From the NCBI GenBank assembly GCA_963713975.1, contig OY970218.1:1088001-1152000 (forward strand): DNA of 64,000 nucleotides. Direction: 5' to 3'. The position numbers and the translations under genes are program-made. This document shows positions 1 to 64,000 of this stretch, piece by piece. Numbering within the stretch: position 1 is the first letter of the stretch; each line of letters starts with the position of its first letter. A model generated the notes under the pieces. That model had not been told where the DNA came from. It did not search any database and worked only from the letters and a program-made list of their open reading frames with translations. This DNA comes from an uncultured Chloroflexia bacterium. Its GTDB lineage: Bacteria; Chloroflexota; Limnocylindria; Limnocylindrales; CSP1-4.

Positions 1-1520
1 CCCCGCTCGAGGTCGGCTTCGGCCTGGTCATCGTGGGCCTGCTGGCCTATGCGGCCTTCGGCCTGGGTGGGCGCCTGGGAGTAGGCCCGATGGCGCCCTC
101 GCCGGATCCCGACATGCTGGCCGGCGGGCCGCCACCGGCGTCGCCCGCCCCCGAGGGCTGGGTGCGTCTGGGCTGGCACCTGGGGATCCCGGCCGCCTGG
201 CTGGCCGCATCGCTGCTCGTGATCCCGCTGGCCGTGTACGTGGTCTCGTACCTGCCGTGGGCCGCCATCGAGGGTCATCAGCTCGTGGCGGGCTGGCCGG
301 TCGGACATACCGGCCAGGCGCTCACCGACCTCACCGGCGAGATGTACCGCTACCACAACAACCTGACCGCGGCCCACGCCGCGAGCTCGCCGTGGTGGGC
401 GTGGCCCCTCAACCTCAAGCCCGTCTGGTTCTACCAGGGCGGGTTCGCGGGTTCCACGGCGGCCGCGATCTACGACGCCGGGAACATGGTGATCTGGTGG
501 ATGGGGATCCCGGCCATGGTGTTCGTCGCCTACCAGGCATTCAAGCGGCGGAGCCTCGCGCTCGCGCTGATCCTGATCGCCTTCCTCGCCCAGTGGATCT
601 CGTGGGCCCGGATCGACCGGGCCGCCTTCCAGTACCACTACTACACGAGCCTGCCGTTCGTGATCCTGGCCCTCGGCTACTTCGTTGCCGAGGTATGGCA
701 CGGAGCCTCGCCGCGGACCTGGCTCCTGGCCCGGGCCGCCGCGGCCGTGGCGATCATGGGCCCGGTGCTGCTGTGGCTGCTGCGCTACCCGCTGTGCGCG
801 ATCGCCGAGGTCGAGTCCGTCAACGCGGGGTCGCAGGCCTGCAACGGCAACCCGGGGAATCTCGTCGTCACGCCCGCCACCGGCCTCATGGTGATCGTGG
901 CCATCGTGACCGTGATCGTGGTCACCTGGCAGCTGATCGACCTGGGTCGTCCGCGACCCGACGGCAGGCCCACCAGGGGACGGGACCTGCTGCCGCTGGG
1001 TCTGACCTCCGTGGTGGCGGGCACCGCCCTGGCGATCGCACGCCTGCTCCCGGACGGCGACCCGCTGTTCACGTTCAACGGGATCGTGCCCGAGATCATC
1101 GCCCTGATCGTGGCAGTACCCCTGGGGCTGGTGGCGATCCAGGTCCTCACCGCACGGGACGCCCGCCGGTTCACGGCCGGGCTGCTGGCGGCCGTGGTCG
1201 CCTGGTTCGCGATCCTGTACCCGAACCTCTCGGCCCTGGTCATGCCGTCCGCGGTCGTCAACGCCTACCAGGGTCTGTTGCCCACGTACCTGTACGCGTT
1301 CCAGTTCGGGGTGAACACGGTGGACCGAAGCGAGGCGATCTCGTTCGCCGACCCGAGGTTTGCGATCCTGATGGTGTTCCTTGTCATCGCCTGCGGTGTG
1401 GTGGCCTACGCCGCCTGGGCGTGGCGCCAGGCGAGCGCTGACGCTCCGGATCCCATGCCGCCGGACTCAAGTGCCGATGGACCGGCAGCCCAAGCAGGCG
1501 CCGAGCCGGGCGTTTCCTGA
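1..1520 (+). CDS. Dolichyl/polyprenyl-phosphate-mannose:protein O-mannosyltransferase-like (GT39/PMT) membrane protein, 5'-partial
   Basis: Frame is open from the window edge. PMT C-terminal motifs 'MYRYHNNLTAAHAASSPWWAWPLNLKPVWFY', 'AGNMVIWW' and 'RAAFQYHYYTSLPF'; many TM segments. Confidence 0.75.
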   Translation, partial: PLEVGFGLVIVGLLAYAAFGLGGRLGVGPMAPSPDPDMLAGGPPPASPAPEGWVRLGWHLGIPAAWLAASLLVIPLAVYVVSYLPWAAIEGHQLVAGWPVGHTGQALTDLTGEMYRYHNNLTAAHAASSPWWAWPLNLKPVWFYQGGFAGSTAAAIYDAGNMVIWWMGIPAMVFVAYQAFKRRSLALALILIAFLAQWISWARIDRAAFQYHYYTSLPFVILALGYFVAEVWHGASPRTWLLARAAAAVAIMGPVLLWLLRYPLCAIAEVESVNAGSQACNGNPGNLVVTPATGLMVIVAIVTVIVVTWQLIDLGRPRPDGRPTRGRDLLPLGLTSVVAGTALAIARLLPDGDPLFTFNGIVPEIIALIVAVPLGLVAIQVLTARDARRFTAGLLAAVVAWFAILYPNLSALVMPSAVVNAYQGLLPTYLYAFQFGVNTVDRSEAISFADPRFAILMVFLVIACGVVAYAAWAWRQASADAPDPMPPDSSADGPAAQAGAEPGVS

Positions 1521-1566
1521 GGTCGGACGCCCACCGCACCCGGCAACGCCCGCAGCAAGTTCGAGT

Positions 1567-2802
1567 TCAGTCCGGCTCCACCTCGGCACCCGGCGGCAGG
1601 ACGAGCCGGTCCGAGCGAGCGGTGCTCGCCAACCCGGGCCGCGGAGAGGGCGGGATCGCAGCAGTGAAGTGCGGCGGCAGCGAGCCCGTGGCCGCAAGCC
1701 GACGGATCACGAACCCGTAGTAGTCGTCCACCTTTGCGGTCACTCGCGGCCAGCTGAACTCCTCCGCACGACGCATGCCGGAGGCGGACATCTCGGCCGC
1801 AAGCTCACGGTCCCTGAGCAGCCGGCCGATCGAGGCGGCGAGCTCCTTGTGGTCCTTGGGAGGCACGAGGAGGGCCTCGCGCCCGCGGCGGACGACCCCC
1901 TTGTAGCCGTGGATGTCCGAGGCCACGATCGGAGCGCCGGCGGCCATGGCCTCCAGGAGCACGATCCCGAACGACTCGCGGCCGGTCGCCGGGCTCGCGT
2001 AGACGTCGGCGGTCCGGAACAGCTGGGCCTTCTCGTCGTCCGAGACGCGACCGAGGAACTCGACGCCCTGGAGGCGTCGTGTCGCCACGTAGCGGCGGGC
2101 CTCGCGCTCCTGGGGGCCGCCGCCGACCAGCAGCAACCGGGCATCGACGCCCGCTCGGCGCAGCAACCGGTAGCCCTTGAGCATGTCGAGGACGCCCTTG
2201 CGGGGCTCGAAGCGGCCCACGAAGAGCACGTTTTGTCTGCCGTCCTGCCAGCGTGCCACCGGCACGGCCCGCTGGTAGCGCTCGACGTCCACTCCGTTGG
2301 GGATGACCTTGTAGTCGCCGGGGAAGTAGCGGTCGATGAAGTGGCGGGCGGCGGCCGAAACTGCGATCCGGCCGTGCAGGCGGTCCGCGTACCCGCGCAG
2401 GGCCCGTGACCCGAACTCGTAGGCCGGCGACCAGCCCCCATAGGCGTGGAAGGTGCCGACGTTCACGCTCTGAGACTCCCGCAGGATGACGAGCGACAGG
2501 AACGGCACGAATGGCTCGTGGAAGTGCAGCACGTCGAAGCGCTCCCGGTCGAGGAGCTCCCTGGCCTGGGACACGTACCGCGGCGAGAGCGTCACCGTCC
2601 CGACGGAGCCATTGGCGGGCATCGAGAAGCCCTTGCCCAGCCGGATGACGTCGCCATCGGACGAGCGCTGCAGACCGTGTGACGAGGTCAGGATCCGGAC
2701 GTCGTGGCCACGCTGGCGCAGGTTCTCGTACAGGAATCGGACGTGCTGCGTCACACCGCCCGGCAGCGGGTACACGTACGGCGAGACGAGGCCGATCTTC
2801 AC
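1567..2802 (-). CDS. pimA: GT4 glycosyltransferase, phosphatidyl-myo-inositol alpha-mannosyltransferase (PimA-like)
   Basis: GTG start overlaps the upstream stop (GTGA). 'KIGLVSPY..PGGVTQHV', 'NGSVG', 'DVLHFHEP', 'GRFEPRKG' and 'RESFGIVLLEAMAAG' match the PimA pattern; operon context agrees. Confidence 0.8.
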   Translation of the reverse strand: MKIGLVSPYVYPLPGGVTQHVRFLYENLRQRGHDVRILTSSHGLQRSSDGDVIRLGKGFSMPANGSVGTVTLSPRYVSQARELLDRERFDVLHFHEPFVPFLSLVILRESQSVNVGTFHAYGGWSPAYEFGSRALRGYADRLHGRIAVSAAARHFIDRYFPGDYKVIPNGVDVERYQRAVPVARWQDGRQNVLFVGRFEPRKGVLDMLKGYRLLRRAGVDARLLLVGGGPQEREARRYVATRRLQGVEFLGRVSDDEKAQLFRTADVYASPATGRESFGIVLLEAMAAGAPIVASDIHGYKGVVRRGREALLVPPKDHKELAASIGRLLRDRELAAEMSASGMRRAEEFSWPRVTAKVDDYYGFVIRRLAATGSLPPHFTAAIPPSPRPGLASTARSDRLVLPPGAEVEPD

Positions 2803-3626
2803 CGCTCGTCCGTCCGTCCGAAGGTCGGGTCGTAGCGCGCTGGGCGCAGCGTCCCGCCCGGGTAGCCGAGATCCCGCCCGGTTCCGTCCCGGCGTACCCG
2901 GCCGCCGATCGTGGCCCGCCAACCCCGCGAGTACTTCGCGAGCTGCCCGCGGTACACGCCCAACTGCGTGAGCGACCCGTGGAACGAGCCCTGGTGGCGC
3001 GTGGTCCCATCCGCGATCGCTGCCCGGTAGTCCTCCGGGCCCCGGCCCGGGAAGGTGGTCCAGGCGGCGCCCACGGCGGCCGTCGCGTGTGCGTCGCTGT
3101 TGCCAACCTGGGGCAGTCGGTGTTCCTCGGCAAACCGCACGACCGCCGCGTGGCCGTACTTCCCGAGCGCCGTGGGGTTGAAGGTCTCGATCGCATCGGG
3201 GCGCGACGCAGGATCGTCGCGGGCCAGGAGGCGCCGGAGCGTGAAGCCCTGGGCGCACAGCGGATATGGGACCATCGGGTGGGCGGGGATGGCGAGGCCG
3301 CCCTGGTCGTGGACCGCCTCGATCGTCCAGCGGAGGCTCCTGAGGGCCGGCACGGGCTGCTCCAGGAACAGGGCGAGCAGGTGGCCCTCCCGGGAGCTGA
3401 TCTCCTCCCCAACCACGACGTGGACGCCGAGGCCGAGATCGCCGGCCATCTGGCGGGCCGCCAGCGCGGCATCGATCCGGTCGTGGTCCGCGATGGCGAC
3501 GATGTCCAGGAACCCATCGGCCTCTACCCGGTCGAGGATCTCACGTACCGACGACGTCCCGTCTGAGGCAAGGGTGTGGACGTGCATGTCGGCCCGGCCG
3601 AGGCGGACGAGCGGATCAAGGCTCAT
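2799..3626 (-). CDS. PHP-family metal-dependent phosphoesterase
   Basis: PHP motifs DMHVHTLASDG, AIADHD, GEEIS..GHLL, PAHP, NSDAH; ATGA overlap with the upstream gene. Confidence 0.85.
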   Translation of the reverse strand: MSLDPLVRLGRADMHVHTLASDGTSSVREILDRVEADGFLDIVAIADHDRIDAALAARQMAGDLGLGVHVVVGEEISSREGHLLALFLEQPVPALRSLRWTIEAVHDQGGLAIPAHPMVPYPLCAQGFTLRRLLARDDPASRPDAIETFNPTALGKYGHAAVVRFAEEHRLPQVGNSDAHATAAVGAAWTTFPGRGPEDYRAAIADGTTRHQGSFHGSLTQLGVYRGQLAKYSRGWRATIGGRVRRDGTGRDLGYPGGTLRPARYDPTFGRTDER

Positions 3627-4660
3627 GCCCTTGCCTCGAGGCCGCCGGCAGGGACGGCGAGGTCCGGCCAGATGGGGTGGAACGCGCCCCACCACTGCTC
3701 AGGCCCGTCCGCGAGGATCGTCTCGAAGGCGGTCGCGATGGCGGCGGTCAGGGCGATCGTCCGCTCCCGGCGCGTGCCCTCGACGGGGACGGGCACGGCG
3801 ATGAGCTTGCCGATGCACCGACCGTCGCGGGTCCGGCGGGCAGAGCCCGCGTACACGGGCACTCCCGCCTCGATAGCCAGCAGGGCCGGACCGGGCGACA
3901 TCGGCGCCAGGTGGCCGAAGAATGGCGTGGGGATGCCGGTCCGGGTGATGTCGCGGTCGTTGACCATGCCCACCGACTCACCTCTCCGCAGGGCCGCAAG
4001 CATGGTCCTCCGCGCGTTGGCCAGCGGGATGACCCGCACGCCGACGCGTCCCCGCGATGTCTCGAACCAGCGCTGGACCACGGGATCGGCGACGGTCTCC
4101 ATGGGTGCCGTCACCGGGTGCCCCACGAGGTTCGAGATGTAGACGACCGGCAGCTCGATCGCGCCGTAGTGCAGGCCGACGAGGACGATCGGCCGGCCCG
4201 ACGCAAGGGCCTCGCGGATCTCGCCGGGCGTCTCCTGGTGAAGCCGGGCCAGCGCGGTCGCCAGGTCGTAGGAATCGGCCCGGGCGACTTCGAGGTAGTA
4301 GCGGACGGCGTGCCGGAAGGAGGCACGCACGAGCCGCTCGAGGGCGGCGGGGTCCGTGGCCGCTCGGCGGGCGAGTCCGGTGCCACGTCCCTGGGCCGCC
4401 AGCCCCTCGCACACCCGGCGCAGGTTGTTGCGGGCCTGGGAGGCACGGTCGGGAGCGAGGCGATACCAGAGCTCGCCGATGCTGTCGGCCGCGGCAAGCA
4501 GCGGCCGCTCGGGTAGGACGGCGACGATCCGGGTGCCCGCCACGAGGATCGTCCCGCGCAGCGAGCGCCGGATGGGCGCCCCGGGCCCGGAACCGGCACC
4601 GGGCTCGTCACCACGACCCGCACGAGGCGCAACCGAACCGGGCCCGCCACCCGGTGTCAC
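3623..4660 (-). CDS. Lipid A/PatA-family lysophospholipid acyltransferase (paralog 2)
   Basis: 'NLRRV', 'YYLE', 'LHYGAIE', 'GMVNDRD', 'FFG..APMSPGPALLA', 'PEQWW..FHPIW'; GTG start coupled to the upstream stop. Confidence 0.8.
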   Translation of the reverse strand: MTPGGGPGSVAPRAGRGDEPGAGSGPGAPIRRSLRGTILVAGTRIVAVLPERPLLAAADSIGELWYRLAPDRASQARNNLRRVCEGLAAQGRGTGLARRAATDPAALERLVRASFRHAVRYYLEVARADSYDLATALARLHQETPGEIREALASGRPIVLVGLHYGAIELPVVYISNLVGHPVTAPMETVADPVVQRWFETSRGRVGVRVIPLANARRTMLAALRRGESVGMVNDRDITRTGIPTPFFGHLAPMSPGPALLAIEAGVPVYAGSARRTRDGRCIGKLIAVPVPVEGTRRERTIALTAAIATAFETILADGPEQWWGAFHPIWPDLAVPAGGLEARA

Positions 4661-5673
4661 CGTCCCGCGGCCTCGTCCGGCGTGGATGGCGCATCGGACC
4701 CGGCCAGCATGGCTGCAGCGCGTGCTGCGAGCTCTGCGCCCTCGGCCGGATCGCTCGGCCACATAGGCTTGAAGCTGTACCACTGGGCCGGCGCGGCCCG
4801 GACCGTCGTCTCCAGCGCGTCCGCGATCCGCTGGGTCGCTCGCTGCAGGTCCGCCGGGCTCGAGGACGGAACCGTGAACTCCCCGTGTGCCTCGATGCGG
4901 AAGCGCCCACTCGGGGTGCGGCGGATGGCGAGCGGCGCGATGATGGCGCCCGTCTTGGCGGCCAGCGAGGCGGGCCCGGCCGGCAGGGTCGTCCAGGCGT
5001 CGAAGAACCGCACCGGGATGCCGTCATTCCGGTAGCCCCAGTCCACGAGCAGGGCCAGGATCTCGTTGCGGCGCAGCACCCCGAACAGCTCCCGCAGGTT
5101 GCGCCACGGGATGAGGGTCGCGCCCCAGGCCTCGCGCTGCCGGCGGAGGATCTCGAACAGCTCGGGAAACGTGGAGTCGTCCGCGACCACGTTGGTCGGA
5201 TAGCCTCGGGTGGCGATGGCGGCGCCCACGGCCTCGTTGTTGCCCACGTGGCCGACGACCACGATCATCGCCCGGCCCGAGGCGCGCCAGGCCTCGATGA
5301 TCCGGTCGATCCCGTCTCCCTCGATGCCGTCCGCCAGCTCGTCGAGGGGCCGGGACGGGAGCCGCATGAGCTCCACCATGTAGCGCGCGTACTCCCGGTA
5401 GGCGCGAAGCGCCATCCGGTGAACCCGCGGGTGGGACGGCGGGAGCCCCAGCACGTGGCCGAAGTTGGCGCTGGAGAATCGGCGCTTGTTGGGCCATAGG
5501 AGGTAGCTCAGCTGCGAGGCTCCGCCGATCACCGCCCGCGAGAGCACGGGCGGCACAACGGCGAGAGCGGCGGACATCGACCGGTAGCCGATGACCGCCG
5601 CCTTCTCGACGACTCGCGGGGGGGTTGACTCGAGGCGCCGGTGTGGCGCCTCGAGCTTCCGGTTGGAGGTCAC
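4657..5673 (-). CDS. Lipid A/PatA-family lysophospholipid acyltransferase (paralog 1)
   Basis: 'YARYMVE', 'GHVGNNE', 'ALLVDW', '[21 protein letters not shown]', '[11 protein letters not shown]'. Confidence 0.8.
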
Positions 5674-6872
5674 TTGGTGGCGGGGGCCTTCGTCCTTGAT
5701 GCGGTCGCGAGCGCCTTGGAGTCCTTCTTGGACTCCTCGTTGCCCTCGAGCGTCTCGTTGTCGTCGCCACGGATGAAGGCCTCGACCCGCTCCCGTGCCA
5801 CGTCGTCGTGGAGCTGGAGCGGCGGGCTCTTCATGAAGTAGCTGGACGGTGCCACGAGGGTACCCTTCAGGCCGCGATCGAGCCCGATCTTAAGACACCG
5901 GACGGCGTCGATGATGACGCCGGCGCTGTTGGGGCTGTCCCAGACCTCGAGCTTGAGCTCGGCCTTGAGCGGCACGTCACCGAAGGTGGTGCCCTCCATG
6001 ACGATGTAGCAGTACTTGCGGTCCTGGAGCCACGGCACGTAGTCGGACGGGCCGACGTGGACGTTGCCCGGCTCCAGCTCGTAATCGAGCATGGACGTGA
6101 CAGCGTTCGTCTTGGAGATCTTCTTGGACTCCAGCCGCTCGCGCTCGAGCATGTTCATGAAGTCCGTGTTGCCGCCGAAGTTCAGCTGGTAGGTGCGATC
6201 GAGGCGGACACCCCGGTCCATGAACAGGCGGGTCAGCACGCGGTGGCTGATCGTCGCGCCGACCTGGCTCTTGATGTCGTCGCCGATGATCGGGAGGCCC
6301 ATGTCGGCGAAGCGGCGCTGCCAGTAGGGCTCGCGGCCGATGAACACCGGGATGGCGTTCACAAAGCCGACGCCGGCCTGGAGGGCCTGCTCCGCGTACC
6401 ACTTGGTCGCCTCCTCGCTCCCGACCGGGAGGTAGGAGACCATGACGTCGACCTGGCGATCCTTGAGGATGCCGACCACGTCTGCCGTCGGGCCGGGGGC
6501 CTTCTCGATGACCTGCGAGAGGTACTTGCCCAGACCGTCGTGGGTCATGCCGCGGTCCACGGTCACGCCCATGTGGGGCACGTCCATGAACTTGATCGTG
6601 TTGTTCTGGCCCGCGAAGATCGCCTCGGAGATGTCCTTGCCGACCTTCTCCTTGTCGATGTCGAAGGCCGCCACGAACTCCACCGAGTTGATGTGGTAGT
6701 CGCCCAGCTGGACGTGCATCAGGCCCGGGATGGTGTCGGTGGTCTTCGCGTTCTCGTAGTAGTAGCGGCCCTGGATGAGGCTGCTGGCGCAGTTGCCGAC
6801 GCCGACGACGGCGACGCGGATCTTGCGATCCGCCTTGGCGGGGACGGTCTCGTTGGTCACGTGGGTCTCCAT
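5670..6872 (-). CDS. ino1: myo-inositol-1(3)-phosphate synthase
   Basis: [61 protein letters not shown]. Confidence 0.97.
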
Positions 6873-6880
6873 GTGTCGCG

Positions 6881-7507
6881 CTACCCCTGGCGGGACGCCT
6901 GCCCGAGGGTGACGACGATGCGCTGGATAGTGGTGATGGTCGCGAGGATTGCGATCAGCCCGAGGGAGAACGCCAGGATGGTCAGGGATGCACCCGCGAG
7001 CGCGACGCCCACGGTCAGGATCACGAGCCGGACCTCGCGTGGGGCGAGACCGACATTGGCCATGCCCTTGCCGGGCGCGAAGCCCAGGCTCTCCGCGCGA
7101 GCGCGGGTGTAGCTGACCATGAAGGCGGCCGACATCGCCGCGGCGGCGAGGATCGCCCCCAGGTCAAAGTCCGCAAACAGGCAGCCGGCGACGATGCCGA
7201 TGTAGACGACCCCCTCACCCCACCGGTCGAAGGTGGAGTCGAGGAATGCGCCGGCCTTGCTCGCCTTCCCGGTCGCCCGGGCCACGAGGCCATCGAACAT
7301 GTCGAAGATGCCGCCGAAGATGATCAGGAACCCGGCAAGCGGCCAGGCTTGTGCACCCGCGGCGACGGCCGCGGCGCACGCGATGAGGAATCCGATGACG
7401 GTGAGGGCGTTGGGCGACAGTCCGAGGCGGGCCAGGCCCCGACCCACCGGCTCGGCGAGCCCGCGGATGCGGGATCTCAGCTCCGGCGAGACGAACGAGC
7501 CGCTCAC
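6881..7507 (-). CDS. pgsA: CDP-alcohol phosphatidyltransferase, phosphatidylinositol-phosphate synthase type
   Basis: Signature [19 protein letters not shown], 'SPNALT', '[12 protein letters not shown]'; lies next to ino1. Confidence 0.85.
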
Positions 7508-7866
7508 GACGACGCTCCCTGCCCGATCGGGGCTGCCTCCAGCCCGAGGGCCCTGGCCTGGCGGGTGGCGAACATCGCGAAAGCCTCCGGCTCGATGGTG
7601 TGGATCGTCTCCCGGCCGTTCCGCTGTGCGGAGACCAGCCCGACCTCGCGCAGCTTGGAGAGGTGCCAGGAGACGAGGGGTTGCGACAAGCCGACACGGT
7701 CGATGAGCTCGGTGACCGTGGCCGGCCCCTCGGCCAGGACGCGGCAGATCCTGAGCCGGTTGACGTCCGCCAGCACCTTGTGGAAGCGGCGCAGCTCGCG
7801 GAGGTCGTCGGGCTGGTCGACGACCGCGGCAAACGTGCTCCGGATCCGCGCGGGAGAGGGGGACAC
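7504..7866 (-). CDS. ArsR/SmtB-family transcriptional regulator
   Basis: 'KVLADVNRLRI..L...TVTEL...LSQPLVSWHLSKLREVGLV..RNGR'. Start uncertain; GTG 7866 chosen. Confidence 0.85.
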   Translation of the reverse strand: MSPSPARIRSTFAAVVDQPDDLRELRRFHKVLADVNRLRICRVLAEGPATVTELIDRVGLSQPLVSWHLSKLREVGLVSAQRNGRETIHTIEPEAFAMFATRQARALGLEAAPIGQGASS

Positions 7867-7909
7867 GACCGGGGGTACCTGCTGCTCGAGTTGACACACC
7901 GTCGAATGC

Positions 7910-7968
7910 ATCAACGACGGTTTATATCAACGGGCGTTGATGCTAGGCACGGGGCGTGCGCTTGTCAA
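7910..7968 (-). promoter_or_regulatory. Sigma-70-type promoter (TTGACA-17-TAGCAT) overlapped by two tandem ATCAA-N6-TT(G/T)AT operator-like sites
   Basis: -35 at 7968-7963 and -10 at 7945-7940. Sites ATCAACGACGGTTTAT (7910-7925) and ATCAACGGGCGTTGAT (7926-7941). Confidence 0.7.
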
Positions 7969-8093
7969 GCCGTCCTCCCCCGAGATCGGCGGAGCGGGAG
8001 GACGGCGGCACCGATGAATGCTCCGCGGCCGGTGTCAGGGCGCCGGATGCCGACGCGTCACGAGGCGGGTCGATATCGGCGATGATCCTGGAC

Positions 8094-9221
8094 ATGGACT
8101 CGACAAGGCGCGCCGACCCCTTGTCGACGACGCCCGTGCGGCAGCGCCTCGTACTGGTCACCGGGAGCACCCGGAGTGGCACCAGCATGGTCGCGGGCTC
8201 GCTCCACCATCTCGGGCTGCACGTTCCGCTTCCGGTGCTCAAGTCGAATGACAGCAATCCCCGGGGCTTTTTCGAGTCGACGTGGCCGCTGTGGTTCCAT
8301 CGCCGCCTGCTCGACAAGTGCCTGGTGAACCAGACCGACTGCAGGCCCGAGGCGTTCCGGATCGTCGCGGGGGCGGTGACGGACGTCGAGCGCGCCGAGC
8401 TCGGCGCCTGGCTGGAGGGCGTCTTCGGTGACGCCCGGCAGGTCGTCGTGAAGGATCCCCGTGCCATTTGGGTGCCGTGGCTGTGGGAAGCGACTGCCGC
8501 GGGCATGGGTGTCGACACCGGGTTCCTCACCGCGGTCCGGCACCCCGCCGAGGTTGTCGCGAGTCGCGCGACGTACTACCACGCGGGACGGCCCGACCGG
8601 GACGCCTGGAGCTACCGCGTCCGCAACCTGTGCACCTGGATCAACGCCAACCTCGGCATCGAGCGCCAGACACGTGGCCGCCGAAGGGCGATCGTCCGCT
8701 ACGAGGATCTCCTCGCTGACTGGCGCGGCGTGATGCGGACCGTTCGGGATGACCTTGACATCGAGCTGGACCCGGCGATGGACGGCAGCGGGCGGCACGA
8801 GGTGGATGCCTTCATCGAGCCGTCGCTCCGCCGGCATGAGCCGTCGTGGGACGGCATGGACCTGCCACCAGCACTCGTGGAGATCGCCGAGGGGGTATGG
8901 ACGGGGCTTGGCGCGGTTGCGGGCGGCCAGAGCGACTCCACCACTGCAGGGGACCTGGACGACCTTGCCCACGAGTACGAGTCGCTGATGCTCGTCGCGC
9001 AGGCCGTAGCGCAGGACACCGCCCGGGCGGCGCACCTCGCCGGCATTCGCGAGGCCGGCGCCGGCCTGCCGGATGGCACCGGCACCGGGCGGGGGGCAAT
9101 CAATCGCGCGGCGACCAGGCAAACGGCCGGCCGCAGGATCCGCCGCGTGGCTCGGCGCTGGACGCCGGCCTCGATGCGGCGCCTGGTCAGTCGGACTCGG
9201 GACGAGGAGTCGCAGCCCTAG
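8094..9221 (+). CDS. Sulfotransferase-family protein
   Basis: 5'-PSB loop 'VLVTGSTRSGTS', 'NPRGFFES', 'VKDPR', 3'-PB 'VRHPAEVVAS', 'VRYEDLLADW'. Confidence 0.75.
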   Translation: MDSTRRADPLSTTPVRQRLVLVTGSTRSGTSMVAGSLHHLGLHVPLPVLKSNDSNPRGFFESTWPLWFHRRLLDKCLVNQTDCRPEAFRIVAGAVTDVERAELGAWLEGVFGDARQVVVKDPRAIWVPWLWEATAAGMGVDTGFLTAVRHPAEVVASRATYYHAGRPDRDAWSYRVRNLCTWINANLGIERQTRGRRRAIVRYEDLLADWRGVMRTVRDDLDIELDPAMDGSGRHEVDAFIEPSLRRHEPSWDGMDLPPALVEIAEGVWTGLGAVAGGQSDSTTAGDLDDLAHEYESLMLVAQAVAQDTARAAHLAGIREAGAGLPDGTGTGRGAINRAATRQTAGRRIRRVARRWTPASMRRLVSRTRDEESQP

Positions 9222-9415
9222 GTGGATGGGGATGCAGATCGTCCGGCGATGAGCCGGGCACTCGCGGGTGGTACGACCAGGGCTCCTTGCATCCAAATGG
9301 AATCCCGACTGATTCCCTATGCCTTACCGACAAGGCGCCATAGATGGCGTTGAATCTAAGGTGAGGCGACCGAAGTCGGTCCACCTCGACCAAGCCCGCA
9401 ACCGGTAGTGTCCCA

Positions 9416-9523
9416 ATGCTCTACGACCTCGCCATCAGCACCATCACCGTTCTTATCGTGGTCTCCCCCATGGCCTTCGCGGCCTGGTACGACCGCCGCC
9501 TCGGGCTCGACGCGGACCGCTGA
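9416..9523 (+). CDS. Putative 35-aa single-TM small protein MLYDLAISTITVLIVVSPMAFAAWYDRRLGLDADR
   Basis: Host-like GC3 codon usage, hydrophobic core, followed by a hairpin; below the ORF-track cutoff. Confidence 0.55.
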   Translation: MLYDLAISTITVLIVVSPMAFAAWYDRRLGLDADR

Positions 9524-9529
9524 CCCGCA

Positions 9530-9555
9530 CCCACCGGGCCGCGAAGGCCGGTGGG
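9530..9555 (+). terminator. GC-rich stem-loop after the small ORF
   Basis: CCCACCGG(G)CC-GCGAA-GGCCGGTGGG; no U-tract. Confidence 0.4.
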
Positions 9556-9577
9556 CCACCCGTCCTACACTCCCGGG

Positions 9578-11239
9578 GTGCATCGGCTCTCGCGGCGTGA
9601 TTCCCTCGTTCTCCTCGCGGTCCTCGGAACCGGGGTCTTTCTTGCCGGCCTCGAGCTGATGATCACGGCGGTGGCCCTCCCGGCCATCGTCGTGGACCTG
9701 GCCGACTGGACGCGCCTCCGGGAGGCGTCCTGGATCATCAACGGCTACCTCCTGGTGTACGTCGTCACGATGCCCGTGGCGGGCAGGCTGGCAGACCTGT
9801 ACGGCGCGCGCCGCACGTTCCTCGTGGCCCTGTCGATCTTCACCCTCGGCTCGCTTCTGGCGGGCGCTGCGCCCACGCTCGAGTGGCTGATCGCGGCGCG
9901 CCTCGTGCAGGCCGTCGGCGGTGGCGCCCTGATCCCGATCGCGACCTCTGCGGCATCGCACCTGTTCGCAGGCAGGGCGCGACCGAGGGCGCTCGGGGTG
10001 ATCGGCGCCCTGACGTTCCTGGGCATGGCCGCGGGTCCGGTCCTGGGCGCCGCCATCCTGGGGGCCGTTCATGCCGAGGCCGCCCTGTCGCGGCTCGGGT
10101 TTGAGGCCGGGTCGACTGCCGCCGGCCTGCTGGCCCCATCGTGGCGCTGGGTTTTCTACGTGAACGTGCCCATCGGCACCGTGGCGCTGGTGATCGCCTG
10201 GGCGGCGAGCAGCGATTGGGAGACGCCGCGGCGCAAGGGTCGCGTGGACTTCGTGGGCGCCCTCCTGTTCTCGGCGTTCCTGGTGGGCTCGCTCGGCGCG
10301 CTGACGCTGCTCGGCTCGCAGGGATCAACGGCGGAAGGCCTGGACCCGACGACGGTCTCCCGGGTGCTGATCGTGATCGCCGCCGTCGCCGGGCCGACCA
10401 CGATCGTGCGCGGGCTCCGGGTGTCGGACCCGTTCCTGGACCCTCGCCTCTTCCGGTCGGCTCCGTTCTCCTCGGCGACACTGGTTTCGGCCCTTACCGG
10501 CTACGGGCTGGCGACGGCGATCGTGGGCGCGGCGGTGTTCGTGGACCGGGTGCTGTACGGCGGACCGGACGAGCAGCGACTCGCGCTCGGTGCCCTCGCC
10601 GGTGCGACGGCCGCTGGGGCGCTCCTGTCCGGGTTCGCGGTCCGGCTGCTGTCGCTGCGCATCGTCACGCTGCTGGGGCTGGGAGCCTCGATCGCCGGGT
10701 TGTGGCTCATGGCCTCGTGGACGCCCGCGACATCGGTCGAGCAGGCCGCCATCGCCCTCGCCATCTTCGGGGCGGGGTTCGGCCTCACGGTGACACCCCG
10801 CTCCACCGCCGCGGTGGAATCGGTATCGATCGATGCGTACGGGGTGGCGTCGTCGACCGTGACCGTTGCCCGGATGGTGGGCATGGCCGTCGGCCTCGCG
10901 ATCCTGACCGCGTACGGCTCGACGACGATCGACCGCCTGTACGACCAGATCTACGCCACGTCGGACGCCTACCTCCAGTACATTCCTGAGTCGCTCCAGG
11001 ACCGGCCGCTCCGGGACGGGCTGGTCGTTGAGGCTCTGGAGTCATGGGCGGCCGGCGAGGCGGCCCGGATCATGGTCGGCGTGTTCCTGGTCGCGGCCGT
11101 GGTGACCGCCGCGGCGATCCCGCCGTCGCTCCTCCTGGACCGGCGGCGGCGTATGCTCGGCGACGCCGGAGTGGACCCGGTGACGAGTGGAGCAGCGGAG
11201 CCCGATGCAGCCCCCGACGACAACGACGCCCGAGCCTGA
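9578..11239 (+). CDS. MFS transporter, DHA2 (14-TMS) type
   Basis: Motif A 'GRLADLYGARR', 'LIAARLVQAVGGG', 'GPVLG', 'WRWVFYVNVPIG'; -10 TACACT lies 6 nt before the GTG. Confidence 0.9.
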   Translation: MHRLSRRDSLVLLAVLGTGVFLAGLELMITAVALPAIVVDLADWTRLREASWIINGYLLVYVVTMPVAGRLADLYGARRTFLVALSIFTLGSLLAGAAPTLEWLIAARLVQAVGGGALIPIATSAASHLFAGRARPRALGVIGALTFLGMAAGPVLGAAILGAVHAEAALSRLGFEAGSTAAGLLAPSWRWVFYVNVPIGTVALVIAWAASSDWETPRRKGRVDFVGALLFSAFLVGSLGALTLLGSQGSTAEGLDPTTVSRVLIVIAAVAGPTTIVRGLRVSDPFLDPRLFRSAPFSSATLVSALTGYGLATAIVGAAVFVDRVLYGGPDEQRLALGALAGATAAGALLSGFAVRLLSLRIVTLLGLGASIAGLWLMASWTPATSVEQAAIALAIFGAGFGLTVTPRSTAAVESVSIDAYGVASSTVTVARMVGMAVGLAILTAYGSTTIDRLYDQIYATSDAYLQYIPESLQDRPLRDGLVVEALESWAAGEAARIMVGVFLVAAVVTAAAIPPSLLLDRRRRMLGDAGVDPVTSGAAEPDAAPDDNDARA

Positions 11240-12239
11240 CGTCCCACTGGCCGGCGGCGCCGTGCCCGACGAGGCGTGGCCCCGGATCCGGGGTGTCTCC
11301 TGGACGCCCGCCGGCACACAGTCGATCGACGACCGCGAGACGCTCTCGCGGGCGCTGGCCGACCCGGAGGCCCGCCTGTGGGTGGACGTCACGGCGCCGT
11401 CGCATGTCCAGGTCACGGACATCGCCGACCTGCTCACGCTCCATCCCCTCATCGCCGAGGACATCGCCGAGCGCAATCAGCGGGCCAAGGTGGAGGAGAT
11501 CGGGGGCGCTATCCATGTCGTCATGTTCTGGATCTCCCACAAGTCCAGGATCGCCGAGGTCGAGATCGACCTGGTGCTCACCCATCGATCGCTGCTGACC
11601 GTCCACGAGCCCGGCTGGGACCCGTTCGCGATGCAGCAGCTCCGGGGCGATCCGGGCAGCCTGCTCCGCCGGGGCCCCGACTTCCTGCTCTACGCCCTGA
11701 CCGACGGCATCGTGGACGGCTACTTCCCGGTGCTGGACGCGATCGAGGACGAGATAGACGCGCTCCAGGACGACGTGATCGCGAACCCAAGCTCGACGAC
11801 GCTGGAGCGCCTGTTCGCCCTCAAGCGGGACCTCATCGGTCTGCGCAGGGCGATGTCGCCTGCCCGCGAGATCTTCAACCAGCTCACGAACCGCGACCTG
11901 GACCTCGTGGCGCCCGAGCATGTCGTGTACTTCCGCGACGTGTACGACCACCTGATCCGCGTCACCGACGAGCTGGACAACGACCGCGAGCTCGTCGCCG
12001 GCACCCTCGAGGTGTACCTGTCCACCGTCAACAACAACCTGTCGGTGATCATGAAGCGGCTGACGGGTGTGACGGTGATCCTCGCGGGGATCGCCGCGGT
12101 CGCCGGGCTGTTCGGGATGAGCGAGGCCGGCGCCGCGATCGCCGGGCGCGAGGGTGGCGGTTTCTGGCTGGTGACCACGATCGTCGTCGCCGGGGCAGTG
12201 TCGACCGCAGCCGTGCTCCGCCGGATCAACTGGATCTAG
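11205..12239 (+). CDS. corA: CorA-family Mg2+/divalent cation transporter
   Basis: 'LHPLIAED...QRAKVE', 'YFRDVYDHL', 'MKRLT'; the signature reads FGMS rather than YGMN. Confidence 0.85.
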   Translation: MQPPTTTTPEPDVPLAGGAVPDEAWPRIRGVSWTPAGTQSIDDRETLSRALADPEARLWVDVTAPSHVQVTDIADLLTLHPLIAEDIAERNQRAKVEEIGGAIHVVMFWISHKSRIAEVEIDLVLTHRSLLTVHEPGWDPFAMQQLRGDPGSLLRRGPDFLLYALTDGIVDGYFPVLDAIEDEIDALQDDVIANPSSTTLERLFALKRDLIGLRRAMSPAREIFNQLTNRDLDLVAPEHVVYFRDVYDHLIRVTDELDNDRELVAGTLEVYLSTVNNNLSVIMKRLTGVTVILAGIAAVAGLFGMSEAGAAIAGREGGGFWLVTTIVVAGAVSTAAVLRRINWI

Positions 12240-12282
12240 GGTCGCGCCGCCCACGTCGTCCGCGGCTCACCCCAGCCGACCG

Positions 12283-13032
12283 TCAGCCGCACACCACGGG
12301 CTTGGGCTTCGGGTTCGCGTCCTCGTGGGAGGCCGCGGACACGGAGATCAGGGAGGCCCGCAGCTGTGTCTTGCCCAGCGTCCCCTTCGGCCCCTCCGAT
12401 GTCTGGAGCCAGAGCTCCTCGTCGGTGGCCGCCAGGGCGTCCTCGAGGTCGAGGGCATGCAGCCGGTATTCCTCGATCTCGTACAGGTAGACCTTGTCGT
12501 CGCTGCTGTAGACCTGGACGACCATGCCGAGCATCTTCTTGGCGTTGCGCTTCGGGATCGCCAGCTCGTAGATCGGGCCGAACATGCCGTCCCGCGCGTG
12601 TGCGTAGAGGTATGTCGCGCGGCCCTCGCCAGGTTGCCCGAAGGCGTCCTTGGCCTCGCTCTTGCCGGTCTGGAGATACATCGCCACGTTGCACAGCGGG
12701 TAGCCGCTGTTGCCCTTGACGACAGGCAGGTCGATCTTGAGCGCGGGGATGGCCACGCGGGTCGCGACGGCCCGCTCGCCCGGTGCCGTGGGACTCGGGG
12801 ACACGGAGGCGGTTGGCGTGGAGTCGGGGGACAGGCTCGGCGTCGGGCTGGGCTCTGTCGTGGGCGACGACGTGGGTGCCAGCGTCTCGACGACCGCCAC
12901 CTGCTCGGGCGTGGTGCCCGGCGTCGCAGAGTCGGCGTACGAGAGCAGTCCGGCCGTGATCAGCACCACGCCCATCGCCGTCACGAGGGCCGGGAGCAGG
13001 CGCCAGCGGATGAGGTGGAGCAGCGACGACAT
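12283..13032 (-). CDS. Sortase-fold membrane-anchored protein with Ser in place of the catalytic Cys
   Basis: N-terminal TM, Pro/Thr/Ser linker, 'RVAIPALKIDLPV', 'YLYAHA', 'LWLQTSEG' (canonical TLxTC). Confidence 0.7.
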   Translation of the reverse strand: MSSLLHLIRWRLLPALVTAMGVVLITAGLLSYADSATPGTTPEQVAVVETLAPTSSPTTEPSPTPSLSPDSTPTASVSPSPTAPGERAVATRVAIPALKIDLPVVKGNSGYPLCNVAMYLQTGKSEAKDAFGQPGEGRATYLYAHARDGMFGPIYELAIPKRNAKKMLGMVVQVYSSDDKVYLYEIEEYRLHALDLEDALAATDEELWLQTSEGPKGTLGKTQLRASLISVSAASHEDANPKPKPVVCG

Positions 13033-13100
13033 CGTGCCGAGATGCTATGCGAGCACGGCGGATCCTGCCCCCACCCGTTCGGGCTGGTACGCTCGAACCG

Positions 13101-13817
13101 ATGGGTGGGAAGAGCGTGATCGTACTGGGGCTGGTCGCAGGTGTCGTCGTGGGCGGCCTGCTGGTCGGCGGACTCGTGGCCCTGACGCCCGGTCCGGCGA
13201 GCCCGGTGAACCCAACGCCCGCCGCCTCGGGACCGCCGCCCGCGACAGCGCCGCCCTCGACACCGCCGCCCCCGGCTCCGTCCACGTCCGCACCGGAGAG
13301 CACGACGCCGGCACCCCCGCCCACGGCACCCGCGGCGCCTGCCTCGAGCGATCCCTCCCCGTCGTCCGGGACCGCCGCCTTCGGCATCGGGGAGGTGGCT
13401 CCGCCGCTCGTCGTGCCGCTGCTCGGTGGTGGCACCGCGGACCTCGCCTCGTATCGGGGCAAGCCCGTCTGGGTCAACTTCATGGCGACCTGGTGCCCCT
13501 CGTGTGCCGACGAGCTGCCCCTGATGGCCGGCTATGCGGCCCGCTACGCGGAGTCGGGTCTCGAGGTGCTGCCGGTGGACGTGCGCGAGGACGAGGCGGC
13601 CGTTCAGGCGCTGTTCGACGCTGTAGCTCCCTCGCTCACCGCGGGCCTGGACCAGGACGGCGCGGCACAGGCGGCATGGGACGCCCTCGCCCTGCCGGTC
13701 CACTTCTGGATCGACGCGGACGGCATCGTCCGTGACGGCGCGCTGGGAGCGATCGGACCGGACGTGATGGCGCGCGGCCTGCAGGCGATCCTGCCCGGAG
13801 AGATCGTCACACCCTGA
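13101..13817 (+). CDS. TlpA/ResA-family membrane-anchored thioredoxin-like protein
   Basis: TM, Pro-rich linker, 'GKPVWVNFMATWCPSC..ELP', 'ALPVHFWID'. Confidence 0.9.
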   Translation: MGGKSVIVLGLVAGVVVGGLLVGGLVALTPGPASPVNPTPAASGPPPATAPPSTPPPPAPSTSAPESTTPAPPPTAPAAPASSDPSPSSGTAAFGIGEVAPPLVVPLLGGGTADLASYRGKPVWVNFMATWCPSCADELPLMAGYAARYAESGLEVLPVDVREDEAAVQALFDAVAPSLTAGLDQDGAAQAAWDALALPVHFWIDADGIVRDGALGAIGPDVMARGLQAILPGEIVTP

Positions 13818-13923
13818 CACCGAGCAGGTCTGTCAGCCGGCCACGAGCAGCGGGTGCGTCAAGGACGGTAATGCTTATCCGCTTGCTTCAACACACCACA
13901 ACATGTAGGGGCAGGCAGGTGGA

Positions 13924-14379
13924 CTACACGCCGAGGCCGGCACTCCGCAGCAGGGTGACGAAATGGTCCGGGAGCGGCCCCGCTCCCCACGGCTCGACCC
14001 GCATCTCGGACGAAAGCATGGGCTGGGTAACCACCCATGTCGGAGGGTTCATCCACGCGTCCTCGCCGCCGAGCGGCTGGAAGGACACCAGCGCGACGAA
14101 GTCGCCACCGCGTCGGGTTGTCGCGCCCTCGTCACGAACGTCGGCGACGGCCACCATGGAGGCGGCCATGCCTGGCACTTGTGCGATCACGCTAGCGATG
14201 ACCGCTTCGCACGGCTCGCCCTGAAGTTCGCCGCAAACGTGCCGTTGCTCGGCAATCGCCGAGGGCGAGGCGGACGGTGACGGAGCCGGGGGCTGTTGCG
14301 TCGGACCCGTTGTGGGCTGAACCTGGCTGCACGCGGCAACGGCGATGACCGCGAGCACCAGCAGAGCGATGCGTTTCAT
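13924..14379 (-). CDS. Hypothetical lipoprotein
   Basis: MKR + hydrophobic stretch + lipobox VAAC; Pro/Ser linker; an additional Cys pair. Confidence 0.65.
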   Translation of the reverse strand: MKRIALLVLAVIAVAACSQVQPTTGPTQQPPAPSPSASPSAIAEQRHVCGELQGEPCEAVIASVIAQVPGMAASMVAVADVRDEGATTRRGGDFVALVSFQPLGGEDAWMNPPTWVVTQPMLSSEMRVEPWGAGPLPDHFVTLLRSAGLGV

Positions 14380-14484
14380 GACCATCTGACGACCCCAGGG
14401 CGAGAGTTGTTTCCACAGCACTCTGTGACGGGGTTGGATCTTGTCAAGCGCAAGAGCGGCCTTGCGGCAAGTGTTCCTTCATCT

Positions 14485-15060
14485 ATGAGCCGCGGCCTGA
14501 CCAGGGTCCCCTTGATCGGGACGCTCGTCCTGACGCTGGTCATCTTCTTCGTGGTCCAGAACTTCGTCGCCCAGCCGTTCAAGGTGGATCAGCACTCGAT
14601 GGAGCGGACCTTTGCCGAGGGCGACTACGTCCTTGTCGATCGCCTGACGGGTCGCTGGAGTCCAGACGCACGCGGCCAGGTCGTCGTGTTCCAGCCACCC
14701 CCCGATTGGACGGACAGGCCGGAGCCCTACATCAAGCGCGTGATCGGCGTGGGCGGCGACACGGTCGAGGTTCGCGACGGGCAGGTCTTCGTCAACGGCA
14801 CCGCACTCGATGAGCCCTACCTCTTCCGCAACGACGCCGGCGTGGCCGAGCCCACCGAGACCGGCGATCAAGCCCGCTGGGTCGTGCCCGATGGTGAGCT
14901 GTTCGTGATGGGCGATCACCGTCAGAAGTCGGTCGACAGCCGCGTCTTCGGGGCCATTCCCGCCGCCTCTGTCCTCGGGCGCGGGGTCGCTCGCTACTGG
15001 CCGCTGGCGCAGTTCGGTATCGTCGAGACTCCGACCTACGACAGCATCTCCGCTCCTTGA
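14485..15060 (+). CDS. lepB: Signal peptidase I
   Basis: Ser box 'HSMERT', Lys box 'YIKRVIG', 'MGDHR..SVDSRVFG'. Confidence 0.92.
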   Translation: MSRGLTRVPLIGTLVLTLVIFFVVQNFVAQPFKVDQHSMERTFAEGDYVLVDRLTGRWSPDARGQVVVFQPPPDWTDRPEPYIKRVIGVGGDTVEVRDGQVFVNGTALDEPYLFRNDAGVAEPTETGDQARWVVPDGELFVMGDHRQKSVDSRVFGAIPAASVLGRGVARYWPLAQFGIVETPTYDSISAP

Positions 15061-15231
15061 CCATGCCCGGGGAATGTGGCGTGGGTTGTCGGGGCGTCGC
15101 TGGTCGGCCCCACCGCGGACAGGCACGGGTTCGGCCCAACAGGCTGGAGGTGTCTTCTCACGAGCCGTGTCTCGGGCGGGCTCGTAGGGCACTCGGACCC
15201 GCACCCAGCGGATGCGCGTCAGCCCGGCAGA

Positions 15232-15588
15232 TCAGGGCCAGCCGATGAGCAGCGACTCGCCCGGACCGACGCACGCACCCTCGATCCGATCGCCTTCTCG
15301 CAACACCACAGAGCCGCTCGCGTTGAGGACTTCGAGCGACGGAACGAAGCGGGCGGTGAAGCCCGTCGGGAACACAACGCTCAAATCCCCAGGCCCCGGC
15401 TCGAGCCAGACCACACGCGGGTCGGTCGGGCTGCCGTGGAGTGTCGCATCCGCCAGCCCGACGCCGGCGCACTCTTGGCCGGTGGTGTCGATCGTCCGGA
15501 TGGCGGGGGTGGGCGAGGGCGCCGACCCGCACGAGGCGACTGCGAACGTCATCGCCGAAGCGATGGCCAGGAGCGCTCTCTGGCCCAT
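15232..15588 (-). CDS. Hypothetical lipoprotein
   Basis: Lipobox 'AVASC'; 'VVFPTGFTARF', 'VVLREGDRI'. Confidence 0.55.
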   Translation of the reverse strand: MGQRALLAIASAMTFAVASCGSAPSPTPAIRTIDTTGQECAGVGLADATLHGSPTDPRVVWLEPGPGDLSVVFPTGFTARFVPSLEVLNASGSVVLREGDRIEGACVGPGESLLIGWP

Positions 15589-15717
15589 CGCTGCGCGGCG
15601 CGCGTGCTGGTGCCTACCGGCCTCTGGCATCTCGCCCCTCGCCTGTGTCTGCGCATCTTTTTCGGCCTGTCCGCGCGTGGCCGCCAGCGGCTGAGATGGA
15701 CTGCAACGTACCACCTG

Positions 15718-16270
15718 TCAGCCGACCACCAGCAGCAACCCCTCGCGCAGCAGCCCGACGGCGAAGGCCACCAGCAGCACCGCGAGGGCCCGCATCACCA
15801 GGTGGTAGCCGGGTCCCGCGATCTTGCCGCGAGCCCGACCGGCCACCAGTGCGATGCCGACCTTGGACCCCACGAGGCAGCCGTAGAACCCGAGCAGGAA
15901 CGCCGCCGCCGCCGGGATCCCTCCCGAGGCGTACGCGGCAAGCAGCGTCGGCGCGCCAACGGCGATCCAGAACAGCCAGGGATGTGGGCTGAGGCTGTTC
16001 ACGACGATGCCTCGCGTCCATGACCGCGGTGCCGGCGCCAGCTCGCCCCGTGATGATCGCCAGCGGCCACGACGTGCCCGCCACGGTCTCCACGACGAGG
16101 ACGCTGATCACGACGATCGGCAGGTCCGTGATCAGGTGTGCCAGCGCGACGCGCAGCCCCTGGCCGAGGCCGTGGCGCACGGTCTGCGAGATGACGAGCG
16201 CGAGCAGCGGTCCAGGGGCGAGCCCGGCCGACAATCCGAACAGGGCCCCGGTTGCGAGGGCGTCGATCAT
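15718..16270 (-). pseudogene. LysE-family translocator, frameshifted with an internal deletion
   Basis: N-terminus 'GLSAGLAPGPLLALVISQT' and C-terminus 'RGIVVNSLSPHPWLFW' lie in different frames (553 nt total); junction near 16050. Confidence 0.75.
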
Positions 16271-16321
16271 GGCACTGGGGGTTGTGGCCGGTCCGAGGAG
16301 CCCACCCGTGGTGGTCCCGTC

Positions 16322-17785
16322 CTAGAGGATCGCTGCGGCGGCCGTCCCGACGATGTCCAGCAGCAGGCTCGGGAACAGGCCCATCATGACGGTCACGACG
16401 GACGCCACGGCGAGGCCAGCCCAGACCAGGCGGCCGTGCCGCAGCGGCGGCAACTCCTCGGCGGGATCGCGCATGAACATGTACACGACGACGCGCAGGT
16501 AGTAGAAGGCCGCCACGGCCGCGTTGAGCACGGTCAGGACCGCCAGGACGTTCAGCCAGCCACCCACCTCGACCGCGGATGAGATCACGAGGAACTTGCC
16601 GAAGAAGCCGGCCGTGGGCGGGATGCCAGTGAGGCTGAGCATGAACAGGGTCATCAGCCAGGCCAGTGCGGGCTCGCGGCGGATGAGGCCGGCAAAGCTC
16701 GAGAGGTTGCTCGTGATCCCGCGCCGCCGCTGGATGGCCACGATGACCGCGAACGCGCCGAGGTTCATGAACGCGTAGGCGGCACCGTAGAACAGCAGCG
16801 CCTCCATCCCCGCGATGTTGCCGGCGGCGTACGCCGCGAACGCGACCAGCATGTAGCCGGTGTGCGCAATCGACGAGTAGGCCAGCATCCGCTTGACGTT
16901 GTCCTGCGTCAGGGCCACCAGGTTGCCGAGGGTCATGGTCAGCGCCGCGAGCACCATGATCACGGCGTTCCAGTCCGCGGCCATGGGGCCGAGCGCCTCG
17001 GCGAACAGCCGGATGATCAGCGCGAACGCCCCGATCTTGGGTCCCACGGACAGGTAGCCGGTGACGGGCGTCGGGGAGCCCTGGTACGCGTCGGGTGTCC
17101 AGTAGTGGAACGGGACCGCCGCGATCTTGAAGGCGACGCCCGTGGTCAGGAACGCGAGGCCCATGCCCAGGCCGGGCGGGAACGGTGCGGCCCCGGACAC
17201 CATGCCCTCCAGCGCCGCCGCCACGCCTTCGATCCGGGTGGTGCCGGTGAGGCCCCACACGAACGCGAGGCCGAACAGGAAGATCGCCGACGAGAACGAG
17301 CCGAGCAGGAAGTACTTGATCGCGCCCTCGGTGCTGTACCCGTCGCTCTTGTGGTAGCCGGCAAGGACGTAGCCCGGGAGGACCATGAGCTCGAGGCCGA
17401 GGAACAGGACCAGCAGGTCCGCGGAGCCCGCGATCAGCATGGCCCCCGACATGGCGAAGACGATGATCGCGGCGAACTCCGCGACCGGCAGCCCGCGCTC
17501 CTCGAGGTAGTCGGGTGCGAAGGCCATGGTCAGGGCAACGATCGCCACGAACAACAGGTCCAGGAACGTGGCCAGGGGATCCACGATGTAAGCGCCGCCG
17601 AACGAGTCTCCCTCCGTCTGGCCGGTCAACACCACGAGGACCGCGATGAGCGCGAGCCCGGCGAAGGTCGTGACCAGGGCCGGGACCTTGCGCCCGGGGA
17701 AGATGAAGTCCACGGCGAGGATCGCGGCGGCGACGAGGATCGCCGCGACGAAGGGCGCCAGCGTGACGATGTCGGGGAAGGTCAC
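16322..17785 (-). CDS. nuoN: NADH-quinone oxidoreductase subunit N
   Basis: 'EGAIKYFLLGS', 'FKIAAVPFHYWTPDAYQGSP', 'KRMLAYSSIAH'; GGAGG RBS before the GTG. Confidence 0.96.
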   Translation of the reverse strand: MTFPDIVTLAPFVAAILVAAAILAVDFIFPGRKVPALVTTFAGLALIAVLVVLTGQTEGDSFGGAYIVDPLATFLDLLFVAIVALTMAFAPDYLEERGLPVAEFAAIIVFAMSGAMLIAGSADLLVLFLGLELMVLPGYVLAGYHKSDGYSTEGAIKYFLLGSFSSAIFLFGLAFVWGLTGTTRIEGVAAALEGMVSGAAPFPPGLGMGLAFLTTGVAFKIAAVPFHYWTPDAYQGSPTPVTGYLSVGPKIGAFALIIRLFAEALGPMAADWNAVIMVLAALTMTLGNLVALTQDNVKRMLAYSSIAHTGYMLVAFAAYAAGNIAGMEALLFYGAAYAFMNLGAFAVIVAIQRRRGITSNLSSFAGLIRREPALAWLMTLFMLSLTGIPPTAGFFGKFLVISSAVEVGGWLNVLAVLTVLNAAVAAFYYLRVVVYMFMRDPAEELPPLRHGRLVWAGLAVASVVTVMMGLFPSLLLDIVGTAAAAIL

Positions 17786-17795
17786 CGGTGTCCTC

Positions 17796-19348
17796 CTACC
17801 GCCACAGGCCGAGGGCGATGGGCGAGGCCTGCGAGACGGCAGCAAGCGCGTAGTCGACGGAGCCCGCGATCAGGTCCAGGATCAGGCCCGGCCAGAGGCC
17901 GAACACGACGACCAGCGCCCCAAGCGGCACCAGCGTCATGGCCTCCACCGGCCGCATGTCGGTCAGGTGGTGTCCAAGGCCCTTGAGGAAGTCCGACACG
18001 TCTCCGAACGCCACCCGCTGGAACATCCACAGCAGGTAGCCCGCGGCCAGGATCATCACGAAGGTCGCGATTGCCGCAGCGGCGTAGTTGCCGGACTCGA
18101 ACGTGCCCAGCAGCGTCAGGAACTCGCCCACGAACCCGGACAGGCCGGGCAGGCCGACCGAGGCGAAGACGAAGAAGCCGAAGGCGGCCGCGAACACGGG
18201 CACCGGAGCGCCCAGGCCGCCCATCTTGGCGATCGTGCGGTCGTGGGTGCGCTCGTAGATGACGCCCACGAGGAGGAACAGCGCGCCGGTGATCAGGCCG
18301 TGGTTGACCATCTGGAGGATCGCGCCCTGCATGCCCTGCTCCTGGAACACGAAGATGCCGAGGGTCACGAAGCCCATGTGGGAGACGGACGAGTACGCGA
18401 CCAGCTTCTTGAGGTCCGGCTGAACGAGGGCGACGATCGCGCCGTAGATGATCCCGATCAGCGACAGGACGATGATCAGCGGGGCCCACGAGTGGGCCGC
18501 CTCGGGGAACAGCGGCAGCGCGAACCGGATGAACCCGTACCCGCCCAGCTTGAGCAGGACGCCGGCCAGGATCACCGACCCGGCCGTGGGCGCCTCGACG
18601 TGCGCGTCGGGGAGCCACGTGTGGAAGGGGAACATCGGGACCTTGATCGCGAAGGCCAGGAAGAAGGCGCCGAAGGCCAGCAGGCCGAAGGTGCCGCCGA
18701 ACGCACCGGTGGCGGCGTACTCGGACAGCGCCTGGACGTTGAACGCTCCCACCCAGCTGCCGTCGTGCCCGGCCTGGTAGGTGTACGCGGTGGCCAGGAT
18801 CGCGACCAGCATCAGCAGCGAGCCGACGAGGGTGTAGAGGACGAACTTGATGGTGGCGTAGATGCGGTTCGTGCCGCCCCAGATACCGATGATCAGGTAC
18901 ATCGGCACCAGGACCAGCTCCCAGAAGACGTAGAACAGGAACATGTCCATCGCCACGAACACACCGATCATGCCGACTTCCAGGACCAGGAAGGAGATCA
19001 TGTACTCCTTCACCCGGGTCTGGATGGGGCTGAACGAGGCCAGGATGCTGATCCAGGTCAGCGTCGTCGTCAGGACGACGAGGACCAGCGAGAGACCGTC
19101 GACGCCGACGGCGTACTGGATCCCAAATGCCGGGATCCACTCCGCGACCTCCTTGAACTGGAAGCCCGGCTCGCCAGCGACGAAGGCCACGAGCAGTGCC
19201 AGCGAGGCCACCCAGGCCGCCAGCGCGAACCCGAGGGCCACGTAGCGGGCGAGGTTCGGGCGGCTCCGAGGCGTCACCGCGACGACGAGCGCCCCGAGCA
19301 GGGGCAGGAACGTCACGATGGTCACCAGCGGCAACCCGTTGAGTGCGG

Positions 19349-19352
<4 letters not shown>
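17796..19352 (-). CDS. nuoM: NADH-quinone oxidoreductase subunit M
   Basis: 'IKVPMFPFHTWLPDAHVEAPT', 'LLKLGGYG', 'KKLVAYSSVSHMG'. Confidence 0.97.
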
Positions 19353-21409
<2,057 letters not shown>

Positions 21410-21421
21410 CTCGGTCGCCGC

Positions 21422-21754
21422 CTACTGCCGCATCGCGTCGTACTCGTCGACGAGTGGCGTCTTCTTGTTGCGGTAGATCGCGATCACGATCGCGAGGCCC
21501 ACCGTCGCCTCCGCGGCCGCTGCCGCCATGACGATCAGCGCGATGACGGACGCGTCCACGTTGAGCGACAGGCTGAAGGCGCCGAACGCGATGATCGCGA
21601 GGTTGACGGCGTTGAGCATCAGCTCGATCGACATCAGCATGCTGATCGCGTTCCGCCGGGCCAGGAAGCCGAACGAGCCGATGGCGAACAGGAGGCCGGC
21701 CAGGATCAGGTAGGCGTCGAGGCTCTGCGAGACGTTGTCGAGGAAGGACAGCAT
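21422..21754 (-). CDS. nuoK: NADH-quinone oxidoreductase subunit K
   Basis: 'RRNAISMLMSIELMLNAVNL', 'AAAEATVGLAIV'. Confidence 0.96.
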   Translation of the reverse strand: MLSFLDNVSQSLDAYLILAGLLFAIGSFGFLARRNAISMLMSIELMLNAVNLAIIAFGAFSLSLNVDASVIALIVMAAAAAEATVGLAIVIAIYRNKKTPLVDEYDAMRQ

Positions 21755-22290
21755 CAGCCGGCATCCTCCCGCTCGCGCTTGGCGAGGTACACGCCGCCGA
21801 TCACGGCGGCCAGGAGCAGGACGCTCACCACCTCGAACGGCAGCGTGTAGTCGCTGAACAGGGTCGTCGCCAGCTCCGTCGTGTCGGTCCAGATCCGGGC
21901 CCCCGCCTCGGGCCAGTCCGTGGCCACGATGCTGAGGATCACGAGGACGGCGAGCACCGCGGACGCGATCGCCGCCGGAAGGGCCTGCGTCTGGAACACC
22001 AGCTCCCGGGGCGCCGCCTTGGTCTGGGTGAGCATGATCGCGAACAGGACCAGGACGCTGATCGCGCCGATGTACACCAGGACCTGCGCGGCGGCGACCA
22101 CCGGTGATCCCGCGATCACGTAGAGCCCGGCCAGGGCGGCGAAGCAGATGATCATCGCCAGGCCCGACCGGATGATGTCGCGCATCAGGACGACCAGGAG
22201 GGCGGACCCGAGCATGACGGCCGCGAAGCCCATGAACAGCAGGTCGTCCCACCCGATCCCGAGCAGCGGGATCGTCTCAGGCAGCGTCAC
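21754..22290 (-). CDS. nuoJ: NADH-quinone oxidoreductase subunit J
   Basis: 'AQVLVYIGAISVLVLFAIML', 'YTLPFEVVSVLLLAAVIG'. Confidence 0.95.
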   Translation of the reverse strand: MTLPETIPLLGIGWDDLLFMGFAAVMLGSALLVVLMRDIIRSGLAMIICFAALAGLYVIAGSPVVAAAQVLVYIGAISVLVLFAIMLTQTKAAPRELVFQTQALPAAIASAVLAVLVILSIVATDWPEAGARIWTDTTELATTLFSDYTLPFEVVSVLLLAAVIGGVYLAKREREDAG

Positions 22291-24947
22291 GCGTCCCTCT
22301 CAGCGTTCGGGGCGGAGACGGCGTTTCCGGACCCTTGGTGGTGTCCGTTGCCGTTGCCGTTCCCGTGTCCGATCGCAAGCGAGGCCGGCAGGACGGGGAG
22401 CAGCCGGGACTCGTCGAGGATGCGGCCCTCGGCCCGTGCACGCTCCGCCCAGTCGCGCTCGCGGCGGATGTAGCTCATCTCCGTCTCACGCTCGATCCCG
22501 GCCAGCGCGAGGAGGTCGATCGACGGCTCCTCGCGGGACGTGTGGCTGAGCTCGAACTGGTCGCTGTCGCGGACGGCATCGTAGGGGCAGGCGTCGACGC
22601 AGATGCCGCACAGGATGCAGCGGCTCTCGTCGACCTCGTACTTCTGGAGGACGCGCGGCTTGGGCATCAGCGCACCGGTCGGGCACGTCTCCGCGCAGCG
22701 GCCACAGGACACGCAGGGCGTGTCGTTGAGGCTCATGTCCAACGGCGTCGTGACCAGAGTGTCGAAGCCGATGCGCATGAAGTCGTAGCAGGCGGCCCCC
22801 ACGACCTCGGCGCACACGTTGGCGCAGCGGCCGCAGTCGATGCACCGGGCGGGCTCGCGCAGGATGAAGGCGTGGGAATCGTCCCGGACGTAGTCGTGGT
22901 TGACGCCGGTGAACCGGTTCTCCGTCACGGACCGGTAGCCGGCGCCGGAGTGGAAGGTCTTCTCGAGCGTCCGAAGGGTCGTGCCGTACTCGATGCCCAG
23001 GCGGCGCAGGTCGCAGAAGCCGATCGCCTCGCATGTGCACTGGAGGCAGCGGGTCGACTCGGCCACGGCCTCGTCCCGCGTGTACGGGATCTCGTACTCG
23101 ATGTAGCTCGCGTTGCGGATCTCGGCCTCGAGGCCCTTGAGGCGGTAGCGCGACTCCTTGATCTCGCCGGTGAAGGGCACGATCGAGAGGAACTCGGGCT
23201 GCGGCTCCGCGAGCGTCTGGCGGGTCCGGATGGCAGCCAGGTCGTTGCCTCGGAGGTAGGCGTCCACCGCGTAGGCCGCTCGCCGCCCCTCGGCGATGGC
23301 CTGGACGACCGTCGCCGCGCCGATCCGCACGTCACCCGCTCCGAACACGCCGGGACGCCCGGTCTCGAACGTGACGGCGTCCGCCTGGAGGCGGCGGTTC
23401 CGGGTGGCCGTCAGGCCGTCGTTGCCGGGACCGAACCAGGCAAGGTCGGGGCCCTGGCCGATGGCGAGCAGGACGCGGTCGCAGGGGATGGTGAACTCGG
23501 TGCCGGCGGCCGGCTCCGGGCGGCGGCGGCCGGATGCGTCGGGCTCGCCGAGCTGCATCCGGATGAACTCGATCCCGACGGCCTTGCCGGTCTTCTCGTC
23601 AGTGACGACGCGCGTCGGACCGGCCTGGAAGATGGTGGTGACACCCTCCTCGATGGCCTCGTGGACCTCGCTCGCGGCCGGCATGTCCTTCATGTCGCGG
23701 CGGTAGACGAGCGTGACCTCGCCGGCGCCCTGGCGAACCGACGTCCGGACGCAGTCCATCGCCGTGAAGCCGCCGCCCACGACGACGACGCGGGTGCCCT
23801 CGTGGCCGGGGTACGGCAGGCCCAGCGTGGCGGTGCGCAGGTACTCCAGGCCGTCGATGACGCCGTCGGCGTCCTCGTTCGGGATGCCAAGCTTGTTCGT
23901 GTCGTAACAGCCGATGGCGACCACGACGCTGTCGAAGCCCTGGTGCTGGAGGTCGTCGAGCGTGAAGTCCCGGCCCAGCTCCATGTTGCAGCGCATCTTG
24001 CCGCCGAGCCGGGTGACCGACTCGTACTCGGCCTCGAGCACCTCCACCTTGGGCAGCCGGTACTGTGGGATGCCGTAGCGGAGCATGCCGCCGGGGGCCG
24101 CGTCGCGCTCGAAGATCGTCACACCGTGCCCGGCGAGGAGCAGGTAGAACGCCGCGCTCATGCCGGCGGGCCCGGAGCCGATGACCGCGGCCCGGCGCCC
24201 GGACGGCGCCTGCTTGTCGAACGGCAGCGGCGGGTCGACGTCATCATCGAGCATCGCCTTGAGCACCTGGTCGCCGGCATAGCGGTGGCTGTCGCGGATG
24301 GCGATGGCCTCGTCCACCTCGTCCCGCCGGCAGTGCTCCTCGCAGGGTGCCGGGCAGACCCGGCCGAGGATGCTGGGGAAGGGGATCGTGCGCTTGAAGA
24401 TGCGCACCGACTCCCGCCAGTTGGCCTCCGCGTTGGCCTTGAGGAAGCCGGGGATGTCGATGTGGCTGGGGCACTTGTTCTGGCAGGGCGGCAGGCAGTA
24501 GGCGTTGTGGTCCGAGAAGATCAACTCGAGGTTGGTCCGCCGGATCCGGCGCAGGTCGTCGGTCTGGGTCCGGACGACCATGTCCGGCTCGGCTGCGCGC
24601 GAGCACGAGATCGGCGGCTGCTCCTCGCCCTCGACCTCGACCACGCACATGCGGCAGGCGCCGAACCCCGGCAGCTTGGGCTCGTAGCACAGGGTGGGGA
24701 TCTCGATCCCGTTGTCGCGACAGACCTCGAGGATCGTCTGCCCCTCGAAGCCCTCGACGACGCGTCCGTCCACCTCGATCCGGATCCCCGGCGTGCTCTG
24801 CGGGCGCTGCGGCGACTGCGTGGTGAGCAGACGCTCCGCGAGCGAGTCGTCGCGCGGCGTGATGGTGTCGTAGATGAGCGGCGAGTCGGGGCGGACCTCG
24901 CGGGGTCGGTCGAGCGGGCCCTCGGGGCGCGTGATCAGGTCGGCCAT
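22287..24947 (-). CDS. Multidomain Fe-S flavoprotein: NuoG-type [2Fe-2S] + GltD/NfnL-like FAD/NADP(H) domain + 2x[4Fe-4S] motifs + NuoI C-terminal half
   Basis: IPTLC..GACRMC..C; PPCQNKCP; GRVCPAPCEEHC; GSGPAG; GGGFTAMD..VYRR; RCLQC; CIDCGRCANVC; CVSCGRCAETCP; YEVDESRCILCGICVDACPYDA..FEL. Confidence 0.85.
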   Translation of the reverse strand: MADLITRPEGPLDRPREVRPDSPLIYDTITPRDDSLAERLLTTQSPQRPQSTPGIRIEVDGRVVEGFEGQTILEVCRDNGIEIPTLCYEPKLPGFGACRMCVVEVEGEEQPPISCSRAAEPDMVVRTQTDDLRRIRRTNLELIFSDHNAYCLPPCQNKCPSHIDIPGFLKANAEANWRESVRIFKRTIPFPSILGRVCPAPCEEHCRRDEVDEAIAIRDSHRYAGDQVLKAMLDDDVDPPLPFDKQAPSGRRAAVIGSGPAGMSAAFYLLLAGHGVTIFERDAAPGGMLRYGIPQYRLPKVEVLEAEYESVTRLGGKMRCNMELGRDFTLDDLQHQGFDSVVVAIGCYDTNKLGIPNEDADGVIDGLEYLRTATLGLPYPGHEGTRVVVVGGGFTAMDCVRTSVRQGAGEVTLVYRRDMKDMPAASEVHEAIEEGVTTIFQAGPTRVVTDEKTGKAVGIEFIRMQLGEPDASGRRRPEPAAGTEFTIPCDRVLLAIGQGPDLAWFGPGNDGLTATRNRRLQADAVTFETGRPGVFGAGDVRIGAATVVQAIAEGRRAAYAVDAYLRGNDLAAIRTRQTLAEPQPEFLSIVPFTGEIKESRYRLKGLEAEIRNASYIEYEIPYTRDEAVAESTRCLQCTCEAIGFCDLRRLGIEYGTTLRTLEKTFHSGAGYRSVTENRFTGVNHDYVRDDSHAFILREPARCIDCGRCANVCAEVVGAACYDFMRIGFDTLVTTPLDMSLNDTPCVSCGRCAETCPTGALMPKPRVLQKYEVDESRCILCGICVDACPYDAVRDSDQFELSHTSREEPSIDLLALAGIERETEMSYIRRERDWAERARAEGRILDESRLLPVLPASLAIGHGNGNGNGHHQGSGNAVSAPNAERDA

Positions 24948-26287
24948 CAGCGGGCTCCTGCTGGTGCCGTGCCGGCGCCCACCGCGATCGGTGTGCACAC
25001 GCCGGCGGGGCAATGGGAGCGAAGGAGGTGGTCGTCGATCTCAGCGCGGAAGTGGCGCATCGCGCTGGTGAAGGGCAGGGTGGCGAGACGCTCGTGGTCG
25101 CACAGCGCGGAGGCCGCGATGTCCTCGGCAAGGTCCGTCAGCAGGGCCGCGTCCGTGGGCTTGGGCCGGCCGGAGGCAATCCGGTCGCCGATCTCGTACA
25201 GCCGGCGCAAGCCGATCCGGCAGGGGATGGATTTGCCGCACGCGGCGTCCGCGGAGAACTTCGTCAGCAGGCGGGCGAGGTCCACGATGCAGGCACGCTC
25301 GTCGGCGACGACCACGGATCCGGAGCCGATGTGAGCGCCGGCATCCCGCAGGGCATCGAAGTCGTAGGGGGTGTCCAGGAGATCCGGGGGCAGGAGGCCG
25401 CCCGTTGGACCGCCGACGAGCACCGCCTTGAGGGCCCGGCTGCCCGTGCCGCCCGCGAGCTCCACGATCGTGCGAACGGGCGTGCCAAGGGGCACCTCGG
25501 CCATTCCTGCGCCCTCGGGCCCGCGCACCTGGACGAGGATGGTCCCCGGTCCGGCCGGCGAGCCGATGCCTGCGAATGCCTCGCTGCCGTGGGCCACGAT
25601 CCACGGGACCGCGGCCAGCGTCTGCACGTTGTTGACCACCGTCGGCCGGTCGAACAGGCCCTTCTCGGTGGGGTACGGCGGTCGTTGGTCCGGCTGGCCG
25701 CGCTTGCCCTCGAGGGCCTTGATGAGGACGGTCTCCTCGCCCAGCATGTAGGCGCCCTGGACGGTTCGGACCGTCATGGTCACGCGATGGCCGGATCCCA
25801 GCACATCCTCGCCCAGGAAGCCCGCCTCCTCGGCCGCCAGCATCGCGCCCTCGAGGAGGGTCACCAACGCCGGGTCGTCGCCGCGGACGGCGAGGATCGC
25901 CTCGGTTGCGTCGACCGCGAAGGCGGCGATGGCCAGGCCCTCGATCACGGCCCAAGGATCCCGGCGCATCAGCTCCGCGTCGGTCTGGACCGCCGGGTCC
26001 GCGCCGTACCCGTTGGCGATGACGTAGCGCTGGTCTGCCGGCCGGCCGGCCGCGGCGCGCCACTTCTCGCCGGTCGGGAAGCCCGCGCCGCCGCGGCCCC
26101 GGAGCCCGGAGGCAGCGATCGTCGCGATCGTGCCGGTGGCGCCCAGGTCCCGAACCGTCGTGCGGAGGCTCTCGAACGCTCCCTCGCGGACCGCGGCATC
26201 GAGGTCGGACGGGTCCGCGGCCAGTGCGGCGGCACGCCCGGTGAGGATCGATGGCCAGTCGGCGGGCGTCGTGAGGAAGGGGCTCAT
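24947..26287 (-). CDS. nuoF: NuoF/HydB-like subunit with degenerate FMN/NADH and N3 motifs
   Basis: SGLRGRGGAGFPTGEKW and GEET..LEGKRGQP are intact. NGYGADP replaces NADEGEP and CGKSIPC replaces CGxCxPC. C-terminal H..CPAGVC. Confidence 0.8.
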   Translation of the reverse strand: MSPFLTTPADWPSILTGRAAALAADPSDLDAAVREGAFESLRTTVRDLGATGTIATIAASGLRGRGGAGFPTGEKWRAAAGRPADQRYVIANGYGADPAVQTDAELMRRDPWAVIEGLAIAAFAVDATEAILAVRGDDPALVTLLEGAMLAAEEAGFLGEDVLGSGHRVTMTVRTVQGAYMLGEETVLIKALEGKRGQPDQRPPYPTEKGLFDRPTVVNNVQTLAAVPWIVAHGSEAFAGIGSPAGPGTILVQVRGPEGAGMAEVPLGTPVRTIVELAGGTGSRALKAVLVGGPTGGLLPPDLLDTPYDFDALRDAGAHIGSGSVVVADERACIVDLARLLTKFSADAACGKSIPCRIGLRRLYEIGDRIASGRPKPTDAALLTDLAEDIAASALCDHERLATLPFTSAMRHFRAEIDDHLLRSHCPAGVCTPIAVGAGTAPAGAR

Positions 26288-26949
26288 CAGCTCGTGCGCC
26301 CCCCGAAGCCGAGGGAGGTGTCCAGCGCAGCCACGAAGGCGCTCTCGCCGGCCCGGTGTGCCTCACCCGCCGCGGCGATCGGCGTCATCGCGGGCGGCTC
26401 GAACCGGAGGTGGCCGTAGGAGGAGGCGGTGCCGTAGATCATGGCGTACCAGGCCCCGGTGATCCGCGAGATGTGCCTGAGCGCGGCCACGGGCAGGTAG
26501 CCGTACACCGCCTGCGTCTCCTCGAGGATGGCCAGCAGCAGCTTCGGGTCGTAGTCGCGGGCCTCGAGGATGGCGTCCAGCGGCGCCAGGTCGATCTGGT
26601 CGAACCGTGCGTAGGCCGGGTCGGCGACCGGTCGGCCGGATCGCCGGAGCGCGGACTCCTCGCGCCGCTCGCCGTACGTCTCCGAGGGACCCCAGTGCAC
26701 GTGGAAGCGCCCCTTGGTGTCCACGCCGCCCATGTCGATGCACTCGATGGGGCACGCCTGGGCGCACTGGAAGCACGTCTCGCACTTGAGCGTGCCGTAC
26801 TCGTCGTAGAGGAGCTGCAGGCGGCCCCGGAACTTGGGTGCCACGTCGGCGCGCTGCTCCGGCCACATGATCGTGGCCTTGGGCTGGAAGAACCGGCGCA
26901 GGGTGAGACCCATGCCGCGGACCAGACCGATGCCGGGGATGAAACTCAT
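26287..26949 (-). CDS. Fusion of NuoI N-terminal half and NuoE N-terminal helical domain (no [2Fe-2S] domain)
   Basis: 'GMGLTLRRFF..KATIMWPE..KFRGRLQL..KCETCFQCAQACPIECIDM', then 'LLAILEETQAVYGYLP..IYGTASSYGHL'. Confidence 0.8.
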   Translation of the reverse strand: MSFIPGIGLVRGMGLTLRRFFQPKATIMWPEQRADVAPKFRGRLQLLYDEYGTLKCETCFQCAQACPIECIDMGGVDTKGRFHVHWGPSETYGERREESALRRSGRPVADPAYARFDQIDLAPLDAILEARDYDPKLLLAILEETQAVYGYLPVAALRHISRITGAWYAMIYGTASSYGHLRFEPPAMTPIAAAGEAHRAGESAFVAALDTSLGFGGRTS

Positions 26950-26956
26950 AGGACGC

Positions 26957-28300
26957 TCACAGGCTCCTCACGACGACGATCGCCGTGGCGGTGATGAACA
27001 GGTTGAGCAGCGCGGCGGGCAGCAGCCACTTCCAGGCGAAGCCCATCAACTGGTCGATGCGCACCCGGGGGAAGGTGCCCCGCATCCACACGAAGATGAA
27101 CACGAAGGTGAAAGACTTGAGCATGAACCAGGCGATGCCCGAGACCCAGTCCCAGCCGATGTAGGCGAGGCCGAGCAGCGCGCCCATGGCCACGAGGTTG
27201 AATGTGAGGAACCCGAGGACCAGCGCCTGCCAGCCGGGGCTCTTGGTCCGCACGAGGTAGAAGGGCATCGCGAACAGCAGGGTCAGGGCGACCGGTGCCG
27301 CTGCCGCCAGGATCAGGAGGCCGATGCCGAGGCTGCCCGGATCGAGCGCCAGCGTGATGTCCGGGAACGGGAACGGCGCGTTCCAGGCCCCGAAGAACAG
27401 GGTCACCATCAACGCCGAGACGATGAACACGTTCACGTACTCGGCGAAGAACAGGAACCCGAAGCGCATCCCCGAGTACTCGGTGGCGAAGCCGGCCACG
27501 ATCTCCGAGTCGGCCTCGGTCAGGTCGAATGGCGTACGGTTGGCCTCGGCGGTGGCGGCGATGAAGAAGATCAACGCCCCCAGCGGCTGACGGAACACGA
27601 ACCAGTTCGTGAACCAGCCCCCCTGCTGCTCGGCGATCCCGTTGAGGCTCATCGTCCCGGCAAGCAGGATCAGGCCGACCACGGACAGCGTCAGCGGGAG
27701 CTCGTAGGAGATGGCTTGGGCCGCGGAGCGGAGGCCACCGAGGAGCGAGTACTTGTTGAAGCTGGACCAGCCCGCGAGCAGCAGGCCGACCACCGTCATG
27801 CCGCCGACCGCGAACAGGTACAGCAGCCCGATGTTGAAGTCCTGGCCCACCAGCCCGGGCCCGAACGGGATGACCAGGAAGGTCATCACCGCGGTCAGGA
27901 AGACGAGCACCGGCGCCCAGGTGAACACCAGACGGTCTGCGTTGGTCGGGGTGAAGTCCTCCTTGGTCAGCACCTTCAGTCCCGCCACCAGCGAGTGGAG
28001 GGCGCCTGCGGGTCCCACCCGGTTGGGCCCGACCCGCAGGTTCATATAGGCGATGACCTTGAGCTCCATGTAGATGATGATGAACGCGGCCGGGATGCTG
28101 AACAGCAGGATCGCCGTGATCGCCACCACGAACCGGACGATGCCCAGGTTCGAGCTCAGGACCTCCACGAGCCACGGGACCAGGTAGACCGCACCCAGGA
28201 TCGTCACGATCGGCCCGACGACGAGGATCAGGAACAGCAGCGGCAGGATGATCTTGCCGGCCGTGCTCAGGCCGCCCCGAGGCTGGTTGAGGGTCGTCAT
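26957..28300 (-). CDS. nuoH: NADH-quinone oxidoreductase subunit H (extended, 447 aa)
   Basis: 'RVGPNRVGP', 'KVLTKED', 'GGLRSAAQAISYE', 'NRTPFDLTEADSE', 'PRVRIDQLM'. Confidence 0.96.
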   Translation of the reverse strand: MTTLNQPRGGLSTAGKIILPLLFLILVVGPIVTILGAVYLVPWLVEVLSSNLGIVRFVVAITAILLFSIPAAFIIIYMELKVIAYMNLRVGPNRVGPAGALHSLVAGLKVLTKEDFTPTNADRLVFTWAPVLVFLTAVMTFLVIPFGPGLVGQDFNIGLLYLFAVGGMTVVGLLLAGWSSFNKYSLLGGLRSAAQAISYELPLTLSVVGLILLAGTMSLNGIAEQQGGWFTNWFVFRQPLGALIFFIAATAEANRTPFDLTEADSEIVAGFATEYSGMRFGFLFFAEYVNVFIVSALMVTLFFGAWNAPFPFPDITLALDPGSLGIGLLILAAAAPVALTLLFAMPFYLVRTKSPGWQALVLGFLTFNLVAMGALLGLAYIGWDWVSGIAWFMLKSFTFVFIFVWMRGTFPRVRIDQLMGFAWKWLLPAALLNLFITATAIVVVRSL

Positions 28301-28310
28301 CGGATCGCCG

Positions 28311-29543
28311 TCACTTGTCGATCCCGCCCATGACCGGATCGATGGACGCCATGACGGCCATCGTGTCCGCGATCAGGTTGCCCTTCATGAGCAGCCCGAC
28401 CAGCTGCATGTTCACGAAGGACGGGTCGTGGATCTTCATCCGGAAGGGCTGGTCCGTTCCGTCCGAGATGGCGTACGTGCCATAGAGGCCGCGCGGCGCC
28501 TCCACGGCCGCCCACGCCCGGCCCGGCCGCGGGCGGAGCAGGCGCGGGAGCCGCGCCATGATCGGGCCGTCCGGCATCTCGTGGAGGCACTGGTCGATGA
28601 TCCGCAGGCTCTGCTTCACCTCGTCGAGGCGGAGCAGGTAGCGGTCGAGCGAGTCGCCGCCACCGGGGGTGTTGCGGACCGGGATGTCGAAGTCCAGCTC
28701 CGGGTAGACGGAGTAGGGATGCGCACGGCGGACGTCGAAGGGCACGCCCGAGGCGCGCAGGTTCGGTCCTGTGACCGCCATCCGGAGGGCCGTGTCGGCG
28801 TCCAGCTTGCCGATGTCGCGCATCCGGCGGACGAAGATCTCGTTCTCGTTGAGCAGCCCGATGTTGGCCTCGTGCTGCTTCGCGGCTCGGCTCATCCAGT
28901 CGCCAAGGCGGGACATGAACTCGTGGTTGAGGTCGCCGTTCACGCCGCCGATGCGGAAGTAGTTGAACAGCATCCGCTGGCCGGTGATGGCGGCCAGCAT
29001 CTCCACGATCTCGTCACGCTCGATGAAGCTGTACAGGATCGGGGTCAGGCCGCCGAGGTCCAGCGCCATCCAGCCCTGGTACAGGGCGTGGCTGGAGACA
29101 CGCAGGAGCTCGCCGGTGAGCACCCGGATGTACTCCGCGCGGCGCGGCACCTCCACGTCCAGGAGCTTCTCGAACGCCATCACGGGCGCCCACTCCATGA
29201 ACAGCGAGCTCACGTACTCGAGCGGGTCCACCTGGCTGATGATGTGGTGGTAGTCCGAGTTCTCGCACAGCTTCTCCACCCCGCGGTGGAGATAGCCGAG
29301 GACCGGGTCCAGGTCGACGACCTGCTCGCCGTTGATCTTCAGGACGACGCGCAGCACGCCGTGGGTCGACGGGTGCTGGGGTCCCATGTTGAGGAACATC
29401 TCGCCGTCGCGCAGGCTGTAGAACTCGGCCTCGCGCTCGGTGCGGGGCGGGTACGGCGGGACGGCCTCGAACGCACCGATCTGGTTGTCGAGCATGATCC
29501 GGGGATCGTCCTCGGACGGGTGCTGGCCGGTGGGCGCGGTCAT
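28311..29543 (-). CDS. nuoD: NADH-quinone oxidoreductase subunit D
   Basis: 'NMGPQHPSTHGVLR', 'GYLHRGVEK', 'GPNLRASG', 'EAPRG'. Confidence 0.96.
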   Translation of the reverse strand: MTAPTGQHPSEDDPRIMLDNQIGAFEAVPPYPPRTEREAEFYSLRDGEMFLNMGPQHPSTHGVLRVVLKINGEQVVDLDPVLGYLHRGVEKLCENSDYHHIISQVDPLEYVSSLFMEWAPVMAFEKLLDVEVPRRAEYIRVLTGELLRVSSHALYQGWMALDLGGLTPILYSFIERDEIVEMLAAITGQRMLFNYFRIGGVNGDLNHEFMSRLGDWMSRAAKQHEANIGLLNENEIFVRRMRDIGKLDADTALRMAVTGPNLRASGVPFDVRRAHPYSVYPELDFDIPVRNTPGGGDSLDRYLLRLDEVKQSLRIIDQCLHEMPDGPIMARLPRLLRPRPGRAWAAVEAPRGLYGTYAISDGTDQPFRMKIHDPSFVNMQLVGLLMKGNLIADTMAVMASIDPVMGGIDK

Positions 29544-29546
29544 CGG

Positions 29547-30095
29547 TCAGGCCTTCACGGTGCGGCGAACCACGAGCTCGGGCGCCTGGGCCGGCGGGTG
29601 GGGCTGCTCCATGTGGCGGACACCACCGCCCGGGGAGCGCGCCGCATCGTCCGGCAGGTAGAAGTCCTTGCGCAGCGGGAAGCTGGTGTAATCGGGGGGC
29701 ATGTAGATCCGCCGCAGGTCGCGGTTGCCCTCGAAGATGATCCCGAACATGTCGTACGTCTCGCGCTCCATCCACTCCGCGCCGGGCCACAGCCCGGTCA
29801 GGGTGGGGATGCGCGGGTTGTCGCGGGGCAGGCCGTCTGCGATCACGCGCAGCCAGTCCGTCGTGGTCGCCGACCACAGGTGGTAGGTGACCTGCATGTG
29901 GGCCCCGGTGTCCACGCCGGCGAGATCCGCGAGGACCCCGAAGGCCAGCTCTGGCTCGTCATGGAGCGCGGTCATCACCTCTGTCAGGCTCGCCGGGCCG
30001 ATCCGGATCTCGGTCTCGTCGTGGCGCTGCCGGACCGGTCCCGTCAGGTGATCCGCGAACCGGCCCTCGAGGAGCTTGCGCAGCTGGCGATCCAT
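29547..30095 (-). CDS. nuoC: NADH-quinone oxidoreductase subunit C
   Basis: 'WPGAEWMERETYDMFGIIFEG..DLRRI...FPLRKDF'. Confidence 0.95.
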   Translation of the reverse strand: MDRQLRKLLEGRFADHLTGPVRQRHDETEIRIGPASLTEVMTALHDEPELAFGVLADLAGVDTGAHMQVTYHLWSATTTDWLRVIADGLPRDNPRIPTLTGLWPGAEWMERETYDMFGIIFEGNRDLRRIYMPPDYTSFPLRKDFYLPDDAARSPGGGVRHMEQPHPPAQAPELVVRRTVKA

Positions 30096-30097
30096 GG

Positions 30098-30841
30098 CTA
30101 GACGTCCCGCGGGACGTTGGGCCCGATGGGATGATCCGGCCAGTGGCCCCGCCGCTCCTTGACGAGCTGGCCCAGCTTCATCATCCCGTAGATCAGGCCC
30201 TCGGGGCGGGGCGGGCAGCCGGGGACGTACACGTCGACCGGCATCAGGCGGTCGATGCCCTCGATGGTGGAGTAGCTGCGCTTGTAGCGGCCGCCCGAGC
30301 ATGTGCAGTCGCCCATCGCGACGCACCACTTGGGCTCCGGCATCTGCTCCCACAGCCGGACGAGCGGGCCGGCCATCTTGGTGGTGAGCGTGCCGGCGAC
30401 GATCAGCACGTCCGCCTGGCGGGGGCTCGCACGGAACGGGAACATGCCCCAGCGATCCATGTCGTTCTTGGACGTGGCCGCGGACATCATCTCGATGGCG
30501 CAGCAGGCCAGGCCCGACAGGAGCGGCCACAGGCTGTTCATCCGGATCAGGTCGACGAGCAGGTCCGCCTTGGTGGGGATCACCTCCAGCGCGCCCCAGC
30601 GTGCCGTGTCCGACAGGACCAGGTCCGAGCCCTCCAGGTTCCGCAGGTGGGTGAACGCCGGGCTCCCGGAGCGGTACGCGTCCGGGCTGGTGGACGTCCA
30701 CAGCGTGTTGGGCACGACGAGTGGCTGCGCGACATCTCGCGGGGTCGCGGCGACCAGCGCCGATGCGGCGTTCGCGGCGGGGGGAGCGTCCGCCGCGGCG
30801 GCGTCGGGGACGACGGCCTCGCCCGCTTCGTCGGGGGTCAT
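30098..30841 (-). CDS. nuoB: NADH-quinone oxidoreductase subunit B
   Basis: '[10 protein letters not shown]', 'RASPRQAD', 'MGDCTCSGG', '[12 protein letters not shown]'. Confidence 0.96.
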
Positions 30842-31200
30842 CGCCACGACAGCACCCCCTTGCGCCATGCGTAGGCAAGGCCGAACAGGAGGATGCCGAC
30901 GAAGACCAGCATGCTCACGAACAGCGTGATCGGATCCGGGGCATCCCTGAAGATCAGGGCCCACAGGAAGATGAAGATCACCTCGATGTCGAAGGCGACG
31001 AACATCAGGGCGTAGATGTAGAACGAGATGCCGAAGCGGGCGTGCGTGTCGCCGTAGGTGTCGATGCCCGACTCGTACGGGTAGCCCTTGTGCTCGTCAC
31101 CACGGGTACGGTGGGAGATCAGCCAGGCCAGGCCGATCGTCCCGAAGACGAACAGGGTGCCGGCGATGACGAACCCGACGACGTACCAGATCCCGGTCAC
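30838..31200 (-). CDS. nuoA: NADH-quinone oxidoreductase subunit A
   Basis: 'YESG', '[10 protein letters not shown]', 'YAWRKGVL'; GTG 31200 has a GAGG RBS (alternative start 31293). Confidence 0.93.
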
Positions 31201-31302
31201 GAGGTCCTCGAGGCCGAACGGGGCCGGAGTCGACGGCCGGCCCTCGATCGTGCGGTTGGGTGGCGATGGCTCCGCCCCGCTGGCGCGCGGCACGGCGCGG
31301 TC

Positions 31303-31308
31303 ATTCTA
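31303..31308 (-). promoter_or_regulatory. Probable -10 element (TGc-TAGAAT, extended -10) of the nuo operon
   Basis: Minus strand reads gcTGcTAGAAT upstream of nuoA. Confidence 0.55.
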
Positions 31309-31375
31309 GCAGCGCGACGGGGACAGGGATCCCCGTCCGGTCGGGCCATCCGGCCCCTTCCCGGCCCGGTTCCGG

Positions 31376-31412
31376 CGTCCTGCGCCTAGCCGTCCTGCGC
31401 CTAGCCGTCCTG
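31376..31412. repeat. 15-bp tandem repeat CGTCCTGCGCCTAGC, about 2.5 copies, duplicating the stop region of the MidA-like gene
   Basis: Read directly from the sequence. Confidence 0.8.
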
Positions 31413-32639
31413 TGCCCCGCCGGGACGCGCGACGCGTTCGAGCGCGGGCAGCCGGACCGCCTCGGGCAGGCCCCGGCCGAAGGCGAGGACCCGGAACCCG
31501 CCCATCCCGCGCGGGTCGAGCAGGCGGGTGAGCGCCGAGCGGAGGGCAAGGCCGTCCTGGAGCGTGGCGCCGGGTCGACGCAGGTACGACCCCACGAGCT
31601 CTGCGGTGCCGACGCGCGCGAGCAGCTCGGCCTGGGTGGTCTCGCCCAGGGGTCGGAGCCCGACCGCCGCCGCGGAGGCTCGCACTGCTGCCAGGTCGAC
31701 CGTGGCCGTGAGGTCCTGGCGGCCGACATGCCGGAAGGGGTCGCCGCCGACGGCGTGTCGCGCGAACGTCCGGAGCGTGCCGTCGGGGTGGCCGGGCCCG
31801 TGGAGGACGGCGGGCTCCTCGGCGTAGTCGAGCAGCACGACGATGCCTCTGCCGAGGTCGCGGGTCGCGTCCGCGAGCCAGCCGTCGACGCCGACGCAGA
31901 TCTCGGTGACCTGGCCTTCCGCGAGCGAGATCCCCTCGTCCTGTAGCCGGTCCGCGAGCGCGGGCGTCGAGAGGTCACCCTCCACCCATGTGAACCCGCC
32001 ATCGTCGCCCGCGGTGACCAGCAGCTCGAGGGGGCCACCGGTACGGCCCACGACCCTGTGGACGGGGAGCGCGTCGAGGACCTCATTCGCGATGACCGCA
32101 CCGGCCGCTGGGCCGATGACCGTCCCCGGCAGGACAAGCCTGTCCGCCAGACCGGCTGTCGCCAGGCGCTCCCGCAGCGTGTCCAAGCGCGCGGCCTCCA
32201 CCTCCAGCGGCTGGTAGCGCACCGCGTCGAGGAATGCCGGGCCAACCTCGCGCAGCCCGTCCAGGAGCCCGGCGGCGAGCGTCCCCGTTCCCGCGCCCGG
32301 CTCCGTGATCACGAACTCTGCGGGCCTTCCCATCGCGTCCCACGCCTGCTCCAGCAGCCGCCCGACGGCCGCGCCGAAGATCGGGTGGGCCTCGGGCGAC
32401 GTGAGGAAGTCGCCGTGACGGCCGGGCCCGGGCGAGGGACGGCGGTAGTAGCCATGACCCGGCTCGTAGAGGGCCCGCTCCATGAACCGGGCGAAGGTCA
32501 TGGGCCCGGTCCGTGCGATCTCGTCCCGGATGGCGGCCGCCAGGGACTCGTCCTCGCCGACCGACTCGGGATCCGGCAGCGCCTCGCGGCGGTAGTCGGC
32601 GATGCCGGGCGACGCGGTGGGTTCTTCACCGCGGCTCAT
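31401..32639 (-). CDS. SAM-dependent methyltransferase, MidA/NDUFAF7 family
   Basis: 'GPMTFARFMERALY.PGHGYY', 'GDFLTSPE..PIFG', 'EPGAGTG', 'ANEVLDALPV', 'LLDY', 'QDLTATVD'. Confidence 0.88.
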   Translation of the reverse strand: MSRGEEPTASPGIADYRREALPDPESVGEDESLAAAIRDEIARTGPMTFARFMERALYEPGHGYYRRPSPGPGRHGDFLTSPEAHPIFGAAVGRLLEQAWDAMGRPAEFVITEPGAGTGTLAAGLLDGLREVGPAFLDAVRYQPLEVEAARLDTLRERLATAGLADRLVLPGTVIGPAAGAVIANEVLDALPVHRVVGRTGGPLELLVTAGDDGGFTWVEGDLSTPALADRLQDEGISLAEGQVTEICVGVDGWLADATRDLGRGIVVLLDYAEEPAVLHGPGHPDGTLRTFARHAVGGDPFRHVGRQDLTATVDLAAVRASAAAVGLRPLGETTQAELLARVGTAELVGSYLRRPGATLQDGLALRSALTRLLDPRGMGGFRVLAFGRGLPEAVRLPALERVARPGGAQDG

Positions 32640-33721
32640 CGGTCGCCCGACAGCGCCAGCCGCGCCCCCGGACCCACCAGCCCGTGCCCGCCGAGCAGGA
32701 TGGGGACGCTGGCTCCGGCCGCGGCCGCCGTGACCTCGGCCAGCCATGGGTCCCGGACCCGTTCGGGGAGCAGCAGGTCGCTGGCGAAGCGGTCCTCGGA
32801 TGTCGGCCAGTCCCGCTCGTCCGCACCGAGGTGATGGGCGAGGAGCACCCGGCTGTCGATCAGCGCGCCATCCGAGAGCCTCGCCACGAGGCGTCCGAGA
32901 CCCCCGGGGCCGTCGCGGTCCAGCAGCTCACCGAGCACGCTTCGCGCGGGCCGGCGGTTGGGTCGGCCGACGAGCGTCCCGGCGGCAGCGGTCCGCAGGC
33001 CACGCTCCTCGACGATGGCTCGAGTGCGGGACCCGGTCTCCCGCTCCAGCCAGCGCAGGTCGGCGGAGGCCATCCGGCCCGCGACCAGGAGCTCCGCACC
33101 AGGGTCCGCGACCAGGGTCCGGAGCGCGGTCAGTCTCGTCTGCACGACGGAGGCATCGGCGGCCTCGGGGAGCGGCAGGCCGTCGGGGGCGGCCCGGGCG
33201 CCGTCCAGGAGCACGAGGTCCAGCGGCGAATCGACGTCCATGGCGAGCCATCGCCGGGCCCGGAGGTCCGACACCGGGATCCCCGCCACCTCCGCCAGCC
33301 AGCGCGGAAGCGCGTTGTCCGAGGCCGGCGCCGCGGCGAGATCCCGGAACACCAGGTCCATCCGGGCGATCGCGATGACATCCGCCGAGTACCGATGGTT
33401 GGCGAGGGCCGCCGGCCGCATCCCCCCCGCCGCCTCGACGAATGTGCGCCGGTCCGCAGGGGTCGCCAGCGGGATCGCCCCAGCCCCCAGGACCACCAGT
33501 CCGATCGGCCGCAACTCCGCCACGAGCCGGTGGAGGCGCGTGCCGAATGGAGTATCGTCGGGCGGCTCGCGGCGGACGACGACCTCGCCCGCGCCGGCCG
33601 CGAGGAACCCGCGCCGGTGGTGCTCGGCGAGCGCGACCCGTGCGTCGTCCAGGCGGCGCAGGAGCGGCCCGGCGTCGGGAGCGAGCGCGGGGGCGAGAAC
33701 GAGGACGGTGACGGGCGGCAT
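32636..33721 (-). CDS. Hypothetical protein, possibly CofC/nucleotidyltransferase (GT-A)-like fold
   Basis: 'FGTRL', 'GAGAIPL', 'NHRYSADV', 'DNALPRWL', 'DVDSPLDL', 'EERGLR', 'SEDRFASDL', 'LLGGHGLV'. Confidence 0.55.
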   Translation of the reverse strand: MPPVTVLVLAPALAPDAGPLLRRLDDARVALAEHHRRGFLAAGAGEVVVRREPPDDTPFGTRLHRLVAELRPIGLVVLGAGAIPLATPADRRTFVEAAGGMRPAALANHRYSADVIAIARMDLVFRDLAAAPASDNALPRWLAEVAGIPVSDLRARRWLAMDVDSPLDLVLLDGARAAPDGLPLPEAADASVVQTRLTALRTLVADPGAELLVAGRMASADLRWLERETGSRTRAIVEERGLRTAAAGTLVGRPNRRPARSVLGELLDRDGPGGLGRLVARLSDGALIDSRVLLAHHLGADERDWPTSEDRFASDLLLPERVRDPWLAEVTAAAAGASVPILLGGHGLVGPGARLALSGDR

Positions 33722-33756
33722 CCGCCCGAGTGTATCGACGGGAGGGCCGCGGAGCC

Positions 33757-34371
33757 GTGGCGATCGTGCGGGCATACATCGGGCTCGGCGCCAACGTGGG
33801 CGACGCGGCGGCAACGCTGGCCGCCGCGATCCACACCCTGGGTGCCCTGCCGGGGGTGCGCCTCAGCGGCGTGTCGCGGCTCTACGCCACCGAGCCCGTG
33901 GGTGTGCTCGACCAGCCCGAGTTCCGCAACGCGGCCGTCGCCCTGGACGTGCCGGCGGGACCGGATCCCGCGACGGGCGCGTCCGCGCTGCTGATCGCGC
34001 TCAAGGACCTGGAGCGCGCGTTCGGCCGCCGGCCCCGCGCGCGGTGGGGCCCGCGCGAGGTGGACCTGGACCTGCTGGTGTTCGGGCGCCACCGGGTGGA
34101 CGTCGAGCGGCCGATCGAGGGCCGGAGCGCGGACCCGGCCAAGGCCACGCTGCCGCTGGTCGTGCCGCACGCGGAGGCACGCAACCGTCTGTTCGTCCTC
34201 GCCCCCCTGTCAGACCTGGCCCCGGGCCTCGTGCCGCCGGGATGGGGCGAGACGGTGTCGACGGCATCGGACCGGCAGCGTGCCCTGGAGGGTGCCGACG
34301 CGGCCCGCCCGATCGCGACCTGGGACGGCGACGGCTGGGTGCCGGAGCCCGGGACGCCTGCCGCGGGCTAG
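33757..34371 (+). CDS. folK: 2-amino-4-hydroxy-6-hydroxymethyldihydropteridine diphosphokinase
   Basis: 'YIGLGANVG', 'YATEPVG..QPEFRN', 'RWGPREVDLDLL', 'VPH...RLFVLAPL'. Confidence 0.95.
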   Translation: MAIVRAYIGLGANVGDAAATLAAAIHTLGALPGVRLSGVSRLYATEPVGVLDQPEFRNAAVALDVPAGPDPATGASALLIALKDLERAFGRRPRARWGPREVDLDLLVFGRHRVDVERPIEGRSADPAKATLPLVVPHAEARNRLFVLAPLSDLAPGLVPPGWGETVSTASDRQRALEGADAARPIATWDGDGWVPEPGTPAAG

Positions 34372-35351
34372 AGCCTGACGGCGGGCGGCCGGTCGCGGTC
34401 GAACATGTGGACCGTGTCCACGAACCGGACCTGCTTCGTCTGGTAGGCCATCACCAGCGAGTGGGTCCTTGCCCCTCCGCCAAAGAAGCGGACCCCCTGC
34501 AGCAGCTCGCCGGCCGTCACGCCGGTTGCCGCGAACACGAGCTGCTCGCCGGACGCCAGGTCCTCGGTCCGGTAGACCCGGTCCTCGTCGGCGTGGCCCA
34601 GCATGGCCGCCGCTCGCTCGCGATCCTCGGCGCTGCGGAACCGGAAGCGGGCCTGGATCTCGCCCCCGAGGCAGCGCAGCGCGGCCGCGGTGATCACGCC
34701 CTCGGGTGCCCCGCCGATACCCATCACCGCGTGTACGCCGGTGCCCTGCACCGCGCAACTGATCGCAGCCGAGACATCCCCGTCGGTGATCAGCTTGATC
34801 CGGGCACCGGTCCCGCGCACCTCGGCGATCAGGTCGGCATGGCGCGGCCGGTCGAGGATGATCACGGTGATGTCGGACACCTTGCGCCGCAGCGCCTCGG
34901 CGACCCGGTGGCAGTTCTCCGCGGCGGGCCGGGTGATGTCCACGCAGCCCGCGGCGATCGGCCCCACGGCCAGCTTCTCGAGATAGGTGTCGGGTGCGTG
35001 CGTCAGCCCGCCGGTCTCGGACGCGGCCAGCACCGTGAGCGCGCCGCCCTGGCCCGTGGCGACCAGGTTCGTCCCCTCCAGCGGGTCCACCGCGATGTCC
35101 ACGGCCGCGACGGCCCCGCCCTCCCCGTGGCGGCCGACCTGCTCGCCGATGTAGAGCATCGGGGCGTCGTCCCGCTCGCCCTCCCCGATCACGATCGTCC
35201 CGGCCAGCTCGGTCTCGTCCATCGCCCGGCGCATCGCCTCGGTGGCAGCCTGGTCGGCCTCGTCCCGGGCGCCACGGCCCATGAAGCGCGCGGAGGCGAT
35301 CGCGGCGGCCTCGGTGACCCGGACCATCTCGAGTGCGAGGAGCTGTTCCAT
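34368..35351 (-). CDS. glpX: Class II fructose-1,6-bisphosphatase
   Basis: 'VRVTEAAA', '[17 protein letters not shown]', '[10 protein letters not shown]', 'DGDV', 'GIGGAPEGV'. Confidence 0.96.
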
Positions 35352-35400
35352 TCCTGTCCTCCCGGGGAGCGGTGGAGGGACGTGAGCCGGGCGCCGCGAC

Positions 35401-36948
35401 CTAGTGGCGGAAGTGGCGGCGCCCCGTGAACACCATCGCCAGGTGGTGGCGGTTGGCGACCTCGATCGCCATCTCGTCACGGATGGACCCGCCCGGCTGG
35501 ATGATCGCCGTGATCCCGGCATTGGCCGCGATCTGGATTCCGTCCGGGAACGGGAAGTAGGCGTCCGAGGCCATGACCGACAGCCGGGTCCGGTCGCCAG
35601 CGCGCCGCAGCGCGATGTCCACGGCGACGTTCCGGCTTGCCTGGGCGGCCCCTATCCCGACCGACGCGCCATTGCGCGCCAGCACGATCGCGTTCGAGCG
35701 GACATGCCGGACGGCACGCCACGCGAACAGCAGGTCGGTGAGCTCGCCGAGCGTCGGGTGACGCCGGGTCACCACCTGCAGCTGACCGCGGTCCAGGTCC
35801 ACAGCGTCGAGGCCCTCGACCAGCAGCCCGCCGCCGACGCGCTTGAAGTCCAGGTTCGCGATCCCGTAGTCGCGCATCCCCTCGGACGGGGAGGCGGGGA
35901 CGGCCAGCAGCTCCAGGCCAGGCTTGGACTTGAGGATCCCGAGCGCCGCCGGGCTGAAGCCGGGGGCGATGACCGCCTCATACGAGTTGGCGGCGATCTC
36001 GCGGGCCGTCGCGCCGTCCAGCTCCCGGTTGACGCCCACGATGCCACCGAACGAGGAGACGGGGTCCGTGTCGAGTGCCCGCCGGTACGCCTCGACCAGC
36101 TCCTCCGCCGACGCGAGCCCTACCGGATCGGTGTGCTTGGTGATCACGACGGTCGGGGCCGTGTAGTCGGACGCGATCCGATAGGCGGCGTCCAGGTCCA
36201 TGAGGTTGTTGAACGTGGGCGGGGCGCCGTGCACCTGCGTCGCGTCGGACAGGCTGCCGGACCGGTGCGTCGTCTCGCGGTAGAACGCCGCGCGCTGGTG
36301 GGGGTTCTCGCCGTAGGGCAGGTCGGCAACCTTCTCGAGGACCAGCGCCAGGCGTTGCGGGTACACGTTGTTCGAGATCTGGTTGAAGTAGGCGGCGATC
36401 TCGGCGTAGTAGGCGGCGACGGTGCTGAACGCATCGGCCGCCAGCCGGTAGCGCGTGTCGGCGGAGACCTGGCCAAGGGTCCGCAGCTCCTCCATCACGG
36501 CGGGATAGTGGGCAGGGGACGGGACGGCGACGACGCCGGCGGCATTGCGCGCAGCGGCGCCGAGGAGGGCGGCGCCCGCGACGTCGATCAGCTCGATGGC
36601 CTCGTCGATGCCGATGCGCTGGCGCCCCACCTCGGGTGCGAAGGGCTTCACGTTGACGACCACGAGGTCGATCAGGCCGATCTCCTGCTCGACCAGCTGG
36701 TCCAGCTGGTCGGCGCGGTCACGCCGGGCCAGGATGCCGGCGTAGATCGCGGGGTGGAAGGTCCGGACCTGGCCACCGACCAGCGGGGGGACGGCGGTCA
36801 GCTCCGATACGGACGCGGACTCGATGCCATCGGCGGCGAGGTGCTCGCGGGTGCCGTCCGTCGCGACCAGCTCCACGCCCAGGCCCTGGAGATCTCGCGC
36901 GAACGCCGAGATCCCGTCGCGGTTCGCAACCGAGAGCAGTGCACGCAC
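35401..36948 (-). CDS. purH: Bifunctional AICAR formyltransferase/IMP cyclohydrolase-like protein, divergent
   Basis: YGENPHQ, KH, SNAIV, ASDAYFPFPDG, IIQPGGSIRD, FTGRRHFRH; several IMPCH-site substitutions. Confidence 0.85.
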   Translation of the reverse strand: MRALLSVANRDGISAFARDLQGLGVELVATDGTREHLAADGIESASVSELTAVPPLVGGQVRTFHPAIYAGILARRDRADQLDQLVEQEIGLIDLVVVNVKPFAPEVGRQRIGIDEAIELIDVAGAALLGAAARNAAGVVAVPSPAHYPAVMEELRTLGQVSADTRYRLAADAFSTVAAYYAEIAAYFNQISNNVYPQRLALVLEKVADLPYGENPHQRAAFYRETTHRSGSLSDATQVHGAPPTFNNLMDLDAAYRIASDYTAPTVVITKHTDPVGLASAEELVEAYRRALDTDPVSSFGGIVGVNRELDGATAREIAANSYEAVIAPGFSPAALGILKSKPGLELLAVPASPSEGMRDYGIANLDFKRVGGGLLVEGLDAVDLDRGQLQVVTRRHPTLGELTDLLFAWRAVRHVRSNAIVLARNGASVGIGAAQASRNVAVDIALRRAGDRTRLSVMASDAYFPFPDGIQIAANAGITAIIQPGGSIRDEMAIEVANRHHLAMVFTGRRHFRH

Positions 36949-37137
36949 CTGCGCGGTTCCTCCTCCGGCGGTTCGTCCGGGCCGCGTCCGGGGCGTCGAG
37001 CGTGTGCTGCGAGGGGACTCCGGGGCCGTTCCACCTGGCGCGCACGACGTCGGGTCGAGTATACCGTGGCCCTCGTGGCATACTCGGGACCACCCATCAG
37101 CGTGGCCGGGGTCCCGGCCGTTGCGGAGACATCACGC

Positions 37138-37569
37138 GTGCAGCTCTGGCCCTGGGAGTACCTCTTCACCTCGTTCGACAATACGAACTTCCCCGACCTC
37201 TACAACCAGATCCTCGTCGCGGCGATCGGGTTGCTGGTCGCGGCGATCGTCTTCTACAACGTGCGGACCCGACAGCTGCACCGGCATGCGGTCTACCTGC
37301 AGATGTACGAGTGGATCCTGTGGACCTGCGTGGTCCTGTCCAGCCTGCTGATCGTGTTCTGGATCTTCCGCTTCGACTGGATTCTGGTCCTGGGCACGCT
37401 CGTCACCGGTCTTTCGGTGCTGGTCTGGATCCGGTTCATCCGGTTCCCGCCCTACTTCGCCGCGTACGAGCGGCAGCTCGCGAAGCAGCGCTACTACTCT
37501 CGTCAGCGCTTTGCCCATCCCGAGACCACGATCCGCACCAAGTCCTCGCGCCGGCGCCGCCGCCGCTAG
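37138..37569 (+). CDS. Hypothetical membrane protein (3 TM, Arg-rich C-terminus)
   Basis: GGAG RBS before the GTG; hydrophobic helices; ends SSRRRRRR. Confidence 0.75.
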   Translation: MQLWPWEYLFTSFDNTNFPDLYNQILVAAIGLLVAAIVFYNVRTRQLHRHAVYLQMYEWILWTCVVLSSLLIVFWIFRFDWILVLGTLVTGLSVLVWIRFIRFPPYFAAYERQLAKQRYYSRQRFAHPETTIRTKSSRRRRRR

Positions 37570-37584
37570 CAGGGAGCAGGGCCC

Positions 37585-38073
37585 GTGCCGATCGACATCC
37601 GGCGGTTCGGTGTCGGGCACCGCCGCCCGGATGGTCCGCCGGGAACCGAGGGGATCGAGGGCCAGGTCATCGAGAGCGGTCCCCCGGGCGTGATCGCCGA
37701 GCTGGCGTTCTCGCGGCACGCGCGGATCACCCCCCACACCAACCCCGCCTGGACCTGGTTCGTCGTGATCGAGGGTGGTGGCTGGGTGGGTGTCGGTGAC
37801 GAGCGGACCCGGGTGCAGGCGGGTGAGGCCGTTGCCTGGCCGCCCGACGTCCTCCACGGCGCATGGACCGACGGAACCCAGATGCGGGCGATCGTCGTGG
37901 AGTTCTCGCCGCTGCAGCTGGCGCTGCCGCTGGTGGTCGATGGTGCAGCGGCGCTCGGACCGGGACCCAGCAGCCACCCCGTGGGCAAGGGCGAAGGCGA
38001 CCTGGTAGCGCGACCTGCGCCCCGGGTCTGGCCGCTCACGGGGCGCGATGCCGAGGAAGGCGAGCCGGTGTAG
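37585..38073 (+). CDS. Cupin-domain protein
   Basis: 'PHTNP..FVVIEGGG', 'AGEAVAWPPDVLHGA'. Confidence 0.8.
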   Translation: MPIDIRRFGVGHRRPDGPPGTEGIEGQVIESGPPGVIAELAFSRHARITPHTNPAWTWFVVIEGGGWVGVGDERTRVQAGEAVAWPPDVLHGAWTDGTQMRAIVVEFSPLQLALPLVVDGAAALGPGPSSHPVGKGEGDLVARPAPRVWPLTGRDAEEGEPV

Positions 38074-38179
38074 GTTCGGGCGGGAGCCGGTCCCCGTCGG
38101 CGTCCCCTGCCCCGCCCGGGACTCCGGGGCCGGCCGAGACCGCCCCGGCCGGGGACACGTTCGACGGCACCCCATCATC

Positions 38180-38908
38180 GTGCCGGGGATCACGTTCCCA
38201 CCGACGATGGAGGGCCGACCCGTGGTTGCGGTCGGGCCGGAGGCCGACGCCCGTATCGCCGCGGCGACGGACGACTCGCCGATCGCGGTGAGCGGGTGGC
38301 TCCTGGGCTCGGAGCACCGGCGATGCCCGGACACCAAGTGGGACAGCCCTGCCCCCAACGGCGTCGACTTCGATGACTGCGTTGCCGTGCCGTTGCGCGC
38401 CTCGCAGGATGGGGGGGCGACCCTGCCCCTGCACTTCGACCGCCAGGATCCGCCCGCGTGGCACAGCTCGCCTGCCGTGACCCAGGTGATGCGCATCCTC
38501 GTCCAGGTCCACGTCCGCGACGCCGGGTGCTCCGACGCCGACTGCGTGCACAAGGCGGTCTTCGACAAGGTGCTCATGTACGGGTCACCGCTGATCTCGC
38601 CGCCGGTCCTGGCGGCGACCATGCCGCCCGGTGGCATCTCGACGGAGCAGGCGATCGCGGCCGCGCGTGCCTACGACGTGCAGACCAGGCTGGGGTTCGG
38701 CGAGCCGAAGGTGCTGCTGTCGGCGGAGGCCGGCCCGCTCATCGTGGTCGCGCCAGAGGAATGGGGTGACGGCGCCGACCTCGCCTGGATCTGGGTCGTG
38801 CGGTTCGCCTCGGACGATGGCGGCAGCAACTACGAGGTCTATGTCGACTTCCTCGACGGATTGGTGTCCGGAGCAAGGGGGTCGAGCCCCGGCATGGGAT
38901 CCAACTGA
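38180..38908 (+). CDS. Hypothetical protein (start uncertain; possibly a 5'-truncated fragment of an exported protein)
   Basis: Host-like codon usage from about 38180; paired Cys; no signal peptide seen. Confidence 0.45.
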   Translation: MPGITFPPTMEGRPVVAVGPEADARIAAATDDSPIAVSGWLLGSEHRRCPDTKWDSPAPNGVDFDDCVAVPLRASQDGGATLPLHFDRQDPPAWHSSPAVTQVMRILVQVHVRDAGCSDADCVHKAVFDKVLMYGSPLISPPVLAATMPPGGISTEQAIAAARAYDVQTRLGFGEPKVLLSAEAGPLIVVAPEEWGDGADLAWIWVVRFASDDGGSNYEVYVDFLDGLVSGARGSSPGMGSN

Positions 38909-38940
38909 ACGACTCCACGAGCGCCGCTACCCCCTCCGGC

Positions 38941-39594
38941 TCAGGACGCCCCGTCACGCCCCAGCCAGGCGCCCAGCCCGCCGAGGACACGCGCCGTCAT
39001 GCCCCACACGGCCAGGCCCGCCACGGGGTACGCGGCGTAGCGCAGGTCCCACCCCCGGATCTGACGCTCGACCCACTGCAGCTCTCCGCCGGGCAGGAAC
39101 GCGGCCAGTGGCGCCTCGAGGATCGCGGCAACCTCCGTCGCCTGCGGCACCAGCACCGGGCGACGCTTGGCCACCGCCACGACGGGGGTCACCGTGAAGT
39201 TGCTGACGGGGATCCACTGCACGGACAGGGTCCCGAGGACCCGTACCCCGGCAGCCTCAACGTCCAGGCCCACCTCCTCCGCCGCCTCCCGCAGGGCCGT
39301 GGCCACGAGGTCGGCGTCGGTGGCCTCGGCCCGGCCACCTGGAAACGAGACCTCGCCCGAATGGTGGCCTCCCCGGTCGGCGCGCTCGGTGAGGACAAGG
39401 CGGGCCTCGCCGTGATCGCCCGGGAACACCAGGACCAGCACCGCCGCCAGCCTCGCCGAGGCATCAGACGCCGCCCAGGACGGCTGCGGCCTGGGAGCGC
39501 CGCTCTCGCGGAACACCGGGACAAGCGCATCGGGTCCGTCGGGAAGGACGTCGGGCAGCGGATCCAGGCGGCGGACGGCGTCTTCGAAGCGCAC
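38941..39594 (-). CDS. Nudix hydrolase, CoA pyrophosphatase type
   Basis: 'LTER...HSGEVSFPGG..D..TALREAAEEVG', 'VWGMTA'. Confidence 0.9.
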   Translation of the reverse strand: MRFEDAVRRLDPLPDVLPDGPDALVPVFRESGAPRPQPSWAASDASARLAAVLVLVFPGDHGEARLVLTERADRGGHHSGEVSFPGGRAEATDADLVATALREAAEEVGLDVEAAGVRVLGTLSVQWIPVSNFTVTPVVAVAKRRPVLVPQATEVAAILEAPLAAFLPGGELQWVERQIRGWDLRYAAYPVAGLAVWGMTARVLGGLGAWLGRDGAS

Positions 39595-39599
39595 GGGGG

Positions 39600-42362
39600 C
39601 TAGTTCACGAGGTCGCCGTCGTCCGGCCGCTTTCGCTCCCCGAGCGGTGGCAGGTCGAACGCGGACCCGCGTCCGGCGGCGTCCCTCGCATCGGCTCCGG
39701 CGACATCACGGCCCCCCGCGGCACGGGCGTCGCGACGGTCGTCCGCATCGGCCACCACCGTTGACGACGCGGTCGAGAACACGAGGGTCGATCCAGCCAC
39801 CGGGTCGGCATCTGCAGTCACGGTGTCGCCGGGCTTGAACGTCCCGGAGAGAAGGGCCCGTGCAAAGGGGTTCTCCACGAGCCGCTGGATGGTCCGCTTG
39901 AGGGGTCGGGCGCCAAAGGCCGGGTCCGTGCCCTCGCGCACGATCAGCGCCTGGGCCGCGGGCGTCACCTCGAGGGTCAGGTCGTTGGCGGTGATCCGCA
40001 CCTGCAGGTCGGCCAGCAGCAGGCCCGCGATGGCTGCCAGGTCCGCGTCGCCCAGCGCGTGGAACACGATGACCTCGTCGATCCGGTTGAGGAACTCAGG
40101 CCGGAAGGTGCCGCGCAGCTGGTCCGTGACCCGGCGCTTCATCGACTCGTAGTCCTCGCCGCCCGGTCGCCCGGCGAACCCCTGGATCTCCTGGCTGCCG
40201 ATGTTCGAGGTCATGATCACGACGGTGTTCTTGAAGTCCACGGTCCGGCCCTGCGAGTCCGTGAGACGGCCGTCGTCGAGCACCTGGAGGAGCACGTTGA
40301 AGACGTCGGGATGGGCCTTCTCGATCTCGTCGAGGAGGATCACCTGGTACGGCCGCCGGCGGACGGCCTCGGTCAGCTGGCCGCCCTCCTCGTACCCCAC
40401 GTAGCCGGGAGGTGCGCCGACCAGACGCGAGACGGCGAACTTCTCCATGTACTCGCTCATGTCGATGCGCACCATCGCGTGCTCGTCGTCGAACAGGAAC
40501 TGGGCGAGGGCGCGGGCCAGCTCGGTCTTGCCGACGCCCGTGGGCCCCAGGAACAGGAACGAGCCGATAGGCCGTCGTGGGTCCTTGAGCCCGGCACGCG
40601 CCCGGCGGACCGCGTCCGACACGGCGCCGATGGCCTCGTCCTGGCCGATGACGCGGTCGTGGAGGCGCTCCTCCATGTGGACCAGCTTCTCGAGCTCGCC
40701 CTCCAGGAGCCGGGTGACGGGGATCCCCGTCCAGGCGGCGACGATCTCGGCCACGTCGTCGGCCGACACTTCCTCCTTGAGGAGCGCGCCTGGGCCCTGG
40801 AGGGCGGCGAGCGCCGCCTCCTCGGCCTGCATCCGCTCGGCCAGCTCTCCGGCCCGGCCATACTTGAGCTCCGCGGCGCGGCCGTAGTCGGCCTCACGCT
40901 CGGCCTGCTCGATCCGGACCTGGAGCTGCTCCAGCTCCGACTTGGTGGCCTGCATCGCGCTGATGGCGTCCTTCTCGGCTTCCCAGCGCTGCTTCATCGC
41001 GCCGGCCTCCTCGCCGATCTCGCCGAGCTCCTTCTCCAGCGATTCCAGGCGGGCCCGGGAGGCGTCGTCGGTCTCCTTGCGCAGGGCCTCGCGCTCGATC
41101 TCCAGCTGGATCCGGCGTCGCTCGAGCTCGTCCAGCTCGACCGGCATCGAGTCGATCTCCATCCGCAGCCGGCTGGCGGCCTCGTCCACCAGGTCGATCG
41201 CCTTGTCCGGCAGGAAGCGCTCCGTGATGTAGCGGTCGGACAGGGTGGCCGCGGCGACCAGCGCCGAGTCCGTGATCCGGACCCCGTGGTGGACCTCGTA
41301 GCGCTCCCGCAGGCCGCGCAGAATCGAGATCGTCTCCTCCACCGACGGCTGGTCCACGAGGACCGGCTGGAAGCGGCGCTCGAGCGCAGCGTCCTTCTCG
41401 ATGTGCTTTCGGTACTCGTCGAGCGTCGTCGCCCCGATCGTGTGCAGCTCGCCGCGAGCAAGCATGGGCTTGAGCAGGTTGGACGCGTCCATCGCGCCCT
41501 CGGCCGCCCCCGCGCCCACGACGGTGTGCAGCTCGTCGATGAACAGGATCACGCGCCCTTCGCTGTCCTTGATCTCCTTGAGGACCGCCTTGAGGCGCTC
41601 CTCGAACTCGCCGCGGAACTTGGAGCCGGCGATGAGCGCCCCGAGATCGAGCGTGATCACCCGCTTGTCCTTGAGCGTCTCGGGGACGTCACCACGCACG
41701 ATCCGCTGGGCGAGGCCCTCCGCGATGGCCGTCTTGCCAACGCCGGGCTCGCCGATGAGGACCGGGTTGTTCTTGGTCCGGCGCGACAGGACCTGGATGA
41801 CCCGGCGGATCTCCTCGTCCCGCCCGATGACCGGGTCAAGCCCGCCCGCACGCGCCTCGGCGGTCAGGTCGCGACCGTACTTCTCCAAGGCCTGGTAGGT
41901 GCCCTCGGGGTTGGCGCTGGTCACGCGCTGGCCCCCGCGCACGGTCTGGAGGGCGCCGAGGATGGCCTCGCGGCCGGCGCCACTGCGCTCGAGGAGCTGC
42001 TGGGCCTCTCCCCCGGTCTCGGCGACGGCGAGCAGCAGGTGCTCGGTGGACGTGTACTCATCGCCCAGGCGCCGCGCCTCTTCCTGGGCGCGCTCGATGA
42101 CCTGCTTGGCGCGTGGGTCCAGCGCCAGCTGGCCGCCCTGGATCCGGGCCCGCCGGGCCAGGGTGGCGGCCAGCTCGCCGCGGAACGCGACCAGGTCCAC
42201 GCCAAGGCGTCGCAGGGTCTCGGCGGGGATGCCGTCGTCCGGCGTCACCAGGGCGGCGAGCAGGTGCTCGGCGTCGAGCACGGGGCTCTGCAGGCGCCCG
42301 GCTAGCTGCTGGGCGGTGATGATGGCCTCCTGGGCCTTCTCGGTGAAGCGGTCGAGCTGCAT
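39600..42362 (-). CDS. clpB: ATP-dependent disaggregase ClpB
   Basis: [11 protein letters not shown]; two AAA+ modules ([16 protein letters not shown]); coiled-coil M domain; [13 protein letters not shown]. Confidence 0.97.
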
Positions 42363-42399
42363 GGTTCGGTCTCGTGCTGGTGCGTGGTGGGTCGGGTGG

Positions 42400-43404
42400 T
42401 CAGGTGTCCGCCCGGGGGGCGGGCTGGTCGACGAGGTCGAGGAAGGTGCTGGCCGCGTCCCTCGCGCGGTCGTCCAGGATGGCGGGCAGGACCACCCGGA
42501 CCTTGACGTACAGGTCACCGGTGCCGCCGCCCTTGAGCCTGGGCATGCCCTGCCCCGTCAGGCGGATGGACTTGCCGGCCTGGGTGCCGGCCGGGATCGT
42601 GAGCAGGACCCGGCCCTTGAGCGTTGAGACGGGCACCGCCGCGCCCAGCAGCGCCTCGCGCAGCGACACCGCGAGCTCGCGCTCCAGGTCGGCACCCCTG
42701 CGCTGATAGGTTGCGTGGGGGCGGACGCGGACCGTCACGACGATGTCCTCGCCGCCGGGCCCCTTGCCGCTCAGCCTGACGCGGCTGCCGGTGTCAACGC
42801 CGCGCGGCAGTTGCACCTCGTACCGCTTGCCTTCCACGTCCAGCAGGCGGCTGGTCCCATGGAAGGCCTCCTCCAGGCTGATGTCGGCCGGGGCCTCGAT
42901 CTCACTCCTGGTCGCTCGATCTCGCGCGGCAGCACGGCTCCGTCCAGCGCCCCCCCGGGCGGCTCCCGCGGCCTGGGCGCCGGCCGCCGCACCCGAGAAG
43001 AACATGCGGAAGAAGTCGGAGAAGCCAGGATCGCCGCCGCCCGCGGTCCGGAACTCGTAGCGGACGTTGCCGCCCCCGCCGCCACCGGCGCCCCCGGTCC
43101 CGAACCCACCGAACCCCGCAAAGGGTCCGCCCGGCCCGAACGGATCGGCGCCCCCGCGGGCACCGGCACCCCGCTGGTACTGGTCCCAGTTCGCGCCAAG
43201 GGCGTCGTACTGCTTGCGCTTGTCGGGGTCCGACAGGACCGCGTTCGCCTCGTTGACGTCCTTGAACCGCCGCTCCGCGGCCGCATCACCGGGGTTCCGG
43301 TCCGGATGGTGCTCGCGCGCGAGCTTCCGGAATGCCTTCTTGACGTCGGCCTGGCTCGCCGACCGTGGCACCCCGAGGATCTCGTAGTAGTCGCGGTACT
43401 CCAT
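42400..43404 (-). CDS. cbpA: Class B J-domain protein (CbpA/DnaJ2, no Zn finger)
   Basis: [11 protein letters not shown] motif, G/F-rich region, C-terminal DnaJ domain without CxxCxGxG. Confidence 0.85.
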
Positions 43405-43476
43405 TGTCCGATCCCCCCAGCCCGGGTGTGTCGACCCGTCGCCGGATCGTCACGCCCCGGGGTTCGGGTCGCTCCC

Positions 43477-45981
43477 TCAGTCGCCCTGGACGACGACCGG
43501 AGACTGGTCCGTGGGCGGGAACGGGTTCCGCCGCGCCCGCGGGTGTTGTTCCGTCTTGGACGCCTCGCCGCCGCCCTGGGCGATCGTGGGCGGCGCGGTG
43601 GTCAACGGCTTGGGCCGCCGCCGGAGCGCCGCCTCGAGGACCTGGTCCATCGTGTCGGCGAGGACCAGCTTGAGCTGCTTGCGGATCTCCTCGGGGATGT
43701 CCCGCAGGTCCTTCTCGTTCTTCTTGGGCAGGATGACCATGCCCGCGCCGGCCAGGTGGGCGGCGAGGATCTTGCTCTTGAGCCCGCCGATCGGCAGGAC
43801 GCGTCCCCGGAGCGTGATCTCGCCGGTCATGGCGACATCCTTGCGGACGGGGATCCCGGTGAGGGCGGAGACCATCGCCGTGGCCATGGTCACGCCCGCC
43901 GACGGGCCGTCCTTGGGGGTGGCGCCGGCCGGGACGTGGATGTGCAGGGTGTGCTTCTCGAACACCTCCCGCTGGATCCCGAGCTCCGTGGCGTGCGATC
44001 GGATCCAGGACAGCGCCGCCCGCGCCGATTCACGCATCACGTCGCCCAGCTGGCCGGTGAGGATGAAGTCCTCCTTGCCCTCCATGAGCGTGACCTCGAT
44101 CGCGACGACGTCGCCGCCCACCTCGGTCACCACGAGGCCGGTGGCGGAGCCGGTCTGGTCGACCGCCTCCAGCTCCCCGTACTCGAAGCGCGCCGGGCCG
44201 AGGTACTGCTCGAGCTTCTTCAGGCTGACCACGGTCTTGCGCTTGCGGCCCTCGGCCACCGAGCGTGCGACCTTGCGCATGATGTTGGCGAGCTCGCGCT
44301 CCAGGTTCCTGACACCGGCTTCGTGAGTGTAGGCCTGGACGAGCTCCGTGAGGACCTCGTCGATGATCTCGACGTGCTTGGCCTTGAGCCCGTGGTTCTC
44401 CATCTGCTTGGGGACCAGGAACCGCTTGGCGATCTCGACCTTCTCCTGCTGCGTGTAGCCGGGCAGGTAGATGACCTCCATCCGGTCACGCAGCGGCGCC
44501 GGGATCGGCTCCAGAAGGTTCGCCGTCGCGACGAACAGCACCTTGCGCAGGTCGAAGGGGACCTCGAGGTAGTTGTCCTGGAAGCTGAAGTTCTGCTCCG
44601 GGTCGAGGACCTCGAGCAGGGCGGACGACGGGTCACCCCGGAAGTCCATGCCGATCTTGTCCACCTCGTCGAGCATGAACACCGGGTTGTTCGTCCCGGC
44701 CGTCTTGATGCTCTGGATGATCCGGCCGGGAAGCGCGCCGATGTAGGTGCGGCGGTGACCGCGGATCTCCGCCTCGTCGTGGATGCCGCCGAGGCTCATC
44801 CGGGTGAACTTGCGACCCATCGCCCGGGCAATGCTCTTGCCGAGGCTGGTCTTGCCGACGCCCGGAGGGCCCACGAACAGCAGGATCGGGCTGCGGATGG
44901 TGTCGGCGAGGCTGCGCACCGCGAGATACTCGAGGATGCGCTCCTTGATCTTCTCGAGGCCGTAGTGGTCCTCGTCCAGGATCTGGGCAGCCTCCTTGAT
45001 GTCGAGGCGGTCGTCCGTGGAGGTGGTCCATGGAAGCGAGACGAGCCAGTCCACGTAGGTCCGGATCACGCCGACCTCGGGGGACGCGGACGGGATCCGG
45101 CTCATCCGGTCGATCTCCTTGATCGCCCTGGCCCGGACCTCCTCCGGCATGCCGGAGGACTCGACCTTCTCGCGTAGCTCGTTGATCTCGGCCTGCTGCG
45201 GGTCGTCCTCGCCCAGCTCGCGCTGGATGGCCTTGAGCTGCTCGCGCAGGATGTACTCCCGCTGGGTCTTGTCCATCTCGGACTTGACCTCGCTCTGGAT
45301 CTTGCCCTTGAGCTCGAGGATCTCGATCTGGCGGGCAAGGAACGCGGAGACGAGTTTGAGCCGCTCCTCGACGTCGGTGGTCTCGAGGAGCTCCTGGCGC
45401 TGCTCGGTCGACATGTCGGGGCTGTAGGCCACCATGTCCGCGAGGAGCCCGGGCTCGGTGATGTTGCGGGCGGCGACGGCAGCCTCGGGCGGAACCGGCG
45501 CGCCACTGGCGACGTACTGCTCGATCTGGGCCTGGACGCTCCGGATGAGGGCCTGGATCTCGACGCCCGCGGGCGTCGAGTCGTGGAGCTCTTCGACCCG
45601 CACGGCCAGGTACGGGGAGGTGTGCACGAACCCGTGGACGCGGATCCGCCCCTGTCCCTGGACGATGGCCCGGACCGTGCCGTCCTGCAGCTGCACGACC
45701 TGGGCGATCTTGGCGATGGTGCCGACGGAGTACAGCTCGGACGGATCTCCGATCTCCTCCTGTTCGGGCTGGCGCTGGGTCACGAGCGCGATCGGGCCGC
45801 CGGTCTCGGTTGCCGCGTTCAGCGCCGCAACGCTCTTCTCGCGCCCCACCTGGAGCGGGACGATCATCTCCGGGAAGATGACCGTCTCCCGGAGCGCCAC
45901 GAGCGGCAACTCGAGGATGGTCGGCGTGCCGGGCTCGGCCTGCTTCGGCTCCTCCTCCGGGTTGGACGGGCGCTTGGCCAT
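43477..45981 (-). CDS. lon: Lon protease
   Basis: [20 protein letters not shown], catalytic [15 protein letters not shown]. Confidence 0.97.
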
Positions 45982-46057
45982 CAGGGTTCTCCTTGGGTGC
46001 CGGCCGGCTGGTCCGGCGCAACGGGTTCAGTGCGTGGGTTGGTGGTCGACTCGTGGG

Positions 46058-46462
46058 TCAGGGGGACGGATCCGCGTGTGGCGTCCGTCCCCGTGGGGGC
46101 TCCGGTGTATCTGGTGTCTCCGTATTGTCCGCGGCCACCGCCGCGGCCCTTCGCTCACGTGTCCCTTCGTCATAGAGGGCTTCGAGGATCCTCTTGCCGA
46201 GACGCTCCTCGAGCTCGAACAGGGTGCGGACCCCCGCGAGGTTGACGCCGCGGTCCCTGGTGAGGTGCCGGATCCAGAGGATCCGTCGGATGTCCTCCTC
46301 GGAGTACAGGCGGATGTTGGTGGGCGTGCGCGCCGGGCAGACCAGGCCCTCGTCCTCGTAGATCCGGAGGGTCCTCGGGTGGGCCGAGACGAGCGTCGCG
46401 GCCACGCTGATGACATACACCGGCCGGGTTGCGTCCCGGTCCGGCCGGCGCGCCGCCGCCAT
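46058..46462 (-). CDS. hspR: HspR-type MerR-family heat-shock repressor
   Basis: 'PVYVISVAATLV..HPRTLRIYE..GLV.P.R...RLYS..D', 'GVNLAGV'; heat-shock context. Confidence 0.85.
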   Translation of the reverse strand: MAAARRPDRDATRPVYVISVAATLVSAHPRTLRIYEDEGLVCPARTPTNIRLYSEEDIRRILWIRHLTRDRGVNLAGVRTLFELEERLGKRILEALYDEGTRERRAAAVAADNTETPDTPEPPRGRTPHADPSP

Positions 46463-46465
46463 CGG

Positions 46466-46546
46466 TCAGGCCCCGGCCATGCCGGCCTCCGCCTGGCGAA
46501 GCGTCAACGGCTCGCTGAAGGGCGACGGGCGACGGGTCAACGTCAT
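46466..46546 (-). pseudogene. 26-codon remnant resembling an Hsp20 N-terminus (MTLTRRPSPFSEPLTLRQA...)
   Basis: Strong AGGAGG RBS; resembles the sHSP N-terminal 'RRPSPF.E..TLRQAMDRLF' pattern; no alpha-crystallin domain. Confidence 0.55.
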
Positions 46547-46640
46547 CACATCAACCTCCTGGGTACGTGCCGACGGTTCTTGCAAAGGGTCTTGTTGGTG
46601 GTCGCCGACAGGCAGCCGCGCGGCCAGCCGGACATGACAT

Positions 46641-46671
46641 AGCCTAGAACCCTGACAATATCGTTGTCAAG
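46641..46671 (-). promoter_or_regulatory. Heat-shock operon promoter TTGACA-18-TAGGCT with HAIR-like palindrome CTTGACA-N7-TGTCAGG
   Basis: -35 at 46670-46665, -10 at 46646-46641; inverted repeat at 46651-46671. Confidence 0.7.
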
Positions 46672-46922
46672 AGAGATACCACCCCACCGCGATACCTCGG
46701 CCGCAGTCTGCACCCGACAGGCTCGAGGCCTCGGTGTTCAGCCCCGGTCGAACGCGCTGGAGCACGACCGGACTTCGGGTCGTGAAAACCACGCATGACG
46801 CCGTCCTATCCGGACTCCTGGGTCGGGGCGGCCATCGATGCTGGGCCTCGCGCGGTCGCAAACAGGACTCCGAGGCCTGGGGCCGCAGTTCGCCCGAGCG
46901 AGCCCGGGAGTCAGGTTGGCGC

Positions 46923-46952
46923 CCGCGGGTCGCCCGCCCTGACGGCCCGCGG
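46923..46952 (-). terminator. Stem-loop downstream of trkA
   Basis: CCGCGGG...CCCGCGG inverted repeat immediately after the stop. Confidence 0.4.
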
Positions 46953-46953
46953 C

Positions 46954-47625
46954 CTACGCCTCGGTGTGCTCGCCGATCAGCTGGTTGCGGAGCTCTTCCT
47001 CGCAGTCGGGCCGCCCGATTGCGATCACCTTGTCGCCCTCGGCGAGCACGGTGTCGGCGCGGAGCGGCGTCGGGGTCCCGTTGCGGATGACACCGAACAG
47101 GGAGCAGCCCTGGGGCACCGTGAGGTCCACGGCCAGGCGTCCCACCGCCGGCGAGCCCGGCAGGAGGTGGGCCTCGATGATCTCGAGCTCGCCGACGCCG
47201 AGGGCCGCGAGGTGCAGCAGCTCATGCACCGGGATGTCCTGTTCGATGGAGCCGAGGATCATGCGCGTGGGGCTGATGATCTCGTCCACGCCCAAGTGGC
47301 GGAAGAGCGCCTCGTTCTTGGGGTTGTTGACCCGGGCGATCGTCCGCGGTACGTCGAAGTGGTGCTTGGCCATTTGGCAGATCACGAGGTTGTCCTCGTC
47401 GTCCCCCGTCACCGCGGCCACGATGTCGGCCCGGTTGGCACCCGCCTCGTGGAGGTACTTGCCCTCGCAGCCGTCCTGGGCGATGACGACGGACCCGATC
47501 TCGTTCCTGACCCGCTCCGCCCGGGACGGGTCCTTCTCCATGAGGGCCACCTCGTGGCCTGAAGCGATCAACTCCTTCGTCAGGTAGTACCCGACCTTGC
47601 CGCCACCCACCACAAGCACGAACAT
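46954..47625 (-). CDS. trkA: TrkA/KtrA RCK regulatory protein (RCK_N + RCK_C)
   Basis: GGGKVG, 'AVTGDDEDN', 'TIARVNNP', RCK_C domain. Confidence 0.9.
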   Translation of the reverse strand: MFVLVVGGGKVGYYLTKELIASGHEVALMEKDPSRAERVRNEIGSVVIAQDGCEGKYLHEAGANRADIVAAVTGDDEDNLVICQMAKHHFDVPRTIARVNNPKNEALFRHLGVDEIISPTRMILGSIEQDIPVHELLHLAALGVGELEIIEAHLLPGSPAVGRLAVDLTVPQGCSLFGVIRNGTPTPLRADTVLAEGDKVIAIGRPDCEEELRNQLIGEHTEA

Positions 47626-47628
47626 CGC

Positions 47629-48147
47629 CTATGCCTCCGAAGCCGAGGGGCGGGCAGCCGGTCCGCGGTCGAGGTCGGTCGCTTGCGGCTGCACGTCGGG
47701 ATGGGCGTGCGGCTGCTCCGGGGCGTAGATGCCGGGGATGTCCGGCGCCGCCTGGCCGATGAAGTCCAGCACGGAGGTGGTCATGAGGTTGGTCCGGCAC
47801 AGGGTCGTGATGCCCAGGTGGGCGTAGGCCTCTGCGCGGACCGGGTCATTGATCTTGGCGACGCATCGGCGGGCGCTGAGCGCCTCGATGGCGAGCTGGG
47901 CCGCCATCACGTTGCGGTTGTCGCCCTCGGTCAGCGCCAGGAACAGGTCGGCGTCCTCTGCGCCTTCGCGCCGCAGCGTGTCCTCGTCCGTGCCGTCGCC
48001 GCGGATCGCGGTCCCGCCGAAGCTCGCCGGCAGTCGATCGAACGCCGCCGAGGCCATGTCGAGGATCAGGACCTGCCAGCCGGCGCGATCCAGCTCGTCG
48101 GCCATTCCGGCCCCGACGCGACCGCAGCCGACGATGACAACCTTCAT
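47629..48147 (-). CDS. TrkA/KtrA RCK_N-only protein
   Basis: 'VVIVGCGRVG', 'GDGTD', 'TEGDNRN', 'AKINDPVRA'. Confidence 0.88.
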   Translation of the reverse strand: MKVVIVGCGRVGAGMADELDRAGWQVLILDMASAAFDRLPASFGGTAIRGDGTDEDTLRREGAEDADLFLALTEGDNRNVMAAQLAIEALSARRCVAKINDPVRAEAYAHLGITTLCRTNLMTTSVLDFIGQAAPDIPGIYAPEQPHAHPDVQPQATDLDRGPAARPSASEA

Positions 48148-48602
48148 GCTTGCTCCTCGGGCATCGCTTCGCGGATGACCCAGACCCCGCAGGGTGCGTT
48201 CCTCAGGATGTAGGGAATGGTCCGGCCGACCGTGAACTCGCCACCGAATCGGCGGCGGAACGGCAGGCCGCAGATGATGAGATCGGCCTCGCGCTCGATC
48301 GCCTCGTCCACGATGGCTGCCCCCACGTCGCGTGCCTGGAGGAGCACCGTCTCCAGCTGGAAGCGACTCGCCTCCGCCGTGGCCTCGGCGATGTCGAGGA
48401 CCCGCTGTGCACCCTCGTCGTGACCGGCGACATCGGCGTCGAGTGGGAGCGTCCAGTCGATCTCGACCACGTGCACGCCGACGAGATCGGCATGGCCGGT
48501 CCGTGCGAGCTCAGCGGCGAGCGACACGATCTTGCGGTCCGTCCGGGCGCCCGACAGGGCAACGACCGCGCGTCGGAATTGGGGAGCCGACGAATCGGCC
48601 AC
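48144..48602 (-). CDS. Universal stress protein
   Basis: 'VHVVE', 'AIVDEAIEREADLII.G', 'GRTIPYILRNAPC.V'. Confidence 0.85.
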   Translation of the reverse strand: MADSSAPQFRRAVVALSGARTDRKIVSLAAELARTGHADLVGVHVVEIDWTLPLDADVAGHDEGAQRVLDIAEATAEASRFQLETVLLQARDVGAAIVDEAIEREADLIICGLPFRRRFGGEFTVGRTIPYILRNAPCGVWVIREAMPEEQA

Positions 48603-48746
48603 GATGGCGAGACGCCTCCGATTGAGGCGACGACGGCGGGGACATCGGGAGGCTCCCGGCCGGTTCGTCGCGCCGCGTCACGATACCACCGGGCCGCGCG
48701 GCGAGTGGCCGTCAGCGGCCCCGCTGGCCGGGGAGAAGCGGAGGGC

Positions 48747-50792
48747 TCACGCGGAATCGGTGGTGTCGTCCACGTGCTCGCTGCGCCGGTACGGGACGTC
48801 CGCGATGACGGTGTGCTCGCGGCCGACCATGGCCGACTTGAGGCGCTTGGCCGCCTGGTTGTAGAGCAGGCGGTCCCACCAGTGACGGGCGACGTACTCG
48901 GGCAGGACCACGATCGTCGTCGGGACCTCCTTGTCCGGCGGCCACGCTCGCTCCAGGACGTCGAGGTAGGTCACGACCGGTCCCACCAGGGCCCGGTACG
49001 GCGATTCCACCACCACCAGCGGCACGCCGGGCAGCTGGCGCTCCCAGCGCTCGCGCAGGCGCTCGGCCTCCTCCAGCTCGGTGGTCACGAAGACCGCCTG
49101 GAGCATGGACGGGTCAGAGGCGAGGGACTTGCCGAACATGACCGCCTGGACCACGGACCGGTTGATCCCGTTCACCGGGATCACCACGCGCTGCTCCCGG
49201 TGCGGCCGGTCGAAGACGAGATCGTCGCGGACGTCCAGCTCCGCCGCCTGGCCCTCGTACTGGCGATGGATGAACAGCATGATGGCGACCAGGCTCGGGA
49301 TCAGCAGGGTGATGAACCACGCTCCGGACGTGAACTTGACCGAGGTGACCACGACGGCGATCACGCCGGTCAGCACGGCGCCGGTGGCGTTGATGACGAG
49401 CCGGTATCGCCAGCCCTGGTCCTTGGTGCTCAGCCAATGGCGGACCATGCCGGACTGGGAGATCGTGAAATCGATGAACACGCCCACCGCGTACAGCGGG
49501 ATCAGGGCATGGGTGGAGCCGCCACCGGCGATCACCACCAGCGCGGCCGCAGCTCCCAGGATCAGGATCCCGGTGGAGTAGGCGAGTCGGTCGCCGCGGA
49601 ACGCGAACTGGCGCGGGATGAAGCCGTCCTCGGCGAGCACGGCCGCCAGGCGCGGGAACGCCGCGAACGACGTATTGGCCGCCAGGAACAGCAGCAGCGC
49701 GGTGAACGCCTGGAACATGTAGAAGCCAAAGGTGTCGCCGTAGACGTGGTTGGCGATCTGGGCGATGACGGTCTGGCTCGGGGACGGGAGGATGTGGAAG
49801 CTCGAGGCCAGGAACGTCATCCCGATGAACAGGATGGCGAGGATGATCGCCATGGCCATCAGGGTCCGGGCGGCGTTCGTGGCCTCGGGGGGCTTGAATG
49901 CCGGCACGCCGGTGGCGATGGCCTCGGTCCCCGTGAGCGCGACCGCTCCGGAGGCGAACGCCCGGAGCAGGATGAGGATCGTCACGTCGTGGGCCGTCTC
50001 AGCCATGGCCGCGACGACCTCGGGCGAGGGCGTGGGACCCGTGTCGCCCATGAACAGGATCCGGACCGTTCCCATGCCGATCATCAGGAACGCGCTGCCC
50101 AGGAACAGGTAGGTCGGGATCGCGAAGATGTTGCCCGCCTCGCGCATGCCCCGCAGGTTGCCGAGGGTGATCAGGCCGATGGCCGACACGCCGATGACCA
50201 CTTTCCAGTCATGGAGGGCGGGCACCGCGGAGGCGATCTGCTCCACGGCGGAGGACGTGGACACCGCCACCGTCAGGGTGTAGTCGATCAGCAGCGCGGA
50301 CGCCGCGACCAGCGAGGCGAGCCGGCCGAAGTTCGCCTTCGACACCGAATACGATCCGCCGCCGTTCGGGTAGGCGATGCACACCTGCCGGTAGCTGAAG
50401 GCCACGATCCCCAGCAGGATGGCGATCGCGATGCTGACCTCGACGGACAGGCTGAAGGCGAGCCCGCCGACGCCCGCCAGGATGAACGCGAGCAGGATCT
50501 CCTCGGTGGCGTAGGCCGACGACGAGATCGCGTCCGAGCTGAAGATCGCGAGCGCCTTCTTCTTGTTGAGGCGTTCCCCGATCTCCTCCTCGTTCGCCAG
50601 GGGGCGCCCCAGCAGCACTTGTTTGAGGCGGGCGTTGAATCGGCCCATCGACGTCGTCGGCGCGCTGGCCGCCGCCTTTGCGGTGAGCTGGCCGGGTCCG
50701 GTGTACCGGAAGTACGGCGAGTGGTGGCGCTCGACGCGGATGCGCTTGTCGCCGGGCTTCCGGCCGGAGATGGGCCGACGGCCACCGAGCAT
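48747..50792 (-). CDS. kimA: KimA/YdaO-type APC-family K+ importer
   Basis: 'ALAIFSSDAISSSAYATEE', 'AYPNGGGSY', 'ALTGTEAI', 'LIPLYAVGVF', cytoplasmic 'ESPYRAL..PE..WWDRLL'. Confidence 0.85.
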   Translation of the reverse strand: MLGGRRPISGRKPGDKRIRVERHHSPYFRYTGPGQLTAKAAASAPTTSMGRFNARLKQVLLGRPLANEEEIGERLNKKKALAIFSSDAISSSAYATEEILLAFILAGVGGLAFSLSVEVSIAIAILLGIVAFSYRQVCIAYPNGGGSYSVSKANFGRLASLVAASALLIDYTLTVAVSTSSAVEQIASAVPALHDWKVVIGVSAIGLITLGNLRGMREAGNIFAIPTYLFLGSAFLMIGMGTVRILFMGDTGPTPSPEVVAAMAETAHDVTILILLRAFASGAVALTGTEAIATGVPAFKPPEATNAARTLMAMAIILAILFIGMTFLASSFHILPSPSQTVIAQIANHVYGDTFGFYMFQAFTALLLFLAANTSFAAFPRLAAVLAEDGFIPRQFAFRGDRLAYSTGILILGAAAALVVIAGGGSTHALIPLYAVGVFIDFTISQSGMVRHWLSTKDQGWRYRLVINATGAVLTGVIAVVVTSVKFTSGAWFITLLIPSLVAIMLFIHRQYEGQAAELDVRDDLVFDRPHREQRVVIPVNGINRSVVQAVMFGKSLASDPSMLQAVFVTTELEEAERLRERWERQLPGVPLVVVESPYRALVGPVVTYLDVLERAWPPDKEVPTTIVVLPEYVARHWWDRLLYNQAAKRLKSAMVGREHTVIADVPYRRSEHVDDTTDSA

Positions 50793-50796
50793 CGGG

Positions 50797-51519
50797 CTAC
50801 AGCCCGTAGGCGAGGCGCGCCACGAGGCGCTCTGGCAGGCCCACCCGGGTCATGGCCTCCTGGACGCCCGCGATGTCATAGGCGGTCCGGTGCCAGGTGG
50901 CCGTGCCGGCATCCGTGTCCAGCAGCAGCCAGCTGGCGGTCGGGATCCCGTCACGCGGCTGGCCCACGCTGCCCGGATTGAGCAGGACCCGCCGCCCGTC
51001 GAACGTGAGCTGCGAACCGGAGCCGGGACTCATCGTCTCGAGCCGCCCGTCGTCCTCGATGTAGGCAATGGGCAGGTGGGTATGCCCGTGCAGCCCCGAG
51101 TGCGTCCGCATCGCGGCCATGCTCGCACGTGCGACGGGCGTCGACGTCACGTACTCCCAGGTTGGATCACGCGGGCTGCCGTGCACCAGGAGGTAGCCCT
51201 CGCGCTCCAGGGTCTCCGGCAGGGCGCCAAGCCAGGCCCTGGTGGCCACTCCGATGGTGGTTCGCGTCCACTCGGCCGCCCGGCGGGCATCGACGTTGAA
51301 CCCCTCGATCTCGAGGCCGCCGATGGCCGCCGCGTCGTGGTTGCCGCGGACGCCGACCGCACGAAGGTCGCTGAGCCTCGCGACCACCTCGTCCGGGTGC
51401 GGGCCGTAGCCCACAACGTCGCCCAGGTGCCAGACCTCGTCCACGGACGGCACCGACGCCAGGACGGCATCGAGCGCGATCACGTTGGAGTGGATATCGG
51501 AGAGGACGGCGACGCGCAT
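50797..51519 (-). CDS. Calcineurin-like metallophosphoesterase (YfcE/PrpA-like)
   Basis: SDIHSN, GDVVGYG, GNHD, HGSP, GHTH, NPGSVGQPRDG. Confidence 0.92.
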   Translation of the reverse strand: MRVAVLSDIHSNVIALDAVLASVPSVDEVWHLGDVVGYGPHPDEVVARLSDLRAVGVRGNHDAAAIGGLEIEGFNVDARRAAEWTRTTIGVATRAWLGALPETLEREGYLLVHGSPRDPTWEYVTSTPVARASMAAMRTHSGLHGHTHLPIAYIEDDGRLETMSPGSGSQLTFDGRRVLLNPGSVGQPRDGIPTASWLLLDTDAGTATWHRTAYDIAGVQEAMTRVGLPERLVARLAYGL

Positions 51520-51589
51520 CTGAGCGAGGGTAGCGCAGCGGTGTTCGTGCGCGTTGCCCACCACGTCGACCACGCTCGCACGCCCCGGA

Positions 51590-52363
51590 TCAGAGGGGCC
51601 GCCGTCGTCGCTCTGCCGGGTCGCGCGGGAAGCGGTCATCGATCCGGCCGGCACGCGGCACGATGACCAGGCGGTGCGTCTCGAGGCCGGCGACACGGTT
51701 CTCGACGACCGTCACCGGTCCGGCCCGGAGTGCCGCGAGGGCGCCCTCCGCATCGGCCAGTTCCTTAGCCACCGGGTCCCGTTTCCACGCCACCAGGACG
51801 CCGCCGGGGGCGACGAGGGGCAGGCCGATCTCCACCAGCTCGGCGAGTGAGCTGACCGCGCGAGCCGTGACGGCGGGCCAGGCCTCGCGGTCGCGGGGGT
51901 CCCGGGCGAGGGTCTCGGCCCGCTCGCTCTCGGCTGCGATACGGCTCGTGAGGCCGGTGGCCGCCAGCACCGTCTGCAGGAAGCGGACCTTCTTGGCCAC
52001 CGAGTCGACCAGCAGCGCCCGGTCCGATTCCAGCGCGGCGGCCAACGGCAGCCCGGGGAAGCCACCACCCGACCCGAGGTCCAGGATGCGCACGATTCCA
52101 CGTGACGCCAGGTACGGGACGGCGGCGATCGAATCGAGGACATGCAGTCGAGCGACGGCCTCCGGATCGCGGATGGCGGTCAGGTTGATGGACCCCGTCC
52201 AGGCGAGCAGGAACCGCGCGTGGCTGTCGATGATCTCGCGGACCGCCGGATCGAGCACGACGTCGAGAGCCGACAGCCCAGCGTCGAGGACGGCGTGGTA
52301 GGCCGGGGGCAGTGGCTCGAGGTCCTGAACGCGCGTCGGGAGCGGACTCCTCGGGCGATCCAG
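51590..52363 (-). CDS. rsmG: 16S rRNA m7G527 methyltransferase
   Basis: 'INLTAI', 'HVLDS', 'DLGSGGGFPGLPL', 'KKVRFL', 'RAE', 'TARAV'. Start is either CTG 52363 (GGAGG RBS) or GTG 52387. Confidence 0.93.
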   Translation of the reverse strand: MDRPRSPLPTRVQDLEPLPPAYHAVLDAGLSALDVVLDPAVREIIDSHARFLLAWTGSINLTAIRDPEAVARLHVLDSIAAVPYLASRGIVRILDLGSGGGFPGLPLAAALESDRALLVDSVAKKVRFLQTVLAATGLTSRIAAESERAETLARDPRDREAWPAVTARAVSSLAELVEIGLPLVAPGGVLVAWKRDPVAKELADAEGALAALRAGPVTVVENRVAGLETHRLVIVPRAGRIDDRFPRDPAERRRRPL

Positions 52364-52537
52364 GGCACCCTCCAAGTGGTCGTGCACCGGCTCACCCGGG
52401 ACCCGCTCCCGGCGTCGATCGTTCGCAGCGGCCGGCGTCCTGCGGTCTTGCGTCACCCGTTCGGTCCAGGCCCGGGTCTCCCCGTGGCCCCTTGCGGGTG
52501 GCGTCTCCCGAGCGCACATGCTGCGTGCGGAGTCCGG

Positions 52538-52615
52538 ACGGTAGGCGGGCGCATGCCGGGCGTCAAGGGTGCTTGTCCACGAATCGACCGAGGTCTCGCC
52601 GAATGCTGTGGATAA
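52538..52615 (-). promoter_or_regulatory. rsmG promoter TTGACG-17-TACCGT with two upstream DnaA boxes
   Basis: -35 at 52566-52561, -10 at 52543-52538. TTGTCCACG at 52573-52581 (+); perfect TTATCCACA at 52615-52607 (-). Confidence 0.65.
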
Positions 52616-52620
52616 CCGGG

Positions 52621-52968
52621 TCAGCCGGTCGACTTCGTTCCGCGGACGGGGCGCCCGAGCGTGCGCCGGACCACGTCCACGACCTCGTCGACGTACTTGT
52701 CGGCCTCACCGCGCTCGGCCGCGGTGCGCACGCAACCCTTCACGTGATCCTCGAGGATCATGATCGAGACAGCGTCCACGGCGGCCCGCAGCGCTGCCGT
52801 CTGCTGGAGGATGTCCACGCAGTACTCGTCGCGCTCGATCATGCGGGCGATGCCCCGCACCTGTCCCTCGATCCGGCTCAGGCGGCGGACGAGCTGCGCC
52901 TTGTCCTTGCTGTAGCTGTGACGGAACGTCGGGTGGTCGGCATGCGCGCCGCCGGAGGTCTCGGCCAT
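52621..52968 (-). CDS. csoR: CsoR-family Cu(I)-sensing repressor
   Basis: 'RLSRIEGQVRGI..M..YCVDILQQ..HVKGCV' (C-H-C ligands). Confidence 0.9.
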   Translation of the reverse strand: MAETSGGAHADHPTFRHSYSKDKAQLVRRLSRIEGQVRGIARMIERDEYCVDILQQTAALRAAVDAVSIMILEDHVKGCVRTAAERGEADKYVDEVVDVVRRTLGRPVRGTKSTG

Positions 52969-52977
52969 GGCCGCATG

Positions 52978-52994
52978 ATACCCCACAGGAGTAT
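52978..52994. promoter_or_regulatory. CsoR operator-like site ATACCCCACAGGAGTAT overlapping -10 TATCAT
   Basis: TAC-C-tract...GTA pattern of CsoR operators, immediately upstream of csoR. Confidence 0.7.
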
Positions 52995-53164
52995 CCAGCC
53001 TCGGCGACACGGCCCGGACCCCGGATGGGTCGTCCTTCGGTAGACTGACCTCCGATGGACCATCGCGACCTCCGGGAGCGCCTCACCGGGGCGGGCTGCA
53101 CCTCGTGCGGCACGGCAATCGCCGCTCGCCTCTTTATTGTCCAGGCCGATGCCCGGGGGCACGC

Positions 53165-53839
53165 GTGACGGCGTCGGCGGTCGGGCGGCCGGCCTTCGCC
53201 CATGCCAGCGAGGCCGAGTTGGCGCGGATCCTGGACTTCTACGACGTGCGCTGGACCTACGAGCCGGACACGTTCCCCATCGGCTGGTCCATGGCCGGGG
53301 AGGTCGTGGAGAGTTTCGCGCCGGACTTCTACCTGCCGGACCTTGACCTCTACGTGGAGCTCACGACGCTCAAGCAGCGGCTGGTGCGCAAGAAGAACCG
53401 CAAGCTGCGACGCCTGCGCGAGCTGTACCCGGACGTCCGCATCAAGCTGTTCTACGGGCGCGACTTCCGGATGCTGCTGCTCAAGTTCGGACGGCTGGCG
53501 CTTCTGGACGACCTCTCGGGGACGACCGGCCAGGCGACGCCGCCCCGTACCGCGGACCGGATCGTCCGCGAGGCCGGCATCGCCGCCGGAATGGGCCTGG
53601 CGGACGTGATCGTCCAGGGCATGGCCGACCCGCCGACCTCCACCGCGGACGCCGACGCACGACCCGAAGACGATCCGGACGTCGCCCTGACGCGCGCGGT
53701 GGGCTCCTCCACGACACCCCGTGGCCGCAGGCGCGGCCGGCGCCGGCCAAGGAGCGCCGCGATGTCCACTGCGATGTCCGCCGTGGGATCGCCGGCGCCG
53801 GACGTGACGGGTGCCGCCGCAGGCCGGGATCTCACGTGA
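53165..53839 (+). CDS. Hypothetical protein with PD-(D/E)XK-like N-terminal domain and disordered tail
   Basis: 'SEAELARILDFY..W.YEP', 'FAPDFYLP..DLYVELTT'. Confidence 0.7.
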   Translation: MTASAVGRPAFAHASEAELARILDFYDVRWTYEPDTFPIGWSMAGEVVESFAPDFYLPDLDLYVELTTLKQRLVRKKNRKLRRLRELYPDVRIKLFYGRDFRMLLLKFGRLALLDDLSGTTGQATPPRTADRIVREAGIAAGMGLADVIVQGMADPPTSTADADARPEDDPDVALTRAVGSSTTPRGRRRGRRRPRSAAMSTAMSAVGSPAPDVTGAAAGRDLT

Positions 53840-53930
53840 TTGCCAATGGGGGCGTGCGCCGCGGCGCCGGAGGCGCGATCATCGACCGGTACCCCAACCC
53901 ACTCCACGTGGAGGCAGCGTCGACCCACCC

Positions 53931-54497
53931 ATGACCCGCACCGCCGATCTCCAGGCCGACATCGGAGAGATCCTGCTCAGCGAGGAGGCCATCGCCACCC
54001 GCGTTGCCGAGCTGGGCCGCCAGATCGCCATCGACTACGCCGGCCGCAACCTGACGCTCGTCTCCGTGCTCAAGGGGTCGCTGCCGTTCATGGCCGACCT
54101 CATGCGCCAGATCTCGCTGCCGCTCCGCATCGACCTCATGGAGGTCAGCTCCTACGGCGGCACCGCCACCGAGTCGTCCGGCCTCGTCCGGATCATCAAG
54201 GACCTCTCGGCGAGCATCGCCGACGAGGACGTCCTCTTGGTCGAGGACATCATCGACACCGGCCTCACGCTCAACTACCTCGTGCGCTACCTGCGCGGCA
54301 AGAACCCGGCGTCCCTGCGAATCTGCACCCTGCTGGACAAGCCCGCCCGCAGGCTCGTGGACATCCCGGTCGACTACCAGGGCTTTGAGATCCCGGACCA
54401 GTTCGTGGTCGGCTACGGCCTCGACTACGCCGAGCGGTACCGGAACCTGCGCTTCGTGGGCGTGCTCCGCCCCGAGGTCTACTCGCCGGCCGAGTGA
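53931..54497 (+). CDS. hpt: Hypoxanthine phosphoribosyltransferase
   Basis: VLKGS, SSYG, LVEDIIDTGLTL, LLDK, FVVGYGLDY..YRNL. Confidence 0.97.
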   Translation: MTRTADLQADIGEILLSEEAIATRVAELGRQIAIDYAGRNLTLVSVLKGSLPFMADLMRQISLPLRIDLMEVSSYGGTATESSGLVRIIKDLSASIADEDVLLVEDIIDTGLTLNYLVRYLRGKNPASLRICTLLDKPARRLVDIPVDYQGFEIPDQFVVGYGLDYAERYRNLRFVGVLRPEVYSPAE

Positions 54498-54919
54498 TGC
54501 ACTCGCGACCCCTCGGCAACGGACGCAGGCTCGCGCTCCTGGGCGCGATCATCCTGGTCGTGGGCTGCCTCCTGCCGTGGTACACCGTCGGCGGGGACGG
54601 CGGCCTGCCGGCCGAGGCATACCGCGCCTTCACCTATCCGCAGGGCCTGGTCGCGCTCTTGGCCGGCCTCGGCACGCTGGCGCTGATCGCCCTGCCCTAC
54701 GCGGCGGGCGCACGTCCGCTCGCGATCGACCGCGGCATCGTCTTCGGCGTGCTGGCGGCCGCGGCGATCCTTGGCGTCGTCCTCTGGATCCCGGCGGTGC
54801 TCGACGCGCCCGAGGGACTCCTCCCGGACCGTGCCTACGGCTTCTGGATCTCGGCGGTCGGGGCGATCCTCATGGGACGCGGGGCGTTCGAGATCTCGCA
54901 GGAGCCTCCCCGCCGATAG
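54497..54919 (+). CDS. Hypothetical 4-TM membrane protein
   Basis: Coupled to the hpt stop; 'LLPWY' and 'YGFW' hydrophobic helices. Confidence 0.75.
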   Translation: MHSRPLGNGRRLALLGAIILVVGCLLPWYTVGGDGGLPAEAYRAFTYPQGLVALLAGLGTLALIALPYAAGARPLAIDRGIVFGVLAAAAILGVVLWIPAVLDAPEGLLPDRAYGFWISAVGAILMGRGAFEISQEPPRR

Positions 54920-54961
54920 CGTGCAGGCCGGGGCAGGCGCGCCACCGGACAGCGGCTGCGG

Positions 54962-55707
<746 letters not shown>

Positions 55708-55711
<4 letters not shown>

Positions 55712-56721
55712 ACCGCAGGTGCTCCCAGGTAGGCTTCGACGACTCGGGGGTCCTTGCGGACCTCCTCGGGCGTTCCCTCGGCGATCTTCTCGCCATGATC
55801 GAGGACCGTCACCCGGTCGCTGATGCCCATGACGAGCTTCATGTCGTGCTCGATCAGCAGGATCGTGAGCCCGAGGTCGTCGCGGAGCCGGGAGATGAGG
55901 GCGACCAGGTCCATGGTCTCCTTGGGGTTCATGCCGGCCGCCGGCTCGTCCAGGAGCAGGAGCGTGGGTACCGCCGCGAGGGCACGGGCGATCTCCAGCC
56001 GCCGCTGGTCGCCGTACGGGAGATTACGGGCGAGCTCGTTGCCCTTGCCGCCGAGGCTGACCAGCGTCAGCAGCTCGTTCGCACGGTTGAGGGCGGCCGC
56101 CTCCTCCGCCTGCATCCCGCGCGTGTTGAACATCGCGGTCACGAGGTTGCCGTGCGTCTTGGTGTGCATGCCCACGAGCACGTTCTCGATCGCGGACATG
56201 TTCTTGAACAGGCGGATGTTCTGGAACGTGCGGCCCACGCCCGCCTCGACCATGTCGTTCGGCCGGGCGCTGCGGAAGATGCCTACTCGCTCGAGACGCT
56301 TGTGGTACCAGACCGGCCGGATGATCGAGAGCAGGAGGGTCGCGACCAGCAGCCCCACGACTGCCAGCCCAACCAGCGCGAGCGGTCGCCCGCTGAGGAT
56401 CCCCGCCTGCGCCAGGGCGAAGGCGCCGAGCCCCAGGATGATGGACGGCAGCACCCAGACGAGCGACTCGTAGGCGATCCGCTCCGGCCTGGCGATCATC
56501 CGCCGGCCGTGGAACTCCACGCTGCCGCTCGTCGGGTCGATGACGCCGAGCAGGACGTTGAAGAACGTGGTCTTGCCCGCCCCGTTGGGACCGATGAGGC
56601 TCACGATCGAGCGCTCCGGGATGGTGAAATCCACGTCGCTGACGGCCACCAGGCCGCCGAACTGCCGGGTCACCTTGTTCGCGACGAGGATCGGCTTGTT
56701 GTCGAGCACGCTGCCGCTCAT
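55708..56721 (-). CDS. livG: Branched-chain amino acid ABC transporter ATPase with an inserted TM hairpin
   Basis: GPNGAGKTT, RTFQNIRLF, LPYGDQRRLEIARAL, LDEPAAG, IEHDM. Confidence 0.93.
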
Positions 56722-57935
56722 CGCTGGCCTTCCTCGGTGGTGCCCTCGGCCGTTGTGAGCGCGTCCTCCTCCGGCATGGTGACGGCCGTGTGGAGCTCGC
56801 GCTTGCGCCGGCTGTTCGGGAACAGGCCCTCGGGTCTCACAAGCATCATCGCGACCAGCGCCAGGCCGTAGAGCAGGAACTGGAGCTGGATGAAGTCGAC
56901 GTCCTTGAGGATCGGGATCCCGGTCGCGTCGAAGAACTGGTTGAGCGACTTGAGGACCACGTTGTTGATCGTGTAGATCACGAACGCGCCGATGGCAACG
57001 CCCCAGAAGTTGCCCATGCCGCCCAGCACCACCATGGCCAGCACCGTGAAGGACACGATGAAGGTGAACTGGTCGGGGCTCACGGTGACGAGCTTGGAGG
57101 CGTTGAACACTCCGGCGACGCCGGCCACGGACGCGCCGAGCGCGAATGCGAGCAGCTTGGTCGTGACGGTGTTGATGCCGTTGGCGGCGGCGGCCAACTC
57201 GTCTTCCCGGATCGCCTCCCAGGCACGGCCAAGACGGCTCTCGACCAGCCGGTAGCACATGATCATGACGCCGGTCACGAGCACGAGCATCGTCACGTAG
57301 TAGGGCCACGGGTTGATGGCCGAGAACGAGCCGATGATCGGCAGGGACGGCCGGAGCAGGCCACCGATGCCGTTGGTCCCGTTGGTGACGGCGTCGGAGT
57401 TGAGGAACACGATCGGGACGATCTCGCCGAAGCCGAGGGTCACGATGGCGAGGTAGTCACCCCGGAGCCGCAGCGTCGGCGCTCCCAGCAGGATGCCGAA
57501 GGTCGCCGCGACCAGCGCTCCGACGAGAAGCATCGGCCAGAACGCCAGGCCACCGACATCGGTGCCGAGACTCTCCACGATGTTGATGCCCAGGATCCCG
57601 TTGCCGAACGGGGACGCGACATAGGCGTAGGTGTAGGCGCCGATGGCGAAGAAGGCCGCGTACCCGAGGTCCAGCAGGCCTGCGACCCCGACCACCAGGT
57701 TGAGGCCCAGCGCGAGCAGGACGAAGACGCCCGCGTTGGTGAACCCGTCGATCCAGGCGTTGTACGGCTGGGCCATTGTGAACAGGGGGAAGACGGCGAT
57801 CAGCGGCAGCAGGGCGCCGACGAGCGCCATGCCCACCAGGATCGTCCATGACCGGTGCCGCGAGGCACGAGCACGAAGCGGGGCGAAGCGCGGTCCGCCC
57901 GCGGGCCGGGGAGCGACGTCTGTCGCGGCGCTCAT
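56718..57935 (-). CDS. livM: Branched-chain amino acid ABC transporter permease
   Basis: 'GLLDLGYAAFF', 'LRLRGDYLAIVTLGFGEI', 'AIREDE'. Confidence 0.95.
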   Translation of the reverse strand: MSAATDVAPRPAGGPRFAPLRARASRHRSWTILVGMALVGALLPLIAVFPLFTMAQPYNAWIDGFTNAGVFVLLALGLNLVVGVAGLLDLGYAAFFAIGAYTYAYVASPFGNGILGINIVESLGTDVGGLAFWPMLLVGALVAATFGILLGAPTLRLRGDYLAIVTLGFGEIVPIVFLNSDAVTNGTNGIGGLLRPSLPIIGSFSAINPWPYYVTMLVLVTGVMIMCYRLVESRLGRAWEAIREDELAAAANGINTVTTKLLAFALGASVAGVAGVFNASKLVTVSPDQFTFIVSFTVLAMVVLGGMGNFWGVAIGAFVIYTINNVVLKSLNQFFDATGIPILKDVDFIQLQFLLYGLALVAMMLVRPEGLFPNSRRKRELHTAVTMPEEDALTTAEGTTEEGQR

Positions 57936-58978
57936 GCCCGCTCTCCCAGCTGCTGTCCGAGCAGGCCGGACGGCCGGAAGACGAGGACGATAACCAGCAC
58001 GCCAAACACGATGGCCGGGCCCCAGCGCGTGAAGCCCATGGCGGTCGCACCGACCTCGATGAACCCGATCATGAAGCCGCCCAGGGCCGCGCCGACCGTG
58101 TTGCCGATGCCGCCCAGGACGGCGGCGGTGAAGGCCTTGAGACCCGCCTGGAAGCCGTCGTCGAACCGTGCGACGCCGTACTGCAGGCCGTTGACGACGC
58201 CCGCGGCACCCGCCAGTGCGGAGCCGATCAGGAAGGTGATCGCGATGGTGCGGCTGATGTTCACGCCCATCAGCGAGGCGGCGTCGCGGTCCGCGGCGGT
58301 GGAGCGCATCGCGCGGCCGAGCCGGGTGCGCCCGATGAACATCTGCAGCGCGATCATCATCATGACCGCGACCGTGATGATGAAGATGCTGAGTACCGGG
58401 ATCGAGGCGTTGCCGACGCTGATCACCCAGGTGTCAGGGAAGACCTTCGGCGAGTTCGTCTGGAAAGGGCCGTACACCAGCTGCACGAGGTTCTGCAGGA
58501 TGAATGAGACGCCGATGGCGGTGATGAGCGGGGCGAGGCGCGGGGCCTGTCGCAGCGGCTTGTAGGCGTAGCGCTCGATGGTGACGCCGACCAGGGCCAG
58601 GATGGTCATGGTCACGGCGAAGGTGGCCACGAGGGTTCCGATCAGCACGGGGATGTCCGTGATGGCGCCTTGGATCCCGAGGATCTGGCCGAGGAAGGTC
58701 AGGCTTACGAACGCGCCCACCATGAACATGTCGCCGTGCGCGAAGTTGATGAGCTCGATGATGCCGTAGACCATCGTGTAGCCCAGCGCGATCAGCGCAT
58801 AGATCGCGCCGCGGGTCAGGGCGTTGACGAGCTGCTCGATCGCCTGCTCGGTGCCCATGTTGGTGACCGCAATCCACGCGATCCCGATCAGGATCGCGGC
58901 GAGCACGAGCAGTCGGGGTGCTCGTCCCGTGGGCACGCGGGCGCGCCCGACGTCGCTGGTCGCGGGGAGTGCCGTCAT
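57932..58978 (-). CDS. livH: Branched-chain amino acid ABC transporter permease
   Basis: 'YALIALGYTMVYGI..LINFAHG', 'KAFTAAVLGGIG'. Confidence 0.95.
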   Translation of the reverse strand: MTALPATSDVGRARVPTGRAPRLLVLAAILIGIAWIAVTNMGTEQAIEQLVNALTRGAIYALIALGYTMVYGIIELINFAHGDMFMVGAFVSLTFLGQILGIQGAITDIPVLIGTLVATFAVTMTILALVGVTIERYAYKPLRQAPRLAPLITAIGVSFILQNLVQLVYGPFQTNSPKVFPDTWVISVGNASIPVLSIFIITVAVMMMIALQMFIGRTRLGRAMRSTAADRDAASLMGVNISRTIAITFLIGSALAGAAGVVNGLQYGVARFDDGFQAGLKAFTAAVLGGIGNTVGAALGGFMIGFIEVGATAMGFTRWGPAIVFGVLVIVLVFRPSGLLGQQLGERA

Positions 58979-59023
58979 GGGGTTCTCCGCTGCGCGTTGG
59001 AGTCTGGACACGCGAGAGCCGGT

Positions 59024-59067
59024 AAGAAAAGCGAGAGCCGGGAAGCCCGGTGGGCTCCCGGCTCTCG
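59024..59067 (-). terminator. Intrinsic terminator / mRNA-stabilising hairpin after the binding-protein gene
   Basis: Minus strand reads CGAGAGCCGGGAGCCC-ACC-GGGCTTCCCGGCTCTCG followed by CTTTTCTT. Confidence 0.8.
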
Positions 59068-59087
59068 ATCAGGTCCGGGTGCGGACT

Positions 59088-60308
59088 CTACTCGCCGTAG
59101 TTCACCTGGGAATCGAAGACCCAGTTCGGGTCAGGGAGGGTGAGGTCCGACTTGTAGAGGGAGATGATCTTCTGGTTGGTGTCGCCAACCGAGTCGAACT
59201 TGATGGGACCGAGAACGGTCTCGAAGGTCGTCTCCGGGTTCACGCCCGCGGCGCGGACGGTCTCGCGGGTGACGTCGCCCTTGGCGGCGGCATCCTTGAT
59301 GGCCTGGAGCACGATCTGGGCGCAGGCGTAGCCGGAGGCGCTGTAGGCGCCGGCGTCGACGCCGTACTCAGCCTTGTACTTGGCGTTGAAGTCCGCCTTG
59401 CCCGGGTACTCCGCGATGGCGGCGACCGAGCTGAAGGAGTTGGCACCGCCATCGCCGGCGATGTTGAGGAACGAGCCGTCCACCGAGGCGGGGCCATCCT
59501 GGATGCCGTCGCCGCCGAGGTACGGGAGATCGCCGAGGCCGACCTGGGGCATCTGCTTGCGCACGAGGCCGCCACCGGTCGCCGTCACGCCGCCGTAGAA
59601 CACGGCGTCGGGGGCGGCGTCCTTGAACTTGGTGAGGATCGCGGTGTAGTCGGTGGTGCCCTTCGGGGCGCCCTCACGACCGACAACCTCGCCACCCAGC
59701 TTGGTCCACTCGTCCGCGAACGCGTCCGCGAGGCCCTTGCCGTAGGTCTCGGTGTCATCGATGATCGCGACCTTCTTCAGGCCGAGCGTCTCGACGCCGT
59801 ACGTCGCGACGGCGGGACCCTGGATATCGTCCGTCGCGGCGACGCGGACGTAGTTGATCAGGTCCGGGTTCTTGGCGCGCAGCTCCCTGCCGGCGTCACC
59901 CTTGGTGAGGTCCGGGTTGGTGTTGGCGGGCGAGCACTGGAACAGGCCGGCCTCGTTCGAGATCGGGATCTGCACCTTGGCCACGGACGAGTTGAACGGC
60001 CCGACCACGCCGACGACGGCAGTGTCGGCGGCGAAGGACGTCATGTCCTTGGCGCCCTGCTGCGGGTCGTGGACGCCGTTGACGGCGTGGTCGAGGATCA
60101 CCGTCTCGACGGTGTAGCCGTCAAGCTTGAAATCCTTGATGGCGAGCAGCGCCCCATCGCGGGCCGGTCCGGCGCTGGCGAGTGCCGAGCCCGACAGCGG
60201 GAGCGTGATCCCGACCTTGAGGTCCTTGTTGCCGCCGCCCGCTCCACCGCAGGCACTGACGACGATGGCCGCGGCCGCGACGGCCGCGCCCACACGCGCG
60301 AACTTCAT
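59088..60308 (-). CDS. livK: Branched-chain amino acid ABC transporter substrate-binding lipoprotein
   Basis: Lipobox VSAC, 'PLSG', 'GPFNSS', 'SPANT', 'YGKGLAD', 'GGDG'; GGAGG RBS. Confidence 0.9.
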   Translation of the reverse strand: MKFARVGAAVAAAAIVVSACGGAGGGNKDLKVGITLPLSGSALASAGPARDGALLAIKDFKLDGYTVETVILDHAVNGVHDPQQGAKDMTSFAADTAVVGVVGPFNSSVAKVQIPISNEAGLFQCSPANTNPDLTKGDAGRELRAKNPDLINYVRVAATDDIQGPAVATYGVETLGLKKVAIIDDTETYGKGLADAFADEWTKLGGEVVGREGAPKGTTDYTAILTKFKDAAPDAVFYGGVTATGGGLVRKQMPQVGLGDLPYLGGDGIQDGPASVDGSFLNIAGDGGANSFSSVAAIAEYPGKADFNAKYKAEYGVDAGAYSASGYACAQIVLQAIKDAAAKGDVTRETVRAAGVNPETTFETVLGPIKFDSVGDTNQKIISLYKSDLTLPDPNWVFDSQVNYGE

Positions 60309-60471
60309 TGACGCCTCCTCCATTTCCCCTCGTCTGTGCGCCGGTCTTCCGTAGCCCGGAGCCGTATCGACGTCCCAGGTGGCCGAGGTGGACAGACCCG
60401 GCGCGGCGGTGACGGCGAAACGGGACGAGGGACCCAAACGCCAACCGCGAAGCGCGGCAAGGCGATGCCGT

Positions 60472-60516
60472 ATGATAAGCGTCGGCGACGGGGATGCAAG
60501 GGTTGTCCTTTGCATC
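60472..60516 (-). promoter_or_regulatory. liv promoter (TTGCAT-16-TATCAT) with palindrome GATGCAAGGG-N4-CCTTTGCATC
   Basis: Inverted repeat at 60493-60516 overlaps the -35; -10 at 60477-60472. Confidence 0.55.
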
Positions 60517-60681
60517 AATCTCATCTGCCACTTTCGCTCCGGGACGGCTGTTCGAGCCTAGAGTCGCTCGCCTCCCGGGCGCCCTCATTCGCGGCCAGGC
60601 GCGGGGCCGACCACCCGAACGGCAATTGCCCAGGGGTTCTCGCGCAGGGATCGCATCGCTGCACGAGGTCGTGACCACGGC

Positions 60682-61140
60682 GTGGAGTACCTGATCCGCC
60701 AGGCCCGCATCACCGACATCGACCGCCTGGCCGCCATCGGCCGACGGGCGATGGCGGGAGCCGGCTCCGGGTCGCTCGACGCCGCGGACCTGCTCCGGCA
60801 GCTCGTCTATCTACCGAACGCGAGCCTGCTCGTCGCCGAGACGCGGCGGGAGATCGTGGGCGGGGCACTGCTCGTCCTGCGTCCGTCGGTCATCTCCGGC
60901 GGCTACGTCGGGACCCTGGACTTCCTGATCACCGCCCCGGACCACGATGCGGATCGCGTCACGAGCGCGCTCCTCGAAGAGCTGCTTCGCTCCGCGGGCA
61001 ACAAGGGCTGCACCGTCGTGGAGGCAGCCCTGCCTTCGGATCCTGTGAGCCTCGCGCGCCTCGAGCGCGCAGGGTTCGCCCCCGCCGGACCAACGCTCCG
61101 GCGGCCACTCGCGGTGGCCGGGTCGAGCCGCCGCCAATAG
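60682..61140 (+). CDS. GNAT-fold protein
   Basis: 'IRQARITD', 'LLVAE..EIVG', 'LLEELL..A..GC', 'ERAGF'; the acetyl-CoA loop is atypical. Confidence 0.65.
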   Translation: MEYLIRQARITDIDRLAAIGRRAMAGAGSGSLDAADLLRQLVYLPNASLLVAETRREIVGGALLVLRPSVISGGYVGTLDFLITAPDHDADRVTSALLEELLRSAGNKGCTVVEAALPSDPVSLARLERAGFAPAGPTLRRPLAVAGSSRRQ

Positions 61141-61194
61141 CGCCCACCGGGTGACCCGGACCAACGGGTCCACCCCATCACAGTAGGAGTCAAT

Positions 61195-63285
61195 GTGGGG
61201 AAGAACGTCGCCGTCTTCGTGGACGTGGCGAACATCTTCTACGCGGCCAAGGCGGCCGGCGTGGATATCGACTACGTCACGCTCTTGAAGTCGGCTACCG
61301 CCGGACGTGATTTCGTCCGCGCCTACGCCTACACCGGGCTCGACCCGGACAACGAGAACCAGCGCAACTTCCACCAGTTCCTCGCCCGCCACTCGTACAA
61401 GGTCGTGAGCAAGGACATCCGCAAGTACGGCGACGGCAAGGTCAAGGCGAACCTCGACATCGAGCTCGTGGTCGACATGATGAAGACCGCGCGCAACCTG
61501 GATGTCGCCGTCATCGTGTCGGGCGACGGAGACTTCGCTCCGGCGATCCGTGCCGTCCAGGAGATGGGGGTCCGCGTCGAGGTCATCAGCTTCCGCGGCA
61601 ATACCTCGTCCGACCTGATCGAGGCGGCGGACCTGTTCACGGACATCATCCACATCGCCAAGGTCGACAAGAGCTCCGGCCGTTCCGGTCGCCGCGTCGC
61701 AGGCGACGACGAGGACCTGTCCATGACCGAGGTCCCCGACAAGATGACCGAAGGGACCGGACGTGGTCGTGGTCGTGGCCGTGGCCGCGGTCGTGACGAC
61801 GTCGCAGGATCCCGCGGACGCGGTCGTGACCGTGACCGGGATCGCGAGGAGGTCGCGGCAGCTCCGGTCGCGGCAACCGGTGGCCAGCTCGTGGCCTTGC
61901 CCGGCGAGAAGCTCTCGCGGGCCGCCTCGGCGGCGCCCGGGGAGGAGGCGGAGGACCTCGAACCGCCTGCCGAGGTCCTGGACGGCGACGGCGTCATCGG
62001 GGCAGATGAGACCGCCGAGGGCGAGGGCCGCCGACGACGCCGCCGCCGCGGTGGCCGGGGCCGCGGCCGTGGCCGGCAGGAGGGAACCGATCTCGAGGGC
62101 GAGGTGACTGCGGGCGAGACCGCCGAGGGCCAGGACCAGGATCTGCCCGTCGACGACGCAGAGGCTGACGAGGTTGTCGGCGCGGAGGCCGCCGAGGACG
62201 ACGCGCTGGTCGCCGAGGTCCAGCCGGAACCGGCACCGCAGCGTGGACGTGGCCGGTCGACGACCGCGCGCACGCCATCCGGCGAGCTGCCGACCCCGTT
62301 CGATGATCTCGATGCCCTGGCAGCCCCGCGGCGCGCGCCGCGGTCAACGCCGTTCGGATCGGTCTGGGACCGCCAGCTGGGTACGCCATCGGCGCGTCCC
62401 GCGGCCGACCTCGCACCGCTCCCGGACGACGAGGAGGACCTGGACGAGCCGGAGATCCCGGAGTACCTGCTCGCGGAGCGCCGTCGCGGCCAGGGCGGCC
62501 GGAGCCAGGGCGGCCGCGGCCAGGGTGGCCGTGGCGGTTCTCGCAGCGCCTACTCGGCCGCGATCGAGCGGGAGCGCTACGGTGGCTCTCGGGGAGCTCC
62601 CACCAGCCGGTACGCGGAGCCGGCTCGTGGCGGCCAAGGCGGCCGGGGTGGCGGTGGCCAGGGTGGGCAGCAGCCCGTCCGCGGTCCTCGCGGAGATCGA
62701 CCCGACAGGATCGATCGGGCTCCGCGCAGCGGCCAGGAGTGGAGCGAGGTGCCGCCGGAGCTCGAGGAGCTCCTCCGGGCCCAGCAGCTCCGGAACCAGC
62801 CTGCCGCCGGCCCGGCACCGGCCAAGGCCGCGCCGAGGCGCCGGACGACCCGCAAGCCGGCAGCTGACGCTACGGCAGCGGCCGAGCCCGCGGTCGTGTC
62901 CACCGACGCCGAGGCGGCACCGGCCAAGGCCGCGCCGAAGCGCCGGACGACCCGCAAGCCGGCAGCTGACGCTACGGCAGCGGCCGAGCCCGCGGTCGTG
63001 TCCACCGACGCCGAGGCGGCACCGGCCAAGGCCGCGCCGAAGCGCCGGACGACCCGCAAGCCGGCAGCTGACGCTACGGCAGCGGCCGAGCCCGCGGTCG
63101 TGTCCACCGACGCCGAGGCGGCACCGGCCAAGGCCGCGCCGAAGCGCCGGACGACCCGCAAGCCGGCAGCTGACGCTACGGCAGCGGCCGAGCCCGCGGT
63201 CGTGTCCACCGACGCCGAGGCGGCACCGGCCAAGGCCGCGCCGAAGCGCCGGACGACCCGCAAGCCGGCAGCAGCCGAGGGCTGA
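61195..63285 (+). CDS. NYN (LabA/DUF88, PIN-like) domain protein with a long disordered RG-rich/acidic/repeat tail
   Basis: FVDVAN, KANLDIELVVD, SGDGDF, S..L..AAD.F; AGGAG RBS. Confidence 0.88.
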   Translation: MGKNVAVFVDVANIFYAAKAAGVDIDYVTLLKSATAGRDFVRAYAYTGLDPDNENQRNFHQFLARHSYKVVSKDIRKYGDGKVKANLDIELVVDMMKTARNLDVAVIVSGDGDFAPAIRAVQEMGVRVEVISFRGNTSSDLIEAADLFTDIIHIAKVDKSSGRSGRRVAGDDEDLSMTEVPDKMTEGTGRGRGRGRGRGRDDVAGSRGRGRDRDRDREEVAAAPVAATGGQLVALPGEKLSRAASAAPGEEAEDLEPPAEVLDGDGVIGADETAEGEGRRRRRRRGGRGRGRGRQEGTDLEGEVTAGETAEGQDQDLPVDDAEADEVVGAEAAEDDALVAEVQPEPAPQRGRGRSTTARTPSGELPTPFDDLDALAAPRRAPRSTPFGSVWDRQLGTPSARPAADLAPLPDDEEDLDEPEIPEYLLAERRRGQGGRSQGGRGQGGRGGSRSAYSAAIERERYGGSRGAPTSRYAEPARGGQGGRGGGGQGGQQPVRGPRGDRPDRIDRAPRSGQEWSEVPPELEELLRAQQLRNQPAAGPAPAKAAPRRRTTRKPAADATAAAEPAVVSTDAEAAPAKAAPKRRTTRKPAADATAAAEPAVVSTDAEAAPAKAAPKRRTTRKPAADATAAAEPAVVSTDAEAAPAKAAPKRRTTRKPAADATAAAEPAVVSTDAEAAPAKAAPKRRTTRKPAAAEG
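62815..63271 (+). repeat. In-frame 102-bp (34-aa) tandem repeat, about 4.5 copies
   Basis: Units start at 62815, 62917, 63019, 63121 and 63223, encoding APAKAAPKRRTTRKPAADATAAAEPAVVSTDAEA; copies are near-identical. Confidence 0.95.
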
Positions 63286-63308
63286 GCCCCGGCGAACGCG
63301 AGAGCAGC

Positions 63309-64000
63309 GTGGACGGCTTCGATACCGTCGGCCAACCGGCCGCGGTCGCGGCCGTCCGCGCCATGCTCGCCACGCGGCCGCCGCATGCCGTGCTCCTGGT
63401 GGGGCCGGCGTCCGTCGGCAAGCACTCGCTGGCCCTGGACTTGGCCGCAGCCCTGCTGTGCACCGGGGCCTCCGGGGCCTTGCGGCCGTGTCGGACATGT
63501 CGTGGCTGCCGGATGGTGGATCACGGAAACCACCCCGACCTCCACAACCTCGTGCCATCGGGGGCCGGGTTCCAGATCAGGATCGGCGAGGACCAGCACC
63601 CGGAGCCTGGCACGATCCGGCGCCTTGCGAGTGACCTCGCGCTGCTGCCGGTGGAGGGCGGCGAGCGGGTCGCGATCATCCGTGACGCGCAGCGCATGAA
63701 CGACGTGGCCCAGTCGGCGCTGCTCAAGACACTCGAGGAACCGCCGGCAGGCACCACCCTGGTCCTGTGTGCCGATGACGAGGACCAGCTGCTGCCGACC
63801 ATCCGCTCACGGTGCGCGCGGATCCGGCTCGGGACCCTGGCGACCCGCGACGTTGAGGTGCTGCTGGACGAGCGGGGCCTGGCCGACGCCCCGACCGCCG
63901 CTCGTCTGGCGCGGCTGTCCGGGGGACGGCCCGGGATCGCCGTGGCCTACGCATCGGCCCCGGAAGCCGAGGTCACGCGGGCGGAGATCCTGCGAACCCT
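63309..64000 (+). CDS. holB: DNA polymerase III delta-prime subunit, 3'-partial
   Basis: Manual translation: HAVLLVGPASVGK, C..PCRTCRGC..NHPD, MN..AQSALLKTLEEP, LPTIRSRC. Absent from the ORF track because it has no stop in the window. Confidence 0.92.
   Translation, partial: MDGFDTVGQPAAVAAVRAMLATRPPHAVLLVGPASVGKHSLALDLAAALLCTGASGALRPCRTCRGCRMVDHGNHPDLHNLVPSGAGFQIRIGEDQHPEPGTIRRLASDLALLPVEGGERVAIIRDAQRMNDVAQSALLKTLEEPPAGTTLVLCADDEDQLLPTIRSRCARIRLGTLATRDVEVLLDERGLADAPTAARLARLSGGRPGIAVAYASAPEAEVTRAEILRT

Follow-up and report, generated by a model that had tools for sequence, protein, structure and literature searches.

The window, that is, the whole 64,000-nucleotide stretch of DNA that was analysed, carries on its minus strand a nuo operon with the gene order nuoA-B-C-D-H, P1, P2, P3, nuoJ-K-L-M-N. 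It starts with nuoA (30838..31293; PF00507 Oxidored_q4, E 4e-30), nuoB (30098..30964; PF01058, E 2e-26, over ORF residues 154-264), nuoC (29547..30095; PF00329, E 2e-37), nuoD (28311..29543; PF00346, E 3e-82) and nuoH (26957..28300; PF00146, E 3e-107), and finishes with nuoJ (21754..22290; PF00499, E 9e-33), nuoK (21422..21754; PF00420, E 3e-24), nuoL (19349..21409; PF00361, PF00662 and PF01010), nuoM (17796..19352; PF00361, E 4e-78) and nuoN (16322..17845; PF00361, E 8e-74). The coordinates of nuoB and nuoN are those of the longest ORFs, whose start codons are probably further in, and the NuoB translation contains the tandem CC of cluster N2. According to the operon gene order and the domain models, nuoE, nuoF and nuoG are absent from the nuoD-nuoH interval. 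The initial annotation had located three genes at the nuoI position, between nuoH and nuoJ, and these are in fact P1 (26287..26949, 220 aa), P2 (24947..26287, 446 aa) and P3 (22287..24947, 886 aa). The tight junctions that it described can be read from the sequence as TGATG at P1/P2 and at P2/P3, and as GTGA at P3/nuoJ, where the GTG start of nuoJ lies over the P3 stop; these start/stop overlaps indicate that P1, P2 and P3 are translationally coupled genes. A TTG at 25013, the start of the longest P3 ORF, was rejected in favour of the ATG at 24947 that yields the TGATG overlap.

P1 had been described as the start of NuoI with one ferredoxin motif followed by a NuoE helical domain, and both TIGR01971 (NuoI) and PF01257 agree with this description. 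The NuoI N-half (residues 9-83, 26701..26925) consists of an amphipathic helix and the first motif. It matches positions 1-65 of the 121 of TIGR01971 (P1 residues 12-77, E 6e-13, 48.4 bits) and positions 13-88 of the 180 of NF004536 (P1 residues 9-83, E 1e-14), and from residue 9 it aligns with TYKY/Nqo9 chains of solved complex I. The motif, C56-x2-C59-x2-C62-x3-C66-P67 (26749..26784), is the only Fe-S motif of P1, and its four cysteines and its proline are invariant in all 18 aligned homologues, at identities of 26-89%. The second part (residues 125-214, 26308..26577; PF01257 positions 2-93 of 145) is a NuoE/HydC/NfnC-type N-terminal helical domain that matches chains 9bov_C and 8oh5_A, of NfnC/StnA/HydC type, with a Foldseek rmsd of 1.8 over 69 columns for 9bov_C. 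Because this domain lacks cysteines (there are none beyond residue 70 of the translation), it has no [2Fe-2S] cluster. When P1 was modelled alone with AF2, residues 121-180 of the NuoE domain reached pLDDT values of 81-96 and the half-ferredoxin (residues 25-114) stayed below 50, which is weakly compatible with a half fold.

P3 is a StnC/NfnA-like subunit that ends in the NuoI C-half. From residue 55 to residue 787 it runs colinear with 9bov_A (E 4e-157), 8oh5_C (StnC, E 3e-139) and 9n5u_A. An N1b-like [2Fe-2S] domain (Fer2_4, residues 55-129, 24561..24785; PF13510, E 5e-20), whose C87, C98, C101 and C115 are invariant in 23/23 homologues, is followed by a GltD/NfnB-like domain (residues 151-568, 23244..24497; PF14691, PF07992; TIGR01318, E 6e-96) that contains two [4Fe-4S] sites as well as Rossmann folds for FAD and NAD(P)H and matches NfnB 4ylf_B and 5jca_L. 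Next comes a HydA/HoxU-type 2[4Fe-4S] domain (residues 695-760, 22668..22865) that aligns motif by motif with 9bov_A and whose eight cysteines are likewise invariant (23/23). The NuoI C-half itself (residues 764-808, 22524..22658) matches TIGR01971 positions 70-114 of 121 (E 4e-12, 45.8 bits), in agreement with the earlier proposal that the missing second half of NuoI forms the C-terminus of the third gene and gives it an odd third motif. This motif (C777-x2-C780-x2-C783-x3-C787-P788, 22584-22619) is the last of three CxxCxxCxxxC motifs in P3, after C702-C712 and C745-C755, and it is invariant in 23/23 homologues and in 11/11 sequences of the set with Ktedonobacteria.

P2 is a homologue of NuoF and of the BfuB core, and its Pfam content is limited to PF01512 and PF10589. 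It aligned to residues 160-573 of the 630-aa HydB 8a6t_B (E 4e-102), and its matches to HydB/NfnB/StnB (E 1e-95 to 1e-102) are stronger than that to Thermus thermophilus Nqo1 (E 3e-69). Only the FMN and N3 domains are present, the N-terminal [2Fe-2S] and C-terminal 2[4Fe-4S] domains of BfuB/HydB being missing. Moreover, the flavin/NADH loop is altered, reading NGYGADPA where three paralogues encoded by this genome have NADEGDPG and where HydB/NfnB have their equivalent loop, the second cysteine of the CGKCxPC motif of the N3-type cluster is a serine, and P2 of a small-genome relative (L022) is even more degenerate. Judging by these residues, it is doubtful that P2 is redox-competent; perhaps NADH enters here, in addition to NADPH at the GltD-like domain of P3.

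On sequence grounds, NuoI is made as two halves, P1 carrying the membrane-proximal helix and the first CxxCxxCxxxCP motif, and P3 the second motif and the NFE-type tail. Alignment of both fragments to the NuoI models, a check suggested initially, gave complementary matches, and the two best of the 36 TIGR01971 matches in the genome are exactly these halves, so their complementary order is not due to chance. None of the 36 exceeded the family cut-off of 113 bits, and thus no intact nuoI that could serve the operon from elsewhere was found with this model in the whole single-contig genome of 3,624,741 bases, in which tblastn detected one nuoH, one nuoJ and one P1. Each cluster of a 2[4Fe-4S] ferredoxin fold is held by three cysteines of one motif and a single cysteine of the other. 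All 16 motif cysteines of P1 and P3 are invariant, in relatives with identities down to 26-28% (P1) and 45-46% (P3), and since the first two motifs of P3 pair as in 9bov_A, its third motif and that of P1 are each left unpartnered. From this cysteine bookkeeping and the known cross-ligation of the fold we infer that N6a and N6b would each be ligated by both chains. Co-folding of P3 residues 690-850 with P1 residues 1-115 and four 4Fe-4S clusters gave a score of 0.37 versus 0.00 for the best of three controls (contact agreement between runs of at least 74%, partner pLDDT of at least 57), which lends weak support to the pairing. In the benchmark, 116 of 157 solved complexes passed the mark, as did 2 of 215 mismatched pairs, but passes at or below 0.60 comprised only 18 of the 157 solved complexes together with both passing mismatches. 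The pass may also reflect likeness to, or memory of, intact NuoI, which is common in solved structures. Of the original claim that N6a and N6b are built across two polypeptides, the complementarity of the halves is therefore established, and the cross-ligation itself stays at the level of a prediction.

An unlikely alternative is that NuoI is not assembled across chains: P3 motifs 2 and 3 would form a self-contained 2[4Fe-4S] unit, motif 1 would bind a single N4-like cluster and the P1 motif would be vestigial or hold an extra cluster, P1 acting as an anchor helix and tether. In fact, P3 residues 745-791 match the dicluster models Fer4_7 and Fer4_9, both motifs are spanned by NF004541 (positions 59-126 of 168) and NF004540 (positions 45-125 of 139), and the spacing of 21 residues between them is typical of small ferredoxins. 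However, in the solved 9bov_A the two-cluster domain is built from the equivalents of motifs 1 and 2, with no third motif after it; C712, the fourth cysteine of motif 1, is kept in 23/23 homologues although it would be superfluous for a single N4-type cluster; and the strict conservation of the P1 motif, down to 26% identity, is unexpected of a vestige. Furthermore, when the P3 tail is taken by itself, its best single-family match covers NuoI positions 70-114 only, which complement those found in P1.

The reading that we favour, with a probability of about 0.78, is that this is the only respiratory complex I of the organism, that a trimmed module of three proteins, derived from the soluble Stn/NfnABC (Bfu-family) transhydrogenases and encoded within nuoI, stands in for the usual NADH-oxidising NuoE/F/G head, and that the two halves re-form NuoI; the overall interpretation of the initial annotation is supported. 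The P1 and P3 halves would restore the 2[4Fe-4S] fold, with one chain supplying three cysteines and the other chain the fourth to each of N6a and N6b. P3 has no counterpart of the large C-terminal domain through which NuoG normally provides docking; the re-formed NuoI would instead fasten the module to the quinone module. P1 also carries a NuoE-type docking domain. Electrons would flow from NADPH to the FAD of the GltD-like domain and its two [4Fe-4S] clusters, then to the HydA-type clusters of P3, N6a/N6b, N2 in NuoB and finally quinone, with NuoL/M/N pumping protons; the assignment of NADPH or NADH as donor is by homology only. In this way a new fuel inlet could be wired onto the complex I proton pump of this soil-type Chloroflexota bacterium through a split NuoI subunit.

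The system retains eleven core genes of the canonical 14-subunit complex I (A, B, C, D, H, I, J, K, L, M and N) in their customary order but, unlike NuoA-N, lacks nuoEFG after nuoD, the molybdopterin-like domain of NuoG and N1a, has gained an FAD/NADPH domain and has its NuoI split. The latter resembles NuoI/Nqo9/TYKY (NDUFS8; TIGR01971) in its nuoH-nuoJ position, its N-terminal segment, its two CxxCxxCxxxCP motifs and its C-terminal NFE-type tail; however, the motifs are divided between two polypeptides whose coding regions lie 4.1 kb apart, each motif being fused to another protein, and the pieces score 48 and 46 bits, well below the family cut-off. The NuoE-like, NuoF-like, [2Fe-2S]-GltD-HydA-type gene order is that of StnABC of the Bfu family (Sporomusa ovata, 8oh5) and of NfnABC of Caldicellulosiruptor saccharolyticus (9bov) and Thermococcus sibiricus (9n5u). 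P2 best matches the StnB/NfnB core and P3 follows StnC/NfnA, and both resemble Stn/NfnABC more than NuoF/NuoG, as expected from the earlier view of a foreign module. In contrast to those enzymes, the E-like part lacks the [2Fe-2S] cluster, P2 lacks the terminal cluster domains and the genes lie inside a membrane complex I operon; the NuoI C-half takes the place of the formate-dehydrogenase-like C-terminal domain described for StnC (residues 683-1172; PMC10482914). Degli Esposti (2015; PMC4758237) described Mbx-like operons of a hydrogenase-type complex I relative in which a gltD-related flavoprotein substitutes for NuoI. These share with the present operon a GltD-type NAD(P)H flavoprotein at the NuoI position, whereas here both NuoI halves are retained, NuoE/NuoF-like proteins are present and the operon is of the quinone type.

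Schut et al. (2022; PMC9304861) predicted a related system, the membrane-bound Nuo-Bfu, a complex I with a BfuABC head encoded in 14-subunit A-N clusters of Deferribacteres, Proteobacteria, Planctomycetes and Nitrospirae that were chosen for a BfuB with ferredoxin domains. In both cases a Bfu-related module encoded in the middle of a nuo cluster would feed a proton-pumping Nuo complex; unlike that of Nuo-Bfu, the module here lies inside nuoI, contains a GltD domain and is devoid of the bifurcation clusters. That prediction, the similarity of P2 and P3 to bifurcating HydB/NfnB/StnB and StnC/NfnA, and the CPxGxC stretch retained at the C-terminus of P2, which aligns with HydB, could suggest a true bifurcating or confurcating Bfu unit coupling NADPH, NADH or ferredoxin to quinone reduction. 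We consider this very improbable: P2 is reduced to its FMN and N3 domains and the NuoE part of P1 has no cysteines, whereas homologues without clusters B2-B5 do not bifurcate according to Schut et al. (PMC9304861), and the Stn paper (PMC10482914) reports that bifurcation requires the [2Fe-2S] of StnA and that the FAD of StnC is non-bifurcating. Without the additional clusters by which bifurcating Bfu enzymes are defined, the module more probably catalyses simple NAD(P)H:quinone oxidoreduction. NuoI is not mentioned by that name in the main text of PMC9304861, and we found no published description of the split arrangement in the literature. A split NuoI with a module between its halves is a conserved and apparently undescribed wiring of complex I.

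A dispersed version exists in Ktedonobacteria, cultured strains included, where nuoB-P1-P2-P3 operons (L020, L021 and L023; 6/6 checked loci, including Ktedonobacter racemifer DSM 44963) stand by themselves among unrelated flanking genes. This version, the GltD-type NADPH domain and the decayed NuoE/NuoF redox sites were absent from the initial annotation. Such isolation could mean that P1, P2, P3 and NuoB form a soluble or separate NAD(P)H oxidoreductase whose place in the operon is incidental, the membrane complex being independent or defunct, but this is very unlikely. The Ktedonobacteria genomes have a separate nuoA-C-D-H cluster from which just nuoB is missing, together with a second nuoJ, and NuoB and NuoD of the window share more identity with this dispersed set (56-59% and 43-45%, respectively) than with the canonical operons there (46-52% and 40-41%). 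Moreover, P1 retains the NuoI N-terminal segment that aligns with TYKY/Nqo9, and the genome of the window has no other NuoI and no other complex I-type NuoB (the N2 subunit), its sole other NuoB-like match (43% identity) lying in a second NuoD/L/M/N-like cluster at C1:1164-1172 kb.

Within the class, P1 was found in 23/24 genomes of the genus (the sole miss being 72% complete) and in 16/16 of a second family, and full-length P1 occurs in three families (15/15, 2/2 and 15/15 genomes). A survey with the NuoI model of 61 class genomes, including the unpublished G362, found both halves in 60, on one contig and 4.0-4.8 kb apart in 53 and on different contigs in 7, and the C-half only in the remaining one; intact NuoI was absent in 59 and additionally present in 2. 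The gene order is identical in a class-mate (L019) and in the small-genome relative L022. The split, which the initial annotation had suggested looking for in related genomes, is thus present across the class, and with intact frames, start/stop overlaps and invariant cluster ligands this bears out the earlier view of a functional arrangement and not a scar. An artefact or decay, either a misassembly or a nuoI pseudogene broken by insertion, has only the unusual gene order in its favour and is refuted by the comparative data, as the locus lies on a single 3.62 Mb contig with intact, overlapping frames, the layout is kept in 60/61 class genomes and in another class, and the cluster ligands are invariant. 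Contigs with this locus also occur in RNA libraries; they come from relatives and may represent DNA carry-over.

We read this operon, with a probability of about 0.8, as encoding a working complex I in which a split NuoI would act as a staple that joins a non-bifurcating, NAD(P)H-oxidising head to the pump. In the window, a single minus-strand operon carries a Methyltransf_28 gene, nuoA-B-C-D-H, three unusual genes and nuoJ-K-L-M-N and, according to the Pfam and NCBIfam match of each subunit, the whole complex I core (A, B, C, D, H, I, J, K, L, M and N) is found in this one cluster, with I present as two halves. No gene lies between nuoD and nuoH in this operon, the usual place of nuoE, nuoF and nuoG. 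The three unusual genes occupy the NuoI position, with nuoH on one side and nuoJ on the other, and are all on the minus strand: P1 (26287-26949, 220 aa), the N-terminal half of NuoI followed by a NuoE-like helical domain; P2 (24947-26287, 446 aa), a NuoF-like protein; and P3 (22287-24947, 886 aa if translated from the ATG that shares bases with the stop of P2), a multidomain protein that ends in the C-terminal half of NuoI. The overlaps described in the initial annotation are present at all three junctions, TGATG at P1/P2 and at P2/P3 and GTGA at P3/nuoJ.

The initial annotation had also proposed that nuoI is split in two by an inserted three-gene electron-input module, and the alignment of both fragments to NuoI models bears out the split. 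Residues 12-77 of P1 match positions 1-65 of the 121 positions of TIGR01971, the NuoI subfamily model (E 6e-13), and residues 764-808 of P3 (window 22524-22658) match positions 70-114 of the same model (E 4e-12). P1 residues 9-83 also correspond to positions 13-88 of the 180 of the equivalog NuoI model, and a phmmer search of solved structures aligned its residues 9-73 with TYKY/Nqo9/NuoI chains from numerous complex I entries, while NuoI was the top family for the P3 tail piece scanned alone. P1 contains one CxxCxxCxxxCP motif (C56-P67) and no cysteine beyond residue 70, and the second NuoI motif sits on P3 (C777-P788). The TIGR01971 scores of P1 (48.4 bits) and of the P3 tail (45.8 bits) are both below the curated cut-off of the NuoI family (TIGR01971 / PRK05888), which is 113.05 bits on one polypeptide. 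When the whole genome was searched (one contig of 3,624,741 bases, estimated completeness 92%), none of the 36 weak NuoI-model matches was above this cut-off, and the top two were the complementary halves on P1 and P3. As tblastn with the window proteins found moreover one copy each of nuoH, nuoJ and P1, an intact nuoI that could serve this operon from elsewhere, which would have spoken against the proposal, is absent from these 3,624,741 bases. Outside the window, the same genome (G000, contig C1) has a second complex I-related cluster at G000:C1:1164000-1172100, with NuoL/M/N-like, NuoD-like (26% identity) and NuoB-like (43% identity) proteins and a 316-aa frame that includes a NuoI-like piece with two motifs; tblastn gave no match to NuoH there, and this cluster probably encodes an Mbh/Mrp-type complex.

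Three CxxCxxCxxxC motifs are found in P3. The ligands of each cluster in a clostridial-type 2[4Fe-4S] fold are three cysteines of one motif and a single cysteine, the fourth, of the other. Motif 1 (C702-C712) and motif 2 (C745-C755) of P3, with ~30 residues between them, match one for one the two-cluster domain of 9bov_A, the large subunit of a solved NfnABC, which has no third motif after it. These two motifs consume each other's cysteines, and therefore motif 3 of P3 and the lone motif of P1 are left without a partner. Paired with each other, they would give exactly the NuoI pattern of the family model, from which we infer a single shared fold. The cysteines of the P1 motif are invariant in 18/18 P1 homologues (26-89% identity) and those of the P3 motifs in 23/23 P3 homologues (45-91% identity), and the motif cysteines are also invariant in all 11 of the P3 C-terminal fragments, cultured Ktedonobacteria among them. 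An alternative pairing, in which motifs 2 and 3 would build a closed NuoI-like ferredoxin domain within P3, agrees with the 21-residue spacing between these motifs and with the generic dicluster models that match residues 745-791, but we consider it improbable, as it leaves without explanation both the invariant fourth cysteine of motif 1 and the invariant motif of P1.

The shared fold between P1 and P3 was also approached by co-folding residues 690-850 of P3 with residues 1-115 of P1 and four 4Fe-4S clusters, using custom alignments. The pair scored 0.37 versus 0.00 for the best of three controls, a score that likeness may explain since intact NuoI is common in solved structures. In the calibration, 116 of 157 solved complexes reached the mark, as did 2 of 215 mismatched pairs, and scores above the mark but not exceeding 0.60 were obtained for just 18 of the 157 solved complexes, plus both passing mismatches. 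Contact agreement in the runs was at least 74% and partner pLDDT at least 57. The co-fold lends weak support to an association of P1 and P3 in which two [4Fe-4S] clusters would be shared. AF2, run on 220 aa of the P3 C-terminus with an 11-row alignment, gave a mean pLDDT of 34, too low for use, and its model of P1 alone, with a confident NuoE domain and a NuoI half of pLDDT <50, says little for or against.

With respect to the inserted module, P3 is composed, in this order, of a [2Fe-2S] domain, a GltD/NfnB-type region (FAD and NAD(P)H folds plus a pair of [4Fe-4S] sites), a HydA/HoxU-type part for two clusters and the NuoI C-half. The Cys and Gly motifs of the GltD/NfnB-type region (PF14691 and PF07992; TIGR01318, E 6e-96) are invariant, and its nucleotide specificity is predicted from homology. 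Over residues 55-787, P3 aligns colinearly with the large subunits of three Bfu-type transhydrogenases of solved structure, namely NfnABC from Caldicellulosiruptor saccharolyticus (9bov_A, E 4e-157), StnABC from Sporomusa ovata (8oh5_C, E 3e-139) and NfnABC from Thermococcus sibiricus (9n5u_A), and P3 has the features that mark a BfuA of the Bfu type: HydA-type clusters and a GltD insertion besides the [2Fe-2S] domain at the N-terminus. StnC and NfnA continue after the HydA-type part with a formate-dehydrogenase-like domain of ~480 residues, whereas P3 has the NuoI C-half there instead; Pfam gave no molybdopterin-family match in P3, and the alignment stops at residue 699 of the 1178 of 9bov_A. 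Passages of PMC10482914 describe StnC as a fusion of GltD-like and NuoG-like parts in which electrons go from NADPH to a non-bifurcating FAD and then to a cluster chain, and add that the role of two branching clusters on the formate-dehydrogenase side is not understood. For P2, the E-values are 1e-95 to 1e-102 with the HydB/NfnB/StnB core and weaker with complex I NuoF, namely 7e-76 (M. smegmatis) and 3e-69 (T. thermophilus). Its Pfam content is PF01512 and PF10589 only and its alignment spans residues 160-573 of the 630-aa HydB, so that the cluster domains at both ends of HydB are missing from it. The C-terminal half of P1 matches in sequence the N-terminal helical domain of NuoE/HydC/NfnC/StnA; AF2 modelled its residues 121-180 with pLDDT 81-96, Foldseek placed it on 9bov_C with an rmsd of 1.8 over 69 columns, and P1 has 220 aa versus 279-283 aa in relatives. 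Judged by these matches, the inserted module is a trimmed Nfn/Stn-type unit, not a relocated NuoEFG. A soluble-looking paralogous cluster outside the window (G000:C1:778500-782900) combines a NuoE-like gene with a 2Fe-2S/HoxU-like part and with a long NuoF-like protein that has a thioredoxin-like part at its N-terminus and is fused to a GltD-like domain; this cluster may represent a genuine Nfn-Bfu/Stn-type enzyme, from which the inserted module could have come.

That the operon encodes a true bifurcating Nuo-Bfu is very unlikely, since the clusters that define it are missing: the definition found in sections of Schut et al. (2022; PMC9304861) is a BfuB with the extra clusters B2-B5, and these are absent from P2. 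The [2Fe-2S] of BfuC/StnA is likewise absent from P1, which lacks the thioredoxin-like domain together with any cysteine after residue 70. In P3 all cluster ligands are retained, as are the glycine motifs for FAD and NAD(P)H. The NuoE [2Fe-2S] of P1 is lost, with relatives representing intermediate stages. In P2, the loop reads NGYGADPA where NuoF paralogues read NADEGDPG; the three NuoF paralogues of the same genome have NADEGDPG or NADEAEPG and the HydB/NfnB equivalent is NGDEGDPG or NADEGDPG, and in 6/6 split-type P2 proteins the loop is replaced by the pattern N-[AGL]-[YM]-x-[AS]-D. From the complex I literature, we take this loop to be the flavin/NADH site and CGKCxPC to be the site of cluster N3. 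The second Cys of CGKCxPC is Ser in the window P2 and Ala or Thr in two class-mates (loci L019 and L022), and is kept as Cys in three Ktedonobacteria-type P2 proteins (loci L020, L021 and L023); the RGRGGAGFPTG and GEET motifs are retained in P2. Because the P3 sites are intact, the P1 [2Fe-2S] is lost and both the loop and the N3 Cys of P2 are altered, entry of NADPH through P3 would be a safer inference than entry of NADH through P2. Across the P1 lineages, the NuoE part shows a stepwise decay: distant P1 proteins of the P0230 type have a complete four-Cys [2Fe-2S] NuoE part (one homologue is labelled Thermoleophilia by its source), the homologues L019:6666-7511 and L022 (279-aa frame) keep the thioredoxin-like domain with the second Cys pair gone, and in the genus of the window the entire thioredoxin-like domain is gone.

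Outside the class, P1-like proteins with 26-30% identity are found in four-gene operons nuoB-P1-P2-P3 amid unrelated genes (L020, L021, L023). These genomes also have a separate nuoA-nuoC-nuoD-nuoH cluster that misses exactly nuoB (loci L024-L026) and a second nuoJ apart from the canonical operon, in addition to a canonical complex I. The window NuoB is 56-59% identical to this dispersed set versus 46-52% to the canonical copies, and NuoD 43-45% versus 40-41%; by identities alone, the dispersed set is the closer one for both. In named genomes, 264 loci with a relative were detected, and among the 80 of them listed the labels are almost all Ktedonobacteria, Ktedonobacterales or Chloroflexota, with one Proteobacteria; cultured carriers among these 80 are Ktedonobacter racemifer DSM 44963, K. 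robiniae, Ktedonospora formicarum, Dictyobacter arantiisoli, Thermosporothrix hazakensis and Ktedonosporobacter rubrisoli, so the question is open to bench testing. The order nuoB-P1-P2-P3 was present in all six named-genome loci inspected. The cassette co-travels with NuoB, the N2 subunit, which keeps all cofactor-bearing arm subunits together and is an argument for the NuoI halves acting beside NuoB. A soluble enzyme without relation to the pump is very unlikely.

In the class Limnocylindria, where the initial annotation had suggested looking for the same split, both NuoI halves were detected in 60/61 genomes (that of the window included), and the NuoI model was above its cut-off in only 2. 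The halves are on one contig, 4.0-4.8 kb apart, in 53 of these 61 genomes (the unpublished G362 among them), on separate contigs of fragmented assemblies in 7, and in 1 the C-half was found alone. Full-length P1 is present in 23/24 genomes of the genus, the one miss being a 72% complete genome, in 16/16 genomes, 1.0-1.4 Mb in size, from another family of the order and, in a sample of the phylum, in 15/15, 2/2 and 15/15 genomes of three families of the class, with 39-45% identity in the third. The source names of homologues read 'Candidatus Limnocylindrales', and the gene order nuoB-D-H-P1-P2-P3-J-L-M-N is retained in two fetched relatives (L019 and L022, the latter from a small genome). An artefact or a decaying locus has a negligible probability, misassembly being answered by this comparative conservation of the layout. 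A tally of 132/301 genomes in the phylum, which includes the unpublished G212, G184 and G310, was rejected as a count of the P1 fusion, since most matches outside the class cover residues ~3-100 only and are ordinary NuoI. Two genomes from one genus of the class have an intact NuoI (143 bits) besides the split pair (G346:C21:90112-90495 and G360:C126:649-1032), in G346 ~18 kb from the pair on the same contig, and it may belong to a second, canonical complex I. No near-identical stretch of the window was found in sequencing runs (best share 0.10). At 85% likeness, three RNA libraries and one DNA run gave contigs that are short pieces from relatives, and a few of these span nuoH/P1 (X22 record 16) and P3/nuoJ (X23 record 17 and X24 record 24); RNA libraries may contain DNA, and thus these bridging contigs are no proof of transcription.

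The nearest printed ideas are Nuo-Bfu and the mbx-like operons. In the sections of PMC9304861 on Nuo-Bfu, BfuABC takes the place of NuoEFG in a 14-gene A-N cluster, whereas in the window the module lies within nuoI, from nuoH to nuoJ; that prediction concerns other phyla, and the term NuoI is absent from the main text of that paper. In the mbx-like operons, as presented in part of PMC4758237, a gltD-type flavoprotein substitutes NuoI. A literature search of open main texts returned no description of a split or fused NuoI and, for Limnocylindria/Chloroflexi complex I and for StnABC with complex I, none of the split-NuoI design.

Complex I is among the most thoroughly studied enzymes, with core subunits regarded as nearly invariant. 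An entire, environmentally abundant class of soil and freshwater bacteria appears to use two polypeptides for the N6a/N6b subunit and a transhydrogenase-derived FAD/NADPH module as the inlet of the pump. If this is right, it shows a way of exchanging electron-input modules on complex I, namely their insertion into a core gene in place of docking on NuoG, and this would be a natural case of a split 2[4Fe-4S] ferredoxin fold. Metabolic annotation would also change: pipelines name P1 'subunit E' or 'ferredoxin' and P3 'FAD-dependent oxidoreductase' or 'formate dehydrogenase', and therefore these genomes appear to be without nuoI, nuoF and nuoG. It is possible, though we regard it as rather doubtful, that Limnocylindria (and Ktedonobacteria, as a second isoform) have a proton-pumping complex I with NADPH as its real fuel, in which the NuoE/NuoF-like pair would be decaying to a redox-silent scaffold and electrons would pass via two [4Fe-4S] clusters each held by two polypeptides. 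In that case a natural split ferredoxin fold would serve as a covalent staple, and the enzyme might run backwards as an NADP+ reductase driven by the proton-motive force.

At L019:11252-12625, in the class-mate locus, a gap of ~1.4 kb separates the end of P3 from nuoJ, which in the window overlap by 4 bases, and this gap may house an extra gene. Directly upstream of nuoA in the window, on the minus strand (31401-32747), lies the gene of the Methyltransf_28 protein (PF02636, E 1e-45), which belongs to the same family as the mitochondrial complex I assembly methyltransferase NDUFAF7/MidA, and this copy beside the nuo operon may be an assembly or modification factor of the window's complex I.

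Follow-up and report, generated by a model that had tools for sequence, protein, structure and literature searches.

Complex I is presented in textbooks as an NADH-specific enzyme, and to our knowledge an NADPH-driven form has so far been made only by engineering. Among described systems, those closest to the locus considered here are the soluble StnABC/NfnABC enzymes (Nfn-Bfu; PDB 8oh5, 9bov, 9n5u; PMC10482914, PMC11829005, PMC12018979), which are built from an E-like, an F-like and a NuoG-GltD subunit. According to the available sections of the StnABC report, binding of NADPH at the GltD-type domain of StnC and passage of electrons along its clusters have been shown by experiment (PMC10482914). 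Replacement of NuoEFG by a Bfu-type ABC module has been proposed for the 'Nuo-Bfu' complexes of Geobacter, Deferribacteres, Planctomycetes and Nitrospirae; the available text of Schut et al. 2022 (PMC9304861) gives them a full bifurcating BfuBC core, a NuoG-like A subunit and a whole NuoI, with NADH and ferredoxin proposed as their partners, and the same text states that the survey required a ferredoxin domain in BfuB. Another relative is found in the mbx-like operons of Thermotoga and proteobacteria, where, in the part of Degli Esposti 2015 that is available (PMC4758237), a GltD-related flavoprotein occupies the NuoI position of a complex I-like module.

The window, a stretch of 64,000 nucleotides from contig OY970218.1, contains at 22287-24947 on the minus strand a gene for an 886-aa protein, with an ATG at 24947 and a stop codon at 22287-22289; a longer, TTG-started reading frame reaches 25013. 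The initial annotation had given these limits exactly, and each motif it quoted is present in the translation. The protein opens with a NuoG/HydA-type [2Fe-2S] domain (aa 55-129; 24561-24785; Pfam Fer2_4, E 5e-20), followed by H147-x3-C151, the ligand pair of the motif DHNAYC. A GltD/NfnB-type domain begins at once (aa 151-570; 23238-24497; Pfam, NCBIfam, alignment), comprising Fer4_20 (151-229) and Pyr_redox_2 (253-554) and carrying two [4Fe-4S] cysteine motifs, the FAD loop GSGPAG (257-262), the NAD(P)H loop GGGFTAMD (391-398) and YRR (415-417). Past this insertion the NuoG-type cluster region resumes with the group C634-x2-C-x-C-x5-C645 (23013-23048), seen in translation as RCLQCTC..C (C634, C637, C639, C645), and continues into a HydA/StnC-type ferredoxin-like domain with two CxxCxxCxxxC motifs (aa 695-760; 22668-22865; Pfam Fer4_Nqo3 and Fer4 families); both align to their equivalents in StnC and 9bov_A. 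The C-terminus carries the second half of NuoI (aa about 764-808; 22524-22655), with the second CxxCxxCxxxCP motif (C777-P788) and an FEL(S) motif, matching positions 71-114 of the NuoI model TIGR01971.

Profile and structure searches agree with this layout. The closest NCBIfam model is PRK12814 (555 bits, residues 55-714), and the best solved relatives in the PDB are 9bov_A (E 4e-157, aligned over 55-787), StnC (8oh5_C, E 3e-139, 55-789) and NfnA (9n5u_A). With complex I NuoG chains the similarity is confined to residues about 55-156, the NuoG model TIGR01973 aligns over positions 1-98 of 606 with 90 bits against a cut-off of 470, and the Pfam search found no molybdopterin family, which bears out the claim that a molybdopterin-like NuoG C-domain is absent. 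By these alignments the protein is a StnC/NfnA-type subunit, with a NuoG-type N-terminus and a GltD-type domain inserted after H-x3-C, and Pfam, NCBIfam and PDB searches alike show that this chimera, as had been recognised, takes the place of NuoG within a complete complex I operon. The accompanying notion that NuoG was replaced stands as far as a GltD-type protein in that position is concerned; it does not stand as a description of the change, as E, F and G together form a transhydrogenase-type (Bfu) module that is reduced and located inside a split nuoI. The NuoI half in the StnC-like protein and the non-canonical character of the neighbouring nuoE, nuoF and nuoI had been missed.

Conservation of the StnC-like protein is strong at its cofactor sites. 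In an alignment of 14 sequences reaching down to 41% identity, C87, C98, C101, C115, H147 and C151, all four cysteines of the C634-C645 group and both dinucleotide loops are invariant, and Y415, R416 and R417 are at least 90% conserved. Public data hold more than 100 protein clusters at 81-93% identity, and the best 80 relatives in genome records all come from uncultured metagenome-assembled genomes. Since ligands and loops are invariant, YRR nearly so, and public clusters numerous, the motif set is not a product of chance. The GltD/NfnB-type domain, aligned with NfnB, NfnL, GltD and DPD chains, shows all the expected hallmarks: two [4Fe-4S] cysteine motifs, GxGxxG, a second Rossmann loop and an Arg-Arg pair after the second beta-strand. 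Such a pair binds the 2'-phosphate. YRR stands at the equivalent place in all five NADP(H) enzymes aligned (NfnA, 9bov_A, StnC, NfnB, NfnL), and its description as a trait of NADPH-using enzymes was borne out. On the strength of this common motif a preference for NADPH is predicted, and NADPH most likely enters at the FAD of the StnC-like protein. The opposite reading, in which the GltD-type domain binds NADH or nothing and survives as a structural remnant of the acquired module in an NADH-only complex I, is highly improbable. Retained dead parts do occur in the family, since StnC itself, in the available account, still has a remnant domain and a cluster branch that are non-functional (PMC10482914); a remnant, however, would not be expected to keep both dinucleotide loops and the cluster ligands unchanged down to 41% identity, to share YRR with every NADP(H) enzyme compared, or to rank among the best conserved subunits of the complex.

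The gene next to it (24947-26287, minus strand) encodes a 446-aa NuoF-like FMN subunit, F', of the HydB/NfnB/StnB type but without the extra Fe-S domains of those proteins. Its PDB scores are 346 bits for HydB, 340 for NfnB and 323 for StnB, against 259 for the best complex I NuoF, and the NuoF model TIGR01959 gives 338 bits with a cut-off of 559. Pfam content is restricted to Complex1_51K and NADH_4Fe-4S, and the protein aligns to residues 160-573 of the 630 in HydB. The whole family retains the FMN loop GLRGRGGAGFPTGEKW, the GEET motif, LEGKRG and three of the four N3 cysteines. The canonical nicotinamide-pocket loop NADESEPGTFKDR has become NGYGADPAVQTDA in this F', and it is remodelled in 13 of 13 family members relative to canonical NuoF of the same phylum; in Aquifex NuoF, E95, E97 and D103 of this loop make water-bridged contacts to NADH, as the available text reports (PMC6560083). 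The second N3 cysteine is a serine here and Ser, Thr or Ala in this family and the sister family, a replacement by which the link from FMN to the cluster chain may be weakened or changed; families f1 and f3 have lost this cysteine.

These changes are the main argument for an NADPH-only complex I, in which F' would no longer oxidise NADH and would act as a scaffold or electron store while all electrons pass through the GltD-type FAD. The absence of cluster N1a points the same way, and so does sequence divergence: when this genome is compared with L023, conservation is lowest in F' (45% identity) and the fused I_N-E' protein described below (42%), and the StnC-like protein (G'), NuoB, NuoD and NuoH reach 57-65%. 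This alternative is judged unlikely. The upkeep of the FMN loop, GEET, LEGKRG and three N3 cysteines is hard to explain for a dead site, and all four N3 cysteines persist in family f4 and in detached copies of the cassette. NADH probably still enters at F', if its motifs are a fair guide.

Upstream of F' lies a 220-aa fusion, I_N-E' (26287-26949, minus strand), that links the helical N-part of a NuoE/StnA-like protein to the first half of NuoI, which bears the first CxxCxxCxxxCP motif. TIGR01971 positions 1-65 fall on this protein; in PDB searches NuoI/NDUFS8 chains align to its residues 9-73, and 9bov_C and 8oh5_A to residues 117-191. C56, C59, C62, C66 and P67 are invariant in 13 sequences, and the cysteine motifs of both NuoI halves are invariant in the respective alignments of 13 and 14 sequences. 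The E' part resembles 9bov_C, StnA and NfnC, and no complex I NuoE chain was matched in the PDB at E up to 0.01. It contains no cysteine and no thioredoxin-like 2Fe-2S domain, so that only the helical N-part of NuoE is present and the domain for the [2Fe-2S] cluster N1a is lost. In a genome-wide profile search none of 11 TIGR01971 matches reaches the model cut-off; this genome has no intact nuoI, and the two CxxCxxCxxxCP motifs of NuoI are divided between two proteins.

A complex prediction for the two NuoI halves reached a score of 0.55 (best of three controls, 0.00), with runs agreeing in at least 74% of contacts and a partner pLDDT of at least 62. Of 157 solved complexes, 116 attain the mark passed in this way, as do 2 of 215 mismatched pairs; with a score of 0.60 or under, only 18 of the 157 attain it, plus both mismatches. 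The model lends weak support to pairing of the halves, and its pass may reflect likeness to solved NuoI structures.

The module is embedded in a minus-strand operon of the order nuoA-B-C-D-H-[I_N-E']-F'-[G'-GltD-I_C]-J-K-L-M-N, which includes all seven membrane subunits (A, H, J, K, L, M, N; Pfam, NCBIfam). Ahead of the module lie nuoA (30838-31293; Oxidored_q4, E 4e-30), nuoB (30098-30964 as listed, the true start probably further downstream; NCBIfam NuoB, 214 bits), nuoC (29547-30200; Complex1_30kDa, E 2e-36; the listed frame runs to 30878 and overlaps nuoB, leaving its true start uncertain), nuoD (28311-29543; NCBIfam NuoD, 434 bits) and nuoH (26957-28300; NADHdh, E 3e-107). Behind it follow nuoJ (21754-22290; Oxidored_q3, E 9e-33), nuoK (21422-21730; NCBIfam NuoK, 108 bits over residues 176-275 of the listed frame), nuoL (19349-21409; 720 bits), nuoM (17796-19352; 584 bits) and nuoN (16322-17845; 429 bits), the last three by their NCBIfam models. 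The N2 ligands of NuoB (CC, C, C) are intact when aligned with canonical NuoB of the phylum. Directly upstream of nuoA, on the same strand, is a gene for an NDUFAF7/MidA-like methyltransferase (31401-32747; PF02636, Methyltransf_28, E 1e-45); a PF02636 methyltransferase also adjoins the module in L024, from another family of the class.

This operon is the genome's only complex I. The strong NuoH match is single, as are those of NuoC, NuoJ and NuoK, and genome-wide no NuoG reaches the cut-off and no intact nuoG occurs. A second locus with a NuoH-like gene, accompanied by a NuoD-like one of 26% identity, is hydrogenase-type in appearance; several hydrogenase-like loci are found in the genome.

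It could be supposed that the products of the three genes form a soluble Stn-like transhydrogenase of their own, tied to the nuo operon by position only, and that complex I works without it; the closest solved relatives are indeed soluble enzymes. This has hardly any probability. Both NuoI halves exist only as fusions to module proteins, so that a standalone complex I would have no NuoI. Stop and start codons overlap at I_N-E'/F', at F'/G' and at G'/nuoJ (GTGA, with a GTG start for nuoJ), coupling the module translationally to nuoJ, and in G317, a genome from another family of the class, the only NuoB clusters with the module. The ferredoxin domains of the B subunit and the E-like [2Fe-2S] domain are absent, and so is the FdhF-like domain, whose deletion from StnC, according to the available sections of the report, prevented purification of functionally active Stn complex (PMC10482914).

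The explanation we favour, with somewhat better than even confidence, is that the StnC-like protein is the NADPH-binding subunit of an input module derived from Stn/NfnABC (Bfu-type) enzymes and fixed in this complex I. What the sequences show is the architecture, its conservation and the cofactor motifs. The three module genes (truncated NuoE/StnA-like, NuoF/StnB-like and StnC-like) sit within nuoI, the first ferredoxin half ahead of the E-like domain and the second behind the StnC-like protein, at the site of the inactive formate-dehydrogenase-like domain of StnC. The halves would meet, jointly bind [4Fe-4S] clusters N6a and N6b, and staple the module onto NuoB, NuoD and NuoH. Electrons from NADPH are proposed to pass through the FAD of the GltD-type domain and its two [4Fe-4S] clusters to the NuoG-type chain, and from there through the re-formed NuoI clusters and N2 in NuoB to quinone, driving the NuoL/M/N proton pumps; the FMN of F' would probably be a second entry, feeding NADH into the same chain. 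The step from the second ferredoxin-like cluster to the NuoI clusters would differ from the canonical step from N5 to N6a. As the E-like [2Fe-2S] and the extra clusters of the B subunit are gone, the module is most plausibly a simple dehydrogenase head with no bifurcating function. Built into the only complex I through the split NuoI, it may allow the proton pump to run on NADPH as well as NADH.

The initial annotation had likewise proposed a proton-pumping NADPH:quinone oxidoreductase or, alternatively, a reverse-electron-transport NADP+ reductase, and the motifs would suit either. In principle, both complex I and GltD/Nfn-type domains can run in either direction. Reverse operation as the main role, with proton-motive force driving quinol electrons to NADP+ at the GltD-type FAD for biosynthetic NADPH, is nonetheless considered distinctly unlikely. 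The hydrogenase-like loci could reduce quinone, and StnABC catalyses both directions, as stated in the available sections of PMC10482914; direction, however, is told by no sequence feature, PntB is encoded for NADPH supply, and a forward respiratory role would otherwise be unfilled, this being the only complex I. The presence of PntB also means that an NADPH-burning complex I is not needed for linking the two pyridine nucleotide pools.

The gene layout recurs in every sampled genome of the class. The fused I_N-E' protein is full-length in 46 of 46 sampled Limnocylindria genomes, namely the host's own, 23 of family f1, 4 of f2, 16 of f3 and 2 of f4. G317 has its only NuoB within a B-D-[I_N-E']-F'-G' cluster and its only NuoH within a separate C-H-J-K-L-M-N cluster. 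Outside the class, at least 16 genomes have the nuoB-I_N/E'-F'-G' cassette in detached form; in other classes of Chloroflexota the module is accompanied by its own NuoB and separate NuoC-D-H genes, and some genomes possess both this head and a canonical complex I head. A broader interpretation, offered tentatively as one possibility, is that an independent route to an input head on an 11-subunit complex I ancestor was taken here: a transhydrogenase cassette spliced into nuoI would have yielded an NADPH-burning pump whose N6a and N6b would each be ligated by cysteines of two polypeptides, and in other Chloroflexota classes the module may be a second, exchangeable head, so that it and the canonical NADH head would compete for a single NuoA/J/K/L/M/N membrane arm.

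Limnocylindria are abundant, uncultured bacteria of soil and freshwater, and a natural, class-wide NADPH-flavoprotein complex I, if real, would alter models of their redox balance and energy yield. It would also provide a natural case of a ferredoxin-fold subunit split over two proteins and serving as a staple, and a clear instance of modular evolution, in which a soluble bifurcating transhydrogenase was stripped down and grafted onto a respiratory pump. Genomes with both heads make it testable how complex I gains and swaps its input modules.

Compared with StnABC/NfnABC, the module has the same three-subunit set. The GltD domain is likewise inserted behind H-x3-C, YRR and both dinucleotide loops (FAD and NADPH) recur, and the cluster motifs agree as far as the second ferredoxin-like motif, with 40-46% identity over about 730 residues. 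The StnC architecture is already characterised, as the available sections of PMC10482914 make clear, and the caveat that novelty would fall in such a case applies to it; for a StnC-type module wired into complex I, no description was found in the literature searched. The StnC-like protein ends about 100 residues past the alignment, whereas StnC-type chains have 1172-1178 residues, and the NuoI second half takes the place of the FdhF-like C-terminal domain. Unlike StnB and HydB, F' has no N- and C-terminal Fe-S domains; unlike StnA, the E-like subunit is the helical part alone, joined to the first NuoI half; and the genes lie inside a membrane complex I operon, in contrast to those of soluble StnABC. 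The BfuBC core by which Bfu enzymes are defined in the available text of Schut et al. 2022 (PMC9304861), with BfuB clusters B2-B5 and the BfuC [2Fe-2S], is missing here. Relative to the 'Nuo-Bfu' complexes outlined in that text, the module likewise replaces NuoEFG but belongs to the Nfn (GltD) type, is reduced and lies within a split NuoI, and F' has no ferredoxin domain of the kind the survey required. The mbx-like operons, compared by the available description (PMC4758237), are Mbx/Mrp-type without NuoF- or NuoG-type proteins, whereas the present locus keeps the NuoI motifs, albeit split, and belongs to a full NuoA-N complex. With canonical 14-subunit complex I (NuoA-N; Thermus Nqo1-15, E. 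coli, M. smegmatis 8e9g) the locus shares all membrane subunits, NuoB, NuoC and NuoD with the N2 ligands, the NuoI motifs, an FMN subunit and the NuoG-type 2Fe-2S/4Fe-4S N-terminal region. It differs in having NuoI on two polypeptides, no N1a and no NuoG C-domain, its E/F/G genes between nuoH and nuoJ instead of between nuoD and nuoH, and an added FAD/NADPH domain with two extra [4Fe-4S] motifs.

The gene at window positions 22287-24947 on the minus strand, with its ATG at 24947 and its stop codon at 22287-22289, encodes an 886-aa protein, here called G'. These limits are exactly those given in the initial annotation, and the motifs quoted there (DHNAYC, GSGPAG, GGGFTAMD, YRR and RCLQCTC..C) all occur in the translation; the G+C content of the window is about 70%. 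Pfam places a NuoG/HydA-type 2Fe-2S domain at residues 55-129, a GltD/DPD-type 4Fe-4S domain at residues 151-229 and a flavoprotein domain with two dinucleotide folds at residues 253-554, followed by ferredoxin-type 4Fe-4S motifs as far as residue 792. A molybdopterin-like NuoG C-terminal domain, claimed to be missing, is indeed not found: the Pfam search detected no molybdopterin family in G', and the NuoG equivalog model matched only over positions 1-98 of 606. The best NCBIfam model is PRK12814 (555 bits, residues 55-714). The best solved-structure matches are NADPH-binding subunits of Bfu-type transhydrogenases, including 9bov_A (E 4e-157, residues 55-787 aligned), Sporomusa StnC (8oh5_C, E 3e-139) and NfnA (9n5u_A), and matches to complex I NuoG chains are restricted to about the first 100 residues of the fold. 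When only the GltD part is compared, it aligns with NfnA, 9bov_A, StnC, T. maritima NfnB and P. furiosus NfnL; YRR, which had been described as typical of NADPH-preferring enzymes, stands at the same aligned place in all five. The observations behind the earlier reading, namely coordinates, motifs and domains, are thus confirmed. Its interpretation, a GltD/NfnL-type flavoprotein in place of NuoG, is supported only in part: the likeness to Bfu-type transhydrogenase subunits stands, with 9bov_A, StnC and NfnA as best matches, and the C-terminal NuoI half of G' had been missed.

This half is revealed by the NuoI model TIGR01971 (121 positions), whose positions 71-114 match G' residues ~764-808 (window 22524-22655), while positions 1-65 match the N-terminus of a separate 220-aa protein encoded at 26287-26949 on the minus strand. 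The latter, I_N-E', joins the N-terminal half of NuoI, which carries a single CxxCxxCxxxCP motif, to the helical N-terminal part of a NuoE/StnA/NfnC-type subunit, and this E' part has neither Cys residues nor a thioredoxin-like domain. Between the two genes lies that of F' (24947-26287, minus strand), a 446-aa NuoF-like protein scoring 323-346 bits against HydB, NfnB and StnB but no higher than 259 bits with complex I NuoF; unlike HydB, NfnB and StnB, F' carries no extra Fe-S domains. Along the operon the genes run nuoA, B, C, D, H, [I_N-E'], F', [G'-GltD-I_C], J, K, L, M, N, where I_C is the NuoI C-terminal half; the sequence TGATG occurs at the I_N-E'/F' and F'/G' junctions and GTGA at the G'/nuoJ junction. 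Since the nuoI halves flank three genes and are fused to the outer two, the arrangement corresponds to a Stn-like three-gene cassette inside nuoI, in frame at both ends. A different assignment of the C-terminal motifs, in which C745-P756 and C777-P788 form a self-contained 2x[4Fe-4S] ferredoxin (Pfam Fer4_7, residues 745-791), was rejected because in StnC and 9bov_A the C745 motif shares one domain with the C702 motif, and because the C777-P788 motif is the exact complement of the upstream half-NuoI. Past the NuoI half, the tail of G' (22290-22523, minus strand) ends in a low-complexity Gly/Asn/His-rich stretch, which differs in length between close relatives and is absent in family f3 of the class Limnocylindria.

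A complex prediction combined G' residues 690-886 with I_N-E' residues 1-112, using a separate alignment for each. It reached a score of 0.55 (runs 0.55, 0.55 and 0.47), compared with 0.00 for the best of three controls; contacts agreed by at least 74% between runs, and partner pLDDT was at least 62. Of 157 solved complexes, 116 reach the mark applied, as do 2 of 215 mismatched pairs; at scores of up to 0.60, only 18 of the 157 do so, alongside both mismatches. The prediction weakly supports contact between the two NuoI halves, and its passing score may reflect likeness to solved complex I structures, which hold whole NuoI.

The source genome (3.62 Mb, one contig, 92% complete) has one strong NuoH, and NuoC, NuoJ and NuoK are single-copy; none of its 11 TIGR01971 matches reaches the family cut-off, and no NuoG reaches its model cut-off. 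As NuoI halves occur only in I_N-E' and G', the only complex I would lack NuoI if these proteins were not counted, which makes it very unlikely that the three genes encode a separate soluble Stn-like enzyme. A second complex I-like locus (C1:1164686-1172004), 13-20 kb beyond the right end of the window, contains two antiporter-like genes, a weak NuoH-like gene, a NuoD-like gene (26% identity), a NuoI-like motif and a NuoB-like gene, and probably encodes a membrane-bound hydrogenase of group-4 type or a related enzyme. PntB is also encoded.

Several further loci of this genome carry related domains. NuoF-like genes number four, and GltD-like genes at least seven. At C1:779510-783386, a 1215-aa open frame with NuoF-like and GltD-like domains is followed by HoxU-like and NuoB/HoxY-like genes, an arrangement resembling a soluble hydrogenase-type cluster linked to NAD(P). 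A molybdopterin-type match to NuoG model positions 268-604 (C1:674482-675759) lies in a 1070-aa frame with one in-frame TGA, which may encode a selenocysteine formate dehydrogenase. Directly upstream of nuoA stands an NDUFAF7/MidA-like methyltransferase gene (PF02636; window 31401-32747, minus strand), and in G317, a genome of family f4, its counterpart is directly downstream of the module (L024:14355-15389). Mitochondrial members of this family methylate the counterpart of NuoD while complex I is being assembled. Its occurrence beside an 11-subunit nuo operon has been described in Ca. Actinomarina (available text of bioRxiv 10.1101/2021.02.01.429150).

The cofactor sites of G' were assessed in an alignment of 14 sequences with identity down to 41%, which replaced a version holding three truncated StnC-type proteins (P0133, P0144 and P0189). 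Invariant positions include the four 2Fe-2S Cys, H147, C151, the GltD cluster Cys, both dinucleotide loops, the C634-C645 group and three CxxCxxCxxxC(P) motifs, and YRR is at least 90% conserved. H221, also invariant, aligns with K170 of StnC and with a Glu of NfnB that is presumably a cluster ligand there. F' retains the FMN loop together with GEET and LEGKRG. Its nicotinamide-pocket loop, by contrast, reads NGYGADPAVQTDA in the window versus NADESEPGTFKDR in canonical NuoF of the phylum, and it departs from the canonical form in 13 of 13 F' family members compared. In Aquifex NuoF, E95, E97 and D103 of the same loop touch NADH via water molecules, and a flip of the E95-S96 peptide is coupled to cluster N1a (available text of PMC6560083), which, unlike in the Aquifex system, is absent from the window complex. 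The second Cys of the F' N3 motif is Ser in the window, Ser, Thr or Ala across families f1 and f3, and Cys in f4 and in detached cassettes; a D-H pair directly follows the fourth N3 Cys in the window protein. The N3 cluster there could be ligated by three Cys or be of the 3Fe-4S type.

The point of fusion bears on the proposed electron path. StnC comprises a 2Fe-2S N-terminus, a GltD domain from residue 102 (FAD, NADPH and two [4Fe-4S]), NuoG-type clusters and an inactive FdhF-like domain; electrons pass from FAD through the two GltD clusters to the NuoG-type chain, and two clusters form a dead-end side branch towards the FdhF-like domain (available text of PMC10482914). G' ends about 100 residues past the start point of that domain, and these residues are not a remnant of it. 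Instead, the NuoI half is joined on precisely where the dead-end branch starts, ~20 residues past the C745 motif, and the branch is therefore proposed as the electron exit in G'. We infer that NADPH would enter the split-NuoI complex I at the FAD of G' and NADH probably at the FMN of F', and that the second ferredoxin-like cluster of G' would hand electrons on to re-formed N6a/N6b, from which they would travel through N2 to quinone; the operon NuoB keeps the four Cys of N2. The loss of parts involved in bifurcation, namely the F' Fe-S domains and the E' cluster, argues against a bifurcating module of I_N-E', F' and G'.

Relatives of G' are numerous. Among the best 120 of 6499 matches (7999 scored candidates), more than 100 protein clusters share 81-93% identity at 816-919 aa, and nearly all clusters with a named source are Chloroflexota or Candidatus Limnocylindrales MAGs. 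A protein-representative search yielded mostly 1000-1370-aa StnC-type proteins and fragments of the G' family, from which the sequence P0150 was picked. When species-representative genomes were scanned with the C-terminal region, at least 486 of 599 candidate stretches were confirmed; the best 80 are all MAGs, 78 with Chloroflexota-type names and two with other labels, and the relatives listed are near ones only (73-98% identity). When I_N-E' was searched in 401 genomes of the phylum (six flagged as unpublished, none of them a carrier), 372 gave a match somewhere, mostly to the NuoI part alone. All 46 genomes sampled from the class encode the fusion at full length and in a single frame (the source genome plus 23 of f1, 4 of f2, 16 of f3 and 2 of f4), as do at least 16 genomes in other classes, spread over four families (f28, at least 10 of 11; f9, at least 4 of 5; f19, at least 1 of 2; f46, at least 1), these counts being lower bounds, with a further 350 matches beyond those listed.

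Layout varies between lineages. Family f3 (L023) keeps the gene order of the window, and its I_N-E' (L023:9384-10232) still has a degenerate thioredoxin-like domain whose Cys ligand positions appear replaced in the alignment, resembling a halfway stage towards the loss of N1a. G317 has two clusters, B-D-[I_N-E']-F'-G'-methyltransferase and C-H-J-K-L-M-N, with only one NuoB and one NuoH; in that genome the module clearly belongs to the sole complex I. Outside the class, the genomes examined (G361, G042, G066 and G129) carry a detached four-gene cassette, B-[I_N-E']-F'-G', flanked by unrelated genes in G361. A C-D-H cluster stands on its own in G361 and G129, and G361 has a canonical 14-gene nuo operon (B-to-N) besides; the loci concerned in these arrangements are L025:9233-14277, L026, L027, L028, L029:7812-11255, L031 and L032. 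No extra J-K-L-M-N genes were seen near the cassette or the C-D-H piece in these other Chloroflexota classes, and the canonical and cassette heads may therefore share one membrane arm. Window NuoB is 55% identical to cassette-linked copies versus 47-49% to canonical-operon copies, and NuoD 45% versus 37%.

Among public sequencing runs, none contained more than 0.09 of the sampled sequence words. At a likeness of at least 85%, contigs of three RNA libraries and one DNA run covered 30 of 30 bins, as short pieces from relatives. One RNA-library contig (X23, record 17) bridges the 3' end of the G' gene and the 5' end of nuoJ, at most a hint of transcription, since an RNA library may contain DNA.

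The split-NuoI/Stn-type architecture was compared with the available text of PMC4758237, PMC9304861, PMC4453560, PMC10482914, PMC6560083 and bioRxiv 10.1101/2021.02.01.429150 and 10.1101/2021.08.23.457424. A full-text literature search found no description of it in main texts, as distinct from supplements, whose gene tables could list it. In Nuo-Bfu, as presented in the available text of Schut 2022 (PMC9304861), a full bifurcating BfuABC stands in place of NuoEFG and NuoI is whole, whereas NuoI is split in the window. In the mbx-like operons of Degli Esposti 2015 (PMC4758237, available text), a GltD-type flavoprotein takes the place of NuoI. Many Chloroflexi genomes have been noted to hold 13 of 14 nuo genes, with only nuoG missing (Spero 2015, available text). 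Nuo-Bfu, the mbx-like GltD operons and this remark on Chloroflexi without nuoG are the nearest ideas in print.
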